Below are positions 1 through 64,000 of a stretch of 64,000 nt of DNA, one piece after another. The notes under the pieces are model-generated. The model was not told where the DNA came from. It was given only the letters and a program-made list of their open reading frames with translations, and ran no database searches. The position numbers were made by a program, and so were the translations under genes. This DNA comes from Macrostomum lignano. Its lineage: Eukaryota. How positions within the stretch are numbered: position 1 is the stretch's first letter; every line of letters starts with the position of its first letter. The stretch covers positions 1-64,000 of the forward strand of contig NIVC01001131.1 of assembly GCA_002269645.1 (NCBI GenBank), written 5' to 3'.

Positions 1-51
1 ACGTCTTTAATACTCGTAGATAGTAAATCTTTTAATCATTTGAACGCTTAC

Positions 52-2787
52 TTTGAGGCAAGTAAAGCGACTTTTTTAACTTGCTCAGACCGCCCGCTGA
101 AACTCGCAGGTGATACTACGAACGCACTGGTGGTCGAGTCTGCTGTGACGAAACTCAAAAGTAACCACGGTGCCGTTCCGTTCCAATTTTCCTGGAATGA
201 TCAATCGTAACTTGCTTTCCAGAGTTTTTATTATCTTATTCTCCTCTTAAAAATACCTGGTCCCACGCAAGTACGAGTATTATTCATAGAAGATAATTAC
301 CGATTGGGGATAAACTTGGATGAAACGGTTTCCACATTCCTTGTACAATCGACAAGTTGCTGATGTGTCTTTTGCAGCAGTTTGCAAAGCAACTTTAAAC
401 ACTGAAGCGGACTTCTTGGACCATTGGTCTGCATCCCATATCACTTCGCTTGTCCCTGTGGACAAACAGATAAAGACAACTGTAAAAAATGTAACTTCAA
501 AACTATTTTTGAAAAGCGTATATGCTTACAGTTCATCAAAGGCAAGTTACGTGACACAATGTTTCCATTCAATAGGTGGCACTCGATAACTGAACCATTG
601 ATGTCTGAGGGCTTAACGTTCACTGAGAATAGCGAAGTTACTGGACTAGTGCAGGCATGTGCACCTTTTGTTTGTTGTTCTACCTAAAGTTTCATCGTCA
701 CAATTAAATGCATAAAATTGAACAACGGCCAAAACTTATACAGCGAAGCATACCGAAGCTGCTAATGGAGCCGCGACAATCGAGCTATTACGACTAGATA
801 TTGACAGTTCGCATTTTCTCGGAACGGAGCAGCGACTTTCCGCTAATGTTCGAAATTGGACCGAGCCCTTCAATGGCCACTGGTCAGGCTGTAGTAGCTC
901 AATCTGCAGTGAATCTGAAGATGCACTTTTTTAATAACTCAAATTAGAGTATGGTTCAGTGGAACTTCGTGTAAATATGAAAGTTGTTAACTCGATCGGT
1001 ATGAATAATCGAGATTACAAAAATCTTTTTGTATTTTATTTTCACTATCGTTTGTTACAAAGAAAAAGCTCGTTACGTTGCTAACACAGTGAAATGACTG
1101 TGACGATACCTTCCAGGCTGTGTTGTTTCTCCTGATGAGTTTTTTCCCAAACGACAGCCGCCAGCGCAATCATAGAGATTCGTGACATATTTGGATGCGG
1201 CTGGGAGCACTACTGTTGAATTTTTGATCGGATTCAACACCACCACAAGCTAAATGTGTTGAAAGCCCTGTACATCAAACAGTTAAAGCCTACCAGAAAT
1301 GTACAACTGACAGAAAAGGGGGCTAGTACTATTCTTAGAATTTTTAGACCATTCTACGGCTACTTAAACCTGTTTTAAAACTCTTGGCCCGTACTTTCAT
1401 TTTATTACCGTCCCATTACAGAATGCTGTCACATGACGATGCTGCAAGTTACAGCGAAACATGTTGGGAATACAAATAAAATATTTTCGTCATAATATCA
1501 ATTTTATAGAATGCAATAATCTTGCAATAATCTTCTTGTTTTTAGCATTTCTTAAGCAAAGTAGCATTCCTAAAATTTAAAGTGAATTGAAGTATCAATT
1601 TGCCCCATAAAATTTGGCACTCAAAACCATTCAAAACCAAAACCATTCTGCTTAACCTACAGCGCTGGCGGTTAGCAGCCCCCATTTTTGCAAACCAAGC
1701 TTTTGCTGATGGAAAAAAACGTTACAAAATGGTAGAAAACTTACCAATGAAGAACTGTCTTCAACGCAGAATTGAAACTGAAACCCGGGCCTCACGACAT
1801 ATTCATCTGTTTTCAACGCAAGCGTCACGCTTCCAGTGAAATTCAGCACATTGTTGGTGACCTTGTCATGTTTTCCGGTTAAATTCAATAGTGAATAGGA
1901 ACCAATATCAGACACCAAACCTTTGTATATCTGCAATATGTCGTTGCCGGCCTCTAAATGAAACGAATTAAAATAAATTCGAACAATTTGAAACTCCTCG
2001 GCATGAATACTCCAAGCCTTGATCAGCTGATTGGTGTAGTTTCTTGAACCGAATTCCGGATGACTCGTTCGTATTCCCCAGATTTCTCTGATAATTTCTA
2101 CGGGTATATCTGTCCAATTGTTTGGTAGGAAAAATATTTGGGTTGTATAATTGTCATGAAAAAAATAAAAAAAAAATTATTTACTTCTTTCTGTTATCAA
2201 TCCCTGCAAACGAACATTGAACGGAGCGGAAGATTCATAATGAAACCGGAAACCCGATTTCCACTTGTCACCTTTGATAGAACATCTCAGCAGAGCTGGT
2301 GCGGACACCCAGTATTCCGACAGTGAATAAGCATTTCTTAAAATTTGAAAATTTTCTACCGGACTAAATAATTTTTTTATATTTCCATACACGTGAACAG
2401 TGCGACAGACGATGTCAACCGTAGAAAATGAGATTTTTATCGATAAGCCGGCACCTGGATTTAAAAGCCAGCAGTGATCGAAGCTGTTTGCTAGCTTTGC
2501 ATTGTAGTCGATTGCAGCAGGACTAAGTGTGACGCTTCCGTGCATTTCAGTTAAATTAGACGGTGCTCTGCAGTTTCCTGGGGTTTTAGCTGAAAGTTTG
2601 AAAGCATTTTTGGATGTTTAAAAATCGACGAAATGGCGGAGTGCGCGCCTCTCATTGCCGATAGGTTAACGTCGGCAACAGCACTTCGTTTGGATCACTG
2701 TAATAAAAACTCACCCGCTAGTAACTTGATTCCATGGTTTATAACAAAAAGAAGGCAGACAGCCTTCAGGTTCGCTGTTAGCAACAT
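52..2787 (-). CDS. CUB-CUB/lectin-like/Ig-like cell-surface protein, paralog B; continues beyond the left edge of the window
   Basis: Signal-peptide exon 2787-2715 (MLLTANLKAVCLLFVINHGIKLLA). CUB exon 2589-2185 (GNCRAP...DHCWLL...SGFRFHY). CUB exon 2109-1745 (HPEFGSRNYTN...AWSI...LNLTG...FTGSVTLALKTDEYVVRPGFQFQF). Ig-like exons at about 914-730, 683-530, 455-301 and about 210-52. GT-AG sites and phases are consistent for exons 1-3 and for 683-530 to 455-301; the other joins are uncertain. Confidence 0.75.
1209..1485 (+). mobile_element. Penelope-like element 3' remnant (end of GIY-YIG endonuclease plus 3' terminal sequence)
   Basis: The plus frame reads IFDRIQHHHKLNVLKALYIKQLKPTRNVQLTEKGASTILRIF, matching the typical PLE C-terminal pattern (ILDR...KL.ILEALYIK..KP.LN.Q...L.IF). 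It is followed by TGACGA...CGAAACATGTTG...AATAAA. Confidence 0.65.
1433..1466 (+). ncRNA. Degenerate minimal type I hammerhead ribozyme motif in the PLE terminal repeat
   Basis: ATGACGA (CUGANGA-like, C3 changed to A), then stem II GCTG-caagtta-CAGC, GAAA, and palindromic helix III AACATGTT with a GUU triplet. Helix I pairing is poor. Confidence 0.45.
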
Positions 2788-3334
2788 TTTGGTTAAGAGC
2801 TAATAATTGCCTTTGTGGTGCGCGAACGGTTTCTGAGATAGCTTTGAATTTTAAGATAGATTGAACTCTTTTATTCACTTGATATAAACAAACGCTTAAT
2901 ACAGTTCCACAATCATCTGCGATCTCTTTTCCACTGAAAAGTTATCTTTGGATTAAGTCGATGTTAAAATTGACTGTCAGAGTTAACAGCGTGTGAAGCA
3001 GTATAGTCGATAACATGGCTCACTTATTGTAAACAGGTCTCTTTCTGGGTCACATCTGGAATTTTTAGTGCCCAATCGTGTTTAATTTTATACTGAAGGC
3101 AAGTTGGTTTATTGGTTGTCTTGAGTACTTTTCAAAACAATATTTGCGGACAGTATTTAAAATACGCTATGAGGTATTTTTATACTCGTAGCACATTATT
3201 ATGATGAGTAAAATTTATATCTCAGCATCCAACTGTGGAAAAGCATGTCTAAATTTAGTGATTTTTGTAAAAAAAATGGCATAGTTTCCATCAGTAATAG
3301 TATACGCCTATTCTTGATAAGCATGGTTATTCAA

Positions 3335-3660
3335 TATTAGAGGCAGGAGCTTTAGGAACTTTAGCCGCATTGTCACACAAACGGCGTCAGGCATTATTGT
3401 CCATTCCGCCGACTCCCCTGAGCAGACACACAAGCGCGCGGATACGTACGCAGTCATACGCACAGGCACACACTCACACAAGGTGTACAGTGGCGCTAAT
3501 TTTATTTATCGTTAGGCATGTACACTTCACTGTGCCTTGGGGTTGGCCCTCAAGAGCATTAATTGCACGAGCAGAGCTAAGCCGAGATGATCCAAAGTAA
3601 TGTGACTGCATTTGGAATCGAGCCTAGGCCGCTAACAAAAAAGAGCGCTGCACCGCCCTG
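3335..3660 (-). mobile_element. tRNA-derived SINE copy (same family as 49913-50274)
   Basis: The reverse complement shares GGCTCGATTCCAA.TGCAGTCACATT, GAAGTGTACATGCCTAAC, GCTCAGGGGAGTCGGCGGAATGG and CCTGCCTCTAATA with the copy at 49.9 kb. Confidence 0.8.
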
Positions 3661-5099
3661 TATGCTCAGGATATCTACTAGATCTAGGTTTAAATCAGAA
3701 TGAATATGCTTTTTTCATCTTAAATGAAGGCTGACTAAAAGGTTTGAGTCTCCGTCGGTGTTAGAGTATTATCAACATGTTAACCCTGTCATCATTTTGG
3801 CCTGAAAGCTTGTAGCCTAAAAAATCACTTATAAATTTATTGTAACTTTGATCGAAACAATAGTTTTTTTTTAAAATCTAAGTCTGTTTCAAGATGTTGT
3901 GGTGTGATAGGCCTCTTGGCTCTCTGTTAATAATTATACTGCTGTTACCAAATTGTTGTAGGGGTCGGGGTTTATTAACTTTATTCTGTTGCTGATACTA
4001 GATTATTACAGGGGATTTCGGGGGGTCTTTAGAATTTAGGGAGAAAATATGCAAATATCACTACTAGAAGGAGTATGCTTTAAAGTTACTCCTGGCAGCG
4101 TGAGTGTCCGAGCGGCAAGACACTGTCTATATAAACTAATCCGAATAGGGCTACGCAATGGATTAGAGTTTCCTGGGAAACGCACTAATGGGGAATTTCA
4201 ATATTTAATAGGGAATGCTGACATTAGGTAAGGGATGGGCCTAATGGGGAAGGAGTATAGGGGAAGAGGATTTGTCTAAATTTTAAAAACTTGGGATAAG
4301 TCGCTAGGAGCGCGCAGGGACTGGGCGGCCTTTGCGTTAGGGGAAGGGGAAGGGGAGGCTTGAATGCACACACAACTGGGGGAGAGGGGTCGAGGGGAGC
4401 ACAGTTCTTTCAACTAGGGGGGAGGGGAAGTGTTCGCTGGGAGGGGAGAAGCGTCGGCGCTTCAAGGGAATAGAGGGGTTATTTATTGGGGAAAGAAAGG
4501 AAACTGAAAGCTGAATCACTTCTATTTTTAGAACAAACTGTTCATACTCCAGACTCAGCTAGGAGCAATCGCCAGAAGAGCATGCAAAAGAAGAAGTTTA
4601 TTTGCGCGTATATATACTAATTTTACTAAATATGGCGGACAATTTTAAACAAAAAATACGTAAAAGAATTTATTAGCAGAAAAGTTACAGTATAAAATCA
4701 GTTTTTATTTACGTATACTTACTTCTGATAATGCTAAAATTAATAATGACAGGAAAAATGAATTTACGTAAAAAACGAGAAAAGCTAATGTATTAAGTCA
4801 ACTTGGTTACTAGTAAAGCAAAAATGAACGACAAAATATCAAGGCTTAAAAAACAGAGTTTATAAAAATAGCGCTGGCACATGAGCATGCGAGTTAATTC
4901 GATAATTTTATTTTGAGTTAGTATTTATTTTTAGGTAAAATTATTGCGCGTGAAAAGCGGAATAGAAACAAAAGCCAATAACAACATCATCAAAGGAATA
5001 TCAAAGGAATAATAACAAAAAAATTAAACCTTTACCGCATATCTATATTTACGTAAAGTATACTTTTGACGGTCCAACTAGCAGTCTAAATATTGTATT

Positions 5100-5701
5100 T
5101 TATAATAAAAACGTAGCTTACCACTCAATGTTATTTGTGACGAAATAATCGTTGCGCGTAAAATTTCTTCTCAGTAGTGCAGTCTACCTGATTTGGGACC
5201 TTATTGAAATAATCAGTGCGTATTGATCACTTTAATTTCCAATCATGCAGTAATTGATGTCCCCGGAATATAATTATGCAATTACTCTACACACTCTACA
5301 CAAAATCTGAATTTCACAGGAGAACTTTAATTCTCTTTAAATGGCAGTCTCACATGGCCTCACGAAAACGTACACTTCATTTTGCGATAGCAGTTACGAC
5401 GGATAAATGAAACCATGGACAATTCTAAATAACTTTTGCAAGCCGAGTTTGCCCCACAGGGATTTTTGACAGTCTTTGAGTATATGGCCAGTTGCAGGTC
5501 CAAAGACTGCGTCGTAACTTTACCAGGCTTGTCATTTGTGTTGTTAATCGTGACAAGTTTTTTTCCCAAGCGACAGCCCAGACCAATTATAGGGATTTGT
5601 AACATATTTGGAAGGCACTGGCAGTTTCCACACTCCTAATCCATATTTGAATGGCTGTTAGTGGCAAAAAGTTTTAATGGCATCTTTCTTATTATCGGTA
5701 G
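5100..5701 (-). pseudogene. Disabled exon-like remnant homologous to paralog B 987-1208 (lectin-like segment)
   Basis: Direct DNA similarity between 5500-5625 and 1090-1208. It reads TDNKKDAIKTFCH*QPFKYGLGVWKLPVPSKYVTNPYNWSGLSLGKK, with an in-frame TAA at 5660-5658 and a frame change at the T7 run 5558-5564. Confidence 0.5.
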
Positions 5702-5917
5702 CTAAAATAGTTTTCCATAGTATTTTTACAAAACAACAAATACATTCTGTAATTGTAGGTGAAGGTTTTAATTAGTTAGGATTTCGACCAGCCGTTTAAG
5801 CAACATAGATTTCCCTGTCCTCTATCTAGAATGATAATGATTGATTAGTTACTTTGTGAGCTATGTAAATCCTGTGTTTGAGAAAATAATTGTAAAAATT
5901 AATTGCACATAACTTAC

Positions 5918-8900
5918 ACAATCTTGTTCACCGTAATCTTGATTGCAAACAGCAACAGAGGCAGATGTAGCTAGCTGCTGCATCACGAGTTCAGTTGACG
6001 GATTTTGCTGACCTCTGCTCATTTTGACGAGTTTCGAGCAAAAAAGAAAGCTGCAACCAGGACAGAAACGACAGTTGCTACTGCTAAACCAATCAGTGCC
6101 GGTCGCTCCCACACTGTAGCGAGCCTGCCATCTGCAGTTATATTAATTTTAGCTAAAGCTTTTTGCCTGTGTTGCTGCAGACATTTCAGTAATTCATTCG
6201 GCTTTATTTACAATCATCATTAGTTGGTCGAAGGGTCGCTTTCACGAGGTCAAAATTTTTCATGGTAGATTTTTTCGTTTTTTACGTCTCAAACTCGTAG
6301 AAGTGACTTGCAATACTTTTTACGATTTCAAAATTAGAGTTTATGAAGTTTTGACTTCATGAAAGTGATCGAACTTTCTGATTTCGACAACATAAAATAT
6401 CGAGCTTATGAAAGTCCACAAGTTCATGTGTTTAGATTCAGAACCGCACTGAAGCCATGATAATGAATCCAACCTGTTTGCGATAATTAAGTAATTAAAA
6501 CTCACCTAAATTTAGCGGCGACAGCTTTAGCACAAAAGAATCGTTGACTAGCTTACAGATAATAACTGATCCTGCCAAAGCTGATGGCTGAGTGATCGCT
6601 ACAACTGTGACTTTATTGTACTGAAGCAACGAGGACCTTTTGGATTTGCTATAGTCTATAATAGAAGCACGTTTATGTAAACTAAAGTTTTAAAAGTAAA
6701 GCGAAATTTGAATATCTACATAATATGCCAGCACAAACCATTTTCGTTCGACGGGCAGTGATGATTGCGGCACCGACAGTCTTTACTCTGCACCGGTGTC
6801 GTACATTAGCACAGGTAGATTCAGAAACTACTTTGAATTGAAGCATTCCGGACAGAGGCCACAGATCAGGCTTTAGTAACTCAATTTTTACGGACTCTGG
6901 ATCAACTTCAGTGATTTCAGTAGCGTTTATTAGTATAGTTTGATTTTGAGTGTGACAACAAGGATACATTCTGATCTTTAAAGCGGATCACCATAATAGA
7001 AGCATCCTAGCTAAGATATATAAACCTCTGTCCTATTTTTTTGCCATTGGTCCTTGCGGCTAGCATTCTGTCATTGCTTTTTAATAGTACATGGAATATT
7101 GTACCAAATATTATTCGTGTTGATGCATTTCATATGTTACACAGTTAATATAATAATATCGCAATTTCAATCCAACATGAATTAAATCAACAGAGTTCCT
7201 GCAATCCTAAAAGTTAAAATAAATTGGGAAACTAAAGAAGTTGATGAATATTTCTGAATATCTATTAATATTTATTTCGCTTGCCATCGGTTCCTTTTCT
7301 GAAAATATTTCTGAAAATTTTTTTCTTGAAAAATTATGCAAGATAACAACACATGATATACTATAAATACTAACTTAATTTTTGCACTTAAATCTATTAT
7401 AGCTTGTTACAATGAAACTTGTGCAAAATTAAGAATTGTCGTTGGAATACAATGAAAGCAACTTACCAGCAGGAAGCGGATGGGAGATGATTAATTTCGA
7501 CAGTCCAGAAGCAGAAAACTGGCAGGTGACATTTTTGAAACAGGCGATCATTTTCGAACCAGTTTTGCGAAAATGGAAAGCAGTCTTGAATAAATTCGAA
7601 GTGTTCGAATTAATCACCTGAAAAGTCGAATTTTAGCATGAAAAAGTGCATGTTTATGAAAATTTTTTTCGAAATATCAATTATCGGAGTGCTGGAGTGT
7701 TGCATCTTTCAATATATATCATAAATATATAAAGTTCTATCAATATTCAGGATTATAAATGCTTTACCTTAAGTACTATGTGAAAGAATTATCAAGGGAA
7801 ATATTTATATTGCTAGCAATTCTTTAAAATTTGTAAGCAAGCTCGAAAACAACACTAATAAGTTTAACTAGACGTGATACAATCAAAGTTGCTGTGTAGT
7901 AGTATTTTAGAAAACTATATTCCTAATTTATTTACAAGCTATTTATAAAAAATATGTCAGGGACTACTCGAACATGTTTCGAACTCAAAAACATGTTTGA
8001 GTAGTCCCTGAAATATGTATTTTCGTGATACGCTCGTAAATTCATGTTCGAACATCGGGATTGCTCAAATGGCTGTTGCTGCTGCCTTTACCTTGATCGA
8101 TCAAGGTAAAAAATTATATACGCTAATATACTACTGCAAAGCAGCTGCATAATCTTCTATCCGTTGGCTTGTTTAAGGTAACGCCTTCTGTAAATGTACG
8201 CATGTAATTAAAACTCATTCGTTTTCATCTAGTTAAAAAACTCTTAAGACTTCTGCTACACAACGCGGTTATCCCTGGTATAGTACATGTATGTGCTGCA
8301 CACCTTTACTAAATAAGGTCCCAGTTCGAAGCTGGAACTGTTGCATTCGCTCCACAAATTACACCTTGCTTGTACGGAGAAGTTAATTGCTGGGTATAGC
8401 GAAACACTGAATTCTAGACCAAAGTGATTAGACTGGTCAGAAAAGTGCCATCCAACTTCGTAAGCCCCTATAAAAAATAAAGAGGAATTTTATGCAACAT
8501 TAATCGTATTTAAACCCTGCTGAAGGTAAAGCTGTATGTACATTTCGTTGACCGAAGCGCTGTCGATTCGTAACCGCCGTTCCGCAATTGGCACATGATT
8601 GTTGAGCCTGCCCAGACCGTGGGATGGGCAGCCACAGCAAATACCGACGTCACTGAGCTGAGGCACTGAGTACCAGCTGACTCTTTTGCAGACTAAAACA
8701 ATTAGAGAATCGAGGCTTTCATTAAAACCTGGCGTTATTAATAGCAAAAACGAGTTTCACTGACAAGGCTGAATTTCGTAGCAGTGTACTTCATTCCACT
8801 GGAGGTCTTTAGACTGCACCGGTGCCTAATGCGCGAACAGGCCGGCTCAGACACAGCACGAAAATGAACGACTCCCGTTAGGGGCCACAGCTCTGGTTGC

Positions 8901-11225
8901 AGTGGCTCAATATGTACTGATGTTGGGTCGGCTGAAAAATAGAATTGCACTTGTGTAATTGAAAGTTCCACTCAGTGGTGATTAGGGTATTCATATTTCT
9001 AACGGTGAAATTATTCATGGTAAACTAATTTATTTGAAATGTTATTTTTACCTATACATTACCACATATTGTGAAATAAAATGCTTAGTTGATAAGATAA
9101 CAAACTTCTTACGGACGGGCGGGGTGATTGTCGTATCGCCAGGTAGTCCAGAAAATTGGCAATTTATAGTAGCGATGAATAATACGGCCAAATTCTGATG
9201 CATATCAATCAATGTGTGAATTAATTTAAAGTCATGAGAATGGTGCGCTTGCTGAAATAATCAAGAAAACACTCTACCAACTGAATAAGTATATTAGCAA
9301 TTTTTTAAAATGAACATAATTGTTTTATAACTAACGTGCGCGACGACCACACTTTGATTGCAAACTGGGTGCAGAATGCACTTTCTAATGTGGCCCATGT
9401 CACTGTGCCAAATTGAAAAATATCGATGAGCCGTTTCGTCAGTATGGAGATAAAATAAAGTCGACACTTCGCTGTTTCTGCAAGCTGCAAAAACAAACTT
9501 TAATTGAACCAGCTTAAGCAGATTTTCGATTGTTTTTAGCAATAAATTTACTTTCCTTACAAGAACTAGGAAGGTCAGAAACACAGAATTGAAATTTGAA
9601 TCCGGATTTGACCACTGAACCGTCCGTTCGGAACACAAGAGTCACACTGCCAGTGAATGTTGTCTGTACTCCATTGTGGTCACCACCCGTTAGGTTAAAC
9701 AGAGACATATTACCAATGCTTGGTACGACGCCCTGAAATACTTGCAGCATGTCATATCCTTTTTCAGTGCGGAATGAGGCGAAATTTATCCAGACCGATT
9801 GTAAGTTCTTGGCCTGAATGCTCCAAGCTACTCTCAAATTGTTCGAATACTTTTGCGCTCGAAAGTCGGGATGACTGTATCGTTCTCCACTAATAGCTTT
9901 TATCATTTCTGTGGCAGGATCTGCATTTTATATGGACATACATGTATTAGAATAGTTGCAGTAAATGACGATTTTTAGCGATTTTTCAGTGTTACTTTTG
10001 TTTACATCACATTAAATAATTGCTATAGGGCAGATAGCTAGTTAAATGTGATTTTACTCTAATTGTAGTAGTGCAGGCTTGGGAATTGTTAGGGGGTTAT
10101 GATAGACAAGGGAGTTTGGGAGTTTTTTTTACCAGTATAGAGCAGTTGGGCTCTAGAAAAGGAAGTCATGTAGCTCATCTCGGGACTTAGAAAAACAGAA
10201 GCAACTGGAGCTTAGGGTCAGCTAAGATTAAGCGAGTTAAGATCAGGGAATTAGGAATTGGGAATACATAAAACTACTATCAGTAGTTTTCGCTAGTAAC
10301 AGCACACTATGGTAGTCATTATGTTGCACTCGGGAACTAATAATGCCTTGCAACTAATTGCATATCACTTTTCTAATTATAATCTTTCGAATTATAATAA
10401 CAATTATGGATTCCTGTCTTAATTATTTAGTCTTACATAATGAGAATTAAGAACAGCAGAGAACCTGGCTGGTGGCAGCAAATACCAATTCAAGCCAGTA
10501 TCCACTAAGAACCAAAACGAGTAAAATAACAAGTAGCCTAGACCAGGCAAGCCACGGCGAAGTTTTCTTTTGTGCCGATAAGTTTATACAAATGTAGTTG
10601 ACTAGACAGGGAGGGAATGATTATCCAAATTTCGGTGGCACTTGTCAATAAAATTATACACGGATTCGATGTGAAAGTGAAAACTTCAAGGACAGATGAG
10701 TATAATCAAATTTGAACTTTCTGAAAATACAGCACTATGAAGAGCTATATTATGTCAATATAAATATTTCCATAGATTTTCCCACAAAACAAAAAACGAA
10801 TGCATTCAGCAACTAAGACTGCGTAAAAAACTTACTGACATAATAACTGTCTCCCATAAAACTTGCACCAAACGTGGCCCTGTGCTTGTATCGAAAACTG
10901 AAACCCACGTTCCATCCCACGCCGTTGCTTTTGCATCGTAGTAGAACAGGGCCAGCGAGCCAGAACTCTGAGAGAGACGATTTTCCAGACGACAAACGGA
11001 ACCTCTCTGTAGCATTACTTGGCGATTCCGATCTTTCGTACAAGTGAACTGTGCGGCAAATGCTCAAATATATAAAAAGGGTGAACTGTATCTCAACTGC
11101 ATTGTTAGTGCTGAGCAGCCAACAGTGATCAACATTGACACTAGGTCCTCGGTAGTTTACATTCGAGGAATTAGCCTGGACAATACCTTCTGGTTCGCTT
11201 AGAATTGTATTTATTGAGCATGAAG
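5918..11225 (-). CDS. CUB-CUB/Ig-like repeat single-pass membrane protein, paralog A
   Basis: CUB exons 11225-10836 and 9920-9561 are homologous to those of paralog B. Further exons: 9484-9336, about 8931-8760, 8692-8542, 8467-8304, 7617-7467, about 6960-6700, 6655-6506, and TM exon 6131-5918 (PALIGLAVATVVSVLVAAFFF). Most joins are GT-AG and in phase; two need +1 nt. A possible signal-peptide exon at 11414-11349 (MVRLQLDWKIFLVLLLS) has an unresolved phase. Confidence 0.75.
7958..8010. mobile_element. 53-bp hAT-type MITE
   Basis: 21-bp TIRs CAGGGACTACTC(G/A)AACATGTT with 1 mismatch, flanked by the 8-bp direct repeat AAATATGT (7950-7957 and 8011-8018). Confidence 0.75.
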
Positions 11226-12365
11226 CTGGTTTTTCGTGTGAAAAGTAGATTAAGTAAAATAGGTAGAATATTAAATTTACGTAGAAAATTTTAAATGGTT
11301 GCACACCTGTTTATTTCTTGTTTTATAGAGCTTGTGAGAAGAACTTACCTCCAAACTATCAGTGCTTAGTAGTAAAACCAAAAAAATTTTCCAATCCAGT
11401 TGTAACCGTACCATTCTTTTATGCGTGTTTGAAGAATCTATAGCGAAAAGTTCCTATGTTCTGAATAAATTTTGTTGTCTTGAAGAACCTTAAAACAAGA
11501 TGCTTTAACTTAAGGCTGTGTAAATGGGTTCTATAATATATTTAGTCTCTCTATCCGTGGCCGCAAGAACAAGTCTACTTGTTGAATTTCACATGAAAGT
11601 TAAATATATCAAAGCAGGAGAACAACATGGACATGAAGTGTAGAATCGTAGAGTTAAATCTCAGAATAGATCGATTTTCTTTAACTGTAATATAGCGACG
11701 AATTTGGTTCAGGCTTGGTTATATACTGTATACCGATAGGATCGAGGCTTCATAACACTCTAGTGGTGTATCGATAGTTTCGTGGCGCAGAACCAGTTGT
11801 TGAAGAAAATGCTTTGTTTTGCGCATTTGTATAAGTGCGCGCTGATAAACTTGCACGCCTTTCGTCGCTTGATTTAAAAAAAATTTTTGTGACCAATTTC
11901 GAATCACACAAGAAGTATACGAATGTGATACGCTTGTATTCGTGGACTTGCAAGGGGTGGCAACAGAGGCGTCCAAGCAGCTCGGATTGGACTAAAAGTC
12001 TAAATTTGACCACCAAATGCAAATGGAAAAAGCCAAGATCAATTCTTGCAACGTTTTCTATCAAAAAGTCAATTTAATATTAGACTAGCTGTCTTCATTC
12101 ATTCTGTCTTTCATATTTATACTAAAGGACTACAATCATTGCTAATTAAAAAGACAATAAACTAAGACGCATTTTATAGCCCGTGTTTTTGTACGCGCGA
12201 CGCATGATTAAAAAAAAGCAAATTAACGAAAGAAGACAATTTTAATTCAATTTTTTCAATTTTTTACGCATCAAATGGCCTAAACAGAGTAAAATTGTTG
12301 AGAGCGTAAGAAAAAAATACGTGACAAACCAATTGGAGGGTTTCTTTCTGGCTGACATACATGTA

Positions 12366-12595
12366 CAGTAATTATACCTAAGGACCATCCGGTACAGCAA
12401 TCTGCCGCCGGCAACGTCGACCGACGTTTCTGACATGTATCGACGTTGCTGGCGCTGGTCACTTTTATATCACACGACGTTCCTCCGACGCATAACGTCG
12501 TTTGCCGTCGATTTAATGTAAAAATACACATTTGCTAGCGACGTCCATCGACATCGACGATGCGTCGGCGAGCGTCGGAATGCTTTGCGGGTGTA
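12366..12595. mobile_element. Degenerate CpG-rich inverted-repeat (MITE-like) element
   Basis: The ends are loosely inverted (ATCCGGTACAGCAATCTGCCGCCGGCAACG versus the reverse complement of CGTCGGCGAGCGTCGGAATGCTTTGCGGGT). Many CGACG/CGTCG motifs in an AT-rich context; no TSD seen. Confidence 0.35.
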
Positions 12596-13291
12596 AGATC
12601 TCAATTTTCAGCAAAATTTTGAATTTTCAAATAAAAATCATTCACAGAGACAGAAAGTAGCGAGAAAATTTTACAAAAAATTGAAGACGCAATGAAAAAA
12701 GATAAATCTATAGGGCTCAACAAAATATTACACGCATAAAATTTGTGAGAAAAGCTTATCTGTTTGTGGACTTAACACAGCAACTTTGCTATAGTTGAGA
12801 TTTACTTGCCACGTACTAATCATTGGCAGCTTGCTTGGGCAATGCGAGTTTTTTATTTTTAATCATACAAAATAATCAAATGGCATACACTAAATTAGAT
12901 AGCGCATCCAGCGATTCCAAAAATGATTTGCAAAAAAAACTATTTAACACTCGAATGTAATTCAAGCATGCAGTTTCATAACTTTTTATGCACCAGCAAT
13001 ATTTTTTTGTAAGTAGTGTCAAAGCTGAACTATTTGTCGTCGGAACTATAGAAGTCTTTATCAACTATCTTTGCATTTGAATTCAACATTATTTGCACCT
13101 TTATTGGCTTAAAAATGTGTAATTCATTAATTAATTCACATGTAGTACACCTACCTATAAAATATCATGAGATTTCACAGCATTGTGTCGTCATCCCTTT
13201 TAGCAGTTTTACTAAATTAATTAGTTCCGATTCTTGGACAAGTGGCAAGTTGAGTGCTTAATAATGTGCAAAACGTTAACCTTAGATTTAG

Positions 13292-14616
13292 TCAGCATGC
13301 ACTCTTCCAAATCGTTGTAGCTGAAGTAGACGCTCCGCCTTCGGTTGAGTGCCTCGACGGCTGTTGTGTCAGTGGTACAGATACAGATGCTGAGGCTAAG
13401 CCAACACCGCTGCTATTCTTCTGTCGTCGACTTCCAAGAAGTCTGCGACCAGCCGCCGCGGAGACCGTTTCTGCATCTTCCTCTTCAGAACTGTCGTCCA
13501 AAGCTCTATTAGTGAAGCTGAGTCGATGCTGCAATGGAGGTGCCTGAGCTGGGGAAATATCACGTCGGAGATGCACTCCTCGACGAGGGTGCTGCGGCTG
13601 TTGCTGCATAGTCGAGGGAGGTGGCGGAGGCGGAGGCGGCGGTAGTGCCCTGGCGGGCTGGAAGAATATTGAATCGTCATCTTCCTCCTCAACGCAGACG
13701 TCGTATCGACCACCATGCGAGCCAGATGCCCGATCATCTTCATCTTCTTCGGCTTCGAAATCGTCTTCCTCTTCGTCGTCCAGATCGATTAGCCGTCGGG
13801 CAGGGGGCGGAGGCGGACTAGGCACCGATGCTATTCGGAACTCCATCGGTTCGCCACCATATTTACTCGCAACCCCTCCATGCTGATTCTTAAAATAGTT
13901 CTCCTCGTTGCACTCGCCGCACTCGTTTTCGTGGATCTGGGCGTGGGTGACGCGACGGACACCTGAGCTAATAAAAGAACTAGGCGGCGATCGTTGACGA
14001 CTTTGCTGATTGCGTCGTCGGTTGTGTCGTGGGCGACCAAGGCTCGGATCTGCAGAGGACTCAGGGCGGACCGGCGAGGTTGGCGACTCGGCATGCGATT
14101 GTGTGCGGACGAGCTCGATGTCCGGTGCCGATTGCGGACCATGTTGCGGGCCGATGCTCTGAGTCAGGTAGCGATATGTGACTCGCTTGGGCACGCGTGG
14201 ACCCAGGTCGCTGTAGTTTCGAGTTAACGACTTCTTCTGCTGCTTGGACTGACAGTCCTGGAGGATGGAGCGAAGGCCAGCAAGGCCGGAAGATTTTTGG
14301 GTCTGTTGCGGGGTTTGAGACGGCTGCGTATCACTATCGACACTGCCACCGCCCGAGGAGCTGAGAAGAGGGCGCGCACTACTGCTGCTAATATTTCCGC
14401 CGCCACCACCTCCATGGTCACCGCCTCCGTTGTCGTCGTCGCCACCTCCACCGCCGCCTTCACTTCCAGCTGCACCACCACCTTCACCGTCATCTTCTCC
14501 TTCGTCAGCGTCATTCGGGCGGCAACAGGGACACCTTCGATGCCGCAGAACATAGCTCGCCTGTCCTCCTTGTACATGTCAATGAGAAGCTCGAGCTTTC
14601 GTTCAATGTCTTCCAC
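13292..14616 (-). CDS. KCNQ: KCNQ terminal exon (helix D plus long acidic/Gly/Pro-rich tail), with an apparent 1-nt deletion near 14510-14560
   Basis: Begins [18 protein letters not shown]. The exon is 1325 nt (3n-1); a shifted frame runs open into ORF 13292-14194. Confidence 0.85.
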
Positions 14617-17600
14617 CTGGTTATCAGAAGATCAAATGTGTTAAACTATTATTTTTTCAATTAACTTTGAGTGCTAATCAATCCCAAAAAGTATATTTTC
14701 AATCTACTTACGGATCTCTCTACTTTAACGATTCGTGAAGCTAGGCTGACTTTACTCTCGTAAACATCTTTGTCTTTGCTTCCCTGACGGCCCAGAATTT
14801 GGTCGAGCCTGCGCAGTAGGTCAGTGGTATCTATGTGAAATTTTATTCATTCTTACACTTACATGTACTTAGACCTGCACTTTTGAAGTACGCCATGACA
14901 ATATACAAGCGTATAGAACGTGCTAACTTTTGCTATCGCTCTAGATAAGACTTTAGACATTCAAAATAAGACTGCATAGGATCGCAAGCAAGGCCAGGCT
15001 AGCCACGGCCAGAGCAAGCCCAGTCTTGGCTGCAGGAATGGCTTGGCCATAGACTAAAAAATGGAATATCAAAATGAGAATAAGACGCTCAATATGAGAC
15101 CAGGAGTGTGAAAGCCTTCAGATATCGCTCTAACCCTCTGACCCTCAGCCAGCTCTCCTTCTTCACCCCTTGGGTTGCATCTGACCCCTTGGATTTCACT
15201 GTGATGGCACCATCGATTTCTGCAGCAGACCGTCAGCGTCTGATCGACGCAGTAAACAATGGATCAACCATCCTAGCTAGCTGTTTGTATGGTGACTGCC
15301 AAAAAGCAAATAAATTACGTTCACTCCCGGTCTCATATTGAGCGTCTTATTCTCATTTTGATATTCCATTTTTTAGTCTATGGCCAAGCCATCCCTGCAG
15401 CCAAGACTGGGCTTGCTCTGGCCGTGGCTAGCCTGGCCTTGCTTGCGATCCTATGCAGTCTTATTTTGAATGTCTAAAATCTTATCTAGAGCGTCAAAAG
15501 CGATACTGCTTTAAAATTAACCTAATTAAATAAATGAAAAAGTGAATACCTGAGTTGGAGCACCTTGATTCTTGCCAGCATGTCAACATGCCCCGCCGAG
15601 TATTGTTCAATTACATCTTTAACGTCGTAAGGGCGAAGGGCTTCACGAAATTTTCGCCTAGCAACAAAGTATTTGACTTTTCGAATTACTCGAATGGCAT
15701 TTTTGTGCATCTCCGTTAGTTTCATCGGCGTTTCTTCGTCTAAAAAGTGAAAACAAAATTGATTTAAAGCACGCGCATTGATTAATACCAGGAATAAGGG
15801 AATTCTTTCTGCTTTGAGAATATTTGTAAAAATTTTTTTACCAAAAGCAAAAGCAAGTTTAGTCTCAAAAAAGCGGAGCTAGCCTATCGGAAATTTGACT
15901 TCGTATTTAGCCATTCAATCGTTAAATTAAAAGCCGGTAAATACTGATCGCTTACCATCTTCTTTCTGAGAAATGGAGGTCAGTGATGGCTGCGGCTCTA
16001 GACCACCTCCAGGAGTGTCGGATATTGCCAAAGAGACGTGGCTTCTGCAAAAGATACAAAAATGTACACTTTACTTTACGTTTTTATGTAAAATATGTTT
16101 ACTTGTGTTTTGCGGAAGACACTTATGTTTTCATGAATACAATCTTTAAATAGCAAATAAAATTGACGTATTTAAAATATGAAATTGCGTCCCATACTCG
16201 TAGTAAAGAATTGGCCAAAGCGTTAAAATAGGCCCTCATTTGTCAATTCAAAGAGGCTCTTGCTGCAGTCCAATAAGCGAAGCATAATAATTGCCTTATA
16301 GATATTTTGTTAAATATTATCGTTTTGGCATGCTCTCAATTAAAAATTAATACGCTCAAAACACTAGAAATTTTGTAGCCATGTTGCACTGCTAGTGATA
16401 TATCAATTATTAATAATGCGTACGTATATTGATACTGTTAATAAACATATAAGTAGTTCAGTTGATAGTTTTTATTACTAAGGCAGATATAAAAAATCAG
16501 TGGCAGTAGTGAGTGAACACAAGTATTATATGCGTCATTAATAATTGCTGTCGCGCAAGGAGAAATAATAAAAACAAACTATAATCTAAGCAAGGAAAAG
16601 TTTCCTGTCACAATTTTTCAGTGATATTTTGCTTTTAGTATGGCTGTAAATATTATTTTCGTTTTGTTTCTATCAAAGGGAGTGTTTGTTATTTATATAT
16701 TTTTGAAATTTTTTGCTCGAGAATTCACCGCCATCGATCACCTAAATGAAGTTGCCAGATCGGCAAACTTGCGAATCACGGATCGTTTCCGGGTTTTTGC
16801 CAAACCGCGCCTTCGCTGCTGCTCCGCGTCTTCGTCAGTCAGCTGCATGGACTCGTCTATTGACGAAGCATCGCTGGCTGGAGCGAGGACTGCAGCTGTG
16901 GCTGCAGTGGCTTCGGCTTCGGAAGTCACTGCATCACCGACGACAAATGACGACTGACTGTCAGCGTGCGAGAAGGGAATCACGTTGGGTGGTTGATTTG
17001 ATCTAGTAAATAATTGCAAACTAGCAAATTTGGTCTAGCTGATCGGTCTGACTCTAGCAAATAATTTTCCATATTATTTGTTACAAAAGCGTTGTTTTCG
17101 ACATAATCATCGTTATATAGATAAAAATTTCTTTTTATGTGACTTTTAACACTTAGGCTCGTCGCTCAATGGTATTTTATAGTATGGAGAGTTTTAGGTA
17201 TACATGTACATGTAAAACCAGGTAAGATAGATAGATAAAAAATTTAATAGTATATGCTGCAACTCAAAGTTCCATTCTAACACTTTACAGAAAGCTAATA
17301 AAAAGTAAATTCTAATTTTGCTTGCGCTAAAACATTTAGAAATTTAAGTTATAAAGGATGCACAACACTGGTGTGATATTTTTATTAATTGGCGTTGGCG
17401 CAATTAGGGGAAGCGTTAGTAGAGAGAACCATGTAATCTTTAAAATTTTGTTTCATCAAAACCAAAAAAGATAAATAAATCATCACAGTAATAAGAATCT
17501 TTTTTAAATAGTTTAATAGTTCTACCAGCTGTTCAGTTTTGGTAATGAGAAACTGGATAATATTATAAAATTTCACCGAACAAAAAATTGTTAGTAAAGA

Positions 17601-20600
17601 TTAACAAACAGAAGCTAAAAGATGGAGGACAGTGTACTGTATTACTAATTGTGGTAACTCACTCTATACCAATGGAACTCTACGGAAAAAGTGTTATTTA
17701 GGCATAGCTACACATGTTTAAAAGGGCTTAAAGCTTTACGCGAAAGAAAATTTTTGGTATTTTAAAACTAATTGGACCTTTCCCATTTTTGAGTCTCAAT
17801 ATCTTTACTGCTTTGAGGAGCGTATTTCAAAAAAGGTGAAAATTTTGATTAAAAACACAGTTTCCTTTCTGAAGTAAGAGCAATAACCAAACGAACTCAC
17901 TTTCCACCCGACGAAGATGCACCGCCAGCTTCAGCCGTCACGGAGTTCGGGCTACTGGGGTCCAAGTCCGGCATGGCGTTTCGTCTAGATGGCATGTAGC
18001 CGCCGGAAGCACCGCCGCCCCCGCCGCTGCCGCCGCCACTTCCGCCACCACCACGATCGCAGGACCGCTCCGACTTGTTTCGTCTCATTGTTGGAATGCG
18101 GCCGAATTTGCTGTTAAAGTTTTTAAAAAAAATATAGTACATCCTAGCACAGTATTTCCGAGCAAAGGTTTTATTTATTAGAGAGATGAGGCTTTTTAAA
18201 GAAGTAACTACCGTCAAGTTGTAAATCAAGTAGGAGTTTTTTAGGCAAATTTTATCTCTCAGGTATTCTGAGTGCTTTTCAAGGCTTTATTTATTAGATA
18301 TCTACTGTGTTATACTCGTACATCTGTGAGAAGTGTACTTGTAATTACACAATCACTGCGTGCAGGTGCGCAATTGTGTCTCGTCTCGCAACGGTGGCAA
18401 GTTTCTATATATACTGTGTTTTTTCACGCTGTGAGAACTATAAAATTATTGCCCGTATTGACAAAAATCAGAGATCTAGATCCGAGTATCAGATAATCAT
18501 GATAAGCTTATATTAAAAAAACAAGTACTTAGTTATAATTACAACTGACTATTTTATTTTTTCTTGATCTTTCTAGCTAATGAATTGCTTAGAGTAACTT
18601 TTTTCCATGAAAATACGCTAACTAATGAGTAATAGATAAAAACTATTATATTTCATTATCTGAATAATGAAATTTCCACAGATATTTTAAATATAATACC
18701 TTCTCCAGCTGTGACCTGGGCTGATTGGCCCCTGATCATTGCTTGCTATTAGATATGGCGAACTGTTCGAAGGGTATAAATTTAGAAACAGACCATCATC
18801 ACAATCGTTACTAATTTGATATTGCTATCCATTTGCTAATCAATAAAATTTGTCAATACATAGTCATTAGTTTGAAAGACTATGATTTCCACTAAAATTT
18901 GTTTTTTACTGGCATGTGGTACTTAGTTTTACATATTACATTTAATTCGGGATTAACTGCACAAACAGAGACCTGTATATAACATGGAAGATATATAAGC
19001 AATAAAGTTTACTTTATGATTTTATAGTCTTTACACAAGGAGATCAGAATTTTTTTTTGAAACAAGTTTTTAAACATCACTCAACAGCTATAGCACCTTT
19101 TCCCACTAAAATCTGACCAGCATCAAATAATGAGGGTTCGCCCAAAGATTACCGAGCTGGCATAAAGAGTCAATTAGCTAAAATGTTAAAGCTGAACCTG
19201 AAATCCCAAATATCCGGGCTCCTTGCGGAGCATTCGTAAACAGCTGGTTACTTTCAAATATTTACCGAATATACCGAATTAGAGTAACAATACTATAACG
19301 GCGCCCGAGGATTCGCTATTTACGCCCAAAAAGCATGGTTATTATAATGTTTTTGTGCTTTAGACATTTTGCCTCAGCAAGGCTGGGGGAGAGTGAATAA
19401 AAGAGCGGGTAAATGGGGGTGTAGGGGCAAAGCCCTCACATTGCAACAGTAGACACTTTCATTTGATTAAAACGAAACTTGAAAATTTTCGGGCCTAAGT
19501 GCCCGGGATTGACTAAGTGCCCGCTGGATAAAAAGGTCATGGTACAGTCTTAATTAATATCTAGTACAAATCAACATCCATGAAGTACATTTCTACGAGC
19601 TTAGTTGCACAATTTTGTCGACGGTCAAAAAGTCGGAGTCCGAGGATTATTTACTCGTAGAACTTTGGCTTCTGCAGCTTTAGTAGCTTTATTTGCTCTC
19701 TATGTAAGTTCAATAATCTTTTGGGTTCGCCTTTGCAATTCGACTGAGCTGCTGGTAGAGTATTAAAGCATTTTAGTATGTGCCATGAAGTGAGTTCGAG
19801 CAGATGATATTAGGGCGTAAATAATCCAAAAGTATCAATTTTGACGTCGCAGCGTGCTTCGCGACCAAGCAAAGGAGATAATGTTTTTAGTTTCAGAGCA
19901 AAAAGAGCTGTGCTCAAGCAGATTAATTTCATAATAAAAATGCAAAATTAATAGACAGATACACCAATGATAAACCTTTGAATGACGTTTTATAACTTCA
20001 ACACAATTTCAACATACCGAGGCGAATCATTGAAAAAGCTGGAGAAAGCGGAATTAAAATACGCAAAATAACAAAAGAAATGCAAACAGACCGACACCGA
20101 AAGGCGAAAGTTAATAAAATTTTAGTCAACACGATAAAAAACTTTCATCAACTCCGTATGGTACTACAGCATCTGCAGCAGACACTGGATATGAATACTG
20201 TTCAAACGTACCGTCTAAAGCTCGATGTGCTGTCATGGTACAGACTTCAGTAGAAGAAGAGTAGTTTTAATAGTTGAATTATTATGTGTATTATGTTTTA
20301 CGATGGCGATGGTTATGCTGATCGAAAAATTTAGCTGCCTAATAAAATTAATTTCATTGTAAATTGTTCTCTATTTCTCGAAAAGAAATTTTTACAAAGG
20401 AAAATACGAAAATAGGAATATGGGCAGTCATTGTAATTCAGATAGCAACCTAGGTAAAGAATTTGATCTACAGCAGAATCAACGCTTGAGAGCAGACTCA
20501 GTGGTAATCAATATATATTAAGGAAACTGCTACTGCGCAAATATTATTTAATTTTAGAAATCGATCATATCCCATATTGATTTAGTTAGCATCCTAAAAA

Positions 20601-23600
20601 ACAATATTAAGTCTGTGATAATATTACAAATATTACTTTTGTAATTTAATGCTATTAGCTTCTATGCCTTGCCACCAGTGAGTGGCAGAAATTTCTCGCT
20701 CCGAAGTTCGTAATATTACAAAAGTAGGTAGAAGGCGATTTTAAACTTGAAATTTTCGACAAGACAGTGACTATCTAAAATAAAGATAAATGCGCGTTGC
20801 TCTGGTTCTTAACTCAAACAATGATGGTGCTGCGAATAATTGGATTGTCTCTAAGTTGGATTTTATGCAGAAAGGTGCTTCCGAAATAAAAATATATATT
20901 TAAATAGAACACAGAGCTTCATAGACATATTGAAACAAAAATTAGTTAATAACTAGACGATACAAGCTAAACACACTGGTAGATACATGTATTCTACAGA
21001 AAGCCCTATTTTGTGCTGCGACTAAAGACGAAGATGGCAACTTTAAAGCCATGTGCACAAAAAACTTGTGCTTAGAAGAAAATGGTTTATGTACTCGTAT
21101 CTAATTTAAGGATTTTAACGAATGCGGAAATGACTATTTTATTCGATAGAAAGATAGCCATTTTGGACTTGAAGCACAATTTCAAAAAAAGTAGTGTTCG
21201 CTTACCTGCTTGGTGATCGCATTGGTCGCATGTGCGGCTTCCAAGTGGCAACAGAGGTGCTTGACGGATCAGCGGCATAGCAACGCCATAGCGACTGGAT
21301 TAGCGTTGCAGCCGGTACCCTGCGTCTAATTAGGTGCTTTTGCCGCTGGTGTTGCTGCACTTTTAATGCGAAACCCGAGCCGAGAATTCCCTGGAATCGA
21401 GGAAAAGAACCGATAGTCTTTAAGATATATTAAAATAATTCATATTTTTTAGATAAATCTCTAAATAAGACGAAAGCAATTTTAATTAGACATTCTTCTA
21501 ACTTTTCTGAATTGCACTTTAGGCGCATATATTTAATAGTGACAGCATGTTTAATACTGTACAGGCATTTTAGTAAAAAAGGAGAGGCTTGTTTTTTAAT
21601 CCTATATTTAATTTATTGAATGAATATAAACTAACTAGGCCGTTTAATTTTTCATTAGTGATGCCAGGATGCACCAGTTTAATGCTAGCTATTTGTTAGA
21701 TACAGTGCGGTGCAAGCATAGATTGGTTAATAAACTGTCAAAACTATAACAAAATTTCAACTGAGTTAATCCTGGTAGCACCAATTAATTAACGTAAGAC
21801 AACAAGCTCGTTACAACATGCAAAAGTGTAGTCTGGCAAGCAAGGAAAAATTAATAAATAGAAGGCAGTCGCAGCAGCGGCTTACAGCTGGCAGCGCAAA
21901 GAACGATATGCCGGCAATGGAACAGAAAGAGGCAACAATTTTTCCGCTCCAAGTTTTTGGGGTCACGTCGCCATAGCCAACTGTGCACAAGGTGATCTGC
22001 AAAGGTTAATTCACATTTTTCGGGGCGTTGCTTTTCTTTACCATGGCATAATTTTTCGTTGTTTCCATTAAGGCGTTGAACTTTTTGTTTAATTCAGCAA
22101 ATTAAATAGAAAAGTTAAACTGTAAATTATATTCACTTCAACAGCGAATTGCGGCACCTTTGGCAGAATCAATCACCCGTAGATGCACAGTTGGACTATG
22201 GTTTGCGACCTGAGATTATGAGCAAAGTAGTAGTTAAAAATAAATAGGTAAAGCTACCAGTCAGCGCTTGATTAAATATTATCGATAGAGTTGCCACGAA
22301 TTTGATAAATACCCTCGTATACCCAAACAAATCCAAACAACCAGATGTCATGGTATTTACTTTGTACCTTTTACTCGTACAACCTCTCATTTACGTTTAA
22401 TAGCATTTTATAATCATTTAGCTAAGTAAATGAATCCTTTAAATTCTTAATTTTCGATCCACTCCACTTTCTATTGAATTTATGGTTACTATATCTTTTT
22501 TCGTTCTATTTGGTGCAAACTGTGTTCAATTCTATGCAACACAAGCAGCGAAAACGAGCCAAGCCGAAAGACATGGTTTTCCATAGACATGTTCAGAATA
22601 CCAGCAACCAATTTGGTCTAAATTGCATTCTATTTGGGCTTAGCTCACAATTCTCTCACGATCCTCCACCAAGCTGATTTTGGAATAAGGGTCTCTATTT
22701 TCCATGTATCAATTACTCGTGCGCGAGTTATTATTGGGTAGGCCAAATTGAACGCAGCTATTTCCAAATTGCTTTCTGCTATCTGCTAGGGCCAAACCCT
22801 AAGTTTTTGACACGCCAGACTGCTGGTGAATTTTCACCAAACTGAACGCAAATTTCACCAAATAGAGTACAAAAGGTATAATTATCTTATTTCAAGTGCT
22901 TTCAAAATATTTTGTCTATTTTTTCATTAATTACTATCCGGCATAACATTCGAGAAAAAAAAGTTAGTTAATAAGTGCTTAAGACTGTAATTATCAATAC
23001 GAGCGACTAAACAAACAGGCAAAATAGCTAGCATTATATTTAAAGCTTAAAAATGTGAAATGTCATTTGGCTATTTTTAGGCTTTTTAATTATCATTTTC
23101 ATTCTAACAAGCTTATCTCAATCAGCAACTTCATTTATCATTATAACAATCTCGATAATCTCGCCGTCTGTGTTCGTCACTTTGGGATTTCAATTTTAAT
23201 TCTTTCAGCATCTGTTGTTAAGAGTATTATTTTGTGCTGTCAACTCACCGGCGGCAAGGCAAAGAAGCTAATAATTGTCAGGCAGGCCGCGGAGCAGGCC
23301 AGTTTGCCCAGATAGGACACTGGGACAGTCTGACCATAGCCAACTGTGCACAGGGTGGTCTGCCAAAATGTTCATTGAAACAGGTAACCGCCATATCGTA
23401 ATAAAAATAGCTGTGTATTTCATCGAAATACTGTTACAGTTTGAATAGCTGCATAATTTAAAATATAAATTCAAAAATAATTCAAGAGCAAACGCGTAAC
23501 CAGCCTACTTGCAGTAGTAGGACAATACAACGCAGTATAAATATCACATCATCGCGTAAATCATGTACAAACTGAATCTAATTTGAAATAAAGTGCTACA

Positions 23601-26531
23601 AAAATATGCTGTTCGCAAAGCAGCCATGAAACTTTGAATATGGTTTGTAACAGCTGATTCGAATAATTTTTTTATTCGTTAAATGAAATCACTCTTGTAT
23701 TATGAAGTGAGAGTGCTATGTAAACAGTCTGTTTTGGCTGTGAAGACTAAATTTTTTAGTTTCTTAATCATAGTAAGTGGGTACTTGACAAATTAAAAAT
23801 TGAATTGTTCTACTCGTAATTATGCTTGTATAATACGGTTCATTTATAACGACATTATTAACTCGGCATACCTGTATGAATAAATCGGCAACTAAACATG
23901 ATGGACCCCTAGTTAAATCTAAAACTGTCTTAGTTATACCATTCGGTAGAAGAATTGATTAACATGTAATTTTAAAGCTAATGAAACTACAAGTCAGAGG
24001 GTAGAAAATTGAAAGTATTGCTACTATATGTTGCTTCTAAAACTTTAAGCTCTCATAAAAGAAAAACTACTTCAAGAACTCTGCTAGACTGCAATTTACG
24101 GCTGAGTAGGGAAGACTCTTTGGAATTTCCTGACTGACTTTTCCCCTAAGAGCCAACTGCTTGACTAAATTTGCCTGATGAGAAGCTACTCGTCTGCGTT
24201 GCTTTCACAATGAATAGAAGAAAAAAATCAATCAGTTTTAAGGCTGTAAAATCAGAGAAAATAACTAATTTTAGCGACTTACCACACCCCACCAGAGCGC
24301 ATCAGCGTAATTGCTTATCTGTGTGTCTTGTTCGTCCTTCTCAATCAGGTACATAACAAATGAACTGAATATGAGGCCCAGGAACCCAATGTAGACTGTA
24401 GTAAACAGTTCCTGAAATTCGAATGGCAAAATAATACTATATTGTGCAATACTTTACTTTAAAAATGCTTGCAAAAATTTTAAGCCTAACTAATCGAATT
24501 ATAGAGTTGTTATTATGATTAGCTGTTAAACACAAGACTGAAGTGTTTTTTAGGGCGATTATCGGTAATTACTGTATGAATGTCCTATGCTTGAGCCTGA
24601 AACTCATCAGATTAATAATCGCTGCACGAATGTTCGAGGTACAGGTCAGAAAATGAAAGTGAAATGAAACTTTCTGAAAGCGATTTTGATTTTTCTTGTG
24701 AATGGCTGACAGCGAAAACAGAAATAGCTTCCGTTAGATAGGGCGGATTTGTAAATCTTTGTTGACAAATCTTTGTAAATAATATTCAGAAGATGTAGTA
24801 ATAATAAAAAATAATAAATAATAATAATAAATAAAATATTAATATTTATTTATTATTATCGGCGTAAACAATAACAAATGATATATAATAAATAACTAAT
24901 AATAAACAAAAAATAAAATAAATTAAATAATAAACCTTTGTAAATCTTTGTATAACATTGCTTTTCTATGTAGAAAGGTCGGGGGTTTGATTATCGCCCC
25001 ATTTAGAACGATTTGTGTCTTTGAGCAAGGACTGAACAGCCGTACGCAGCCTTCAGATGCGCCGCGCACTAGATGCGGCTGAGCTATCGGTTGAAAATCT
25101 TCCCATTAATTGGGCAGGTGTAATCAATTATTAGTATTATTGTTATATTCTTCTACTCCTACGAATAAGAAGGTGAAAAATGCATTACTAGATAATGGGC
25201 GAACTCAGGTTGAAGGACACTATACATTTCAAACTTGGTTAAAGGTCAGTTTTGCATTTTTTGCATAATCCATTAGCAGGATCGAGAGCTTTATTTAGCT
25301 CAAAACAAGGTCCTAAAAACGGGAAATTTCGAATTTTAAAACAGCTGAAAAACTTTCCCATTCCCATAGTGTCTTCTGTAGTGAAACTGGCCTATGGACG
25401 AAATTGCATGGTTTGCGAGGGTAGTGCTGTTTTATGATTTCTGAGGGTTGCTTTGTGATTTAATATTTGATGATTGATTTATCCTTTCATATTTTAGTCT
25501 TTATCACTGGTTCATCCAATGACCCGTTGCGATTATTTATTTAAAAGCTCACCTGCCGATGCGCCCAGACCACCGAGGCCAGCAGTTTCCAGCTGCCACC
25601 GCGGCGGTCCATCCGGATCATACGGAGAATCTGGAAGAACCGGAGACCGCGAAGTGCGGACGCTGCGAACACCTGGCGATCGCTGCCCAGTGCCAGCACG
25701 ATCACTGAGGCCATAATTACAATCAGATCTGAATAATAAACAAATAAGAGAGTTCTTTTTTAAACAATAAAAATTAAATAATTTTCTTGTGAATTTTACG
25801 AGCTACATTTTTTATTTAGTCTGCCGCCCTTACAAAAGGTAACTAAACCTACGGAATTGTCGTTATCTGTATTAGTCTATCATACTTCGTAGTTTGCTTC
25901 ATTCCTTCCTTCATGCTCCTTCACGCTAGCAACACTAAACATATACCAAAATTAGAAAAAATTAGGTTTAAAATGAGTTCCCTATCAGCTAATTGATTTT
26001 TGCATCCAGTAGACTGTTAAAGGGCCTTGCAAAAAAGTTAAAAGCTCTCCGCTAGCTGTTAGAAATATTCGTTTAGCATTTTATGATAAACATTCCTCTG
26101 GGACTTTTAAACGGGCGTTGTAGCCCCAAGAAAATTTTCTCCGCAAGCAGGTTTTGGCTGGTGCCAACAGGCATTTTGTAAGACTGTGTCTGGGAGCAGC
26201 TGTGTCCTGTAAGCCAGTACAAAAGCAAGAAACGGACAGCAGAGCCAATACAAGTGGAATGCAGATAGACGGGGGAAAATGAAGGAAAAGAAGTGTCTTC
26301 TCAGGTCCCGGGAGACCAGCCAAGCGCAGGTTCCCACCAGAGATAGCTACCTCGCAAGGGTGGGCAAAAATACCAAAAAGGGACAAGAAGACTGGGCTTG
26401 ATGTAGCTACATGCATCTAGAACATCGCGCTATCGCTAGGAGAAATCCGAAACCCATCAAGGAAGCGACTCGACTCATGACCTGCCCCAAACCCAATCGA
26501 CACCTTCCATTGCCCTAGCTGTCATCTTTCA

Positions 26532-26573
<42 letters not shown>

Positions 26574-28355
26574 CTTTCCCGCCTTTCCAATGGTTTCATC
26601 ATTAACTTTGTCGGCAGAGGAGACAGCCAAGAAAAAGATTCGATCTGAAGAAAATAATAATGCGAACAAGAAGATGTAGAAAAGTCTGGTTATTTTTGTC
26701 TGCTTAACAAGTTGGGATTCAGCCCCTCGGCAAGAGAGGCAAAGGATGAGAACCTCTTATGTCAGAAAGATACCAGGGTAAGACTCTGCAAAAAGTGAGT
26801 CCTTTAAGCCCTTCCCTGTCACCTAAAGCACACCGATAGTCAGCGGCTATATGAAACGTGCTGACAGGGCTAACATACCAAAAATGTATCCCATGTCTGT
26901 CTCTATCAAACCACCGAGCTCAACAAGTTCTGCAAACTGTCAGATGGTTCTGGAAGCGACGAGAAATGCGAATTGCGAGCCACACCCTTTAGACTGACTG
27001 ACTGACCGACTCGGGCGTCTGTCAGCGCTGGGCATCGCCAGAAATGCATTTAAGCGAAGCGCGGAGGAGGCACCACACCCAACCAAATATGACAGGCCGC
27101 GGCAGCTGTGAAAGGAAAACTGTAAATGAGATCTATGATGATGCGAAGCCATAGCTTCTCTATTTTTGAGATGGATTATACAAGCAGGCCGCTTTGATTT
27201 GCTTTATGCTGATTGCTGTAGCAAAAAAGCCGAAAGCAGAAAAAAGCGCCTAACGCATTGCCCGTATCTTTCTTATATTGTTCACCGAGAAAGCGCTGAG
27301 GCATTGGAGATGAAGAATCAGATATTTAGCTTTATTGCAAGCGCAGTCGCTCACAGATAGGCAGAAACTGTATCTAAGGCCCGAGTGAGGGAGAAAGATT
27401 AGAGACGCTGGAAGGAGAGAGTGCGTAAGTGGGAATAATTCTGGGGGAGAGATTTCGAAATATGCGCAACAGCTGAATTGCATCGACTTTTTAGCCTCAA
27501 AGGCCCGGCCGGGATAGCAGATTTATGCGAGATTCTGAGGAAAGACACACAGACAGGCACAGCAGCAGGAGACGTGGGAGATAGAAACACAAGGCGGGGG
27601 TCCCCCCTGCTGTTGCCGCCCATTGCTGCAAAGCCGGGAGTGGAGCTTGGAGGGCCAACCTCCCCATCTCCTTCTCTCTCCATCCTGCCTTCTGCACAGA
27701 CTGCTCTCTAAGTATGCCGCGAGTCCGCTAGGGCGGGCAAGTCCTCCCCCAATAAATCACTGAATTGGTCTTCGCCTTCAGCCATGCAGGCTGCTCTCGT
27801 TGCCCAGAGCTCTCTGGGAGGAAAGCGAAAGGAATAGGGGTTAATCCGACGGCCGGCTCAGCCCCTCAATCTCCCCGCACCGCGGCCTCTCTTGCCCTCT
27901 TTTCCCCTTTTTCTTCTCCCCTTGCCCATCTGTCAGGTGGTCGGTTTCGTCTCAGAAGACTGCTTGGCACAAAACGGGAAAAGAGGGAGAAGATGGCGGA
28001 GCAGTGGAGAAAAGGAGGGCTAGCTCATATTGATGATTCAGTGCGGAAAAGTGGGAGTAAAATACGCTTGGTGAACTTTCTCGTCCAGCCATTCGTTAGT
28101 TCTGTTCACTCATCTCTCCCTCCTCTCTCATAACCCAGCAGGCTTAGGGCCAATTCAATCTATGAATATGTTACAGAAAAATAGCTTTACTCTCAATTTG
28201 CTTTTTTGCCCATGGCGGCCCTTGTCATCGATCGGGGGAAAGTTCGCGAGAGTGGGGTTTGTTTTGTCTGACTTGGCACACACGTCTTCTGGGAAACTGA
28301 TGACTGGTGTGCATTTGGTCTTCAGTTATGTATTGGACTGACTGACTGACTGACT

Positions 28356-28430
<75 letters not shown>

Positions 28431-31400
28431 TGACTGACTGACTGACTGACTGACTGACTGACTGACTGACTGACTGACTGACTGACTGACTGACTGACTG
28501 ACTGACTGACTGACTGACTGACTGACTGACTGACTGACTGACTGACTGACTGACTGACTGACTGACTGACTGACTGACTGACTGACTGACTGACTGACTG
28601 ACTGACTGACTGACTGACTGACTGACTGACTGACTGACTGAGAAGGGTGACTGACTGACTGACTGACTGAAACTGAGCAGTCTGTCCTCGCCAGCCTTGG
28701 TAGCGGCTGCGGCACCCGGCCGACCACATGCGCAAGCAGTACTCGGTGAAGAACCAAAATAGCATCCCAGTTTCCTGTTGAAGTAAAAATGCAGATTTTT
28801 ATTCACATTTAAGTATTTTGCTTTGAACGAAACGAAACACAGACTACTTCGGACGTATCATCATTTTTTACAACCAAAAGCGTTGTTTTCGTTTACTAAC
28901 TGAATTAGGACAAAGTTATGCGTCAGCGTGTGAAAGAACTACGTTATTTTATGTACCTGAAGTCAAGATACAAAATTTCGATTATCTGCAGCCTCCGTTG
29001 CTTAGTGGTCCAGATCGTTGACATTACCCTAAGCAAGAAGTCAGGAAAAAATCCCACCCGTTCTGCCATTGATGACCCACAGACCTGGTCTGTCCAACGG
29101 TTCAAGAGACCTGCGCCTGACCTTGCCATTAGAGTGTATTGCAGCGTCAGATGACGTCCTGTGACGCTGCTTTAACGAGCATGACTCTGCACCGTACACC
29201 AAGGTTTTGTCAAGAGCAATGGTGTGTAAGTGCTTGAGGAGCATAAACGAAAACAATCATCAAGGATTTTGTGAGTGGCTATCAAATTTGAATTTCCCAC
29301 TCACCATATAAAAAAGGATTTCGCTGGCAATTTCGTTGTGCTTGAAAGCCAACTGATTTTTGCTGCAGGTGGTCGGCGGTGGACTGTGACCGCTGCTGGT
29401 AACTTTGGAGTCTTTTGGGTCGCGATGGTCTCTGACGCAGTTGGTCATGGTGGACAGCACCGAAAACACCAGACAGATGAACACGGAAGCGAAGCTGCAG
29501 TTTGTAAACCAGGTATAAAAGCTACTCGTAGATGCGTACCATCAGGGAGATGAGAGATAGATGAGTACCATCAACGAGATTAGAGCTATATGTGTGGCAT
29601 CAACGAGATTAGAGCTATGAGTAGCATCAACGAAATGAGAGATAGATGAGTACCAACAACGAGATTAGAGCTATATGTGTGGCATCAACGAGATTAGAGC
29701 TATGATTGCATCAACGAAATGAGAGATAGATGAGTACCATCAACGAGATTAGAGCTATATTTGTGGCATCAACGAGATGAGGGATAGATGAGTACCATCA
29801 ACGAGCACATAAGAGCTGAATGAGCTACATCAACGAGATTAGAGCTATATTTGTGGCATCAACGAGATGAGGGATAGATGAGTACCATCAGGGGGACGAG
29901 AGATAGATGAGTACCATCAGGCGCATGAGAGCTGGATGAGTACCATCAGGCACATGAGAGCTAGATGAGTACCATCAGGCACATGAGAGCTAGATGAGTA
30001 CCATCAGGCACATAAGAGCTGGATGAGTACCATCAGGCACATGAGAGCTAGATGAGTACCATCAGGCACATAAGAGCTGGATGAGTACCATCAGGCACAT
30101 GAGAGCTAGATGAGTACCATCAGGCACATAAGAGCTGGATGACTACCATCAACGACATTAGAGCTCTATGAGTCGCACAACGAGATGAGGGATAGATGAG
30201 TACCATCAGGGGGATGAGAGCTGGATGAGTACCATCAGGGGGATCAGAGCTGGATGAGTACCATCAACGAGATTAGAGCTCTATGAGTCGCACAACGAGA
30301 TGAGGGATAGATGAGTACCAACAGGGGATGAGAGCTGGATATATCACTGCATAGGTAGAGAAGGCTTGTGCTTGAGAAGGAACTATGCAAAAAACAAGAT
30401 GAGGAAATTAAACTAAATTAAAAAGGATGAAAGCTTTGACAGTAAGAAATAAGAATCCTTACTAATTAAATGCGACGGATGACCAGAGCAGCCTATTTAC
30501 CATTGTTCTCATGGAAACGATCTAAATTTAACCAAATTTTTAACCCGAGCAAAGAAATCTATTTTTGGCTGTTAAGAACAGAACTAATTAAGGATGTTGA
30601 GTAATTAAGGATGTTGTTTTAATGGCATGCCCAGAATCTGGTTGCATTTGGTTTTCCCGATGACAGATGGATAATTAGTTCAAGCCATTGTCAAATGGGG
30701 TTTTAAATTTCCAGTGTCTTGGTAGACAACTGACTCAAAACAGAGGCATAAAGCAGCGTTGCAGTAAAGCTGGGGTTTGGGGAAGGTTAGCTACCAATTA
30801 AAAAGAGAATGCTATAGGTTCATTGAGCTGAGTGCCATGCACCGTTCTTCACTGGCAAACATCAGTTTTTTTAATCGATACCTAAGTTCGTCGTCCACAA
30901 CAAATTTGACGAGTCAATATCCAAATTGAAATTTGCCCAATTTTCAAGCGATTATTGAACCACTCAGTTTCACTCTGCACTTGATGGCAAACATATTTTG
31001 CAGCTTTCCACTCAGTAGAGGCAGCGCTGTATATGGAAGTTCCAGGGTCTGTTAAAGTCGGGGCCAAGCTTGCTGATGCATGTGCACTCTGAGCAATTGA
31101 CTGAAAGTGTTTATTTCGGACAAACACTTACCGAGTTTGCCGCGGGCTTGGGAGGGATAGAGAGTCAATTGAAAATTGTAGCGCTTGCGACTCAAGTAGA
31201 CAGTGAGGTGAGGACAGTGTGGACAGGATGAATTCAACTCTTGCTTGCATGCATCACTGAGCCTCGCAGCGAGATCCCGGAGTGCCGCAGTGTAGCGATG
31301 TGAAAAACGATGTGAAAAAAGTGAGGTGCAAATTCAATTCCAAAAGAACGTGAGTTAGCATTCAATTTAGCAGGTCTTCAGAATGAGATTTGAGAAAAGG

Positions 31401-31794
31401 TTGAGCATCTATTCCTGAGTTTTTAATGCCCCACTATTAATAAACTTCAAGGTATGAAAACACGTGATGGGTCTACTCATGTCCAATAGACAATAATGTT
31501 GCACTACTCACACAATTACGTGATAGGTGATGCTCTGCCATGTCTTGGGCCTCTCCAGGAAGTTGTAAACCCTGGCCTGCAGTCGCCTGTACTTGGCGTC
31601 CTGCCTGGAGTTCTTCAGGCCGAGCGGCTTGCCAAGCAGAGACATTCGCGGCTTTGCGTAGCGTGCGCTGCTGCTCAGCGTTCTCAACCGATTGTCATCC
31701 GCTGAAGAGCTGACGCCGCCGCCTTCGTCCCCGTCATCGCCCGTCGGAGGAATCCGGCGGTTGCGACGATAGTGCCCAGATAGCTGTGGCTGTG

Positions 31795-31827
<33 letters not shown>

Positions 31828-31914
31828 CCAAAGTCGCGTCAGTTGTCGAGAACAGCCCTTGATCTTCGCGATCTGTGCCAAATTGGATTTGAGCTTTTGT
31901 AAAACTTGGTGGTC
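13292..31914 (-). CDS. KCNQ: KCNQ (Kv7) voltage-gated potassium channel, whole gene span
   Basis: Exons 31914-31512, 29494-29305, 28774-about 28640, 25728-25553, 24411-24283, [23359-23249 or 21996-21886], 21390-21206, 18762-18700, 18110-17901, 17002-16742, 16044-15956, 15739-15550, 14808-14712, 14616-13292. Motifs: [103 protein letters not shown]. Exon lengths fit the splice phases, apart from the exon 3 tail and a 1-nt shortfall in the last exon. Confidence 0.97.
14712..14808 (-). CDS. KCNQ: KCNQ exon, helix C-D region ([32 protein letters not shown])
   Basis: cag acceptor at 14811-14809, gtaagt donor, phase 2 to 0. Confidence 0.9.
14937..15493. mobile_element. Foldback/MITE-like element with 172-bp near-perfect inverted arms in a KCNQ intron
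   Basis: 14937-15108 is the reverse complement of 15322-15493 with about 3 mismatches; the spacer is 213 bp. Confidence 0.85.
15550..15739 (-). CDS. KCNQ: KCNQ exon, helix B/C (calmodulin-binding region)
   Basis: [51 protein letters not shown]. Confidence 0.97.
15956..18762 (-). CDS. KCNQ: KCNQ helix A-B linker exons (18762-18700, 18110-17901, 17002-16742, 16044-15956)
   Basis: Four open, GC-richer segments with GT-AG ends that chain in phase (2-2, 2-2, 2-2, 2-1) between the helix A and helix B exons; low-complexity Gly/Ala/Ser content. Confidence 0.75.
21206..21390 (-). CDS. KCNQ: KCNQ exon, end of S6 plus helix A (IQ-like)
   Basis: [41 protein letters not shown]. Confidence 0.97.
21886..21996 (-). 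CDS. KCNQ: KCNQ pore/S6 exon 6b (canonical)
   Basis: 111 nt, phase 0-0, [37 protein letters not shown], cag/gtaagc. Confidence 0.97.
22156..22213. promoter_or_regulatory. Intronic element antisense to the acceptor and filter codons of both pore exons (candidate docking site or editing-complementary sequence)
   Basis: The plus strand reads acctttggcagaatcaatcacccgtagatgcacagttggactatggtttgcgacctga, an inverted and bulged copy of tttggcag|accaccctgtgcacagttggctatggtcagac (6a) and acctttgcag|atcaccttgtgcacagttggctatggcgacgtga (6b). Confidence 0.7.
23249..23359 (-). CDS. KCNQ: KCNQ alternative pore/S6 exon 6a (non-canonical)
   Basis: 111 nt, phase 0-0, open frame [37 protein letters not shown], ttttggcag acceptor, gtgagt donor. 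Confidence 0.85.
24283..24411 (-). CDS. KCNQ: KCNQ exon, S5 and pore helix
   Basis: [43 protein letters not shown], 129 nt, phase 0-0. Confidence 0.97.
24970..25050 (+). mobile_element. Possible CORE-SINE-like remnant
   Basis: GAAAGGTCGGGGGTTTGATT (B-box-like) followed by TGTGTCTTTGAGCAAGGACTGAAC, resembling the CORE domain TGTG..CTTGGGCAAG..ACTTAAC. Confidence 0.4.
25553..25728 (-). CDS. KCNQ: KCNQ exon, S3-S4 and S4-S5 linker
   Basis: [59 protein letters not shown]. Confidence 0.97.
26537..26570. repeat. (CT)n microsatellite
   Basis: Direct reading. Confidence 0.95.
28337..28670. repeat. (ACTG)n microsatellite abutting or overlapping the KCNQ exon 3 end
   Basis: Direct reading. Confidence 0.98.
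28640..28774 (-). CDS. KCNQ: KCNQ exon 3 (S2 and S2-S3 linker); the 3' end is degraded into the microsatellite
   Basis: [30 protein letters not shown], then only traces of the expected RLxF...PFC. Confidence 0.85.
28950..29225 (-). mobile_element. RTE-like non-LTR retrotransposon fragment (post-RT region)
   Basis: Two frames give [22 protein letters not shown] and LLNRWTDQV...RVG...[12 protein letters not shown], resembling RTE-clade LLYG.ETWTL...RRLDAF / L.I.W.D.V.N...R.G...S.I..RRL. Confidence 0.55.
29305..29494 (-). CDS. KCNQ: KCNQ exon 2 (S1 plus extended S1-S2 loop)
   Basis: [16 protein letters not shown]...ASEILFYM, phase 2 to 0. Confidence 0.93.
29545..30345. repeat. Complex minisatellite built on a GATGAGTACCATCA core with variable 25-31 nt units
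   Basis: Direct reading. Confidence 0.9.
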
Positions 31915-31960
31915 CTAAGTGCCACTGGGAGCGAGACAGAAGCAGAAATAAAAATGGCAC
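31512..31960 (-). CDS. KCNQ: KCNQ N-terminal exon (polyQ; RMSLLGKPL...YNFLERP)
   Basis: ORF 31508-31960; gtgagt donor at 31511; 5' boundary uncertain (AG at 31917-31915 or about 10 nt upstream). Confidence 0.9.
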
Positions 31961-34900
31961 CCCCTACCGTCCACGATGTCTGGCGCCGCTGTCTGCCACC
32001 CCAGCGGCCGCAGAATATATTTCTGCTTTTCCTTCTCCCCTCTCCGTCTCCCACTCCTCTCTACCGATCCGCCACTTCTGTGTGAGATGATGCCCGGCCA
32101 GCAGCCTCTCAGCAACCGCAGGGCAGGAAAGGGCGAATCTTTCCCTCCCGTACCGCCTCCTCACCCCAAAAACCGACGGCGATCTTGCTCCCGCCCTGCA
32201 GGGCGGTTTGTATGTCCCCAACAATACTCCAGCAGGGACTGGGGGGAGGACTGGCGGAGGCGGGGTTGGGAGAGAGCTCGCTCGCTTGCTGTGTGTGGTC
32301 TGATGTCAATAGGTCTCATTTCCGCAGGGCGCTCATTGCCGCCCTGAGTTAGTTAGGCCCAGTTCGCAACTGCCGGCTCTGAGTACACGGGCGGTTGCAG
32401 TAGCAATAATTACTCGTGGGAAAGCCACTACCCTCTGCCAGGTGGGTAGAAAAAATTAGCCACTTCCCGTCATGGCGATAAAATCGAATGACAGCAAATG
32501 GGGGGGGGGGTAGGTCAGTCAATATGCGCTTTTCTATTGACTATATGACTATCATATTAGCCACGGGCGTACTTTCTCCATACTATACTTCCGTACTGTG
32601 GAGTCATTTTATTTTACCTGCTAATTTGCTTGTAGTTTGGCGTCCTCAGACTCCCACTTGCCACTTCCGTTTTCTGTCTTGCTCTGCATCCACATTAGTA
32701 GCCACTTGAGCATGCAATGGCAATTTTAGTGCTGGCCTGTCTGAGTTCAGAATCTGACTAATGATGCACAAACTTCACTGAGCTGTCCCGGTAACGGTTT
32801 CCGCCAGTACTCAAGCGAGCGTGATGCACTCAAGCAGGCTTAGTCATGAAGCCAAGAGCTTTTTGCCAGCTAATCTGAGAATATCAAACAGACTCGTGAG
32901 GCATAGAATTTCTGTCCAGCAAAGGGATTTAGCAAAAGCTACTCAATTCGACTCAAAAATTCTTTTTATCCATGTTTAGTCTCAATCGCAAAAGTCTATC
33001 ACACTCCGTTAGCTTGTGTGGACCGCTGCACCAGTGACTGTGAAGGCCTAGAGAAGTGGTGAATAGGACAACTTTGTGCGCGACGAAATCTTGGCCATCA
33101 CAGATGCCTTTGGATTGGAAAGCTGCAGTCCCCGGCCTAGATAGAGGTGAGGACTCAGCCGAGATACTCCCAGGCTTGAATTAGCTCTTGCTAAGCTATG
33201 GCTCAGCGGAATCGATTATTCATCGATTTTGAGTCCATTGCTTGGGCGAAGATTCCATATAGATCGAGTTACGCTGCGGTGAGGATTGGTGGGACTGACA
33301 CGGCGAGAACCGCGGGAGCCCGCGAGAGGAGTAAAATTAATTCCAGAGAACTATGCAGTTACTTACCTTATACGTTGAAAGTTCACCCTGGTCTTAATGA
33401 GGAGGGTTCGAGGAGTTTTTTCTTCCTACTCTGACGGACGCTGCGTCTCCCTATCAGATTACAGCCACCACAGGGTGCTTGAGTTCACTACGCTCCACTT
33501 ATCTCTCGAGTATTGCGCTGCAACGAGAGTATTGCGCTCTCCTTCTTTTCACCTTACGATTTGAAAATTTCTCCCTTGAGCTTAACGTATTTGCATGGGG
33601 TCGCTGGTTGCTGGTGGAGGAGCGAGCTTTATTATACGATTCAGGTGTACCCCGTGCCACTCTCGGGCGGGCTAATCCCGCAGTAACCCGCTCACATGGG
33701 CCAACCCGGGGAGGCCGTGCGACCTCAGACCCGTTTGTCCTCGGCGACGCGGCCCTCACCCCAACCTCCGGCCCAAACCGGCCGGCAGCATTGCCGATAA
33801 GAATCCCCCGGAGTAGGACAGGGCAGATACAGGACTAGAGTGACACGGGGCAAGCGAAGGGATTAAGGAATATACGCCTTGTAATATTTTTTGCTTTTCA
33901 GCTGGTAGCTGTCAAACCTTAGATTGCACGGGATAAAGTCGGCTATGCGATCAGCTATCCCACAGTACGTACTAGCGCCTCCATTTGAGCTGCATGCTAA
34001 AGCGCACCTCGTATCTATTTTTACGTAGGCCCGAAGATTCGATTGCAGCTGTAGCCTGTGCCTTTTGTCCGTTCGTTAACCTCTTAGTCTTACCTGTCCA
34101 TTGCCCAGTTCGCTATCGCTTCGTCCAGACACTTTAGTTTCTCTCCCCCCCTGTCTCTCTCCTGTCCCCCTCCCTCTGACTCCAACCTACTTTACTACTT
34201 TTTGTCGATCTATGCGATCCTATCGACCTTAGAGCCCCGGAGAGGCTGTCATTCCTTTGGCCCAGATGGAGGGGCGATAGCAGAGCACCGGGGGGCTGAG
34301 ATGAATAGCCAGAGAGCCAGGCAAGCGAACCGGTCCCTGCCCACTGTTGCACTGCCGCATCATTTTTGTTGTTCTTTCTTTTAGCGACGTCGTTTTTTTT
34401 CAATATTTTAAAAAAGAATTCGTTATAACTGGATGAAAGGACGCACGGATCGACGAAAGGAACGATAGGGGAGAGGGACAGGCCGGCTTTGTCGCAGTCA
34501 GTCCTTCGCGCAACTCCGGAGAGCCACGTGTCGCTCCGCCATTCCCATCCCCTGCCCCGCGACCCCACCCTCCGTCTGTCCCGCGGGAAATAGCGAGCGA
34601 AAAAGGCCGCGGAGGAGGCACCGGTGCTGCTTTATAATTCTGTAGGAGGCTTTGGCGCCGTTTGCTTAGAAGGGCGAAGGCGGTGGGGAAGCGCTAGGAA
34701 ATCCCAGATCCCCAACCCGACCCTGCTCGCTCTTGGCTTTCAATTTTTGATTCCCTACCAAACGCGACTCAACTCCTCGTCCCCTCCAGAGGTCCCCTAC
34801 CCCGGACTAATCTGTAAACCTTGGCGGGTCTCAATTATTATTCGAGTTGACTTGACCCGCTCGGGACCTGGGAGAGACCGGTGAGTTGGGAAATTGGATA

Positions 34901-35567
34901 AAAATATGCAAAGGAAGAATGCGGCACACAGGGGGAGATGAAAATGGAGAAGGAGAGGAAGAGAGGGGGAAACTGAGACTAAACCGAGGAAGCTGGAGTT
35001 CGATAATTTGATGACTTTAAAAAGACTTAATGATGAATAGGAGAGGGACGAGCTGTTGTGACCCAAAGCCTGCATGTGCCCTCTCTGATCTCCCTAGTCT
35101 TAACATTGATGCTGAAAAGTCAAGAAGAACTTACCATTCAACAATCAGGAGCGTAGATAAGAATCAAGCATCTAGCATTACCTATTTAGTAGAAGCCTTA
35201 CAGGTTCTAACCGAACGAATTCTTATCACTAATCCACTCGAATGCACTACAGGTGGCTTAGAAATTATTTACATACCCTCCGATCGAATCGATTCCATTA
35301 ACCCTTGACGCCGAGATAATGGCTTCTTAATTAGTTCCAACTATTGCTTTTAGGCAGGGTCTAGCGGTGTGCACGTTGGCAGTACAGAGTAACTCTGGTC
35401 GATCTGGTATGATCTGGTCAGAACAGGTTGCAGAGTTCGTAGTTCTGAAATTCTGTTCTGACGTAATTAGACTTCGACTGATTCTTTTCGCGTTTCTGCC
35501 GATTTCTGTCCCATTTCTATCGATTTTCGTCGAACCTCTACCAATTATTTTCATATTTCTGCAGATT

Positions 35568-35793
35568 TCTGCACATTTCTACCGATTTCTGTCACATTTC
35601 TGCCGATTTCTGTCACATTTCTACCGATTTCTGTCACATTTTTACCGATTTCTGTCACATTTCTACCGATTTCTGTCACATTTCTACCGATTTCTGTCAC
35701 ATTTCTACTGATTTCTGTCACATTTCTACTGATTTCTGTCACATTTCTACTGATTTCTGTCACATTTCTACTGATTTCTGTCACATTTCTACC
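35568..35793. repeat. 21-bp minisatellite (ACCGATTTCTGTCACATTTCT)
   Basis: Direct reading. Confidence 0.95.
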
Positions 35794-36197
35794 GCCAGGC
35801 GGAAAGATGGACTTGAAAAGGAGAATTGGCCTGCTAGATTCGAAAATATATTGTATATTTAATCCAAGCCTGCTTTCATTGAACTTCAGCAGTTAGTTTT
35901 TGAGGGCGCTATCGGAGTTGCTGTGCTTTGCGTAAATATTAAAACTTTTTAGAAATGCATGAAGTTACTGTTCTGCGTAGAAGAAGTAAGGAATAGACAG
36001 ATGCACTGAACACCAGCCACCCTCGGTGGGCGCATTCGGAGAGACTCCCTGCAGCAGGTGGATATTCGACCATGGGCAGGCCTAAACTGATAACCATAAT
36101 TTCGAAAAGGTTAAATTAAAACTAAACTAGACAAAGTATCCCGATTCCAGACCCATGAAGTGGCTTCTTCCTGATTGGATTGTAAAAATACTTCTTT

Positions 36198-36875
<678 letters not shown>

Positions 36876-38039
36876 TCTCAGTGCACAGACGATTATGCAA
36901 GTATAGGATGATATCTACACAATATTCACTCACTAAGCAGCCTCTAGCCTTGAAGTCCAGAAGAAAAATTGCTTCGTTATGCTTATTTAACACGCTCCAT
37001 TGGGCCGTGAGCCACAACGCGCAGGCCCGTGGAGGCGGAGGAAAGAAGGACCTCAGCGGTAAGACCTTTTGGGTCAGCCTTGCGGGTATTGGGGTATAAA
37101 AAATAGGCGAGGCCATAGTAGACTTATATAGCATTGGCCAATAATCCACTTACCAGACAGAAAGCAACGGAGATCACCGATTCACTTCAGAGAGAGAGAG
37201 AGCACAGGGGCGAAACGGGAGAGACAGATAAATCAAGTGAGGTCCAACACTCGTAGCTAATACCGGTATAAGCTGAACCGAAATGCCAAATATATACACC
37301 ACGATTGGAGGGACAGAGGGGCGAATACTGGGGGGCAGAGGGGTTCAGGAGGTCACACTGGGGATTCGACGGGTCTCTGCTGTATCGATATGTGATTACA
37401 ACTGAGGATAGAGCCTGTTGGACAACTGTGAGTGGGTGTGGAGCGCGGAGATGAGGCCAAAGTGCAGATAACAACTCTATATGGGGAGAGTGCATAGGAA
37501 TGATTTGGATTGTAGACAAAAACGCTGAGGGCGGGGGGGGGGGGTTGGGGACTGACTCCTCTTTTTCTCCCGCGGTCCCCCGGGGTTAGGGGTGTTACCG
37601 GCTGCGTGTCTGTCCTGTCCTGTCGTCCCTTCTCTGCCAGATGCACTGCTTCATCCTCTCTGCCTGGCATGTTTTACCAGAACAGGCTCAATGCTTTGGC
37701 TGCGCCACCCCCAAGGCCTCCCCTAGAAGCAACAGCCAAGGCCAGTTATTTTCCAGGCAGTCAGCCGCCCTACCGACCCTGCCTGCCTGTGTTGTTGGGC
37801 TGATAATTCCCCACAGATAAACTGGCTGGGCTGACTGGCTGACTGACAAGCTTGGCGCATACGGGGAGATTTTGGTTTTTTCGGACATTATTCTTTTGCC
37901 TGTTCTTCTTTCCAAGCTGGTGTTCCTCTGCTAGCCAATATAGTGTGTCTGAATCGGTTTCAAAATTTGTGTCCCTTTAGAAATGTAGTGCACACGTCGA
38001 AGGATTAGTATGTAGATGAGATGAGATAAAATGATTAAA

Positions 38040-39245
38040 CAGAAGGGTAGATAGATTAGATTAAATGGTAGATAGATTAGATTAAATGGTAGATAGATTA
38101 GATTCAATGGTAGATAGATTAGATTCAATGGTAGATAGATTAGATTAAATGGTAGATAGATTAGATTCAATGGTAGATAGATCCGATTTAATTGTAGATA
38201 GATTAGATTAAATTGTAGATAGATTAGATTAAATTGTAGATAGATTAGATTAAATGGTAGATAGATTAGATTAAATGGTAGATAGATTAGATTAAATGGT
38301 AGATAGATTAGATTAAATGGTAGATAGATTAGATTCAATGGTAGATAGATTAGATTTAATGGTAGTTAGATTAGATTAAATGGTAGATAGATTAGATTAA
38401 ATGGTAGATAGATCCGATTAAATTGTAGATAGATTAGATTAAATTGTAGATAGATTAGATTAAATTGTAGATAGATTAGATTTAATGGTAGATAGATCCG
38501 ATTAAATTGTAGATAGATTAGATTAAATGGTAGATAGATTAGATTCAATGGTAGATAGATTAGATTTAATGGTAGTTAGATTAGATTAAATGGTAGATAG
38601 ATTAGATTAAATGGTAGATAGATCCGATTAAATTGTAGATAGATTAGATTAAATTGTAGATAGATTAGATTAAATTGTAGATAGATTAGATTTAATGGTA
38701 GTTAGATTAGATTAAATGGTAGATAGATTAGATTAAATGGTAGATAGATTAGATTAAATTGTAGATAGATTAGATTAAATGGTAGATAGATTAGATTAAA
38801 TTGTAGATAGATTAGATTTAATGGTAGTTGCATTAGATTAAATGGTAGGTAGATTAGACTAAATGGTAGATAGATTAGATTAAATTGTAGATAGATTAGA
38901 TTAAATGGTAGATAGATTAGATTAAATTGTAGATAGATTAGATTAAATGGTAGATAGATTAGATTAAATTGTAGATAGATTAGATTTAATTGTAGATAGA
39001 TTAGATTAAATGGTAGATAGATTAGACTAAATGGTAGATATAGATTAGATTAAATTGTAGATAGATTAGATTAAATGGTGAATAGATTGGATTAAATAGT
39101 AGATAGATTAGATCAAATGGTAGATAGATTAGACAGAAGGGTAGATAGATTAGACAAAATGGTAGATAGATTAGACAGAAGGGTAGATAGATTAGATTGA
39201 ATATTAGATAGATTAGATTGAATATTAGATAGATTAGATTGAATG
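38040..39245. repeat. 21-bp minisatellite (AGATTAGATTAAATGGTAGAT)
   Basis: Direct reading. Confidence 0.98.
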
Positions 39246-39275
39246 GCAGAGAGATTAATTAATGAAGCCGCTCAC

Positions 39276-39581
39276 CAGACGATGACATCACAATGTCGGC
39301 GGCAAAGTCCACACGTTTAACTCGCTCCAATTCTGCCAAGGAGCTGCCCACGCCGCCTTCGACGTCAGGATCGTCGCTAGCCCGATCGAAAGTCGGGGAC
39401 AATTCGTCGGAAGTGGATTGAGTTAGGGCGTCGGCTGATGGAGACGCTGAGAATACGAAAACTTCAGCTTCGGGAGTGGCGACGATCTGTTTGGTGTTGG
39501 CTTCAGCTGCTGCACAGGTGTGGGACAGCTGAACATTTCGAGCTGAGGAGCCCACGCTAGCTGAAGCGTCAGTTGCAAACA

Positions 39582-39615
<34 letters not shown>

Positions 39616-39726
39616 GGGGCTGAGTCGGTGGGCTCTTCCTCCTGACTCTCCCCCATCAGCGAGCACCGGAGGAGCATCTGGGGCGGCTGCTGAGGCGGCT
39701 GCATCACAGGCCATTGGCTGGGCCAT
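39276..39726 (-). CDS. Probable first coding exon (Ala/Ser-rich, polyQ, KRVDF motif); possibly a distal KCNQ N-terminal exon
   Basis: ATG at 39726, 150 open codons in GC-rich non-repetitive DNA, g|gtgagc donor in phase 1. It would join in frame to KCNQ at 31914. Confidence 0.55.
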
Positions 39727-40389
39727 GAGAGGAGCCTATCCTAGTGAACTGTGCCTCTGCTCCGAGCTGTTAGTGTCCGATGATGCCAGTTCGATTTTGA
39801 TTGCAACAGCTGGAATTATTTTCATCCTTGATGTTGAATAATTTTGTCAGAATTTTTTCATCTCGTTACTGAAAATTAAAAATGGATATTGCGATGCAAC
39901 AAATGCTAGAATAGTGAGAGAATGTTCATAAATTCTATTGAAAGTGTCAGAGCCGAAATTTAGTCCGCAATCATTCGCTGCTACAGTGTGTGCGCAGCAG
40001 AAACTTCCCACACTCCGGTGCGGGAATAAAATCTGGGAAATAATAATAGATAATACTAACGGGAAAAGCAAGGCGCTGTACACATAGAGAGGCCAAATAA
40101 AAATTCTGCGCATGCTTAATACGCAGGTTTACGACTTTCATACTTCCACTTCTTCTAGCCGTAAAAAACTTGCAGTGTGAAGCTCAGTTAAGGGACAGGG
40201 CCTGCCGCATTCTCCAGGCAAGCTGCAAGCTATTACAATCCGGTTTTTCCGGTTAGAGGCTTTCTGCGCTGCAGTATTCTTATATTCTCATCAGCTACTG
40301 TCAGTAGAGTGTTGAAAACTGATGGCCTTCTGCCTTTAATTTGAGCATATGCTGTTCTAATGTAACTCTGAAAGCGACTTCAACTGACA

Positions 40390-41730
<1,341 letters not shown>

Positions 41731-42235
41731 AGGATCGCAGAGAATCGCACACAGAGACCGTGCTGCACATGTAATTCATTCAGGCAAGAATGAGACCTGC
41801 TCGCCTATTTAAAAATGAATGAGCTCAAGTCCCAAGCTTCATTCATTATCATTCCGGGCTGACAGCCTCTGCGCCCCAGAAGCTCTGATCGCCAGCCGGG
41901 AATCCTATTTATAAAAGGTCACGTGCGCAAGCATCAGATGATGGCGCTGGCCTTGAGAATGCAAAACCAGTCGCTCACGGAGAAGGAATTCTCTGTCATG
42001 GTTTGTGACTCAGGCAGTGATGTGAATCTTTAGTCTCCGAGATATGAGTGCCAGAGGCCCTGTGGGATGCATTCTTAATTAATAAAACAATAATTATGTC
42101 GTTTTAGGTAAAATTGTATTTTTTCAAAATCTCTGTGAAAATCATTACCGTGTGTTTAACCCCTCGATCATAACGCCTCTCTGTTTCAGCGGCTCATTTA
42201 TCTGTTTTTTTGCCTTCCACTTAACCCACTCTCTT

Positions 42236-42950
42236 CCTCTCCATCTCCCTCTCCATCTTCCTCTCTATCTCCCTCTCCATCTCCCTCTCCATCTCCATCT
42301 TCCTCTCTATCTTCATCTCCATCTCCATCTCCATCTTCATCTCCATCTCCATCTCCATCTCCATCTCCATCTCCATCTCCATCTCCATCTCCATCTCCAT
42401 CTCCATCTCCATCTCCATCTCCATCTCCATCTCCATCTCCATCTCTATCTCCATCTCCATCTCCATCTCCATCTCCATCTCTATCTCCATCTCCATCTCC
42501 ATCTCTATCTCCATCTCCCTCTCTATCTCCATCTCCATCTCCATCTTCATCTCCATCTCCCTCTCTATCTCCATCTCCATCTCCATCTTCATCTCCATCT
42601 CCCTCTCTATCTCCATCTTCATCTCCATCTCTATCTCCATCTCCATCTCCATCTCCATCTCCATCTCCATCTCCCTCTCTATCTCCATCTCCATCTCTAT
42701 CTCCATCTCTATCTCCATCTCCATCTCTATCTTCATCTCCCTCTCCCTCTCCCTCTCCCTCTCCCTCTCCCTCTCCCTCTCCCTCTTACTCTCCCTCTCC
42801 CTCTCTCCCTCTCCCTCTCCCTCTCCCTCTCCCTCTCCCTCTCCCTCTCCCTCTCCCTCTCCCTCTCCCTCTCCCTCTCCCTCTCCCTCTCCCTCCCCTC
42901 TCCTCTTACTCTCCCTCCCGCTCTCCCACTCTCTCTATCTCTCTCTCCTT
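42236..42950. repeat. (CTCCAT)n grading into (CTCCCT)n
   Basis: Direct reading. Confidence 0.97.
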
Positions 42951-43372
42951 GCATCTCGTTCTTCTCTCACCTCTCTACCCTTCTTTTTCGTCTCCCTCTT
43001 TATCCACTACTTAATCCGCTACCATGATTACTTCATTCCTCTGCCCCTCTTACATGAATATCATGTCTCTCCATTCGTTGTGTCTAGTCTATTTTCTTCT
43101 ATTCTCTCGCATCTCTCACTTTTAGATTGACAAAGTGCAACAACAACATTAGTGTGTACTGCTTGCTGGTCTGCCTTCTCTCCCATGCTGTTTAAAGGTT
43201 CCTCCGCGACTCACGCAGTTTTGATATTGAATTCAATCGTTGAACCAATAGTTTCCCTCGGGACCTACGGCCCGAAATGAGTTCTACCGTTTGAAATCAA
43301 TGCTTTGCCATTGGGGCTGAGAGGGTGGTCTGGTTTGAGTTGAAATGAGAAAATCTGTTTTTGCCTCTGCAA

Positions 43373-44415
<1,043 letters not shown>

Positions 44416-44844
44416 GTATTACTCCCATTTCCAACGCAGAGCTCCGTAAAAGCAGGAAAAGCTCCGGCTTCACTTCCAGAGAAGCAATTATTTTCATTAC
44501 TAAAAGCAAAAGCTCTGGCCCCTCAAAAGAGCCAAATTGACTTTATTGCGAACAAAGCTGGTTGTGATTTCTGTAGTAGCAGAAGAGCCGCAGCGATTTT
44601 CCATTGGGAACAGCCTGTGGTGCAATTTTACGACTGTTTCAAAGAGATTGCATTGCCAGCTTCCGGAGTGGAACTGCAAGTCACATTCTATTAGGGGGAC
44701 ACGCTTGGCACACGGACTGTGTCATCAGCTTCTCCTCGGCTGCCTCATCCTTCTCTCTCTGCTTGTCTCCTCGTTTCGATTGCAGTTCCACATCGCTTCA
44801 GTCGGGCTTTTCTCTCCATTGGTTCCTTTCGATTTGCTTTGCCA

Positions 44845-44931
44845 TCTATCTATCCATCTATCCATTTAGCTATTTATCTATCTATCTATCTTTCTATCTA
44901 TTTATCCATCTATCTATCTATCCATCTATCC

Positions 44932-45023
<92 letters not shown>

Positions 45024-45024
45024 G

Positions 45025-45098
<74 letters not shown>

Positions 45099-45137
45099 AA
45101 TCTATCTATCTATCTATCTGTCTATCTATCTATCTAT
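44845..45137. repeat. (CTAT)n microsatellite
   Basis: Direct reading. Confidence 0.97.
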
Positions 45138-45691
45138 CAATGCCAGTTTGAGAAAGGCATTGCACCCTAATTTCTACAACAGCCCAAATGCTTCGAGTTT
45201 CCAAAAGCCAGTCTGAGAGACGGATGGCTGTTTGAAATTAATTTTCTTCAAGCCGCTGAGCGCCCAACCCCCCGTGCCAACTCCACTTCTGCAGACGGGG
45301 GATCCACAGTCAGGAAATCGAGAGTGTGCGAGAATGAAAAAGCGAGGAGAAAAAAATAGAAGAACAGAAGTACTCGAGCGTTACTTCGCTCGCTTATTGA
45401 GAGACCTCGGAAATTAATCAATAGATTGCTCGGCGCAGCATAGGGCGGGGCCGCGGGTCGCAGATGCACTGCCAGAGGATGAGAAAAGTGATTGAGAAGG
45501 AGAAAAATGTGGAAATTGGATAGCAATCAGGGCTGGGTTCGCCGTAGGAGCGGGGAGAAAGGTGAAGGTCTGTACGCTGACTCTCAGTTTTGTTATAAGA
45601 CGAAAAATTCCCGAAATAAGACATTGGTAGTTGTCATGACTACCAGATTAGAATTAGTTCCCGAGTAGTCTGTAGGTAAAGTGAATTAAGC

Positions 45692-47465
45692 CTGAAAGTG
45701 AGATACAATGAGATCCTGAAGGTGAGATACAATGAGATCCTGAAGGTGAGATACAATGAGATCCTGAAGGTGAGATACAATGAGATCCTGAAGGTGAGAT
45801 ACAATGAGATCCTGAAGGTGAGATACAATGCGACTGAAGGTGAGATAAAATGAAACTGAAGGTGAGATACAATGAGACTGAAGGTGAGATACAATGAGAC
45901 TGAAGGTGAGATACAATGAGACTGAAGGTGAGATACAATGAGACTGAAGGTGAGATACAATGAGACTGAAGGTGAGATACAATGAGACTGAAGATGAGAT
46001 ACAATGAGATCCTGAAGGTGAGATACAATGAGATCCTGAAGGTGAGATACAATGAGACTGAAGGTGAGATACAATCAGTCTGAAGGTGAGCTACAATGAG
46101 ACTGAAGGTGAGATACAATGAGATCCTGAAGGTGAGATACAATGAGACTGAAGGTGAGATACAATGAGACTGAAGGTGAGATACAATGAGACTGAAAGTG
46201 AGATACAATGAGACTGAAGGTGAGATACAATGCGACTGAAGGTGAGATAAAATGAGACTGAAGGTGAGATACAATGAGACTGAAGATGAGATACAATGAG
46301 ACTGAAGGTGAGATACAATGAGACTGAAGGTGAGATACAATGAGACTGAAGGTGAGATACAATGAGACTGAAGGTGAGATACAATGAGACTGAAGGTGAG
46401 ATACAATGAGACTGAAGGTGAGATACAATGAGATCCTGAAGGTGAGATAAAATGAGACTGAAGATGAGATACAATGAGATCCTGAAGGTGAGATACAATG
46501 AGATCCTGAAGGTGAGATACAATGAGACTGAAGGTGAGATACAATCAGTCTGAAGGTGAGCTACAATGAGACTGAAGGTGAGATACAATGAGATCCTGAA
46601 GGTGAGATACAATGAGACTGAAGGTGAGATACAATGAGACTGAAGGTGAGATACAATGAGACTGAAAGTGAGATACAATGAGACTGAAGGTGAGATACAA
46701 TGCGACTGAAGGTGAGATAAAATGAGACTGAAGGTGAGATACAATGAGACTGAAGGTGAGATACAATGAGATCCTGAAGGTGAGATACAATGAGACTGAA
46801 GGTGAGATACAATGAGACTGAAGGTGAGATACAATGAGACTGAAGATGAGATACAATGAGATCCTGAAGGTGAGATACAATGAGACTGAAGATGAGATAC
46901 AATGAGATCCTGAAGGTGAGATACAATGAGACTGAAGGTGAGATACAATGAGACTGAAGGTGAGATACAATCAGTCTGAAGGTGAGCTACAATGAGACTG
47001 AAGGTGAGATACAATGAGATCCTGAAGGTGAGATACAATGAGACTGAAGGTGAGATACAATGAGACTGAAGGTGAGATACAATGAGACTGAAGGTGAGAT
47101 ACAATCAGTCTGAAGGTGAGCTACAATGAGCCTGAAGGTGAGATACAATGAGATCCTGAAGGTGAGATACAATGAGCCTGAAGGTGAGATACAATGAGAC
47201 TGAAGGTGAGATACAATGAGACTGAAGGTGAGATACAATGAGATCCTGAAGGTGAGATACAATGAGATCCTGAAGGTGAGATACAATCAGTCTGAAGGTG
47301 AGATACAATCAGTCTGAAGGTGAGATACAATCAGTCTGAAGGTGAGATACAATGAGACTGAAGGTGAGATACAATGAGATCCTGAAGGTGGGCTACAATC
47401 AGTCTGAAGGTGAGATACAATCAGTCTGAAGGTGAGATACAATGAGCTTGAAGATGAGATACGAT
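45692..47465. repeat. 22/24-bp minisatellite (CTGAAGGTGAGATACAATGAGA[TC]) with a 470-bp higher-order duplication
   Basis: Variant units recur 470 bp apart (GCTAC at 46090/46560; TGCGAC at 46231/46701). Confidence 0.97.
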
Positions 47466-48314
47466 AAGCCTGAAGTTAAGCCAGATGGAGAGCTTCCAGG
47501 AGTCTGAAAAGGCAACCTAACTTACATGTAAACCAGAAAAGTTTCCTTCGACATCAATAAATCCGTTTTTTTGAGAATGTGCGATTGATTGCTACAAAAA
47601 GGATATCTTAGTCTGTCTGCTTTGATTTGAAAAATTAGGCCATTAATCCTAGACTATTGACCTCAAATTTAGTCTGGCCATCGGCCTTCAATTCTTAGTT
47701 CCTAGTTGAGCTTAAAGTCGTTTTTCTACTTGAAAAACTTGAAATCCTAAACTGGGAATAAAATTAAAAGTGCACTCAATCTGCCTGGCGCCCAGAGTCT
47801 GCGTAGTCGAAAGTATTGAAAGCGCCTGGGCCTTTGCCAACCAGACAAATGGGCTGAAAATTCCTATTCAAGCAAGTATTTAAACTTCTGCAGAAAAAGA
47901 ATAACTCCTTTCAAAGATTTTTATGGCCAAACCTGGGCTGGAGCGCAGATTAAAGTTATAAATAAAAGAATACATAATGGGAGCTCACCTATTTGTATGG
48001 CTGGGCATCGTGTGCGTGGAGGAAAATATTTTGAACTAAGCATTCGGTGCCTCGGTTCCTGGAGTTCAGCTGAGGACTGGGGAAATCAGAGTTTTACATT
48101 CCCTGGGGGAGGGGGGGGGGCTCGGGTGTTCCAGGGTTTTCGGCCAATCAGTGAGTTGGGAAGCTGGGCTCCATCTGTAGGTCATACTGTCGGACATAGG
48201 GCTAGATAGAATCGACAGAAAGAGTGACTGTACGTTGAGGATGGAAAAGGGAATATTCTGCGGGTTAACAATACTAAATATTAGTCCCACTTTAGACCAT
48301 TACTTGAAACCAGA

Positions 48315-49415
48315 AACTTAACAAACCACAACCTTCACTAACCACAATCCTTAAAAACACAAACCTCACAAACCAAAGCTTTGACAAACGGAGCCTCCAC
48401 AAGCCAGAGCCTTCACAAACCATAACCTTCACAAACCACAACCATCATAAACCACAGCCATCATAAACCACAAGCATCATAAACCACAAGCATCACAAAC
48501 CATAACCTTCACAAACCACAAGCATCATAAACCACAACCTTCACAAACCACAACCATCATAAACCACAAGCATCACAAACCATAACCTTCACAAACCAAA
48601 ACCATCACAAACCACAACCTTCACAAAACACAACCTTCACAAATCACAACCATCCAAAACAAAAACCTTCACAAACCAAAACCATCATAAACCACAACCA
48701 TCATAAACCACAACCATCATAAACCACAACCATCATAAACCACAACCATCATAAACCACAACCATCATAAACCACAACCATCATAAACCACAACCATCCA
48801 AAACAAAAACCTTCACAAACCAAAACCATCATAAACCACAACCATCATAAACCACAACCATCATAAACCACAACCATCATAAACCACAACCATCATAAAC
48901 CACAACCATCCAAAACAAAAACCTTCACAAAACAAAACCATCATAAACCACAACCATCATAAACCACAACCATCATAAACCACAACCATCCAAAACAAAA
49001 ACCTTCACAAAACAAAACCATCATAAACCACAACCATCACAAACCACAACCATTCCAAACCACAACCATCATGAAACACAAGCATCACAAACCAAAACCA
49101 TCACAAACCACAACCATTCCAAACCACAACCATTATGAAACACAACCTTCACAAACCAAAACCATCACAAACCACAACCATCACAAATCACAACCTTCCA
49201 AAACAAAAACCTTCACAAACCACAACCATCACAAACCACAACCTTCACAAACCACAAGCATCACAAACCACAACCATCATAAACCACAACCATCACAAAC
49301 CACAACCATCACAAACCACAACCTTCACAAACCACAACCATCACAAACCACAACCTTCACAAACCACAACCATCACAAACCGCAACCTTCACAAACCACA
49401 AGCATCACAAACCAT
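48315..49415. repeat. 16-bp minisatellite (AAACCACAACCATCAC-type)
   Basis: Direct reading. Confidence 0.95.
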
Positions 49416-49800
49416 TCAGAATAAAACCTAGAAATCGCAATAAGAATTGTTTGAAAAAGACTTCTGAAAAGGTCTCTCAAACAGTGGAAACTTGGTTAGA
49501 CGTTTCATCCAATCTCTATCAGAAAAATATTAGAATTGAAAAAAAGCTGGGATCAGAAATTTGACAAGCGATCTAATCAAGGTCTGTCTTAATTGAAGAC
49601 GTGGCTTGCTGCTCGAAATCTTAATCTGCTAAGACCGTTTCTTGCGACATTTCGTTGATTAGTAGATTTCCTCGTCATCTTTTTTTAGTCTAAAACTTAA
49701 AGAAGACGAGCCTGTCAGCTGGGAAAAGAACTTTTTGAATTCATTAGTGTCTTTAAGTGTCTTCAAAGTTTCGTTGGAGTGCCATTTGAGTGTCTTGAAT

Positions 49801-50700
49801 TAAGCAACCGTATCTTGAATTAGGTAACCGTGTCTTGAATTAGGTAACCGTGTCTTGAATTAGGTAACCGTGTCTTGAATTAGGTAACCGTGTCTTGAAT
49901 TAGGTAACCGTGGAGGGGGCCGTAGCCCAGCGGTAGCGCAGCTGCTTTGGTGTGCCGCAACCCAGGCTCGATTCCAAGTGCAGCCACATTAATTTGGGGC
50001 TGGATTGGAATCTTGGCTTGGTTCGCTTGTGCAATTAACGGCCTTGAGAGCCAACCCCCCAAGGCGCAGTGAAGTGTACATGCCTAACAATTGATAAAGT
50101 TAGGGCCGCTGTACACTCCTGTGTGAGTGTGTGCCTGCGTAACGTATCCGCGCGCTTGTATGCCTGCTCAGGGGAGTCGGCGGAATGGGCAGTAATGCCT
50201 CTCGCCGGTTGTGTGCCTATGTCGCTTAAAGTGCGCCGGGGTGCACACAACCCCCCTGCCTCTAATAAAAAAAATAGGTAACCGTGTCTTGAATTAGGTA
50301 ACCGTGTCTTGAATTAGGTAACCGTGTCTTGAATTAGGTAACCGTGTCTTGAATTAGGTAACCGTGTCTTGAATTAGGTAACCGTGTCTTGAATTAGGTA
50401 ACCGTGTCTTGAATTAGGTAACCGTGTCTTGAATTAGGTAACCGTGTCTTGAATTAGGTAACCGTGTCTTGAATTAGGTAACCGTGTCTTGAATTAGGTA
50501 ACCGTGTCTTGAATTAGGTAACCGTGTCTTGAATTAGGTAACCGTGTCTTGAATTAGGTAACCGTGTCTTGAATTAGGTAACCGTGTCTTAAATTAGCCA
50601 ACCGTATCTTGAATTGGGCAACCGTGATTTAGGTAACCCTGATTTAGGCAACCGTATCCTGAATTAGGCAACCGTGATTTAAGCTTTCGTGATTGAGGCA
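49801..50700. repeat. 20-bp minisatellite (TAGGTAACCGTGTCTTGAAT) interrupted by a SINE
   Basis: Units on both sides of 49913-50274. Confidence 0.97.
49913..50274 (+). mobile_element. Full-length tRNA-derived SINE, about 360 bp
   Basis: tRNA-like head with A-box TAGCCCAGCGG and B-box GGCTCGATTCC, A-rich tail TAATAAAAAAAA, 12-bp flanking duplication TAGGTAACCGTG; homologous copies at 3335 and 51458. Confidence 0.85.
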
Positions 50701-51457
50701 ATTAACCGTAATTTACTCAACCGTAACAGTTTACACTCTGAAAGTGTATTGTCGCTTTGATTTGCCAAGATTGATGTTGATTAATATTTTTCCTTCAGCT
50801 TTCCTTAGCTATATTATATACACATATACGAGCGTATATACTTAAACTACTTGAGAACTAATCAATAAAAATCAACATCGCATAAGGTCTATAATTATAA
50901 GACAACATAACAACATAACCAGTCGTCAGGTCCTTGTAGGACGAGTCCATCTAGGTCAATAAAACAGTTGAAAGTGCATCAGATAGACTGCTGCCCATCG
51001 TGCATGCTTTTTTCCTCTCGCCGGTCGAGATGCACTCGAATCGTCAGCTCGACAGCCTCGTCTCGGCAAGGCGCATCTGTAAACAGATCGATTCTGTTAT
51101 GTTTAGATTCGATTCTAGCCCCATGGAGGGAGAAGATGTGGCAGTGGGAAATGTATCAGCCAACAAAGTGAAAGAAAGAAGAGTGCGGTTGAGAGAGAAC
51201 AAAGGAGAAAAAATCGCGTATATTTCTACAAGTTGACACAAAAACTGTTGCCAGGGCGTTGGGTCGGAGGCTGGCCCAGTGGAAGAGAATCCCCTCCTGT
51301 ACAGCAGAAGTGTAAACTAATGCTTTACACAGTCCATCCCCTTTTCTCGTTCCAGCTAATGGATAGGGAGTGAATCATACTGAGGGAAGAGGAATAGGAA
51401 GGAGCTAAAACAGCTTTGGGAGTTCAAGGAGGTCAGGATAAAGCAACCGGATGGGGA

Positions 51458-51700
51458 AGGGGGGCGTAGCCTAGTGCCAGCGGCCCAGGCTCGATTCCAA
51501 GTGCAGTCACATTAATTTGGGCCAACCCCCCAAGGCACAGTGAAGTGTACATACCTAACGATAATTAAAGTTAGGGCCGCTGTACACTCCTGTGTGAGTG
51601 TGTGCCTGCGCGTATGACTGCGTACGTATCCGCGCGCTTGTGTGCCTGCTCAGGGGAGTCGGCGGAATGGGCAGCAATGCCTCTCGCCGGTTGTGCGACC
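51458..51700 (+). mobile_element. Internally deleted, 3'-truncated copy of the same SINE
   Basis: Shares CCAGGCTCGATTCCAAGTGCAG, GCCAACCCCCCAAGG and GGGGAGTCGGCGGAATGGGCAG. Confidence 0.85.
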
Positions 51701-52147
51701 ATGTGATTTCCACTCCAATGATATAGTTCTAGATCTCCATGGCAATCTGCAATCAGACCCTTATAGAATATTTTAATGTCTCGGGCATGAGGTTCACACA
51801 GAACTGGGCCAACAGATTTCAACTTTCAGCTTTTGCCAGCGTACAGAATTGTTAAGCAAGCATCGAATGAAGTATAGTCGTGAGGATTTCACCCATTTGC
51901 GCATTTACCCCCCCCCATCGCGTCTGCATCATCAGCTGTCCCAGCAGGCCTGATGTGCAAACAGACCAATGACAAATGCTCAAAGGCTGATAAAAGATAA
52001 AAACATGATCGCTGAATGGAATGGGAAGAGACCAAGAGGAGAATTATCCTGTCAGAGCGCTGACATTCTGCTGCAATCGGAGCCGGTCGCGAGAAAGATG
52101 GAATGCGGGCAGACTGGAATCGGCGGGCCTGAGCCTCGCAGGCCTCC

Positions 52148-52740
52148 CTTCCTCTCAGCTCTTCTCTGGCCACGTCTCCCCCTCCCTCTCAGCTCTTCTC
52201 TGACCACCTCTCCCCCTCCCTCTCAGCTCTTCTCTGACCACCTCTCCCCCTCCCTCTCAGCTCTTCTCTGACCACCTCTCCCCCTCCCTCTCAGCCCTTC
52301 TCTGGCCACCTCACCCCTCCCTCTCAGCTCTTCTCTGACCACCTCTCCCCCTCCCTCTCAGCTCTTCTCTGACCACCTCTCCCCCTCCCTCTCAGCTCTT
52401 CTCTGACCACCTCTCCCCCTCCCTCTCAGCTCTTCTCTGACCACCTCTCCCCCTCCCTCTCAGCTCTTCTCTGACCACCTCTCCCCCTCCCTCTCAGCTC
52501 TTCTCTGACCACCTCTCCCCCTCCCTCTCAGCTCTTCTCTGACCACCTCTCCCCTCCCTCTCAGCTCTTCTCTGACCACCTCTCCCCCTCCCTCTCAGCT
52601 CTTCTCTGACCACCTCTCCCCCTCCCTCTCAGCTCTTCTCTGACCACCTCTCCCCCTCCCTCTCAGCTCTTCTCTGACCACCTCTCCCCCTCCCTCTCAG
52701 CTCTTCTCTGACCACCTCTCCCCCTCCCTCTCAGCCCTCA
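52148..52740. repeat. 34-bp pyrimidine-rich minisatellite
   Basis: CTCTTCTCTGACCACCTCTCCCCCTCCCTCTCAG units. Confidence 0.97.
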
Positions 52741-53714
52741 CTTCTCTACCTCTCACTTTCTCACTGGCTACTTTTCACCCTCCCTCTTACCCCTTTCTCT
52801 CCTATGACTAACTCTCACCCCATCTCTCATTCCACTGGCTACCTCTCACCCTCCCTCTCAGCCTTCACTTCTCTACCTCTCACTTTCTCACCCTCCCAAT
52901 CCTCTGGCTACCTCTCATCCTCCCTCTCTCACTCTCACCTATTTTTTAAATGCCTCTCAGTGTCTTCCTTCCACCCGTTCAATATGCAGCTCAATTCATT
53001 CATTTCCCACTCACAAAAGTTCCTTTCAATTTTAATTGCCGTCATTGCACAGGCCCTTTCAATATTTTTTTTTCTCTTTCTATCTCTCTCGCTTTCTCAA
53101 TCTCCCTTTAGGTCTCCAGTTTTGAATCCCCCTACAAAATGGATATCGTAATCTGGTAAACAGAATTTTCCAGTCTAGAAGGGAACGACAGAGAGAGAGA
53201 GAGGGGGGGAGAGGGGGGAGAAGCAGACTGACTGACTGATATGTTCTCGCGCGAATAGTGTACAACACACAGACAGCCTCCACATCTTTGTCGGGGGTCC
53301 CCCAGAGCGCGCGTTTGTCACGGCACGTTGATTAAATAATCTAATTCATTACGTAGCACTCAGACCAGTGGCCCCAGCTCTGGATAGACTCACTCTGGTC
53401 CGGAGAATCCCCTGTGAGGCATTTTCCACACAGCCCAACCGCTCTAATAGATTCCCTCGCTGCGCTACAACTTCAGTCTGCAGTCTAAAGTTTTTCCTAT
53501 TCCCATATCCACACTGCCCCTATCCCCATCTGGCTTTGTTGCTTACTGGGTTGGCAATTGCTTTTAGTTTTAGCGCTGACAGCAAAATATGGATTATTGA
53601 CTAGCTGGGTATGGTTCCTGTTGCTCTCATTCGGTTATCTGTGAATTAATTAGCATGGATAGCAGAAGTGATGATAGGGTGTCGGATAAAAATAATAGAC
53701 TGTCAGTGTAAGGT

Positions 53715-54830
53715 GTCAGGATAGACAGTAGGGTGTCAGGATAGACAGTAGGGTGTCAGGATAGACAGTAGGGTGTCAGGACAGACAGTAGGGTTTCAGG
53801 ATAGACAGTAGGGTGTCAGGATAGACAGTAGGGTGTCAGGATAGACAGTAGGGTGTCAAGATAGACAGTAGCGTGTCAGGATAGACAGTAGGGTGTCAGG
53901 AAAGAGAGTAGGGTGTCAAGATAGACAGTAGGGTGTCAAGATAGACAGTAGGGTGTCAAGATAGACAGTAGGGTGTCAGGATAGACAGACAGTAGGGTGT
54001 CTGGATAGACAGTAGGGTGTCAGGATAGACAGACAGTAGGGTGTCTGGATAGACAGTAGGGTGTCAGGATAGACAGTAGGGTGTCAGGATAGACAGTAGC
54101 GTGTCAGGATAGACAGTAGGGTGTCAGGATAGAGAGTAGGGTGTCAAGATAGACAGTAGGGTGTCAAGATAGACAGTAGGGTGTCAGGATAGACAGACAG
54201 TAGGGTGTCTGGATAGACAGTAGGGTGTCAGGATAGACAGTAGGGTGTCAGGATAGACAGTAGGGTGTCAGGATAGACAGTAGGGTGTCAGGATAGACAG
54301 TAGGGTGTCAGGATAGACAGTAGGGTGTCAGGATAGACAGTAGGGTGTCAAGATAGACAGTAGCGTGTCAGGATAGACAGTAGGGTGTCAGGATAGAGAG
54401 TAGGGTGTCAAGATAGACAGTAGGGTGTCAAGATAGACAGTAGGGTGTCAAGATAGACAGTAGGGTGTCAGGATAGACAGACAGTAGGGTGTCTGGATAG
54501 ACAGTAGGGTGTCAGGATAGACAGACAGTAGGGTGTCTGGATAGACAGTAGGGTGTCAGGATAGACAGTAGGGTGTCAGGATAGACAGTAGCGTGTCAGG
54601 ATAGACAGTAGGGTGTCAGGATAGAGAGTAGGGTGTCAAGATAGACAGTAGGGTGTCAAGATAGACAGTAGGGTGTCAGGATAGACAGACAGTAGGGTGT
54701 CTGGATAGACAGTAGGGTGTCAGGATAGACAGTAGGGTGTCAGGATAGACAGTAGGGTGTCAGGATAGACAGTAGGGTGTCAGGATAGACAGTAGGGTGT
54801 CAGGATAGACAGTAGGGTGTCAGGATAGAG
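53715..54830. repeat. 20-bp minisatellite (GATAGACAGTAGGGTGTCAG) with a 492-bp higher-order duplication
   Basis: GCGTG variants at 53871/54363 and 54099/54591. Confidence 0.97.
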
Positions 54831-55231
54831 AAACTGAGTATTATTTCTAATCTTGTGAATAGTCTGCTCATCCATGACAACCCAGCCAGTCAGTAATGCC
54901 CTAATTGCGTTCTCTTTTTGTAGAACAGAATCCTGATTTAGGACAACTGTTTCAGTCAGATTGTACCCAACCCTCTAAGCCAAAGACATTCCAGTTAATA
55001 AATGATTAACAAGTTCTTAATCGGATTTTTATGCAAGCGCACTGCGTAAATTAGCATATTTAATTATAGGAAATGAGCATTTCTTAGAATCCTTAGGAAG
55101 TTTGAATTTGAAGAAATTTCTTACAAGATTTGCTTAATCTGCTTCTTTGAGAACGGAACAAATCGAATGGGATTTTCGAGACCGAAAGATGGAGCCGACT
55201 TACTCATTATCTTTTAGCCTGAAGTTCAGTA

Positions 55232-56575
55232 AGACTCTCAGCTGTCCTCTGTACCTTCAGGTGGACTGTCTCAGCTGTCCTCTGTACCTTCAGGTGGACT
55301 GTCTCAGCTGTCCTCTGTACCTTCAGGTGGACTGTCTCAGCTGTCCTCTGTACCTTCAGGTGGACTGTCTCAGCTGTCCTCTGTACCTTCAGGTGGACTG
55401 TCTCAGCTGTCCTCTGTACCTTCAGGTGGACTGTCTCAGCTGTCCTCTGTACCTTCAGGTGGACTGTCTCAGCTGTCCTCTGTACCTTCAGGTGGACTGT
55501 CTCAGCTGTCCTCTGTACCTTCAGGTGGACTGTCTCAGCTGTCCTCTGTACCTTCAGGTGGACTGTCTCAGCTGTCCTCTGTACCTTCAGGTGGACTGTC
55601 TCAGCTGTCCTCTGTACCTTCAGGTGGACTGTCTCAGCTGTCTCCTGTACCTTCAGATGGACTGTCTCAGCTGTCTCTTGTACCTTCAGATGGACTGTCT
55701 CAGCTGTCCTCTGTACCTTCAGGTGGACTGTCTCAGCTGTCTCCTGTACCTTCAGATGGACTGTCTCAGCTGTCTCTTGTACCTTCAGCAGACTGTCTCA
55801 GCTGTCTCCTGTACCTTCAGGTGGACTGTCTCAGCTGTCTCCTGTACCTTCAGGTGGACTGTCTCAGCTGTCTCTTGTACCTTCAGATGGACTGTCTCAG
55901 CTGTCTCTTGTACCTTCAGATGGACTGTCTCAGCTGTCCTCTGTGCCTTCAGGTGGACTGTCTCAGCTGTCCTCTGTACCTTCAGGTGGACTGTCTCAGC
56001 TGTCTCTTGTACCTTCAGATGGACTGTCTCAGCTGTCCTCTGTACCTTCAGGTGGATTGTCCCAGTTGTCTCCTGTGCCTTCAGATGGACTGTCTCAGCT
56101 GTCTCCTGTGCCTTCAGGTGGACTGTCTCAGCTGTCTCCTGTACCTTCAGATGGACTGTCTCAGCTGTCTCTTGTACCTTCAGCAGACTGTCTCAGCTGT
56201 CTCCTGTACCTTCAGGTGGACTGTCTCAGCTGTCTCCTGTACCTTCAGGTGGACTGTCTCAGCTGTCTCTTGTACCTTCAGATGGACTGTCTCAGCTGTC
56301 TCTTGTACCTTCAGATGGACTGTCTCAGCTGTCCTCTGTGCCTTCAGGTGGACTGTCTCAGCTGTCCTCTGTACCTTCAGGTGGACTGTCTCAGCTGTCT
56401 CTTGTACCTTCAGATGGACTGTCTCAGCTGTCCTCTGTACCTTCAGGTGGATTGTCCCAGTTGTCTCCTGTGCCTTCAGATGGACTGTCTCAGCTGTCTC
56501 CTGTGCCTTCAGGTGGACTGTCTCAGCTGTCCTCTGTACCTTCAGGTGGACTGTCTCAGCTGTCTCCTGTACTTT
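55232..56575. repeat. 33-bp minisatellite (CTGTCTCAGCTGTCCTCTGTACCTTCAGGTGGA)
   Basis: Homogeneous 5' part and variant-rich 3' part. Confidence 0.97.
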
Positions 56576-57572
56576 CAGAAGTACTTCAGCTTCTCTAATT
56601 CCATGTCAAAATATTTCGAAAGATTTCTAGGCAACTATTAAATGCAATCCTAGAAATAAAATTATGATTTTTCACACCTGATCTCTTTCAAAAGCTCAGC
56701 GCAATCTAACAAATTTTGATTGGCATTTGAAAGTGCGGGACAAGAGTCCAATTGGAACACTTTTCCTGCTGAATTCCAGTATTTTAAGTGTGGTGGTGGT
56801 AGTTTATAATCGCATGTGTGCCTCATCTACGAAGATGCACGGAGCTCTGGAACCGTTCATTTTATATGCGTCATGGTTTTATGGACCATGCGGTTTATGA
56901 ATAGCGAGCGGATTTAGAAGTGGAAGGTTCAGGAAAAATGCGCCCATCAAAGAACAAGAGAAAATTGGAATTTCGTGCGGAGCGGTCGTTCTTCAGACAA
57001 TAATTAATCAGCAAGAGGCTGCAGGGCTTCATCTGCTAAAAGCAATTAGTCCACTTGGAGTTGGACACGAACTTTCAGACAAATCTTTTGCTTGCTCTGT
57101 GCCTGTCTATTCGTGTCTGTTTGAATAATAGCAGTTGAATTTCTACCTGAATTCAATTTTTAGCATTCTCAGACTACACTAAATTGAAATGACGAGACTC
57201 TGGGAATTATTATCTGCAATTCCTATTTATGCTACTTTGAGTAGAACAGTTTGACTGTCGGTTTTAGAAATTCAGATTTTAGTCATCGGTATTTTAGTCA
57301 AATAGCTGACGTATTTTCAAATTACGAGCATCCCAAATTAGCTCGTAAATTGTGATTATTAGAACAATTTCTTTCATTATTTTTTAGTATTTTATAATAA
57401 AAAAACAAGTTGAAGATGCTAATAAATTATTCTCTGAAAATTCATAAATATTTTGTTTTAATACACTTAATTGATAAATCAGTGAGGCGGCAATTCAAAA
57501 AATTAGGGAGTTGCGATTTCTTACGTTCAGACTTTTCTGCTCCCCAAAACAAATTTGTGACGAGCTGTGAAG

Positions 57573-60500
57573 ATGAGTCAAGCATTGTTGGTCGTTATGT
57601 TGCTGTCTTCAAGTGTAGCATTTTCTTGTACATCTGCCGCGATTTTGGAGCTGACTGAATCCAATTTTAAGCGCACCTTGGGTGAGACAAAAAATTAATC
57701 TGCCAATATCTTCAGCTAATACTTTGAGAAGTTTGATGCTGTATGTTCCATTTTGGGTGTAATCCGTGATTCGTGATTCCAATTTCTCAATATTCTAGCC
57801 TATTGGGATTTGAATCCTCAACATCTTTGATACCATTGGGATTTGAATCCTCAATATATTTGATCCCATTGGGATTAGAATCCTCAATATATTTGATCCC
57901 ATTGGGATTTGAATCCTCAATATATTTGATCCCATTGGGATTAGAATCCTCAACATATTTGATCCCATTGGGATTTGAGTCCTCAATATATTTGATCCCA
58001 TTGGGATTAGAATCCTCAACATATTTGATCCCATTGGGATTAGAATCCTCAATATATTTGATCCCATTGGGATTAGAATCCTCAACATATTTGATCCCAT
58101 TGGGATTTGAGTCCTCAATATATTTGATCCCATTGGGATTAGAATCCTCAACATATTTGATCCCATTGGGATTTGAGTCCTCAATATATTTGATCCCATT
58201 GGGATTAGAATCCTCAATATATTTGATCCCATTGGGATTAGAATCCTCAATATATTTGATCCCATTGGGATTAGAATCCTCAATATATTTGATCCCATTG
58301 GGATTAGAATCCTCAACATATTTGATCCCATTGGGATTAGAATCCTCAACATATTTGATCCCATTGGGATTAGAATCCTCAACATATTTGATCCCATTGG
58401 GATTAAAGTCCTTAACTCTGAACGCCCTAGCAACCGAACAAAAATCCCCTTTAAAAGCCACCCCCAGGCTGTCATTCGTGAGTTTCCACGTGGACTGGTG
58501 CCCGCACAGTCAATCGCTGAAGCCGATAATTGATCGGGCAGCTGAGGAGTTGGAGACCGAGTACCCGGATCCCAACCAACTCACCTTCGCCAGGGTGGAC
58601 GGTGACGCAGAGCCAGAGCTGGCAAAGCGGCACGGGGTGATGAAGTATCCGACTATGAAGATTTTCCGGTGCGTTGTATTGAGAATCTACATTACGGAGC
58701 CCAGATCCCGGATCCCAAATCCTCCCAGATCCTGATTCCTGAATCCTAGATCTACATATCCTACAATCAGAATCCCAGGTCTAGCAGATCTCCCAATCCA
58801 GATCTTAGGTCTACAGATCCCACAATCCAGATCCCAGGTTTATAGATCCCACAATCCAGATCCCAGGTCTACAGATCCCTAAATAAAGATCCCCAAGTCT
58901 ACAGATCCCACAATAAAGATCCTCAAGTCAACAGATCCCACAATAAAGATCCCCAGATCCCAGCCTCCAAGTTCCAGCTACTCGTCAAAACTCTCGCTAA
59001 ATACGATTTCACCCAAACCGCAGCTACGGTGCATCAGTGCGCCTCGAATACCGCGGCCAACGCTCAGTGGACGCAATCAAAGAATTTGTCCGAGCTCAGC
59101 TGTCCGATTCTCTGACTCGGCTGGCAGCTCCTGTCTCGGACAGTCAGGTTCCTGTGGAACCTCGGCAGAAAGCCATGATTGGCCGTTTCCGCAGCAACGA
59201 TTCCGCCGGTCTGGACACCTTCCTGCGAGTGGCCGAACTGCTCCGTGATGAGGAATGCGTCTTCTTGGCCATTGTTGGGTGCGCGACAGCTATTGGCCGG
59301 ACTTTATTGAGTTGTAGTGATTTTTAAAGAAACAAATTATTATAATTATATACATTACTGACAGTAGAAATGTCAGGGCTAGGAAACATCACTGCAATAG
59401 CAATATGTTCGGGGGAGAGAAAAGAGAAGAGAGATTTAGTCGAGAAAGGAGAGATATAGAAGAGAGAAGAGAGATCTAGGGGAGAGAGGAGATAGATCTA
59501 GGGGAAAGAGGAGAGAGATTTAGGAGAGAGAGAGGAGATCTAGGGGAGAGAGGAGAGAGATTTAGGAGAGAGAGAGGAGATCTAGGGGAGAGAGGAGCGA
59601 CCTAGAAGAGAGAGGAGAGAGATCTAGAAGAGAGAAGAGAGATCTAGGGGAGAGAGGAGAGAGATCTAGGGGAAAGAGGAGAGAGATTTAGGAGAGAGAG
59701 GAGAGAGATCTAGAAGAGAGAGGAGAGAGATCTAGGAGAGAGAGGAGAGAGATCTAGGAGAGAGAGGAGAGAGATCTAGGAGAGAGAGGAGAGAGATCTA
59801 GGAGAAAGAGGAGAGAGATCTAGAAGAGAGAGGAGAGAGATCTAGGAGAGAGAGGAGAGAGATCTAGGAGAAAGAGGAGAGAGATCTAGGAGAGAGAGGA
59901 GAGAGATCTAGGAGAAAGAGGAGAGAGATCAGGGAGAGGAGAGCAAGCGATAAAAAGACACAGCAGCCGTAGAAACCTCAGCCCTTCTATTCCCCATTGC
60001 ATTCTGTTTGTAGCTGCTTGTCATTTTTCGAGTCCAAGCCTTGAAACAGATTTGAGTCGTAAATCGAAGAGGCCGGATGTAAGGCAGTTTTTATTAGCCT
60101 GAGTATCGATCAGTTTGATTCAAACATGACTCAGGAAGTTGGTCGGGGCCTGCGTTAACTGTTTATATAAAATAGCGCATTATATTTTCTTACTGTTTAA
60201 AAAAGCCAATCGTAAACACTAAGAATTTTCCAGAACTCTTTTCATTGGGTAGGTTCTAGTCGGTGTTTTAAATTCCATACTGCTTACTCATTTGAAGTAG
60301 TATAGACAATAGACAAACCAGACTTTCTGTTTCAATTACAGAGAAAAAGATGAACCAGAAAGTGTTGTCTATCAGAGAGGGGTGAGTGAATCACTTTTAA
60401 ATTGAAGCAAATTGTTTGTATCGTTTGATCCTTTTTTGGTAATCAACCCCCATTATATGGCGTTGCAATAAATCAACCTCAATCAAGCAGTTTTTTTATA

Positions 60501-63114
60501 AGCCTCCTATTCTGGGTTCGCAATGAAACCCACCCCATTAATCAGCCTCCTATTCTGGGTTCGCAATGAAACCCACCCCATTAATCAGCCCCTATTCTGG
60601 GGTCGCAATAAAACCCACCCCATTAATCAGCCCCTATTCTGGGGTCGCAATGAAACCCACCCCATTAATCAGCCCCTATTCTGGGGTCGCAATGAAACCC
60701 ACCCCATTAATCAGCCCCTATTATGGGGTTGCAGTAAAACCCACCCCATTAATCAGCCCCTATTATGGGGTTGCAGTAAAACCCACCCCATTAATCAGCC
60801 CCTATTCTGGGGTCGCAATAAAACCCACCCCATTAATCAGCCCCTATTTTGGGGTCGCAATGAAACCCACCCCATTAATCAGCCCCTATTATGGGGTTGC
60901 AGTAAAACCCACCCCATTAATCAGCCCGTATTCTGGGGTCACAATGAAACCCACCCCATTAATCAGCCCCTATTATGGGGTTGCAGTAAAACCCACCCCA
61001 TTAATCAGCCCCTATTCTGAAGTCGCAATAAAACCACCCTAAAAACCTGCAGACAGACATGGCTACGCAGATCAGTCTAGACTACATAGAAGAAATCGCT
61101 TTGAAACGTTTGGCCTTTCAAAAATGCATGCCCATTGTTCGAGAATTAACCTTCGAAAATGCTGAAGCGATCACTGAGGAAGGCCTGCCATTGTTTGTGC
61201 TGTTCTATCGAGACGACGGCTCGACTGTTGTTGACAAATATAAATCTGCGGTTGAAAATGAACTGAAAAAATATACAGGTATGTTGATAAATTAAGTCCA
61301 AGTTTGAGAACTAATTAAACAAGATTTATTTAGAACATTGTAGTCAGAGTAGGGATTTTTTACGCCGAAGCCAGATCACGGGTGAAGTTATTGTCCTTGA
61401 TAACGAATACTCAGAAACCTCGGCTCTGGCTTATTTAAAGTTCGAAGCTCACTTTTCGACACAAAAATTTTAAGTATATAGGACTAGCAATCAGCGCCCC
61501 CTGTTTAAGAGCCAACAATGAATGGAATACGAATTTTTGTATAAACTGCATGTACGCTCGTAGCTTCTTGACAGTCTTGACAGCTCAGCTATACCCCCCA
61601 TGAGCTTTGACATCTCAACAATCCCCCTTGAGCCTTGACATCTCAGCAATCCCCTAACCCTAACCCTAAATCCGTGACATCTCAGCAATTCTTTCACCGT
61701 AAGCCTTGACATTTCATGTAATTCTCCCTAGAGAATTACTGAGAAGCATAGTGTTCGACATTGTGCTTCTCAGGGGCATCGCCATTGCTTTTATGGTGGG
61801 GGGGGGCAAAGCCAACAATTATGCATGTACATAACTAATTTCCTACATTTACATTATTTTCAGAATCGGTGTTGTAAGCACACAATTTAGCGCCACGGGC
61901 ACTCATTTTGGCGCCGCAGGCACCATATGAGCGCCACAGGCATTCATTTTAGCGCCTCAGGCACTCATTTTAGCGCCTCAGGCACCCATTTTAGCGCCGA
62001 AGGCACTCATTTTAGCGCCGAAGGCACTCATTTTAGCGCCACAGGCACTCATTTTAGCGCCACAGGCACTCATTTTAGCGCCTCAGGCACTCATTTTAGC
62101 GCCGAAGGCACTCATTTTAGCGCCGCAGGCACTCATTTTAGCGCCTCAGGCACTCATTTTAGCGCCGCAGGCACTCATTTTAGCGCCGCAGGCACTCATT
62201 TTAGCTCCGCAGGCACTCATTTTAGCGCCGAAGGCACTCATTTTAGCGCCGCAGGCACTCATTTTAGCTCCGCAGGCACTCATTTTAGCGCCGCAGGCAT
62301 TCATTTTAGCGCCTCAGGCACTCATTTTAGCGCCGCAGGCACTCATTTTAGCTCCGCAGGCACTATGTTTTCTCGCCCGGCAGCAAATTTATTGATTTCC
62401 ATAACGGGTCGCAAGGTGGGGTGGGGGAACAAAGCGTTGGCATGTCCCCCCAGATCTTTAACTTTAAAGATCGCCCCCAGTCACCTCGTTGGCGACGCCC
62501 CTGACGCTTCTTTATGTTTTACAATAAAGAATGTAATCCAATTTTTTTAATAAACAACATGTAGCTTCTGACCTCAGCCTTTATATCTTAGCAATCCCCC
62601 CGTAAGCCTTGCCATCTCAGAAGCAATTCCCCCATAATTTAGATACAAATGTAGAGGCTGGGTCAACAACTCTTTGACTGTAAAATTTATCCTAACCCTA
62701 ACCCTAACAGGTTTGCCCTGAACAGGCTAAAACGAATTAACTATAAGTGTACAAATCCATGTACTCCCCCCCTACCCAGACAAGATCAACTTTTTGTACG
62801 GTCCTGGCGCCCTGTTCGTTCGAGCAATTCGTCAAATGGGAAAATCGTTGGACGACCTGCCACTGATTGCCATCGACAGCTTCCAGCACATCTATGCGTT
62901 TCCGCACGATGTTAGAGACACGCTTGACGGATTCAATAGCCGTTTGGTGACGTTCATCGAGGACCTGCTGAGCGGCGAGTTGCACCGGCGGTATCACGAG
63001 GCCAAGGAGGGCAGCAGGGCGTCGGCGAGCATGGCCACGGAGCCACCGGTCAGCGTGTTTCGACGATTGGCGCCGAGTGAATCGCGGTACTCCTTTGTCC
63101 GTGAGGAACTGTAG
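57573..63114 (+). CDS. ERP44: ERp44-like ER thioredoxin-fold protein (CxxS motif, C-terminal REEL)
   Basis: Exons 57573-57681 (signal peptide MSQALLVVMLLSSSVAFS...ILELTESNF), 58458-58668 (FHVDWCPHSQSLKP...FARVDGD...KYPTMKIFR), 59024-59278 (EYRGQRSVDAI), 60342-60381, 61053-61278 (CMPIVRELTFENAEAITEEGLP) and 62780-63114 (LPLIAIDSFQH...LLSGELHRRYH...SESRYSFVREEL). All joins are GT-AG and in phase. Confidence 0.93.
57797..58408. repeat. 33-bp minisatellite with internal palindrome ATCCCA-T-TGGGAT (ERp44 intron 1)
   Basis: Direct reading. Confidence 0.97.
58700..58965. repeat. Degenerate AGATCCC-core repeat (ERp44 intron 2)
   Basis: Direct reading. Confidence 0.8.
59410..59942. repeat. GA-rich minisatellite GAGAGAGGAGAGAGATCTAG-type (ERp44 intron 3)
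   Basis: Direct reading. Confidence 0.93.
60515..61040. repeat. 42-bp minisatellite (ERp44 intron 4)
   Basis: ATTAATCAGCCCCTATTCTGGGGTCGCAATGAAACCCACCCC units. Confidence 0.97.
61885..62362. repeat. 21-bp minisatellite CACTCATTTTAGCGCCGCAGG (ERp44 intron 5)
   Basis: Direct reading. Confidence 0.97.
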
Positions 63115-63227
63115 CTTGTTAGTCGCTGTGGGACTGGAATTTGTTGTTACCTGGCTGAAACTGGTTGCCTTGGGCTTATTCTTTGTTAGAGGCCTAGTTT
63201 TTGATGGAGTTGTCAAGTTCAGAAAGG

Positions 63228-63630
63228 TTGCTAGGGTGTTATGAGGTTTGCTGGGGTGTCATGATGTTTGCTAGAGTGTCATAAGGTCTGCTAGGGTGTC
63301 ATGAGGTCTGCTAGGGTGTCATAAAATGTGCTGGGGTGTCATGATGTTTGCTAGGGTGTCATGAGGTTTGCTAGAGTGTCATGAGGTCTGCTAGGGTTTC
63401 ATAAAGTGTGCTAGGGTGTCATGAGGTTTGCTAGAGTGTCATGAGGTCTGCTAGGGTGTCATGATGTTTGCTAGGGTGTCATGATGTTTGCTAGGGTGTC
63501 ATGATGTTTGCTAGGGTGTCATGATATTTGCTAGGGTGTCATGAGGTCTGCTGGGGTGTCATGGAGTCTGCTAGGCTGTCACGAGGCTTGCTAGGGTGTC
63601 ATGGGGCTTGCTAGGGTGTCATGAGGTGTG
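63228..63630. repeat. 20-bp minisatellite GCTAGGGTGTCATGAGGTTT downstream of the ERp44 stop
   Basis: Direct reading. Confidence 0.93.
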
Positions 63631-63879
63631 ATAGAGTTTCATGTGACCTGGTTGGGAGTAATATGCATGATTACTATCGGTATGAAATCTAGTTTAGGGA
63701 TTATTCTCATTCGGTTTCACATTTTCTGAATCATAACCAACTGCTGACAAATAAAATTTTAACAATGCAGCACAGTGCTCCACTTCACAACACTACTGTT
63801 ATCAGTAGTTATGATGTCTGCTCTGTGTCAAATAAAAATGCTAAAAAGATTTTAAGAGGCCGAACTTATGGCCGGAATT

Positions 63880-64000
63880 GGAGGGAGAGAGGGAGAGTGG
63901 GAGAGAGGGGAGAGGGAGAGAGGGATATAGGGATAGTGGGAGAGAGGGGGGAGAGGGAGAGAGGGGGAGAGGGAGAGGGAGAGAGGGAGAGTGGGAGAGC
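63880..64000. repeat. GA-rich low-complexity tract
   Basis: Direct reading. Confidence 0.85.

Follow-up and report, generated by a model that had tools for sequence, protein, structure and literature searches.

The KCNQ (Kv7) potassium-channel gene of Macrostomum lignano contains two tandem pore exons, here called 6a and 6b, and the intron between them carries a sequence that is antisense to the beginning of both. The locus therefore raises the question of whether competing RNA structures could decide which pore exon is spliced. We analyzed a window of 64,000 nucleotides (positions 1 to 64,000 of contig NIVC01001131.1, assembly GCA_002269645.1), in which the gene lies on the minus strand with exons from approximately 31.6 kb down to 13.3 kb. 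These exons align to KCNQ proteins, the best protein matches being those of M. lignano. The KCNQ class was taken to require the KCNQ C-terminal domain in addition to an ion-transport domain whose pore reads GYG, and PF00520, PF07885, and PF03520 were all found in P0240, a near-identical M. lignano protein. The locus of P0240 (L007, contig NIVC01001769.1 of the same assembly) is 97.4% identical to window positions 24500-20401; 76 substitutions and 15 indel events separate the two along 4.1 kb. L007 is thus either the other haplotype of this locus or a copy that arose from it by recent duplication. An older M. lignano paralogue is present in three copies (L008, L009, and L010) that are 98% identical to each other. 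Its exons are approximately 82% identical to those in the window, and its introns are unalignable.

The exon directly preceding the pair ends in ALWWGV, followed by gtaagt, and the peptides encoded by 6a and 6b are 54% identical. The alternative exon differs in the pore, where it has GYGQ or GYGH, and further downstream ALPPG replaces ALPAG. Exon 6a reads GYGQ and not GYGD, and both exons comprise 37 codons. Comparison of 6a between the two M. lignano paralogues revealed 18 synonymous codon changes versus three amino-acid changes, indicating that 6a is a functional coding exon under purifying selection. It is absent from every annotated M. lignano protein model; these proteins are genome translations, and all of them carry 6b. 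In Schistosoma intercalatum, this exon is the sole difference between two annotated 996-residue isoforms (P0250 and P0309). A 6a-type exon (S-x-LGK followed by C-L) was detected in Paragonimus, Opisthorchis, and Echinostoma, and the 6b type was also detected in the first two. Judging from these sequences, the 6a/6b pair is a genuine, equal-length alternative that is ancient in flatworms. The annelid, cestode, and monogenean loci (Lamellibrachia, Anoplocephala, and Cichlidogyrus) have a single pore exon and are thus uninformative on pairing. A 69-residue insertion in protein model P0121 was also considered; it showed no match to exon 6a and looks like a gene-model error. Exact matching of ten ORFs from the window against the protein collection gave no hit. 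Literature searches for mutually exclusive exons in flatworm or other KCNQ genes returned nothing relevant, and no description of the alternative pore exon or of an antisense element of this kind was found in the literature searched. Because both exons are 111 nt long, double inclusion or skipping would remain in frame and escape nonsense-mediated decay; since that pathway could not remove the double products, exclusivity must arise at the splicing step.

A preliminary description of this DNA had singled out the plus-strand sequence TGCACAGTTGG-A-CTATGG between the exons as complementary to a 17-mer shared by 6a and 6b. We located this sequence at 22184-22201, where it forms the core of the element that we call el1 (Table 1), with a bulged extra A at 22195. 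The 17-mer, TGCACAGTTGGCTATGG, occurs exactly twice in the window, on the minus strand at 21971-21987 and 23334-23350 and hence in both exons, and the chance expectation for such matches was 0.04 as estimated from shuffles. Similarity across the splice sites was likewise recovered, with ctttggcaga on the plus strand at 22158-22167, and the pairing claimed beyond the 17-nt core involves approximately 60 nt of el1 opposite positions -12 to +45 of each exon. The RNAduplex energies of el1 were -54.8 kcal/mol with 6a and -61.2 kcal/mol with 6b.

Table 1. Coordinates of the pore exons, the antisense elements, and their predicted partners (window positions unless a locus is named).
Feature	Position	Strand	Description
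Pore exon 6a	23249-23359	minus	111 nt, 37 codons, phase 0; flanked by cag and gtgagt; encodes ...ISFFALPP
Pore exon 6b (canonical)	21886-21996	minus	111 nt, 37 codons, phase 0; encodes ...ISFFALPA
el1, candidate docking site	22150-22211	minus	Intron between 6a and 6b; complementary to -12 to +45 of both exons
Selector at 6a	23326-23372	minus	3' splice site and first 34 nt of exon; predicted to pair with el1
Selector at 6b	21960-22016	minus	3' splice site region and first 37 nt of exon; predicted to pair with el1
el2	20651-20689	minus	Intron downstream of exon 7; antisense to 6a 3' end and 5' splice site
el2 target	23236-23275	minus	3' end of exon 6a and donor site
P3 left arm	23022-23036	minus	Perfect 15-nt intron-intron pair; approximately 215 nt downstream of 6a donor
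P3 right arm	21680-21694	minus	Approximately 190 nt downstream of 6b donor
Paralogue element	L008 19689-19741		Antisense to 3' half of paralogue 6b and its donor

Partners were scanned by comparing 32-nt exon segments with every 44-nt window across the 19-kb gene. El1 was the best partner of the 6a acceptor segment (-41.8 versus -30.0 for the next best, a margin of 11.8 kcal/mol; z = -5.8) and also of the 6b acceptor segment (-41.1 versus -27.8, a margin of 13.3 kcal/mol; z = -6.0). The local el1-6b hairpin had an energy of -86.7 kcal/mol (z = -5.8), and 0 of 200 dinucleotide shuffles were as stable. The original proposal that one intronic element may pair with the acceptor of either exon is borne out by these calculations, in which el1 is a clear outlier for both. 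Duplex energy over longer windows (81 x 91 nt) was rejected as a measure: at that scale, el1-6a barely exceeded the GC-rich background and GC-rich exons nearly equaled el1 for 6a, indicating that the signal of el1 lies in specific helices and not in summed energy. El1 matches the intronic 3' splice-site sequence of 6a (TTTGGCAGA) and that of 6b (ACCTTTG-CAGA), and it is therefore chimeric and not a plain copy of either exon. Relative to the exons, it has approximately 13 additional bases in several indels, which mostly fall in loops, and its pairing blocks are identical. Rfam searches of the 6a-6b intron gave miRNA-family hits far below their thresholds, and these were disregarded.

The second element, el2, has the plus-strand sequence GCTATTAGCTTCTATGCCTTGCCACCAGTGAGT at 20651-20683, an inverted copy of the final nine codons of 6a (approximately 25 nt) and the donor. 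No other partner of an exon in the gene pairs as strongly: el2 reached -52.1 against the 6a donor versus -33.2 for the next best (a margin of 18.9 kcal/mol; z = -7.1), and it matched 6a with E = 2.9e-5 (blastn-short). The complete el2-6a duplex, approximately 35 bp with one U.U mismatch, reached -58.1 kcal/mol. The arms of P3, the third pairing, bracket el1 and exon 6b, and their pairing would loop both out. If one foldback element and one short palindrome are set aside, P3 is the sole perfect inverted pair of at least 13 nt within 3 kb in the 19-kb gene. As a control, nine other, constitutive exons were scanned in the same way; the margins ranged from 3 to 11 kcal/mol, and a single outlier was comparable, the exon 8 donor versus the exon 9 acceptor. 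The strong antisense elements thus cluster at the alternative exons. Both el1 and el2 overlap splice sites.

Folding of these segments gave structures that depended on the length of RNA included. When 23400..22140 (1.26 kb) was folded, corresponding to the transcript before 6b is transcribed, el1 and the 6a acceptor formed the closing helix of both the minimum-energy and the centroid structures. In folds that included 6b, el1 paired with the 6b acceptor in the minimum-energy structure, and in the 2.85-kb minimum-energy fold the 6a donor paired with el2. The el1:6b, P3, and 6a-donor:el2 helices are mutually nested, whereas el1:6a crosses all three, so that two alternative conformations result. 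Folding predicts that el1 would switch its partner from 6a to 6b as transcription proceeds.

The best explanation, in our opinion, is a competing-structure switch for mutually exclusive splicing of the docking-site/selector type, with el1 as the putative central docking site. We propose it tentatively, as something that falls just short of an even chance. The two candidate selectors of el1 would cover the 3' splice sites and the first approximately 40 nt of 6a and 6b, selectivity-filter codons included, and because there is a single el1, one acceptor would be hidden at a time. The following scheme is inferred, including the masking of splice sites in vivo, the direction in which it acts, its kinetic order, and what el2 and P3 contribute. 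When transcription reaches el1, the 6a acceptor would be its sole available partner; the el1:6a helix would loop out 6a and hide the 6a acceptor, and 6b would be used by default. Where splicing of 6a is already under commitment by then, el1 would stay free and could fold onto the 6b acceptor approximately 135 nt downstream, thereby hiding 6b. P3 would then loop out 6b and bring the 6a donor close to exon 7, and el2 could serve as a further lock on the 6a donor where 6a is to be skipped.

That pairing with one exon forces the use of the other had been suggested before, and the suggestion fares unevenly. The exon pair, the outlier status of el1, its retention in L007, and the predicted partner switch are in its favor; the lack of el1 in the older paralogue and in the two trematodes scanned, together with protein models that carry 6b only, argues against it. 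A further point against a switch is that, on thermodynamic grounds, el1 prefers 6b, the very exon that alone occurs in annotated M. lignano proteins. The switch model consequently needs a kinetic argument, and the scheme outlined above would reconcile the folds with 6b as the annotated exon. It may also be objected that el2, which is one to three mismatches away from the exon, could simply be young. We regard as conceivable, and on the whole rather doubtful, a reading in which el1 is a blocker that toggles by strand exchange between the identical selectors, including the filter codons, so that exactly one of the two in-frame pore exons is spliced in, and in which el1 is an inverted exon copy of which a different half was kept in each paralogue.

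The rival that survives best holds that el1 and el2 are functionless inverted micro-duplications of exon ends in nearby introns and that any effect on splicing is incidental. Such copies might stem, for example, from replication template switching or from a foldback duplication of 6b and might be either undecayed or maintained by conversion between the inverted arms. We consider this explanation rather less likely than the switch, and it nevertheless deserves serious weight. Between the window and L007, exons and selectors show no difference, and in the introns, annotated features excluded, 3.2% of columns differ. El1 differs at 4.8% and el2 at 7.7% of positions; neither evolves more slowly than the surrounding intron between these close copies, and a rate at least equal to that of the intron is a point for micro-duplication. 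The near-identity of el2 to exon 6a (28/31 in the window and 31/32 in L007) is likewise what a young copy would show, and inverted and foldback repeats are abundant in the genome.

The way in which the elements have changed counts against functionless copies. None of the six differences from L007 (three in each element) breaks a pair. Four of them lie in helices, and all four are wobble/Watson-Crick exchanges (C/U opposite G, G/A opposite U); el1 in L007 has one wobble change and two changes in a 5-nt bulge. Simulated random changes were equally pair-preserving in 2-9% of cases for el1 and in 1-32% of cases for el2, according to the copy assumed to be ancestral, and with a statistic based on six changes, this preservation is suggestive but weak. 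P3 keeps 14 nt in L007. Neutral change in the region amounts to 76 substitutions to 15 indel events (approximately 5:1), and decay at this ratio predicts something other than an el1 with many indels and perfect pairing blocks. The chimeric match of el1 to the acceptor sequences of both 6a and 6b also argues against a simple copy, as do the three independent strong pairings on the alternative exons, all of which overlap splice sites, compared with one weaker pairing among the nine other exons. Conversion would be unlikely between arms of just 11-17 nt, which speaks against maintenance of the copies by that route.

More distant loci tell a mixed story. Neither el1 nor el2 occurs in the older M. 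lignano paralogue (L008-L010), in which the best candidate for an el1 homologue, L008 22156-22200, was rejected with a score of 13 versus a shuffled maximum averaging 22. At the Paragonimus and Opisthorchis loci, which have the same exon pair, scanning of the 6a-6b intron revealed no outlier partner; the Opisthorchis candidate L003 17120-17165 was weak and not an outlier, and a recurrent Paragonimus target, L002 20100-20360, proved to be a GC-rich sticky repeat and not an exon copy. El1 is kept in L007, where its changes preserve pairs or lie in loops, and is lacking in the paralogue and the two trematodes.

The older paralogue has an antisense element of its own (Table 1), with 17 perfect nucleotides and an energy of -53.5 kcal/mol (z = -6.9), which forms in the local fold. 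It targets a different part of 6b than el1 and has no match to 6a. A different element in the paralogue and none in the two scanned trematode loci fit turnover rather than conservation, as micro-duplication would have it. In both paralogues, an upstream antisense element covers a 6b splice site within otherwise unalignable introns, and the hairpin axis lies approximately 76 nt upstream of 6b in the paralogue and approximately 88 nt upstream for the el1:6b hairpin of the window. This shared arrangement counts in favor of the switch. The similar axes would fit a single ancestral copy of the entire exon, inverted, with one half surviving in each paralogue; they would equally fit two foldback events that share a similar spacer, and could then reflect the typical spacer of one mutational process, which again would favor micro-duplication.

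The codons of the filter had been put forward as an internal control for RNA-level constraint. As reported in the preliminary description, the C-T-V-G-Y codons are nucleotide-identical in 6a and 6b, and five of the seven ISFFALP codons differ synonymously; TGTGCACAGTTGGCTA shows no variation among the four M. lignano exon copies. An identical block is also shared by 6a and 6b in the older paralogue (20 nt) and in Opisthorchis (17 nt), with differing synonymous states, and no complement to the frozen block was found in either. The argument is thus weaker than was claimed: the 16-20-nt block is no less frozen in the paralogue and Opisthorchis, where a partner could not be detected, and its constancy cannot be credited to el1.

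A second rival is that el1 and el2 are editing-site complementary sequences for ADAR, which would recode adenosines of the pore exon and perhaps edit a splice site. Known sequences of this type serve the GluA2 Q/R and R/G sites and channel genes of Drosophila and cephalopods, and the intronic el1 and el2 resemble them in pairing imperfectly with an ion-channel pore exon. The candidate targets would be the ACA (Thr) and UAU (Tyr) codons of the filter and the AUU and AGC codons at the end of 6a. As in known substrates, bulges and internal loops interrupt the exon-intron duplexes, which span A-containing codons, and the long el2 duplex with its single mismatch would also suit editing. ADARs are present in flatworms, and mRNA editing that depends on ADAR2 has been demonstrated in planarians (PMC8797187), which makes an ADAR substrate possible. 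We nonetheless consider this explanation quite improbable. Exon 6b matched the Rfam editing signal RF00485 (K_chan_RES) with 33.1 bits versus a threshold of 51, and many of the consensus pairs are broken; the match reflects coding homology and not the editing hairpin. Pairing into both intronic acceptors and over the 6a donor would be unnecessary for editing, and recoding of the Thr or Tyr in the selectivity filter would probably destroy the channel. The last rival, that el1 is an assembly artefact (a local inversion or a chimeric join), was a concern raised at the outset, drew no supporting evidence, and is effectively refuted, with a probability close to nil, because el1, el2, and P3 lie in the same arrangement on the independent contig of L007, which differs by the 76 substitutions and 15 indel events given above.

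We therefore return to the competing-structure switch and compare it with known systems. Competing RNA structures are the main known means of enforcing mutually exclusive splicing; to our knowledge, the proven cases use intronic selectors and come from arthropods and from a small number of mammalian genes. Docking-site/selector systems have been reviewed for Drosophila Dscam1 exon 6, 14-3-3 zeta, Mhc, and srp (PMC6071210, PMC4691838). As in those systems, the KCNQ exons are tandem, homologous, and equal in length, and el1 is complementary to a copy at each exon, with pairings predicted to be mutually exclusive; the KCNQ selectors are also plausibly products of exon duplication, in line with the Ivanov-Pervouchine model. 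Unlike those systems, whose docking sites lie in the first or last intron, el1 is in the internal intron, and unlike their purely intronic selectors, those of KCNQ cover the 3' splice site and approximately 40 nt of coding sequence. Moreover, there are just two KCNQ exons, and the predicted action is to mask or loop out the paired exon and not to activate it. The internal position of el1 and the selectors in splice-site and coding sequence led us to file the locus as a variant of the family rather than a standard member.

Exons 7a and 7b of human and mouse ATE1, where R1 and R4 compete for R3 as outlined in PMC7797038, offer a second comparison. ATE1 likewise has two mutually exclusive exons, and its additional long-range R2/R5 pair may be compared with P3 and el2. 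The ATE1 elements differ from those of KCNQ in being intronic, conserved across mammals, and proven by mutation. The candidate KCNQ selectors overlap exon and splice site. A third group comprises hairpins that mask a splice site, such as the stem-loop at the tau exon 10 donor, where a helix containing the splice site is expected to limit its recognition. Unlike these short, local, one-exon stems, el1 would serve two acceptors and el2 would act over 2.6 kb.

If the switch works, it would be a flatworm case that concerns the pore exon of an ion channel, one in which the docking site is central and the selectors extend over both the splice site and coding sequence. It would account for the exclusive use of two 111-nt exons that are both in frame, with no help from nonsense-mediated decay, and would tie synonymous-site constraint in the selectivity filter to RNA structure. 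Transgenesis is possible in M. lignano, making the model directly testable. If el1 indeed toggles between the selectors by strand exchange, the coding sequence of the channel filter would be synonymously constrained by a splicing structure, and one of the products would be a channel in which GYGQ or GYGH replaces GYGD. The sequence of the alternative exon, with GYGQ or GYGH and ALPPG, suggests that its inclusion may give a channel with altered pore or gate properties.

The older M. lignano KCNQ paralogue, represented by three 98%-identical copies (L008, L009, and L010), carries an intronic antisense element of its own, located approximately 215-265 nt upstream of exon 6b in L008. As listed in the table below, this element can pair with the 3' half of 6b and with its donor, and the three copies carry it without any difference.

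Further inverted repeats were detected around the alternative pore exons 6a and 6b. The middle of the 6a-6b intron contains nested inverted repeats, and a long hairpin at 22505-22866 would effectively bring 6a closer to el1, the element of this intron that is antisense to the acceptor regions of both exons. Three copies of CCAAATTGAACGCAGCTAT-like units were also observed in this interval. The short repeat flanking el2, the element antisense to the 3' end and donor of 6a, could expose el2 in the loop of a hairpin; alternatively, the repeat could be the trace of a small insertion. The palindrome upstream of exon 7 came to light through a match on the reverse strand to the corresponding site of L007, the 97.4%-identical second copy of the locus.

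Structured and repeated features of the window and of the older paralogue
Feature	Position	Details
Near-perfect foldback, KCNQ intron	window 14937-15493	~560 nt; inverted arms include perfect stretches of 85 nt and 64 nt
12-nt inverted repeat on both sides of el2	window 20625-20730	TACTTTTGTAAT ... ATTACAAAAGTA
31-nt palindromic sequence	window 21454-21484	64-94 nt upstream of exon 7 acceptor
Nested inverted repeats, middle of 6a-6b intron	window 22505-22531 with 22840-22866; 22598-22640 with 22740-22782	
Satellite arrays and repeated ORFs	window 28.3-28.7 kb, 35.4-38.8 kb, 40-47 kb, 55-62 kb; 2177-2545, 9514-9906, 10813-11304	
Intronic antisense element, older paralogue	L008 19689-19741; also L009, L010	17 perfect nt; complementary to 6b 3' half and donor

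Among nine constitutive exons, a sole outlier was found: the exon 9 acceptor region (~15721-15752) is complementary to the exon 8 donor region (~17893-17936) at -30.1 kcal/mol, with a margin of 11.2, and this pairing may draw together the ends of the intron between them. The near-perfect foldback in the KCNQ intron probably represents an element of the foldback or MITE-like type, and a large inverted repeat resembling it is also present at L008 23037-24766. Mini- and microsatellite arrays are very abundant across the window, one of them extending into the intron adjoining the S2 exon. Repeated ORFs lie on the minus strand below 11.3 kb and resemble exons belonging to an adjacent multi-domain gene.

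Exon 6b matched RF00485, the Rfam potassium-channel RNA editing signal, over window 21868-21981 at a sub-threshold 33.1 bits (threshold, 51; E ~4e-4). The match is attributable to coding-sequence similarity, and the family helices were not formed.

The pore region is mishandled in three public gene models. Both pore exons are present in tandem in the Paragonimus model P0024, a spurious 69-residue insertion separates exon 5 from 6b in the M. lignano model P0121, and the end of exon 5 is duplicated in the Tegillarca model P0002, which may hint at a further alternative exon pair in a bivalve.

At the protein level, exon 6a (window 23249-23359) encodes GYGQ and its counterpart in the older paralogue (L008 18840-18950) encodes GYGH, whereas the near-universal form is GYGD; trematode 6a exons retain GYGD. 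Exon 6a also terminates in ALPP rather than ALPA, at the site of the S6 gate hinge. Judging from these residues, the 6a-containing channel may differ in how its pore or gate behaves.

Follow-up and report, generated by a model that had tools for sequence, protein, structure and literature searches.

A selected alternative pore exon in a KCNQ gene of Macrostomum lignano and its counterparts in flukes

The window considered here, a stretch of 64,000 nucleotides of Macrostomum lignano (contig NIVC01001131.1 of assembly GCA_002269645.1), contains on its minus strand a whole KCNQ/KQT gene, which runs from start ATG to stop codon at 13295..31645 and is orthologous to, or identical with, the M. lignano gene Mlig012321g1 (P0121). 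Its exon 4 encodes a positively charged S4, and the exons for helices B, C and D of the KCNQ C-terminus were also located in the window. A protein model that includes exon 6a, the subject of this study, scored 103.9 bits against Pfam Ion_trans and 122.1 bits against KCNQ_channel (PF03520), each with a cut-off of 25, and stood above the cut-off for Ion_trans_2; the 6a isoform thus possesses both the six-transmembrane domain and the KCNQ C-terminal domain. Exon 3, which encodes S2 (28680..28774, minus strand), is damaged at its 3' end beside a (CAGT)n microsatellite. Relative to its counterpart on another M. lignano assembly contig (L001), about 31 nt coding LLFARRPFCIV are missing together with the donor; the window copy is thus a defective allele or has been misassembled at this point. 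A micro-exon for the S2-S3 linker was sought in the window and was not found; the damage to exon 3 explains the gap.

The pore region is distributed over four exons on the minus strand. Constitutive exon 5 (24283..24411) encodes S5, the turret and the pore helix, and ends in ...ADALWWGV. Downstream of it lie exon 6a (23249..23359), an alternative exon for the pore loop, selectivity filter and S6, and its canonical twin, exon 6b (21886..21996), recovered as a tblastn match. These are followed by constitutive exon 7 (21206..21390), which encodes helix A and supplies the glycine of the PAG or PPG motif. Exons 6a and 6b are each 111 nt long (37 codons) in phase 0-0, are separated by 1252 nt, and share 19 of 37 residues. 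Read on the minus strand, 6a opens with ACC ACC CTG after a cag acceptor and closes with CCG CCG before a gtgagt donor, both splice sites being intact, while 6b has a cag acceptor and a gtaagc donor. These two exons are the sole tblastn matches of KCNQ proteins to the pore exon within the window and, as neighbouring homologues equal in length and phase, each with its own splice sites, they constitute a tandem-duplicated pair. The sequence of 6a is identical in L001, and the exon is real, well beyond chance. The M. lignano annotation has no 6a isoform; 6a is absent from all public models of the gene, and P0121, P0241 and P0242 all carry 6b. No M. lignano transcript that includes 6a came to light.

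In translation, every difference between the two exons that had been listed in the initial annotation is present. At position 10 the D of 6b is replaced by Q, giving GYGQ; at positions 15-16 T-W becomes S-Y; at positions 28-29 A-G becomes T-I, so that AGISFF reads TIISFF; and at position 37 A becomes P, converting PAG into PPG with the glycine from exon 7. Cysteines occupy positions 22 and 26 in 6a versus position 25 in 6b. The pore signature T(I/V)GYGD ...SFFALPAG is therefore complete in 6b, while 6a retains TVGYG and SFFAL, with D replaced by Q and PAG by PPG; the pore-helix tryptophan pair in exon 5 is intact. Exon 6a aligns without gaps to residues 308-344 of human KCNQ1 chains, in which Q10 corresponds to D317, S15/Y16 to T322/W323, I29 to A336 and P37 to A344. 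Among the more than 240 other KCNQ proteins inspected, the residue after GYG is always D or E, and to our knowledge all Kv7 pores characterised to date combine GYGD with the PAG hinge.

An exon with such changes might be a duplicate, dead or in decay, that no mRNA contains; this would fit its omission from every M. lignano gene model and the presence of residues whose introduction into human KCNQ1 causes disease or abolishes function. A dN/dS comparison, already suggested in the initial annotation, was computed against the exon of a paralogous M. lignano KCNQ gene (L002). The two copies of 6a differ at 22 of 111 nt, with 19 synonymous and 3 non-synonymous differences (dN/dS = 0.030; P = 1.7e-8 against neutrality), in line with exons 5 and 7 and with 6b; the dN/dS of 6b is 0.007. 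One of the three amino-acid changes concerns the residue after GYG, which is Q in the window gene versus H in the paralog. Only the exons and 5-10 flanking nucleotides can be aligned between the two genes, the introns being unalignable, and yet the reading frame and both splice sites of 6a are conserved in three Macrostomum loci, the third of which (L009) has an intact 6a with GYGH. Both 6a and 6b are thus under purifying selection between the paralogs, and both are conserved in flukes, where the 6a exon type is retained and annotated in isoforms. The pseudo-exon explanation is very improbable and was discarded on the dN/dS value and the conserved splice sites. By its dN/dS of 0.03, exon 6a is, on sequence comparison, a selected coding exon and no decaying duplicate.

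Exons of the 6a type were found in Schistosoma spp., Trichobilharzia, Heterobilharzia, Paragonimus, Echinostoma and Opisthorchis, the type occurring in one KCNQ gene of the digenean flukes; in Paragonimus the exons follow one another as 5, 6a, 6b and 7. Six alignment columns are diagnostic of 6a: S, a residue other than W (G or Y) and L after the filter, a new C, I or V at the S6 glycine hinge, and PPG. In the S. bovis isoform pairs P0131/P0247 and P0248/P0249 and the T. regenti pair P0126/P0255, the two proteins are of equal length and differ at 13 positions, all within this exon. Annotated fluke pairs such as CAH8487909.1 versus CAH8487919.1 (S. bovis) and CAH8825931.1 versus CAH8825928.1 (T. 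regenti) agree with Macrostomum in exon position, length and order and in the six diagnostic residues. They differ from it in that the fluke 6a is annotated and reads GYGD, whereas that of Macrostomum is unannotated and reads GYGQ or GYGH; Q, in the window gene, and H, in the paralog, were seen only in Macrostomum. Elsewhere the type was not encountered: the loci of Capitella, Lamellibrachia, Lottia, Taenia crassiceps, Cichlidogyrus and the second Fasciola KCNQ paralog had no 6a-type exon, and an exhaustive HMMER scan of the 6a peptide against 1.84 billion representative proteins gave trematode fragments as the only 6a-type matches. Literature searches on the splicing of KCNQ pores in flatworms or schistosomes, and on mutually exclusive KCNQ pore exons, returned nothing relevant, and no description or characterisation of the fluke 6a/6b isoforms was found there. 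Penaeid shrimp pores with 'SY/TY' were considered as a second case of an alternative pore exon and rejected, as the residues are present in all penaeid isoforms and so are constitutive.

The most likely history is that the pore exon was duplicated in tandem once, early in the evolution of flatworms (rhabditophorans), and that the resulting 6a/6b pair was retained by Macrostomum and, in a single KCNQ gene, by digenean trematodes. A neighbour-joining tree of the 6a and 6b exons, which rests on 37 residues, places all 6a sequences in one clade with 97.9% bootstrap, and a clade of Macrostomum 6a with Macrostomum 6b receives 0%. The pore exon may instead have been duplicated independently in Macrostomum and in trematodes, with the shared residues convergent: there are just 37 residues to compare, the shared states all fall at functionally coupled sites, and a single origin needs losses, given that the examined cestode and monogenean genes are without 6a. 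Against such convergence stand the six diagnostic columns held in common, the bootstrap values, and the placement of 6a upstream of 6b with equal length and phase in both lineages, and we regard it as improbable.

This distribution bears on the description of 6a as a non-canonical pore in the initial annotation. Of the five features thought non-canonical, only the loss of the Asp is specific to Macrostomum. The other four, namely the altered TW pair, the lost glycine hinge, PPG and the new cysteine, are conserved hallmarks of an old exon type of flatworms, whose fluke members read GYGD.

As regards the choice between the two exons, the schistosome annotations contain isoforms with one exon or the other, and we infer mutually exclusive use of 6a and 6b in M. 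lignano. Since both are 111 nt long, double inclusion or double skipping would preserve the reading frame. Some automatic helminth models (P0026, P0123, P0127 and P0257) join both exons in tandem; several such models are regarded here as wrong. An inverted repeat was identified around 6a: its first arm comprises the last 25 nt of the exon and the GTGAGT donor (23243..23273, minus strand), and its second is an element in intron 7 (20653..20683, minus strand), the reverse complement of the 3' end of 6a with its donor. The element lies 523 nt downstream of exon 7, the next exon beginning near 20246, and matches the 6a arm at 28 of 31 positions in the window and at 31 of 32 in L001. No such inverted copy arose by chance in 100 shuffles, and the predicted duplex of both arms has an energy of -58.1 kcal/mol versus -16.1 +/- 3.6 for shuffles. 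The paralog has a 17-20 nt inverted copy of 6b in the intron between 6a and 6b; counting against such pairing, no intronic element is conserved between the two Macrostomum paralogs, and their pairing elements differ. The 31-nt intron-7 element is a candidate RNA-pairing element: by pairing with the 6a donor it would mask this 5' splice site, and RNA structure may in this way bear on which exon is used. In arthropod Dscam1 and 14-3-3 xi, docking/selector RNA pairing guides mutually exclusive splicing; tandem duplicated exons with long-range complementary RNA elements are common to those genes and to the 6a/6b pair. In the arthropod genes the pairing occurs at intronic selector sites, whereas the candidate 6a duplex involves the exon and its donor, and differs between paralogs.

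At the level of the protein, the choice of 6a would swap a filter-to-S6 module with TVGYG retained. At the outer end of S6, S-Y or S-G with a Leu next to it would take the place of T-W; upper S6 would be packed differently, being rich in small residues and cysteine; the glycine-hinge position would acquire a beta-branched Ile or Val; and the lower hinge would change from PAG to PPG. Subunits with 6a may therefore show shifted or slowed gating, with a different outer vestibule and drug pocket. As four of the five features form the signature of the exon type and the loss of Asp is peculiar to Macrostomum, the whole exon is better read as a gating and vestibule module than as a broken pore. Altered ion selectivity, one of the possibilities raised in the initial annotation, finds no support because TVGYG is intact.

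The Asp itself has been studied in human Kv7.1, where D317N, D317S and D317H give no current and a D317-W304 hydrogen bond stabilises the filter (PMC11206195). D317N/G/Y are among the LQT1 variants, P343-A344-G345 forms the S6 gating hinge, and A336 affects activation (PMC7212895). These papers uphold the background given in the initial annotation, namely the role of D317 in the filter with D317N as a long-QT mutation (PMC11206195; PMC7212895) and the importance of PAG (KCNQ1 343-345) for gating (PMC7212895). In the Macrostomum lineage the filter-stabilising Asp would have been lost from GAC through CAC (His, as in the paralog) to CAG (Gln, as in the window gene). To judge from the analogous mutants D317N/S/H of human Kv7.1 and D447N of Shaker, homotetramers of Macrostomum 6a probably conduct poorly or not at all, and 6a would act mainly in channels shared with 6b subunits, where it would adjust the size and inactivation of the current. 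That 6a has a silent or modulatory role when combined with other subunits, as had been proposed at the outset, is reasonable for Macrostomum because the D317 and PAG background holds and 6a is selected. It cannot be the ancestral role of the 6a type, because the fluke 6a retains the Asp.

As a counterpoint to the silent reading, the other changes in 6a might compensate for Q or H, as channels without the Asp conduct. hERG and EAG, with GFGN, naturally lack the post-filter Asp and yet carry current. One possible alternative, which we consider less probable without dismissing it, takes this further: 6a homotetramers would be fully conducting, with Q or H offset by the other 6a substitutions, and would provide a second Kv7 current that differs in voltage dependence, kinetics, C-type inactivation or pH/Zn sensitivity, 6a being neither a silent nor a dominant-negative subunit. 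The intact TVGYG and exon 5 tryptophan pair, purifying selection as strong as on the constitutive exons, the example of hERG/EAG and the fluke 6a with GYGD, which presumably conducts, all speak for it. Against it stands the lack of current in the three human D317 mutants, and Q in one paralog versus H in the other resembles relaxed constraint, not a tuned compensating residue. The joint best explanation, to which a probability of roughly 0.55 is assigned, is that 6a is an ancient, selected alternative to 6b that alters gating and, in Macrostomum, probably conducts poorly or not at all on its own. A more specific proposal is tentative and on balance unlikely: that a Kv7 gene encodes its own silent pore subunit by splicing, which would determine conductance and inactivation in heteromers with 6b, with the 6a:6b ratio set through the duplex that masks the 6a donor, and that the Asp-bearing 6a of flukes is a second, gating-shifted pore with its own pharmacology.

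Several known systems resemble parts of this picture. In the lobster Panulirus, alternative pore-region exons of Shaker reportedly (Kim et al. 1997, J Neurosci 17:8213) yield isoforms with different conductance, kinetics or pharmacology; there, as with 6a/6b, splicing swaps the pore region of a tetrameric voltage-gated K+ channel. Shaker is Kv1 rather than Kv7, its variants keep the canonical post-filter Asp, and they are not known to be deeply conserved across a phylum. KvS subunits (Kv5, Kv6, Kv8 and Kv9) have an intact GYG, give no current alone and modulate Kv2 in heterotetramers. They are analogous to the model proposed for Macrostomum 6a as pore-forming subunits with GYG intact and an altered S6 proline hinge motif, but they are separate genes, not splice isoforms, and lack the second proline of the PXP motif; in 6a, by contrast, a proline is gained (PAG to PPG). 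Human KCNQ1 mutants (D317N/S/H, A336 and P343-A344-G345) alter positions equivalent to those changed in 6a, and A336 mutants shift activation. These are single disease or laboratory changes in a mammalian background, in contrast to the joint changes of a selected exon with co-varying neighbours.

Kv7 channels play a major part in the control of excitability and serve as targets for drugs. Exon 6a would represent a phylum-old, selected module that alters both hinges (glycine and PAG) jointly with the outer vestibule, and in one lineage the filter Asp too, and as such it offers a natural mutagenesis experiment on how filter, hinge and vestibule elements co-operate. Judging by their exons and annotated isoforms, flukes of the genera Schistosoma, Paragonimus and Opisthorchis appear to make two different Kv7 pores from one gene. 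These two pores may be relevant to anthelmintic pharmacology, because the positions changed in 6a overlap the regions in which mammalian Kv7 channels bind retigabine and chromanol.

Exon 6a of the Macrostomum lignano gene is best read, with a probability of about 0.9, as a real, selected and ancient alternative exon that changes channel gating. Protein searches identified the gene as a KCNQ (KQT) channel of this flatworm, in a window that is eukaryotic in character, with AT-rich introns and numerous satellites. On the minus strand, exon 5 (24411..24283), whose protein ends ...ADALWWGV, is followed by 6a (23359..23249), by its canonical twin 6b (21996..21886), lying 1252 nt downstream of 6a, and by exon 7 (21390..21206). 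Exon 6a comprises 111 nt, starts and ends in phase 0 and codes for 37 residues, with 6b sharing this length and phase; the borders of 6a read ttttggcag upstream, ACCACCCTG...TTGCCGCCG within the exon, and gtgagt downstream. By gapless alignment to solved KCNQ1 chains, the exon covers residues 308-344 of human KCNQ1, placing Q10 at D317, S15/Y16 at T322/W323, I29 at A336 and P37 at A344. When the exon sequences were compared, the differences from 6b listed in the initial annotation (D to Q, TW to SY, AG to TI and A to P) were all found, with the cysteines at 22 and 26, not 25.

The model of the 6a isoform exceeds the Pfam cut-offs for Ion_trans, Ion_trans_2 and KCNQ_channel. The public model Mlig012321g1 (protein P0121) sits on contig NIVC01001769.1, which aligns to window 3281..41870 in segments 93-99% identical and matches the gene at 97-99% identity from exon 3 to the stop codon. 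Exon 6b is present in all public M. lignano models (P0121, P0241, P0242 and those of the paralog), and 6a is absent from every one. Compared with a second M. lignano assembly contig (L001, around 13527-13580), exon 3 is damaged at its 3' end (28680-28774, minus strand), lacking about 31 nt that code for LLFARRPFCIV in the S2-S3 linker and the start of S3, together with the GT donor; small indels there adjoin a (CAGT)n microsatellite. Either the assembly is wrong here or the allele is defective; the conclusions on 6a are untouched, as its sequence is the same in L001. Between KCNQ exons (16741-17034, minus strand) there is also an open reading frame, flanked by plausible splice sites and missing from P0121, that may represent a cassette exon in the C-terminal linker. 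Downstream of the gene, CUB-domain exons (Pfam PF00431; 1655-2176 and 9517-9927, minus strand; E = 4.5e-6 and 3.6e-9) are part of at least one neighbouring gene. Long tandem arrays crowd the upstream half of the window, at about 35500-63600; their periods are 3, 4, 6, 16, 20-22, 33, 34 and 42 nt, and they lie, for example, at 38046-39262, 40386-41730, 43373-44418 and 45692-47475.

Selection on 6a could be assessed through a second, diverged KCNQ paralog of M. lignano (contig L002, with a near-identical copy on L009), which has the same exon pair and whose 6a ends in (Y/F)ALPP. Between the window and L002, 22 of the 111 nucleotides of 6a differ, 19 synonymously and 3 non-synonymously (Q10H, S23A, F33Y). 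The dN/dS comparison proposed in the initial annotation, run on this pair, gave 0.030 for 6a (P = 1.7e-8 against the neutral expectation) and 0.007 for 6b, with similar values for exons 5 and 7. Alignment between the paralogs succeeds only over the exons and 5-10 flanking bases. This dN/dS, the retention of both 6a splice sites in the paralog and introns that are no longer recognisable together exclude a decaying pseudo-exon.

The same exon type was found in trematode proteins in a first search and confirmed with full-length searches, as one form or close variants, in Schistosoma bovis, S. intercalatum, S. mekongi, S. rodhaini, S. mattheei, S. mansoni and S. curassoni, as well as in Trichobilharzia, Heterobilharzia, Paragonimus, Echinostoma and Opisthorchis. 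In S. bovis and T. regenti, two annotated isoforms of one gene have equal length and differ at 13 positions, all within this exon, and the Paragonimus locus has the order exon 5, 6a, 6b, exon 7. Several public trematode models (P0026, P0123, P0127, which is UniProt A0A5K4EQ12 of S. mansoni, and P0257) contain 6a and 6b in tandem, and thus have the filter/S6 segment twice; they probably reflect misannotation. With 111 nt in each exon, double inclusion would preserve the frame. By neighbour-joining of 22 exon-6 peptides, the 6a exons formed one group with 97.9% bootstrap, against 0% for a grouping of Macrostomum 6a with 6b. Six columns set 6a apart from every other exon in this set: 15 (S against T), 16 (G or Y against W), 29 (I or V against G or A), 37 (P against A), and 17 (L) and 26 (C), each against other residues. 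Convergence of the 6a exons, the grouping being based on 37 residues, keeps a slight probability. Among 1.84 billion representative proteins, the 6a peptide gave 6a-type matches to trematode fragments only. The orthologous introns of the cestode Taenia crassiceps, the monogenean Cichlidogyrus (which has exons 6 and 7 fused), the annelids Capitella and Lamellibrachia, the mollusc Lottia and the second KCNQ paralog of Fasciola held no 6a-type exon. Since Macrostomorpha branch near the base of Rhabditophora, the simplest reading of these sequences is a single duplication in an early flatworm with later losses.

The changed TW, the lost hinge glycine, PPG and the new Cys are ancestral to the 6a module; loss of the Asp after GYG is not among its ancestral features. 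Flukes retain GYGD in 6a; at the Asp position the window gene has CAG (Gln) and the paralog CAC (His). These codons are linked by single steps, GAC to CAC to CAG, so that the gene ancestral to both Macrostomum copies probably carried His. The paralogous 6a exons differ at just three amino acids, this residue among them, which suggests relaxed constraint at the site.

Exclusive use of 6a or 6b is not enforced by reading frame or NMD, because each exon has 111 nt. The last 25 nt of 6a with the GTGAGT donor (23273..23243, minus strand) have a reverse-complement copy in intron 7 (20653..20683), matching at 28/31 positions in the window, where 2 of the 3 mismatches become G-U pairs, and at 31/32 in L001. 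No chance match arose in 100 shuffles of the window, and the predicted duplex reaches -58 kcal/mol, compared with -16 +/- 3.6 in shuffles; the copy may mask the 6a 5' splice site. The candidate pairing elements are unlike between the paralogs: in the second gene, the 3' part of 6b recurs in inverted form about 230 nt upstream of 6b (L002 26704-26723 versus 27035-27054; L009 18561-18577), with 17 nt exact, 20 nt at 95% and a predicted duplex of -48 kcal/mol versus -22 +/- 3.5. Such copies could each mask one exon and bias the choice between 6a and 6b. On a Paragonimus westermani contig (L006), a 15-nt stretch from inside 6b occurs twice, exact but inverted, in the long intron between exon 5 and 6a (3511-3525 and 9451-9465); these copies may take part in pairing or may belong to a repeat.

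Other potassium channels are known to have alternative pore exons, and Kim and others reportedly described them in Panulirus Shaker in 1997. Schistosome KCNQ isoforms are already present in genome annotations. Literature searches found no paper on a KCNQ pore/S6 alternative exon or its flatworm-wide conservation, and none on a naturally occurring Kv7 pore that lacks the filter Asp.

As regards gating, the initial annotation rightly took PAG as central, P343-A344-G345 being the S6 gating hinge, and mutations of A336 shift activation (PMC7212895, citing Seebohm 2006). At column 29, the classical glycine-hinge position, KCNQ2-5 and the invertebrate KCNQs inspected have Gly, and KCNQ1 has Ala. Exon 6a would exchange a flexible upper hinge for a beta-branched residue, add a second proline at the lower hinge, and remodel both the packing of upper S6 and the extracellular end of that helix; in combination, such changes are expected to affect voltage dependence, kinetics and the pharmacology of the pore. 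Every listed KCNQ isoform of the penaeid shrimps Penaeus spp. (P0200, P0201, P0236, P0303, P0308, P0313 and P0317) has SY or TY for the otherwise near-invariant TW, so a constitutive pore that presumably works can have Tyr as its W323 equivalent.

In human Kv7.1, a hydrogen bond from the carboxylate of D317 to W304 in the pore helix keeps the filter conducting; D317N, which the initial annotation gave as a loss-of-function long-QT mutation, yields no current, nor do D317S and D317H (PMC11206195), and D317N/G/Y are among the listed LQT1 variants (PMC7212895). In Macrostomum, loss of the Asp on top of the other changes should destabilise the conducting filter. The main rival reading, which is quite possible, is that the 6a homomer conducts nonetheless through a compensated filter, as in hERG/EAG, which naturally carry Asn at the Asp position. 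A silent or modulatory role for 6a, to which we assign roughly even odds, would resemble that of the silent KvS subunits: Macrostomum 6a subunits alone would likely be poorly conducting or non-conducting, and would work within heterotetramers, together with 6b subunits from the same gene or from the paralog.
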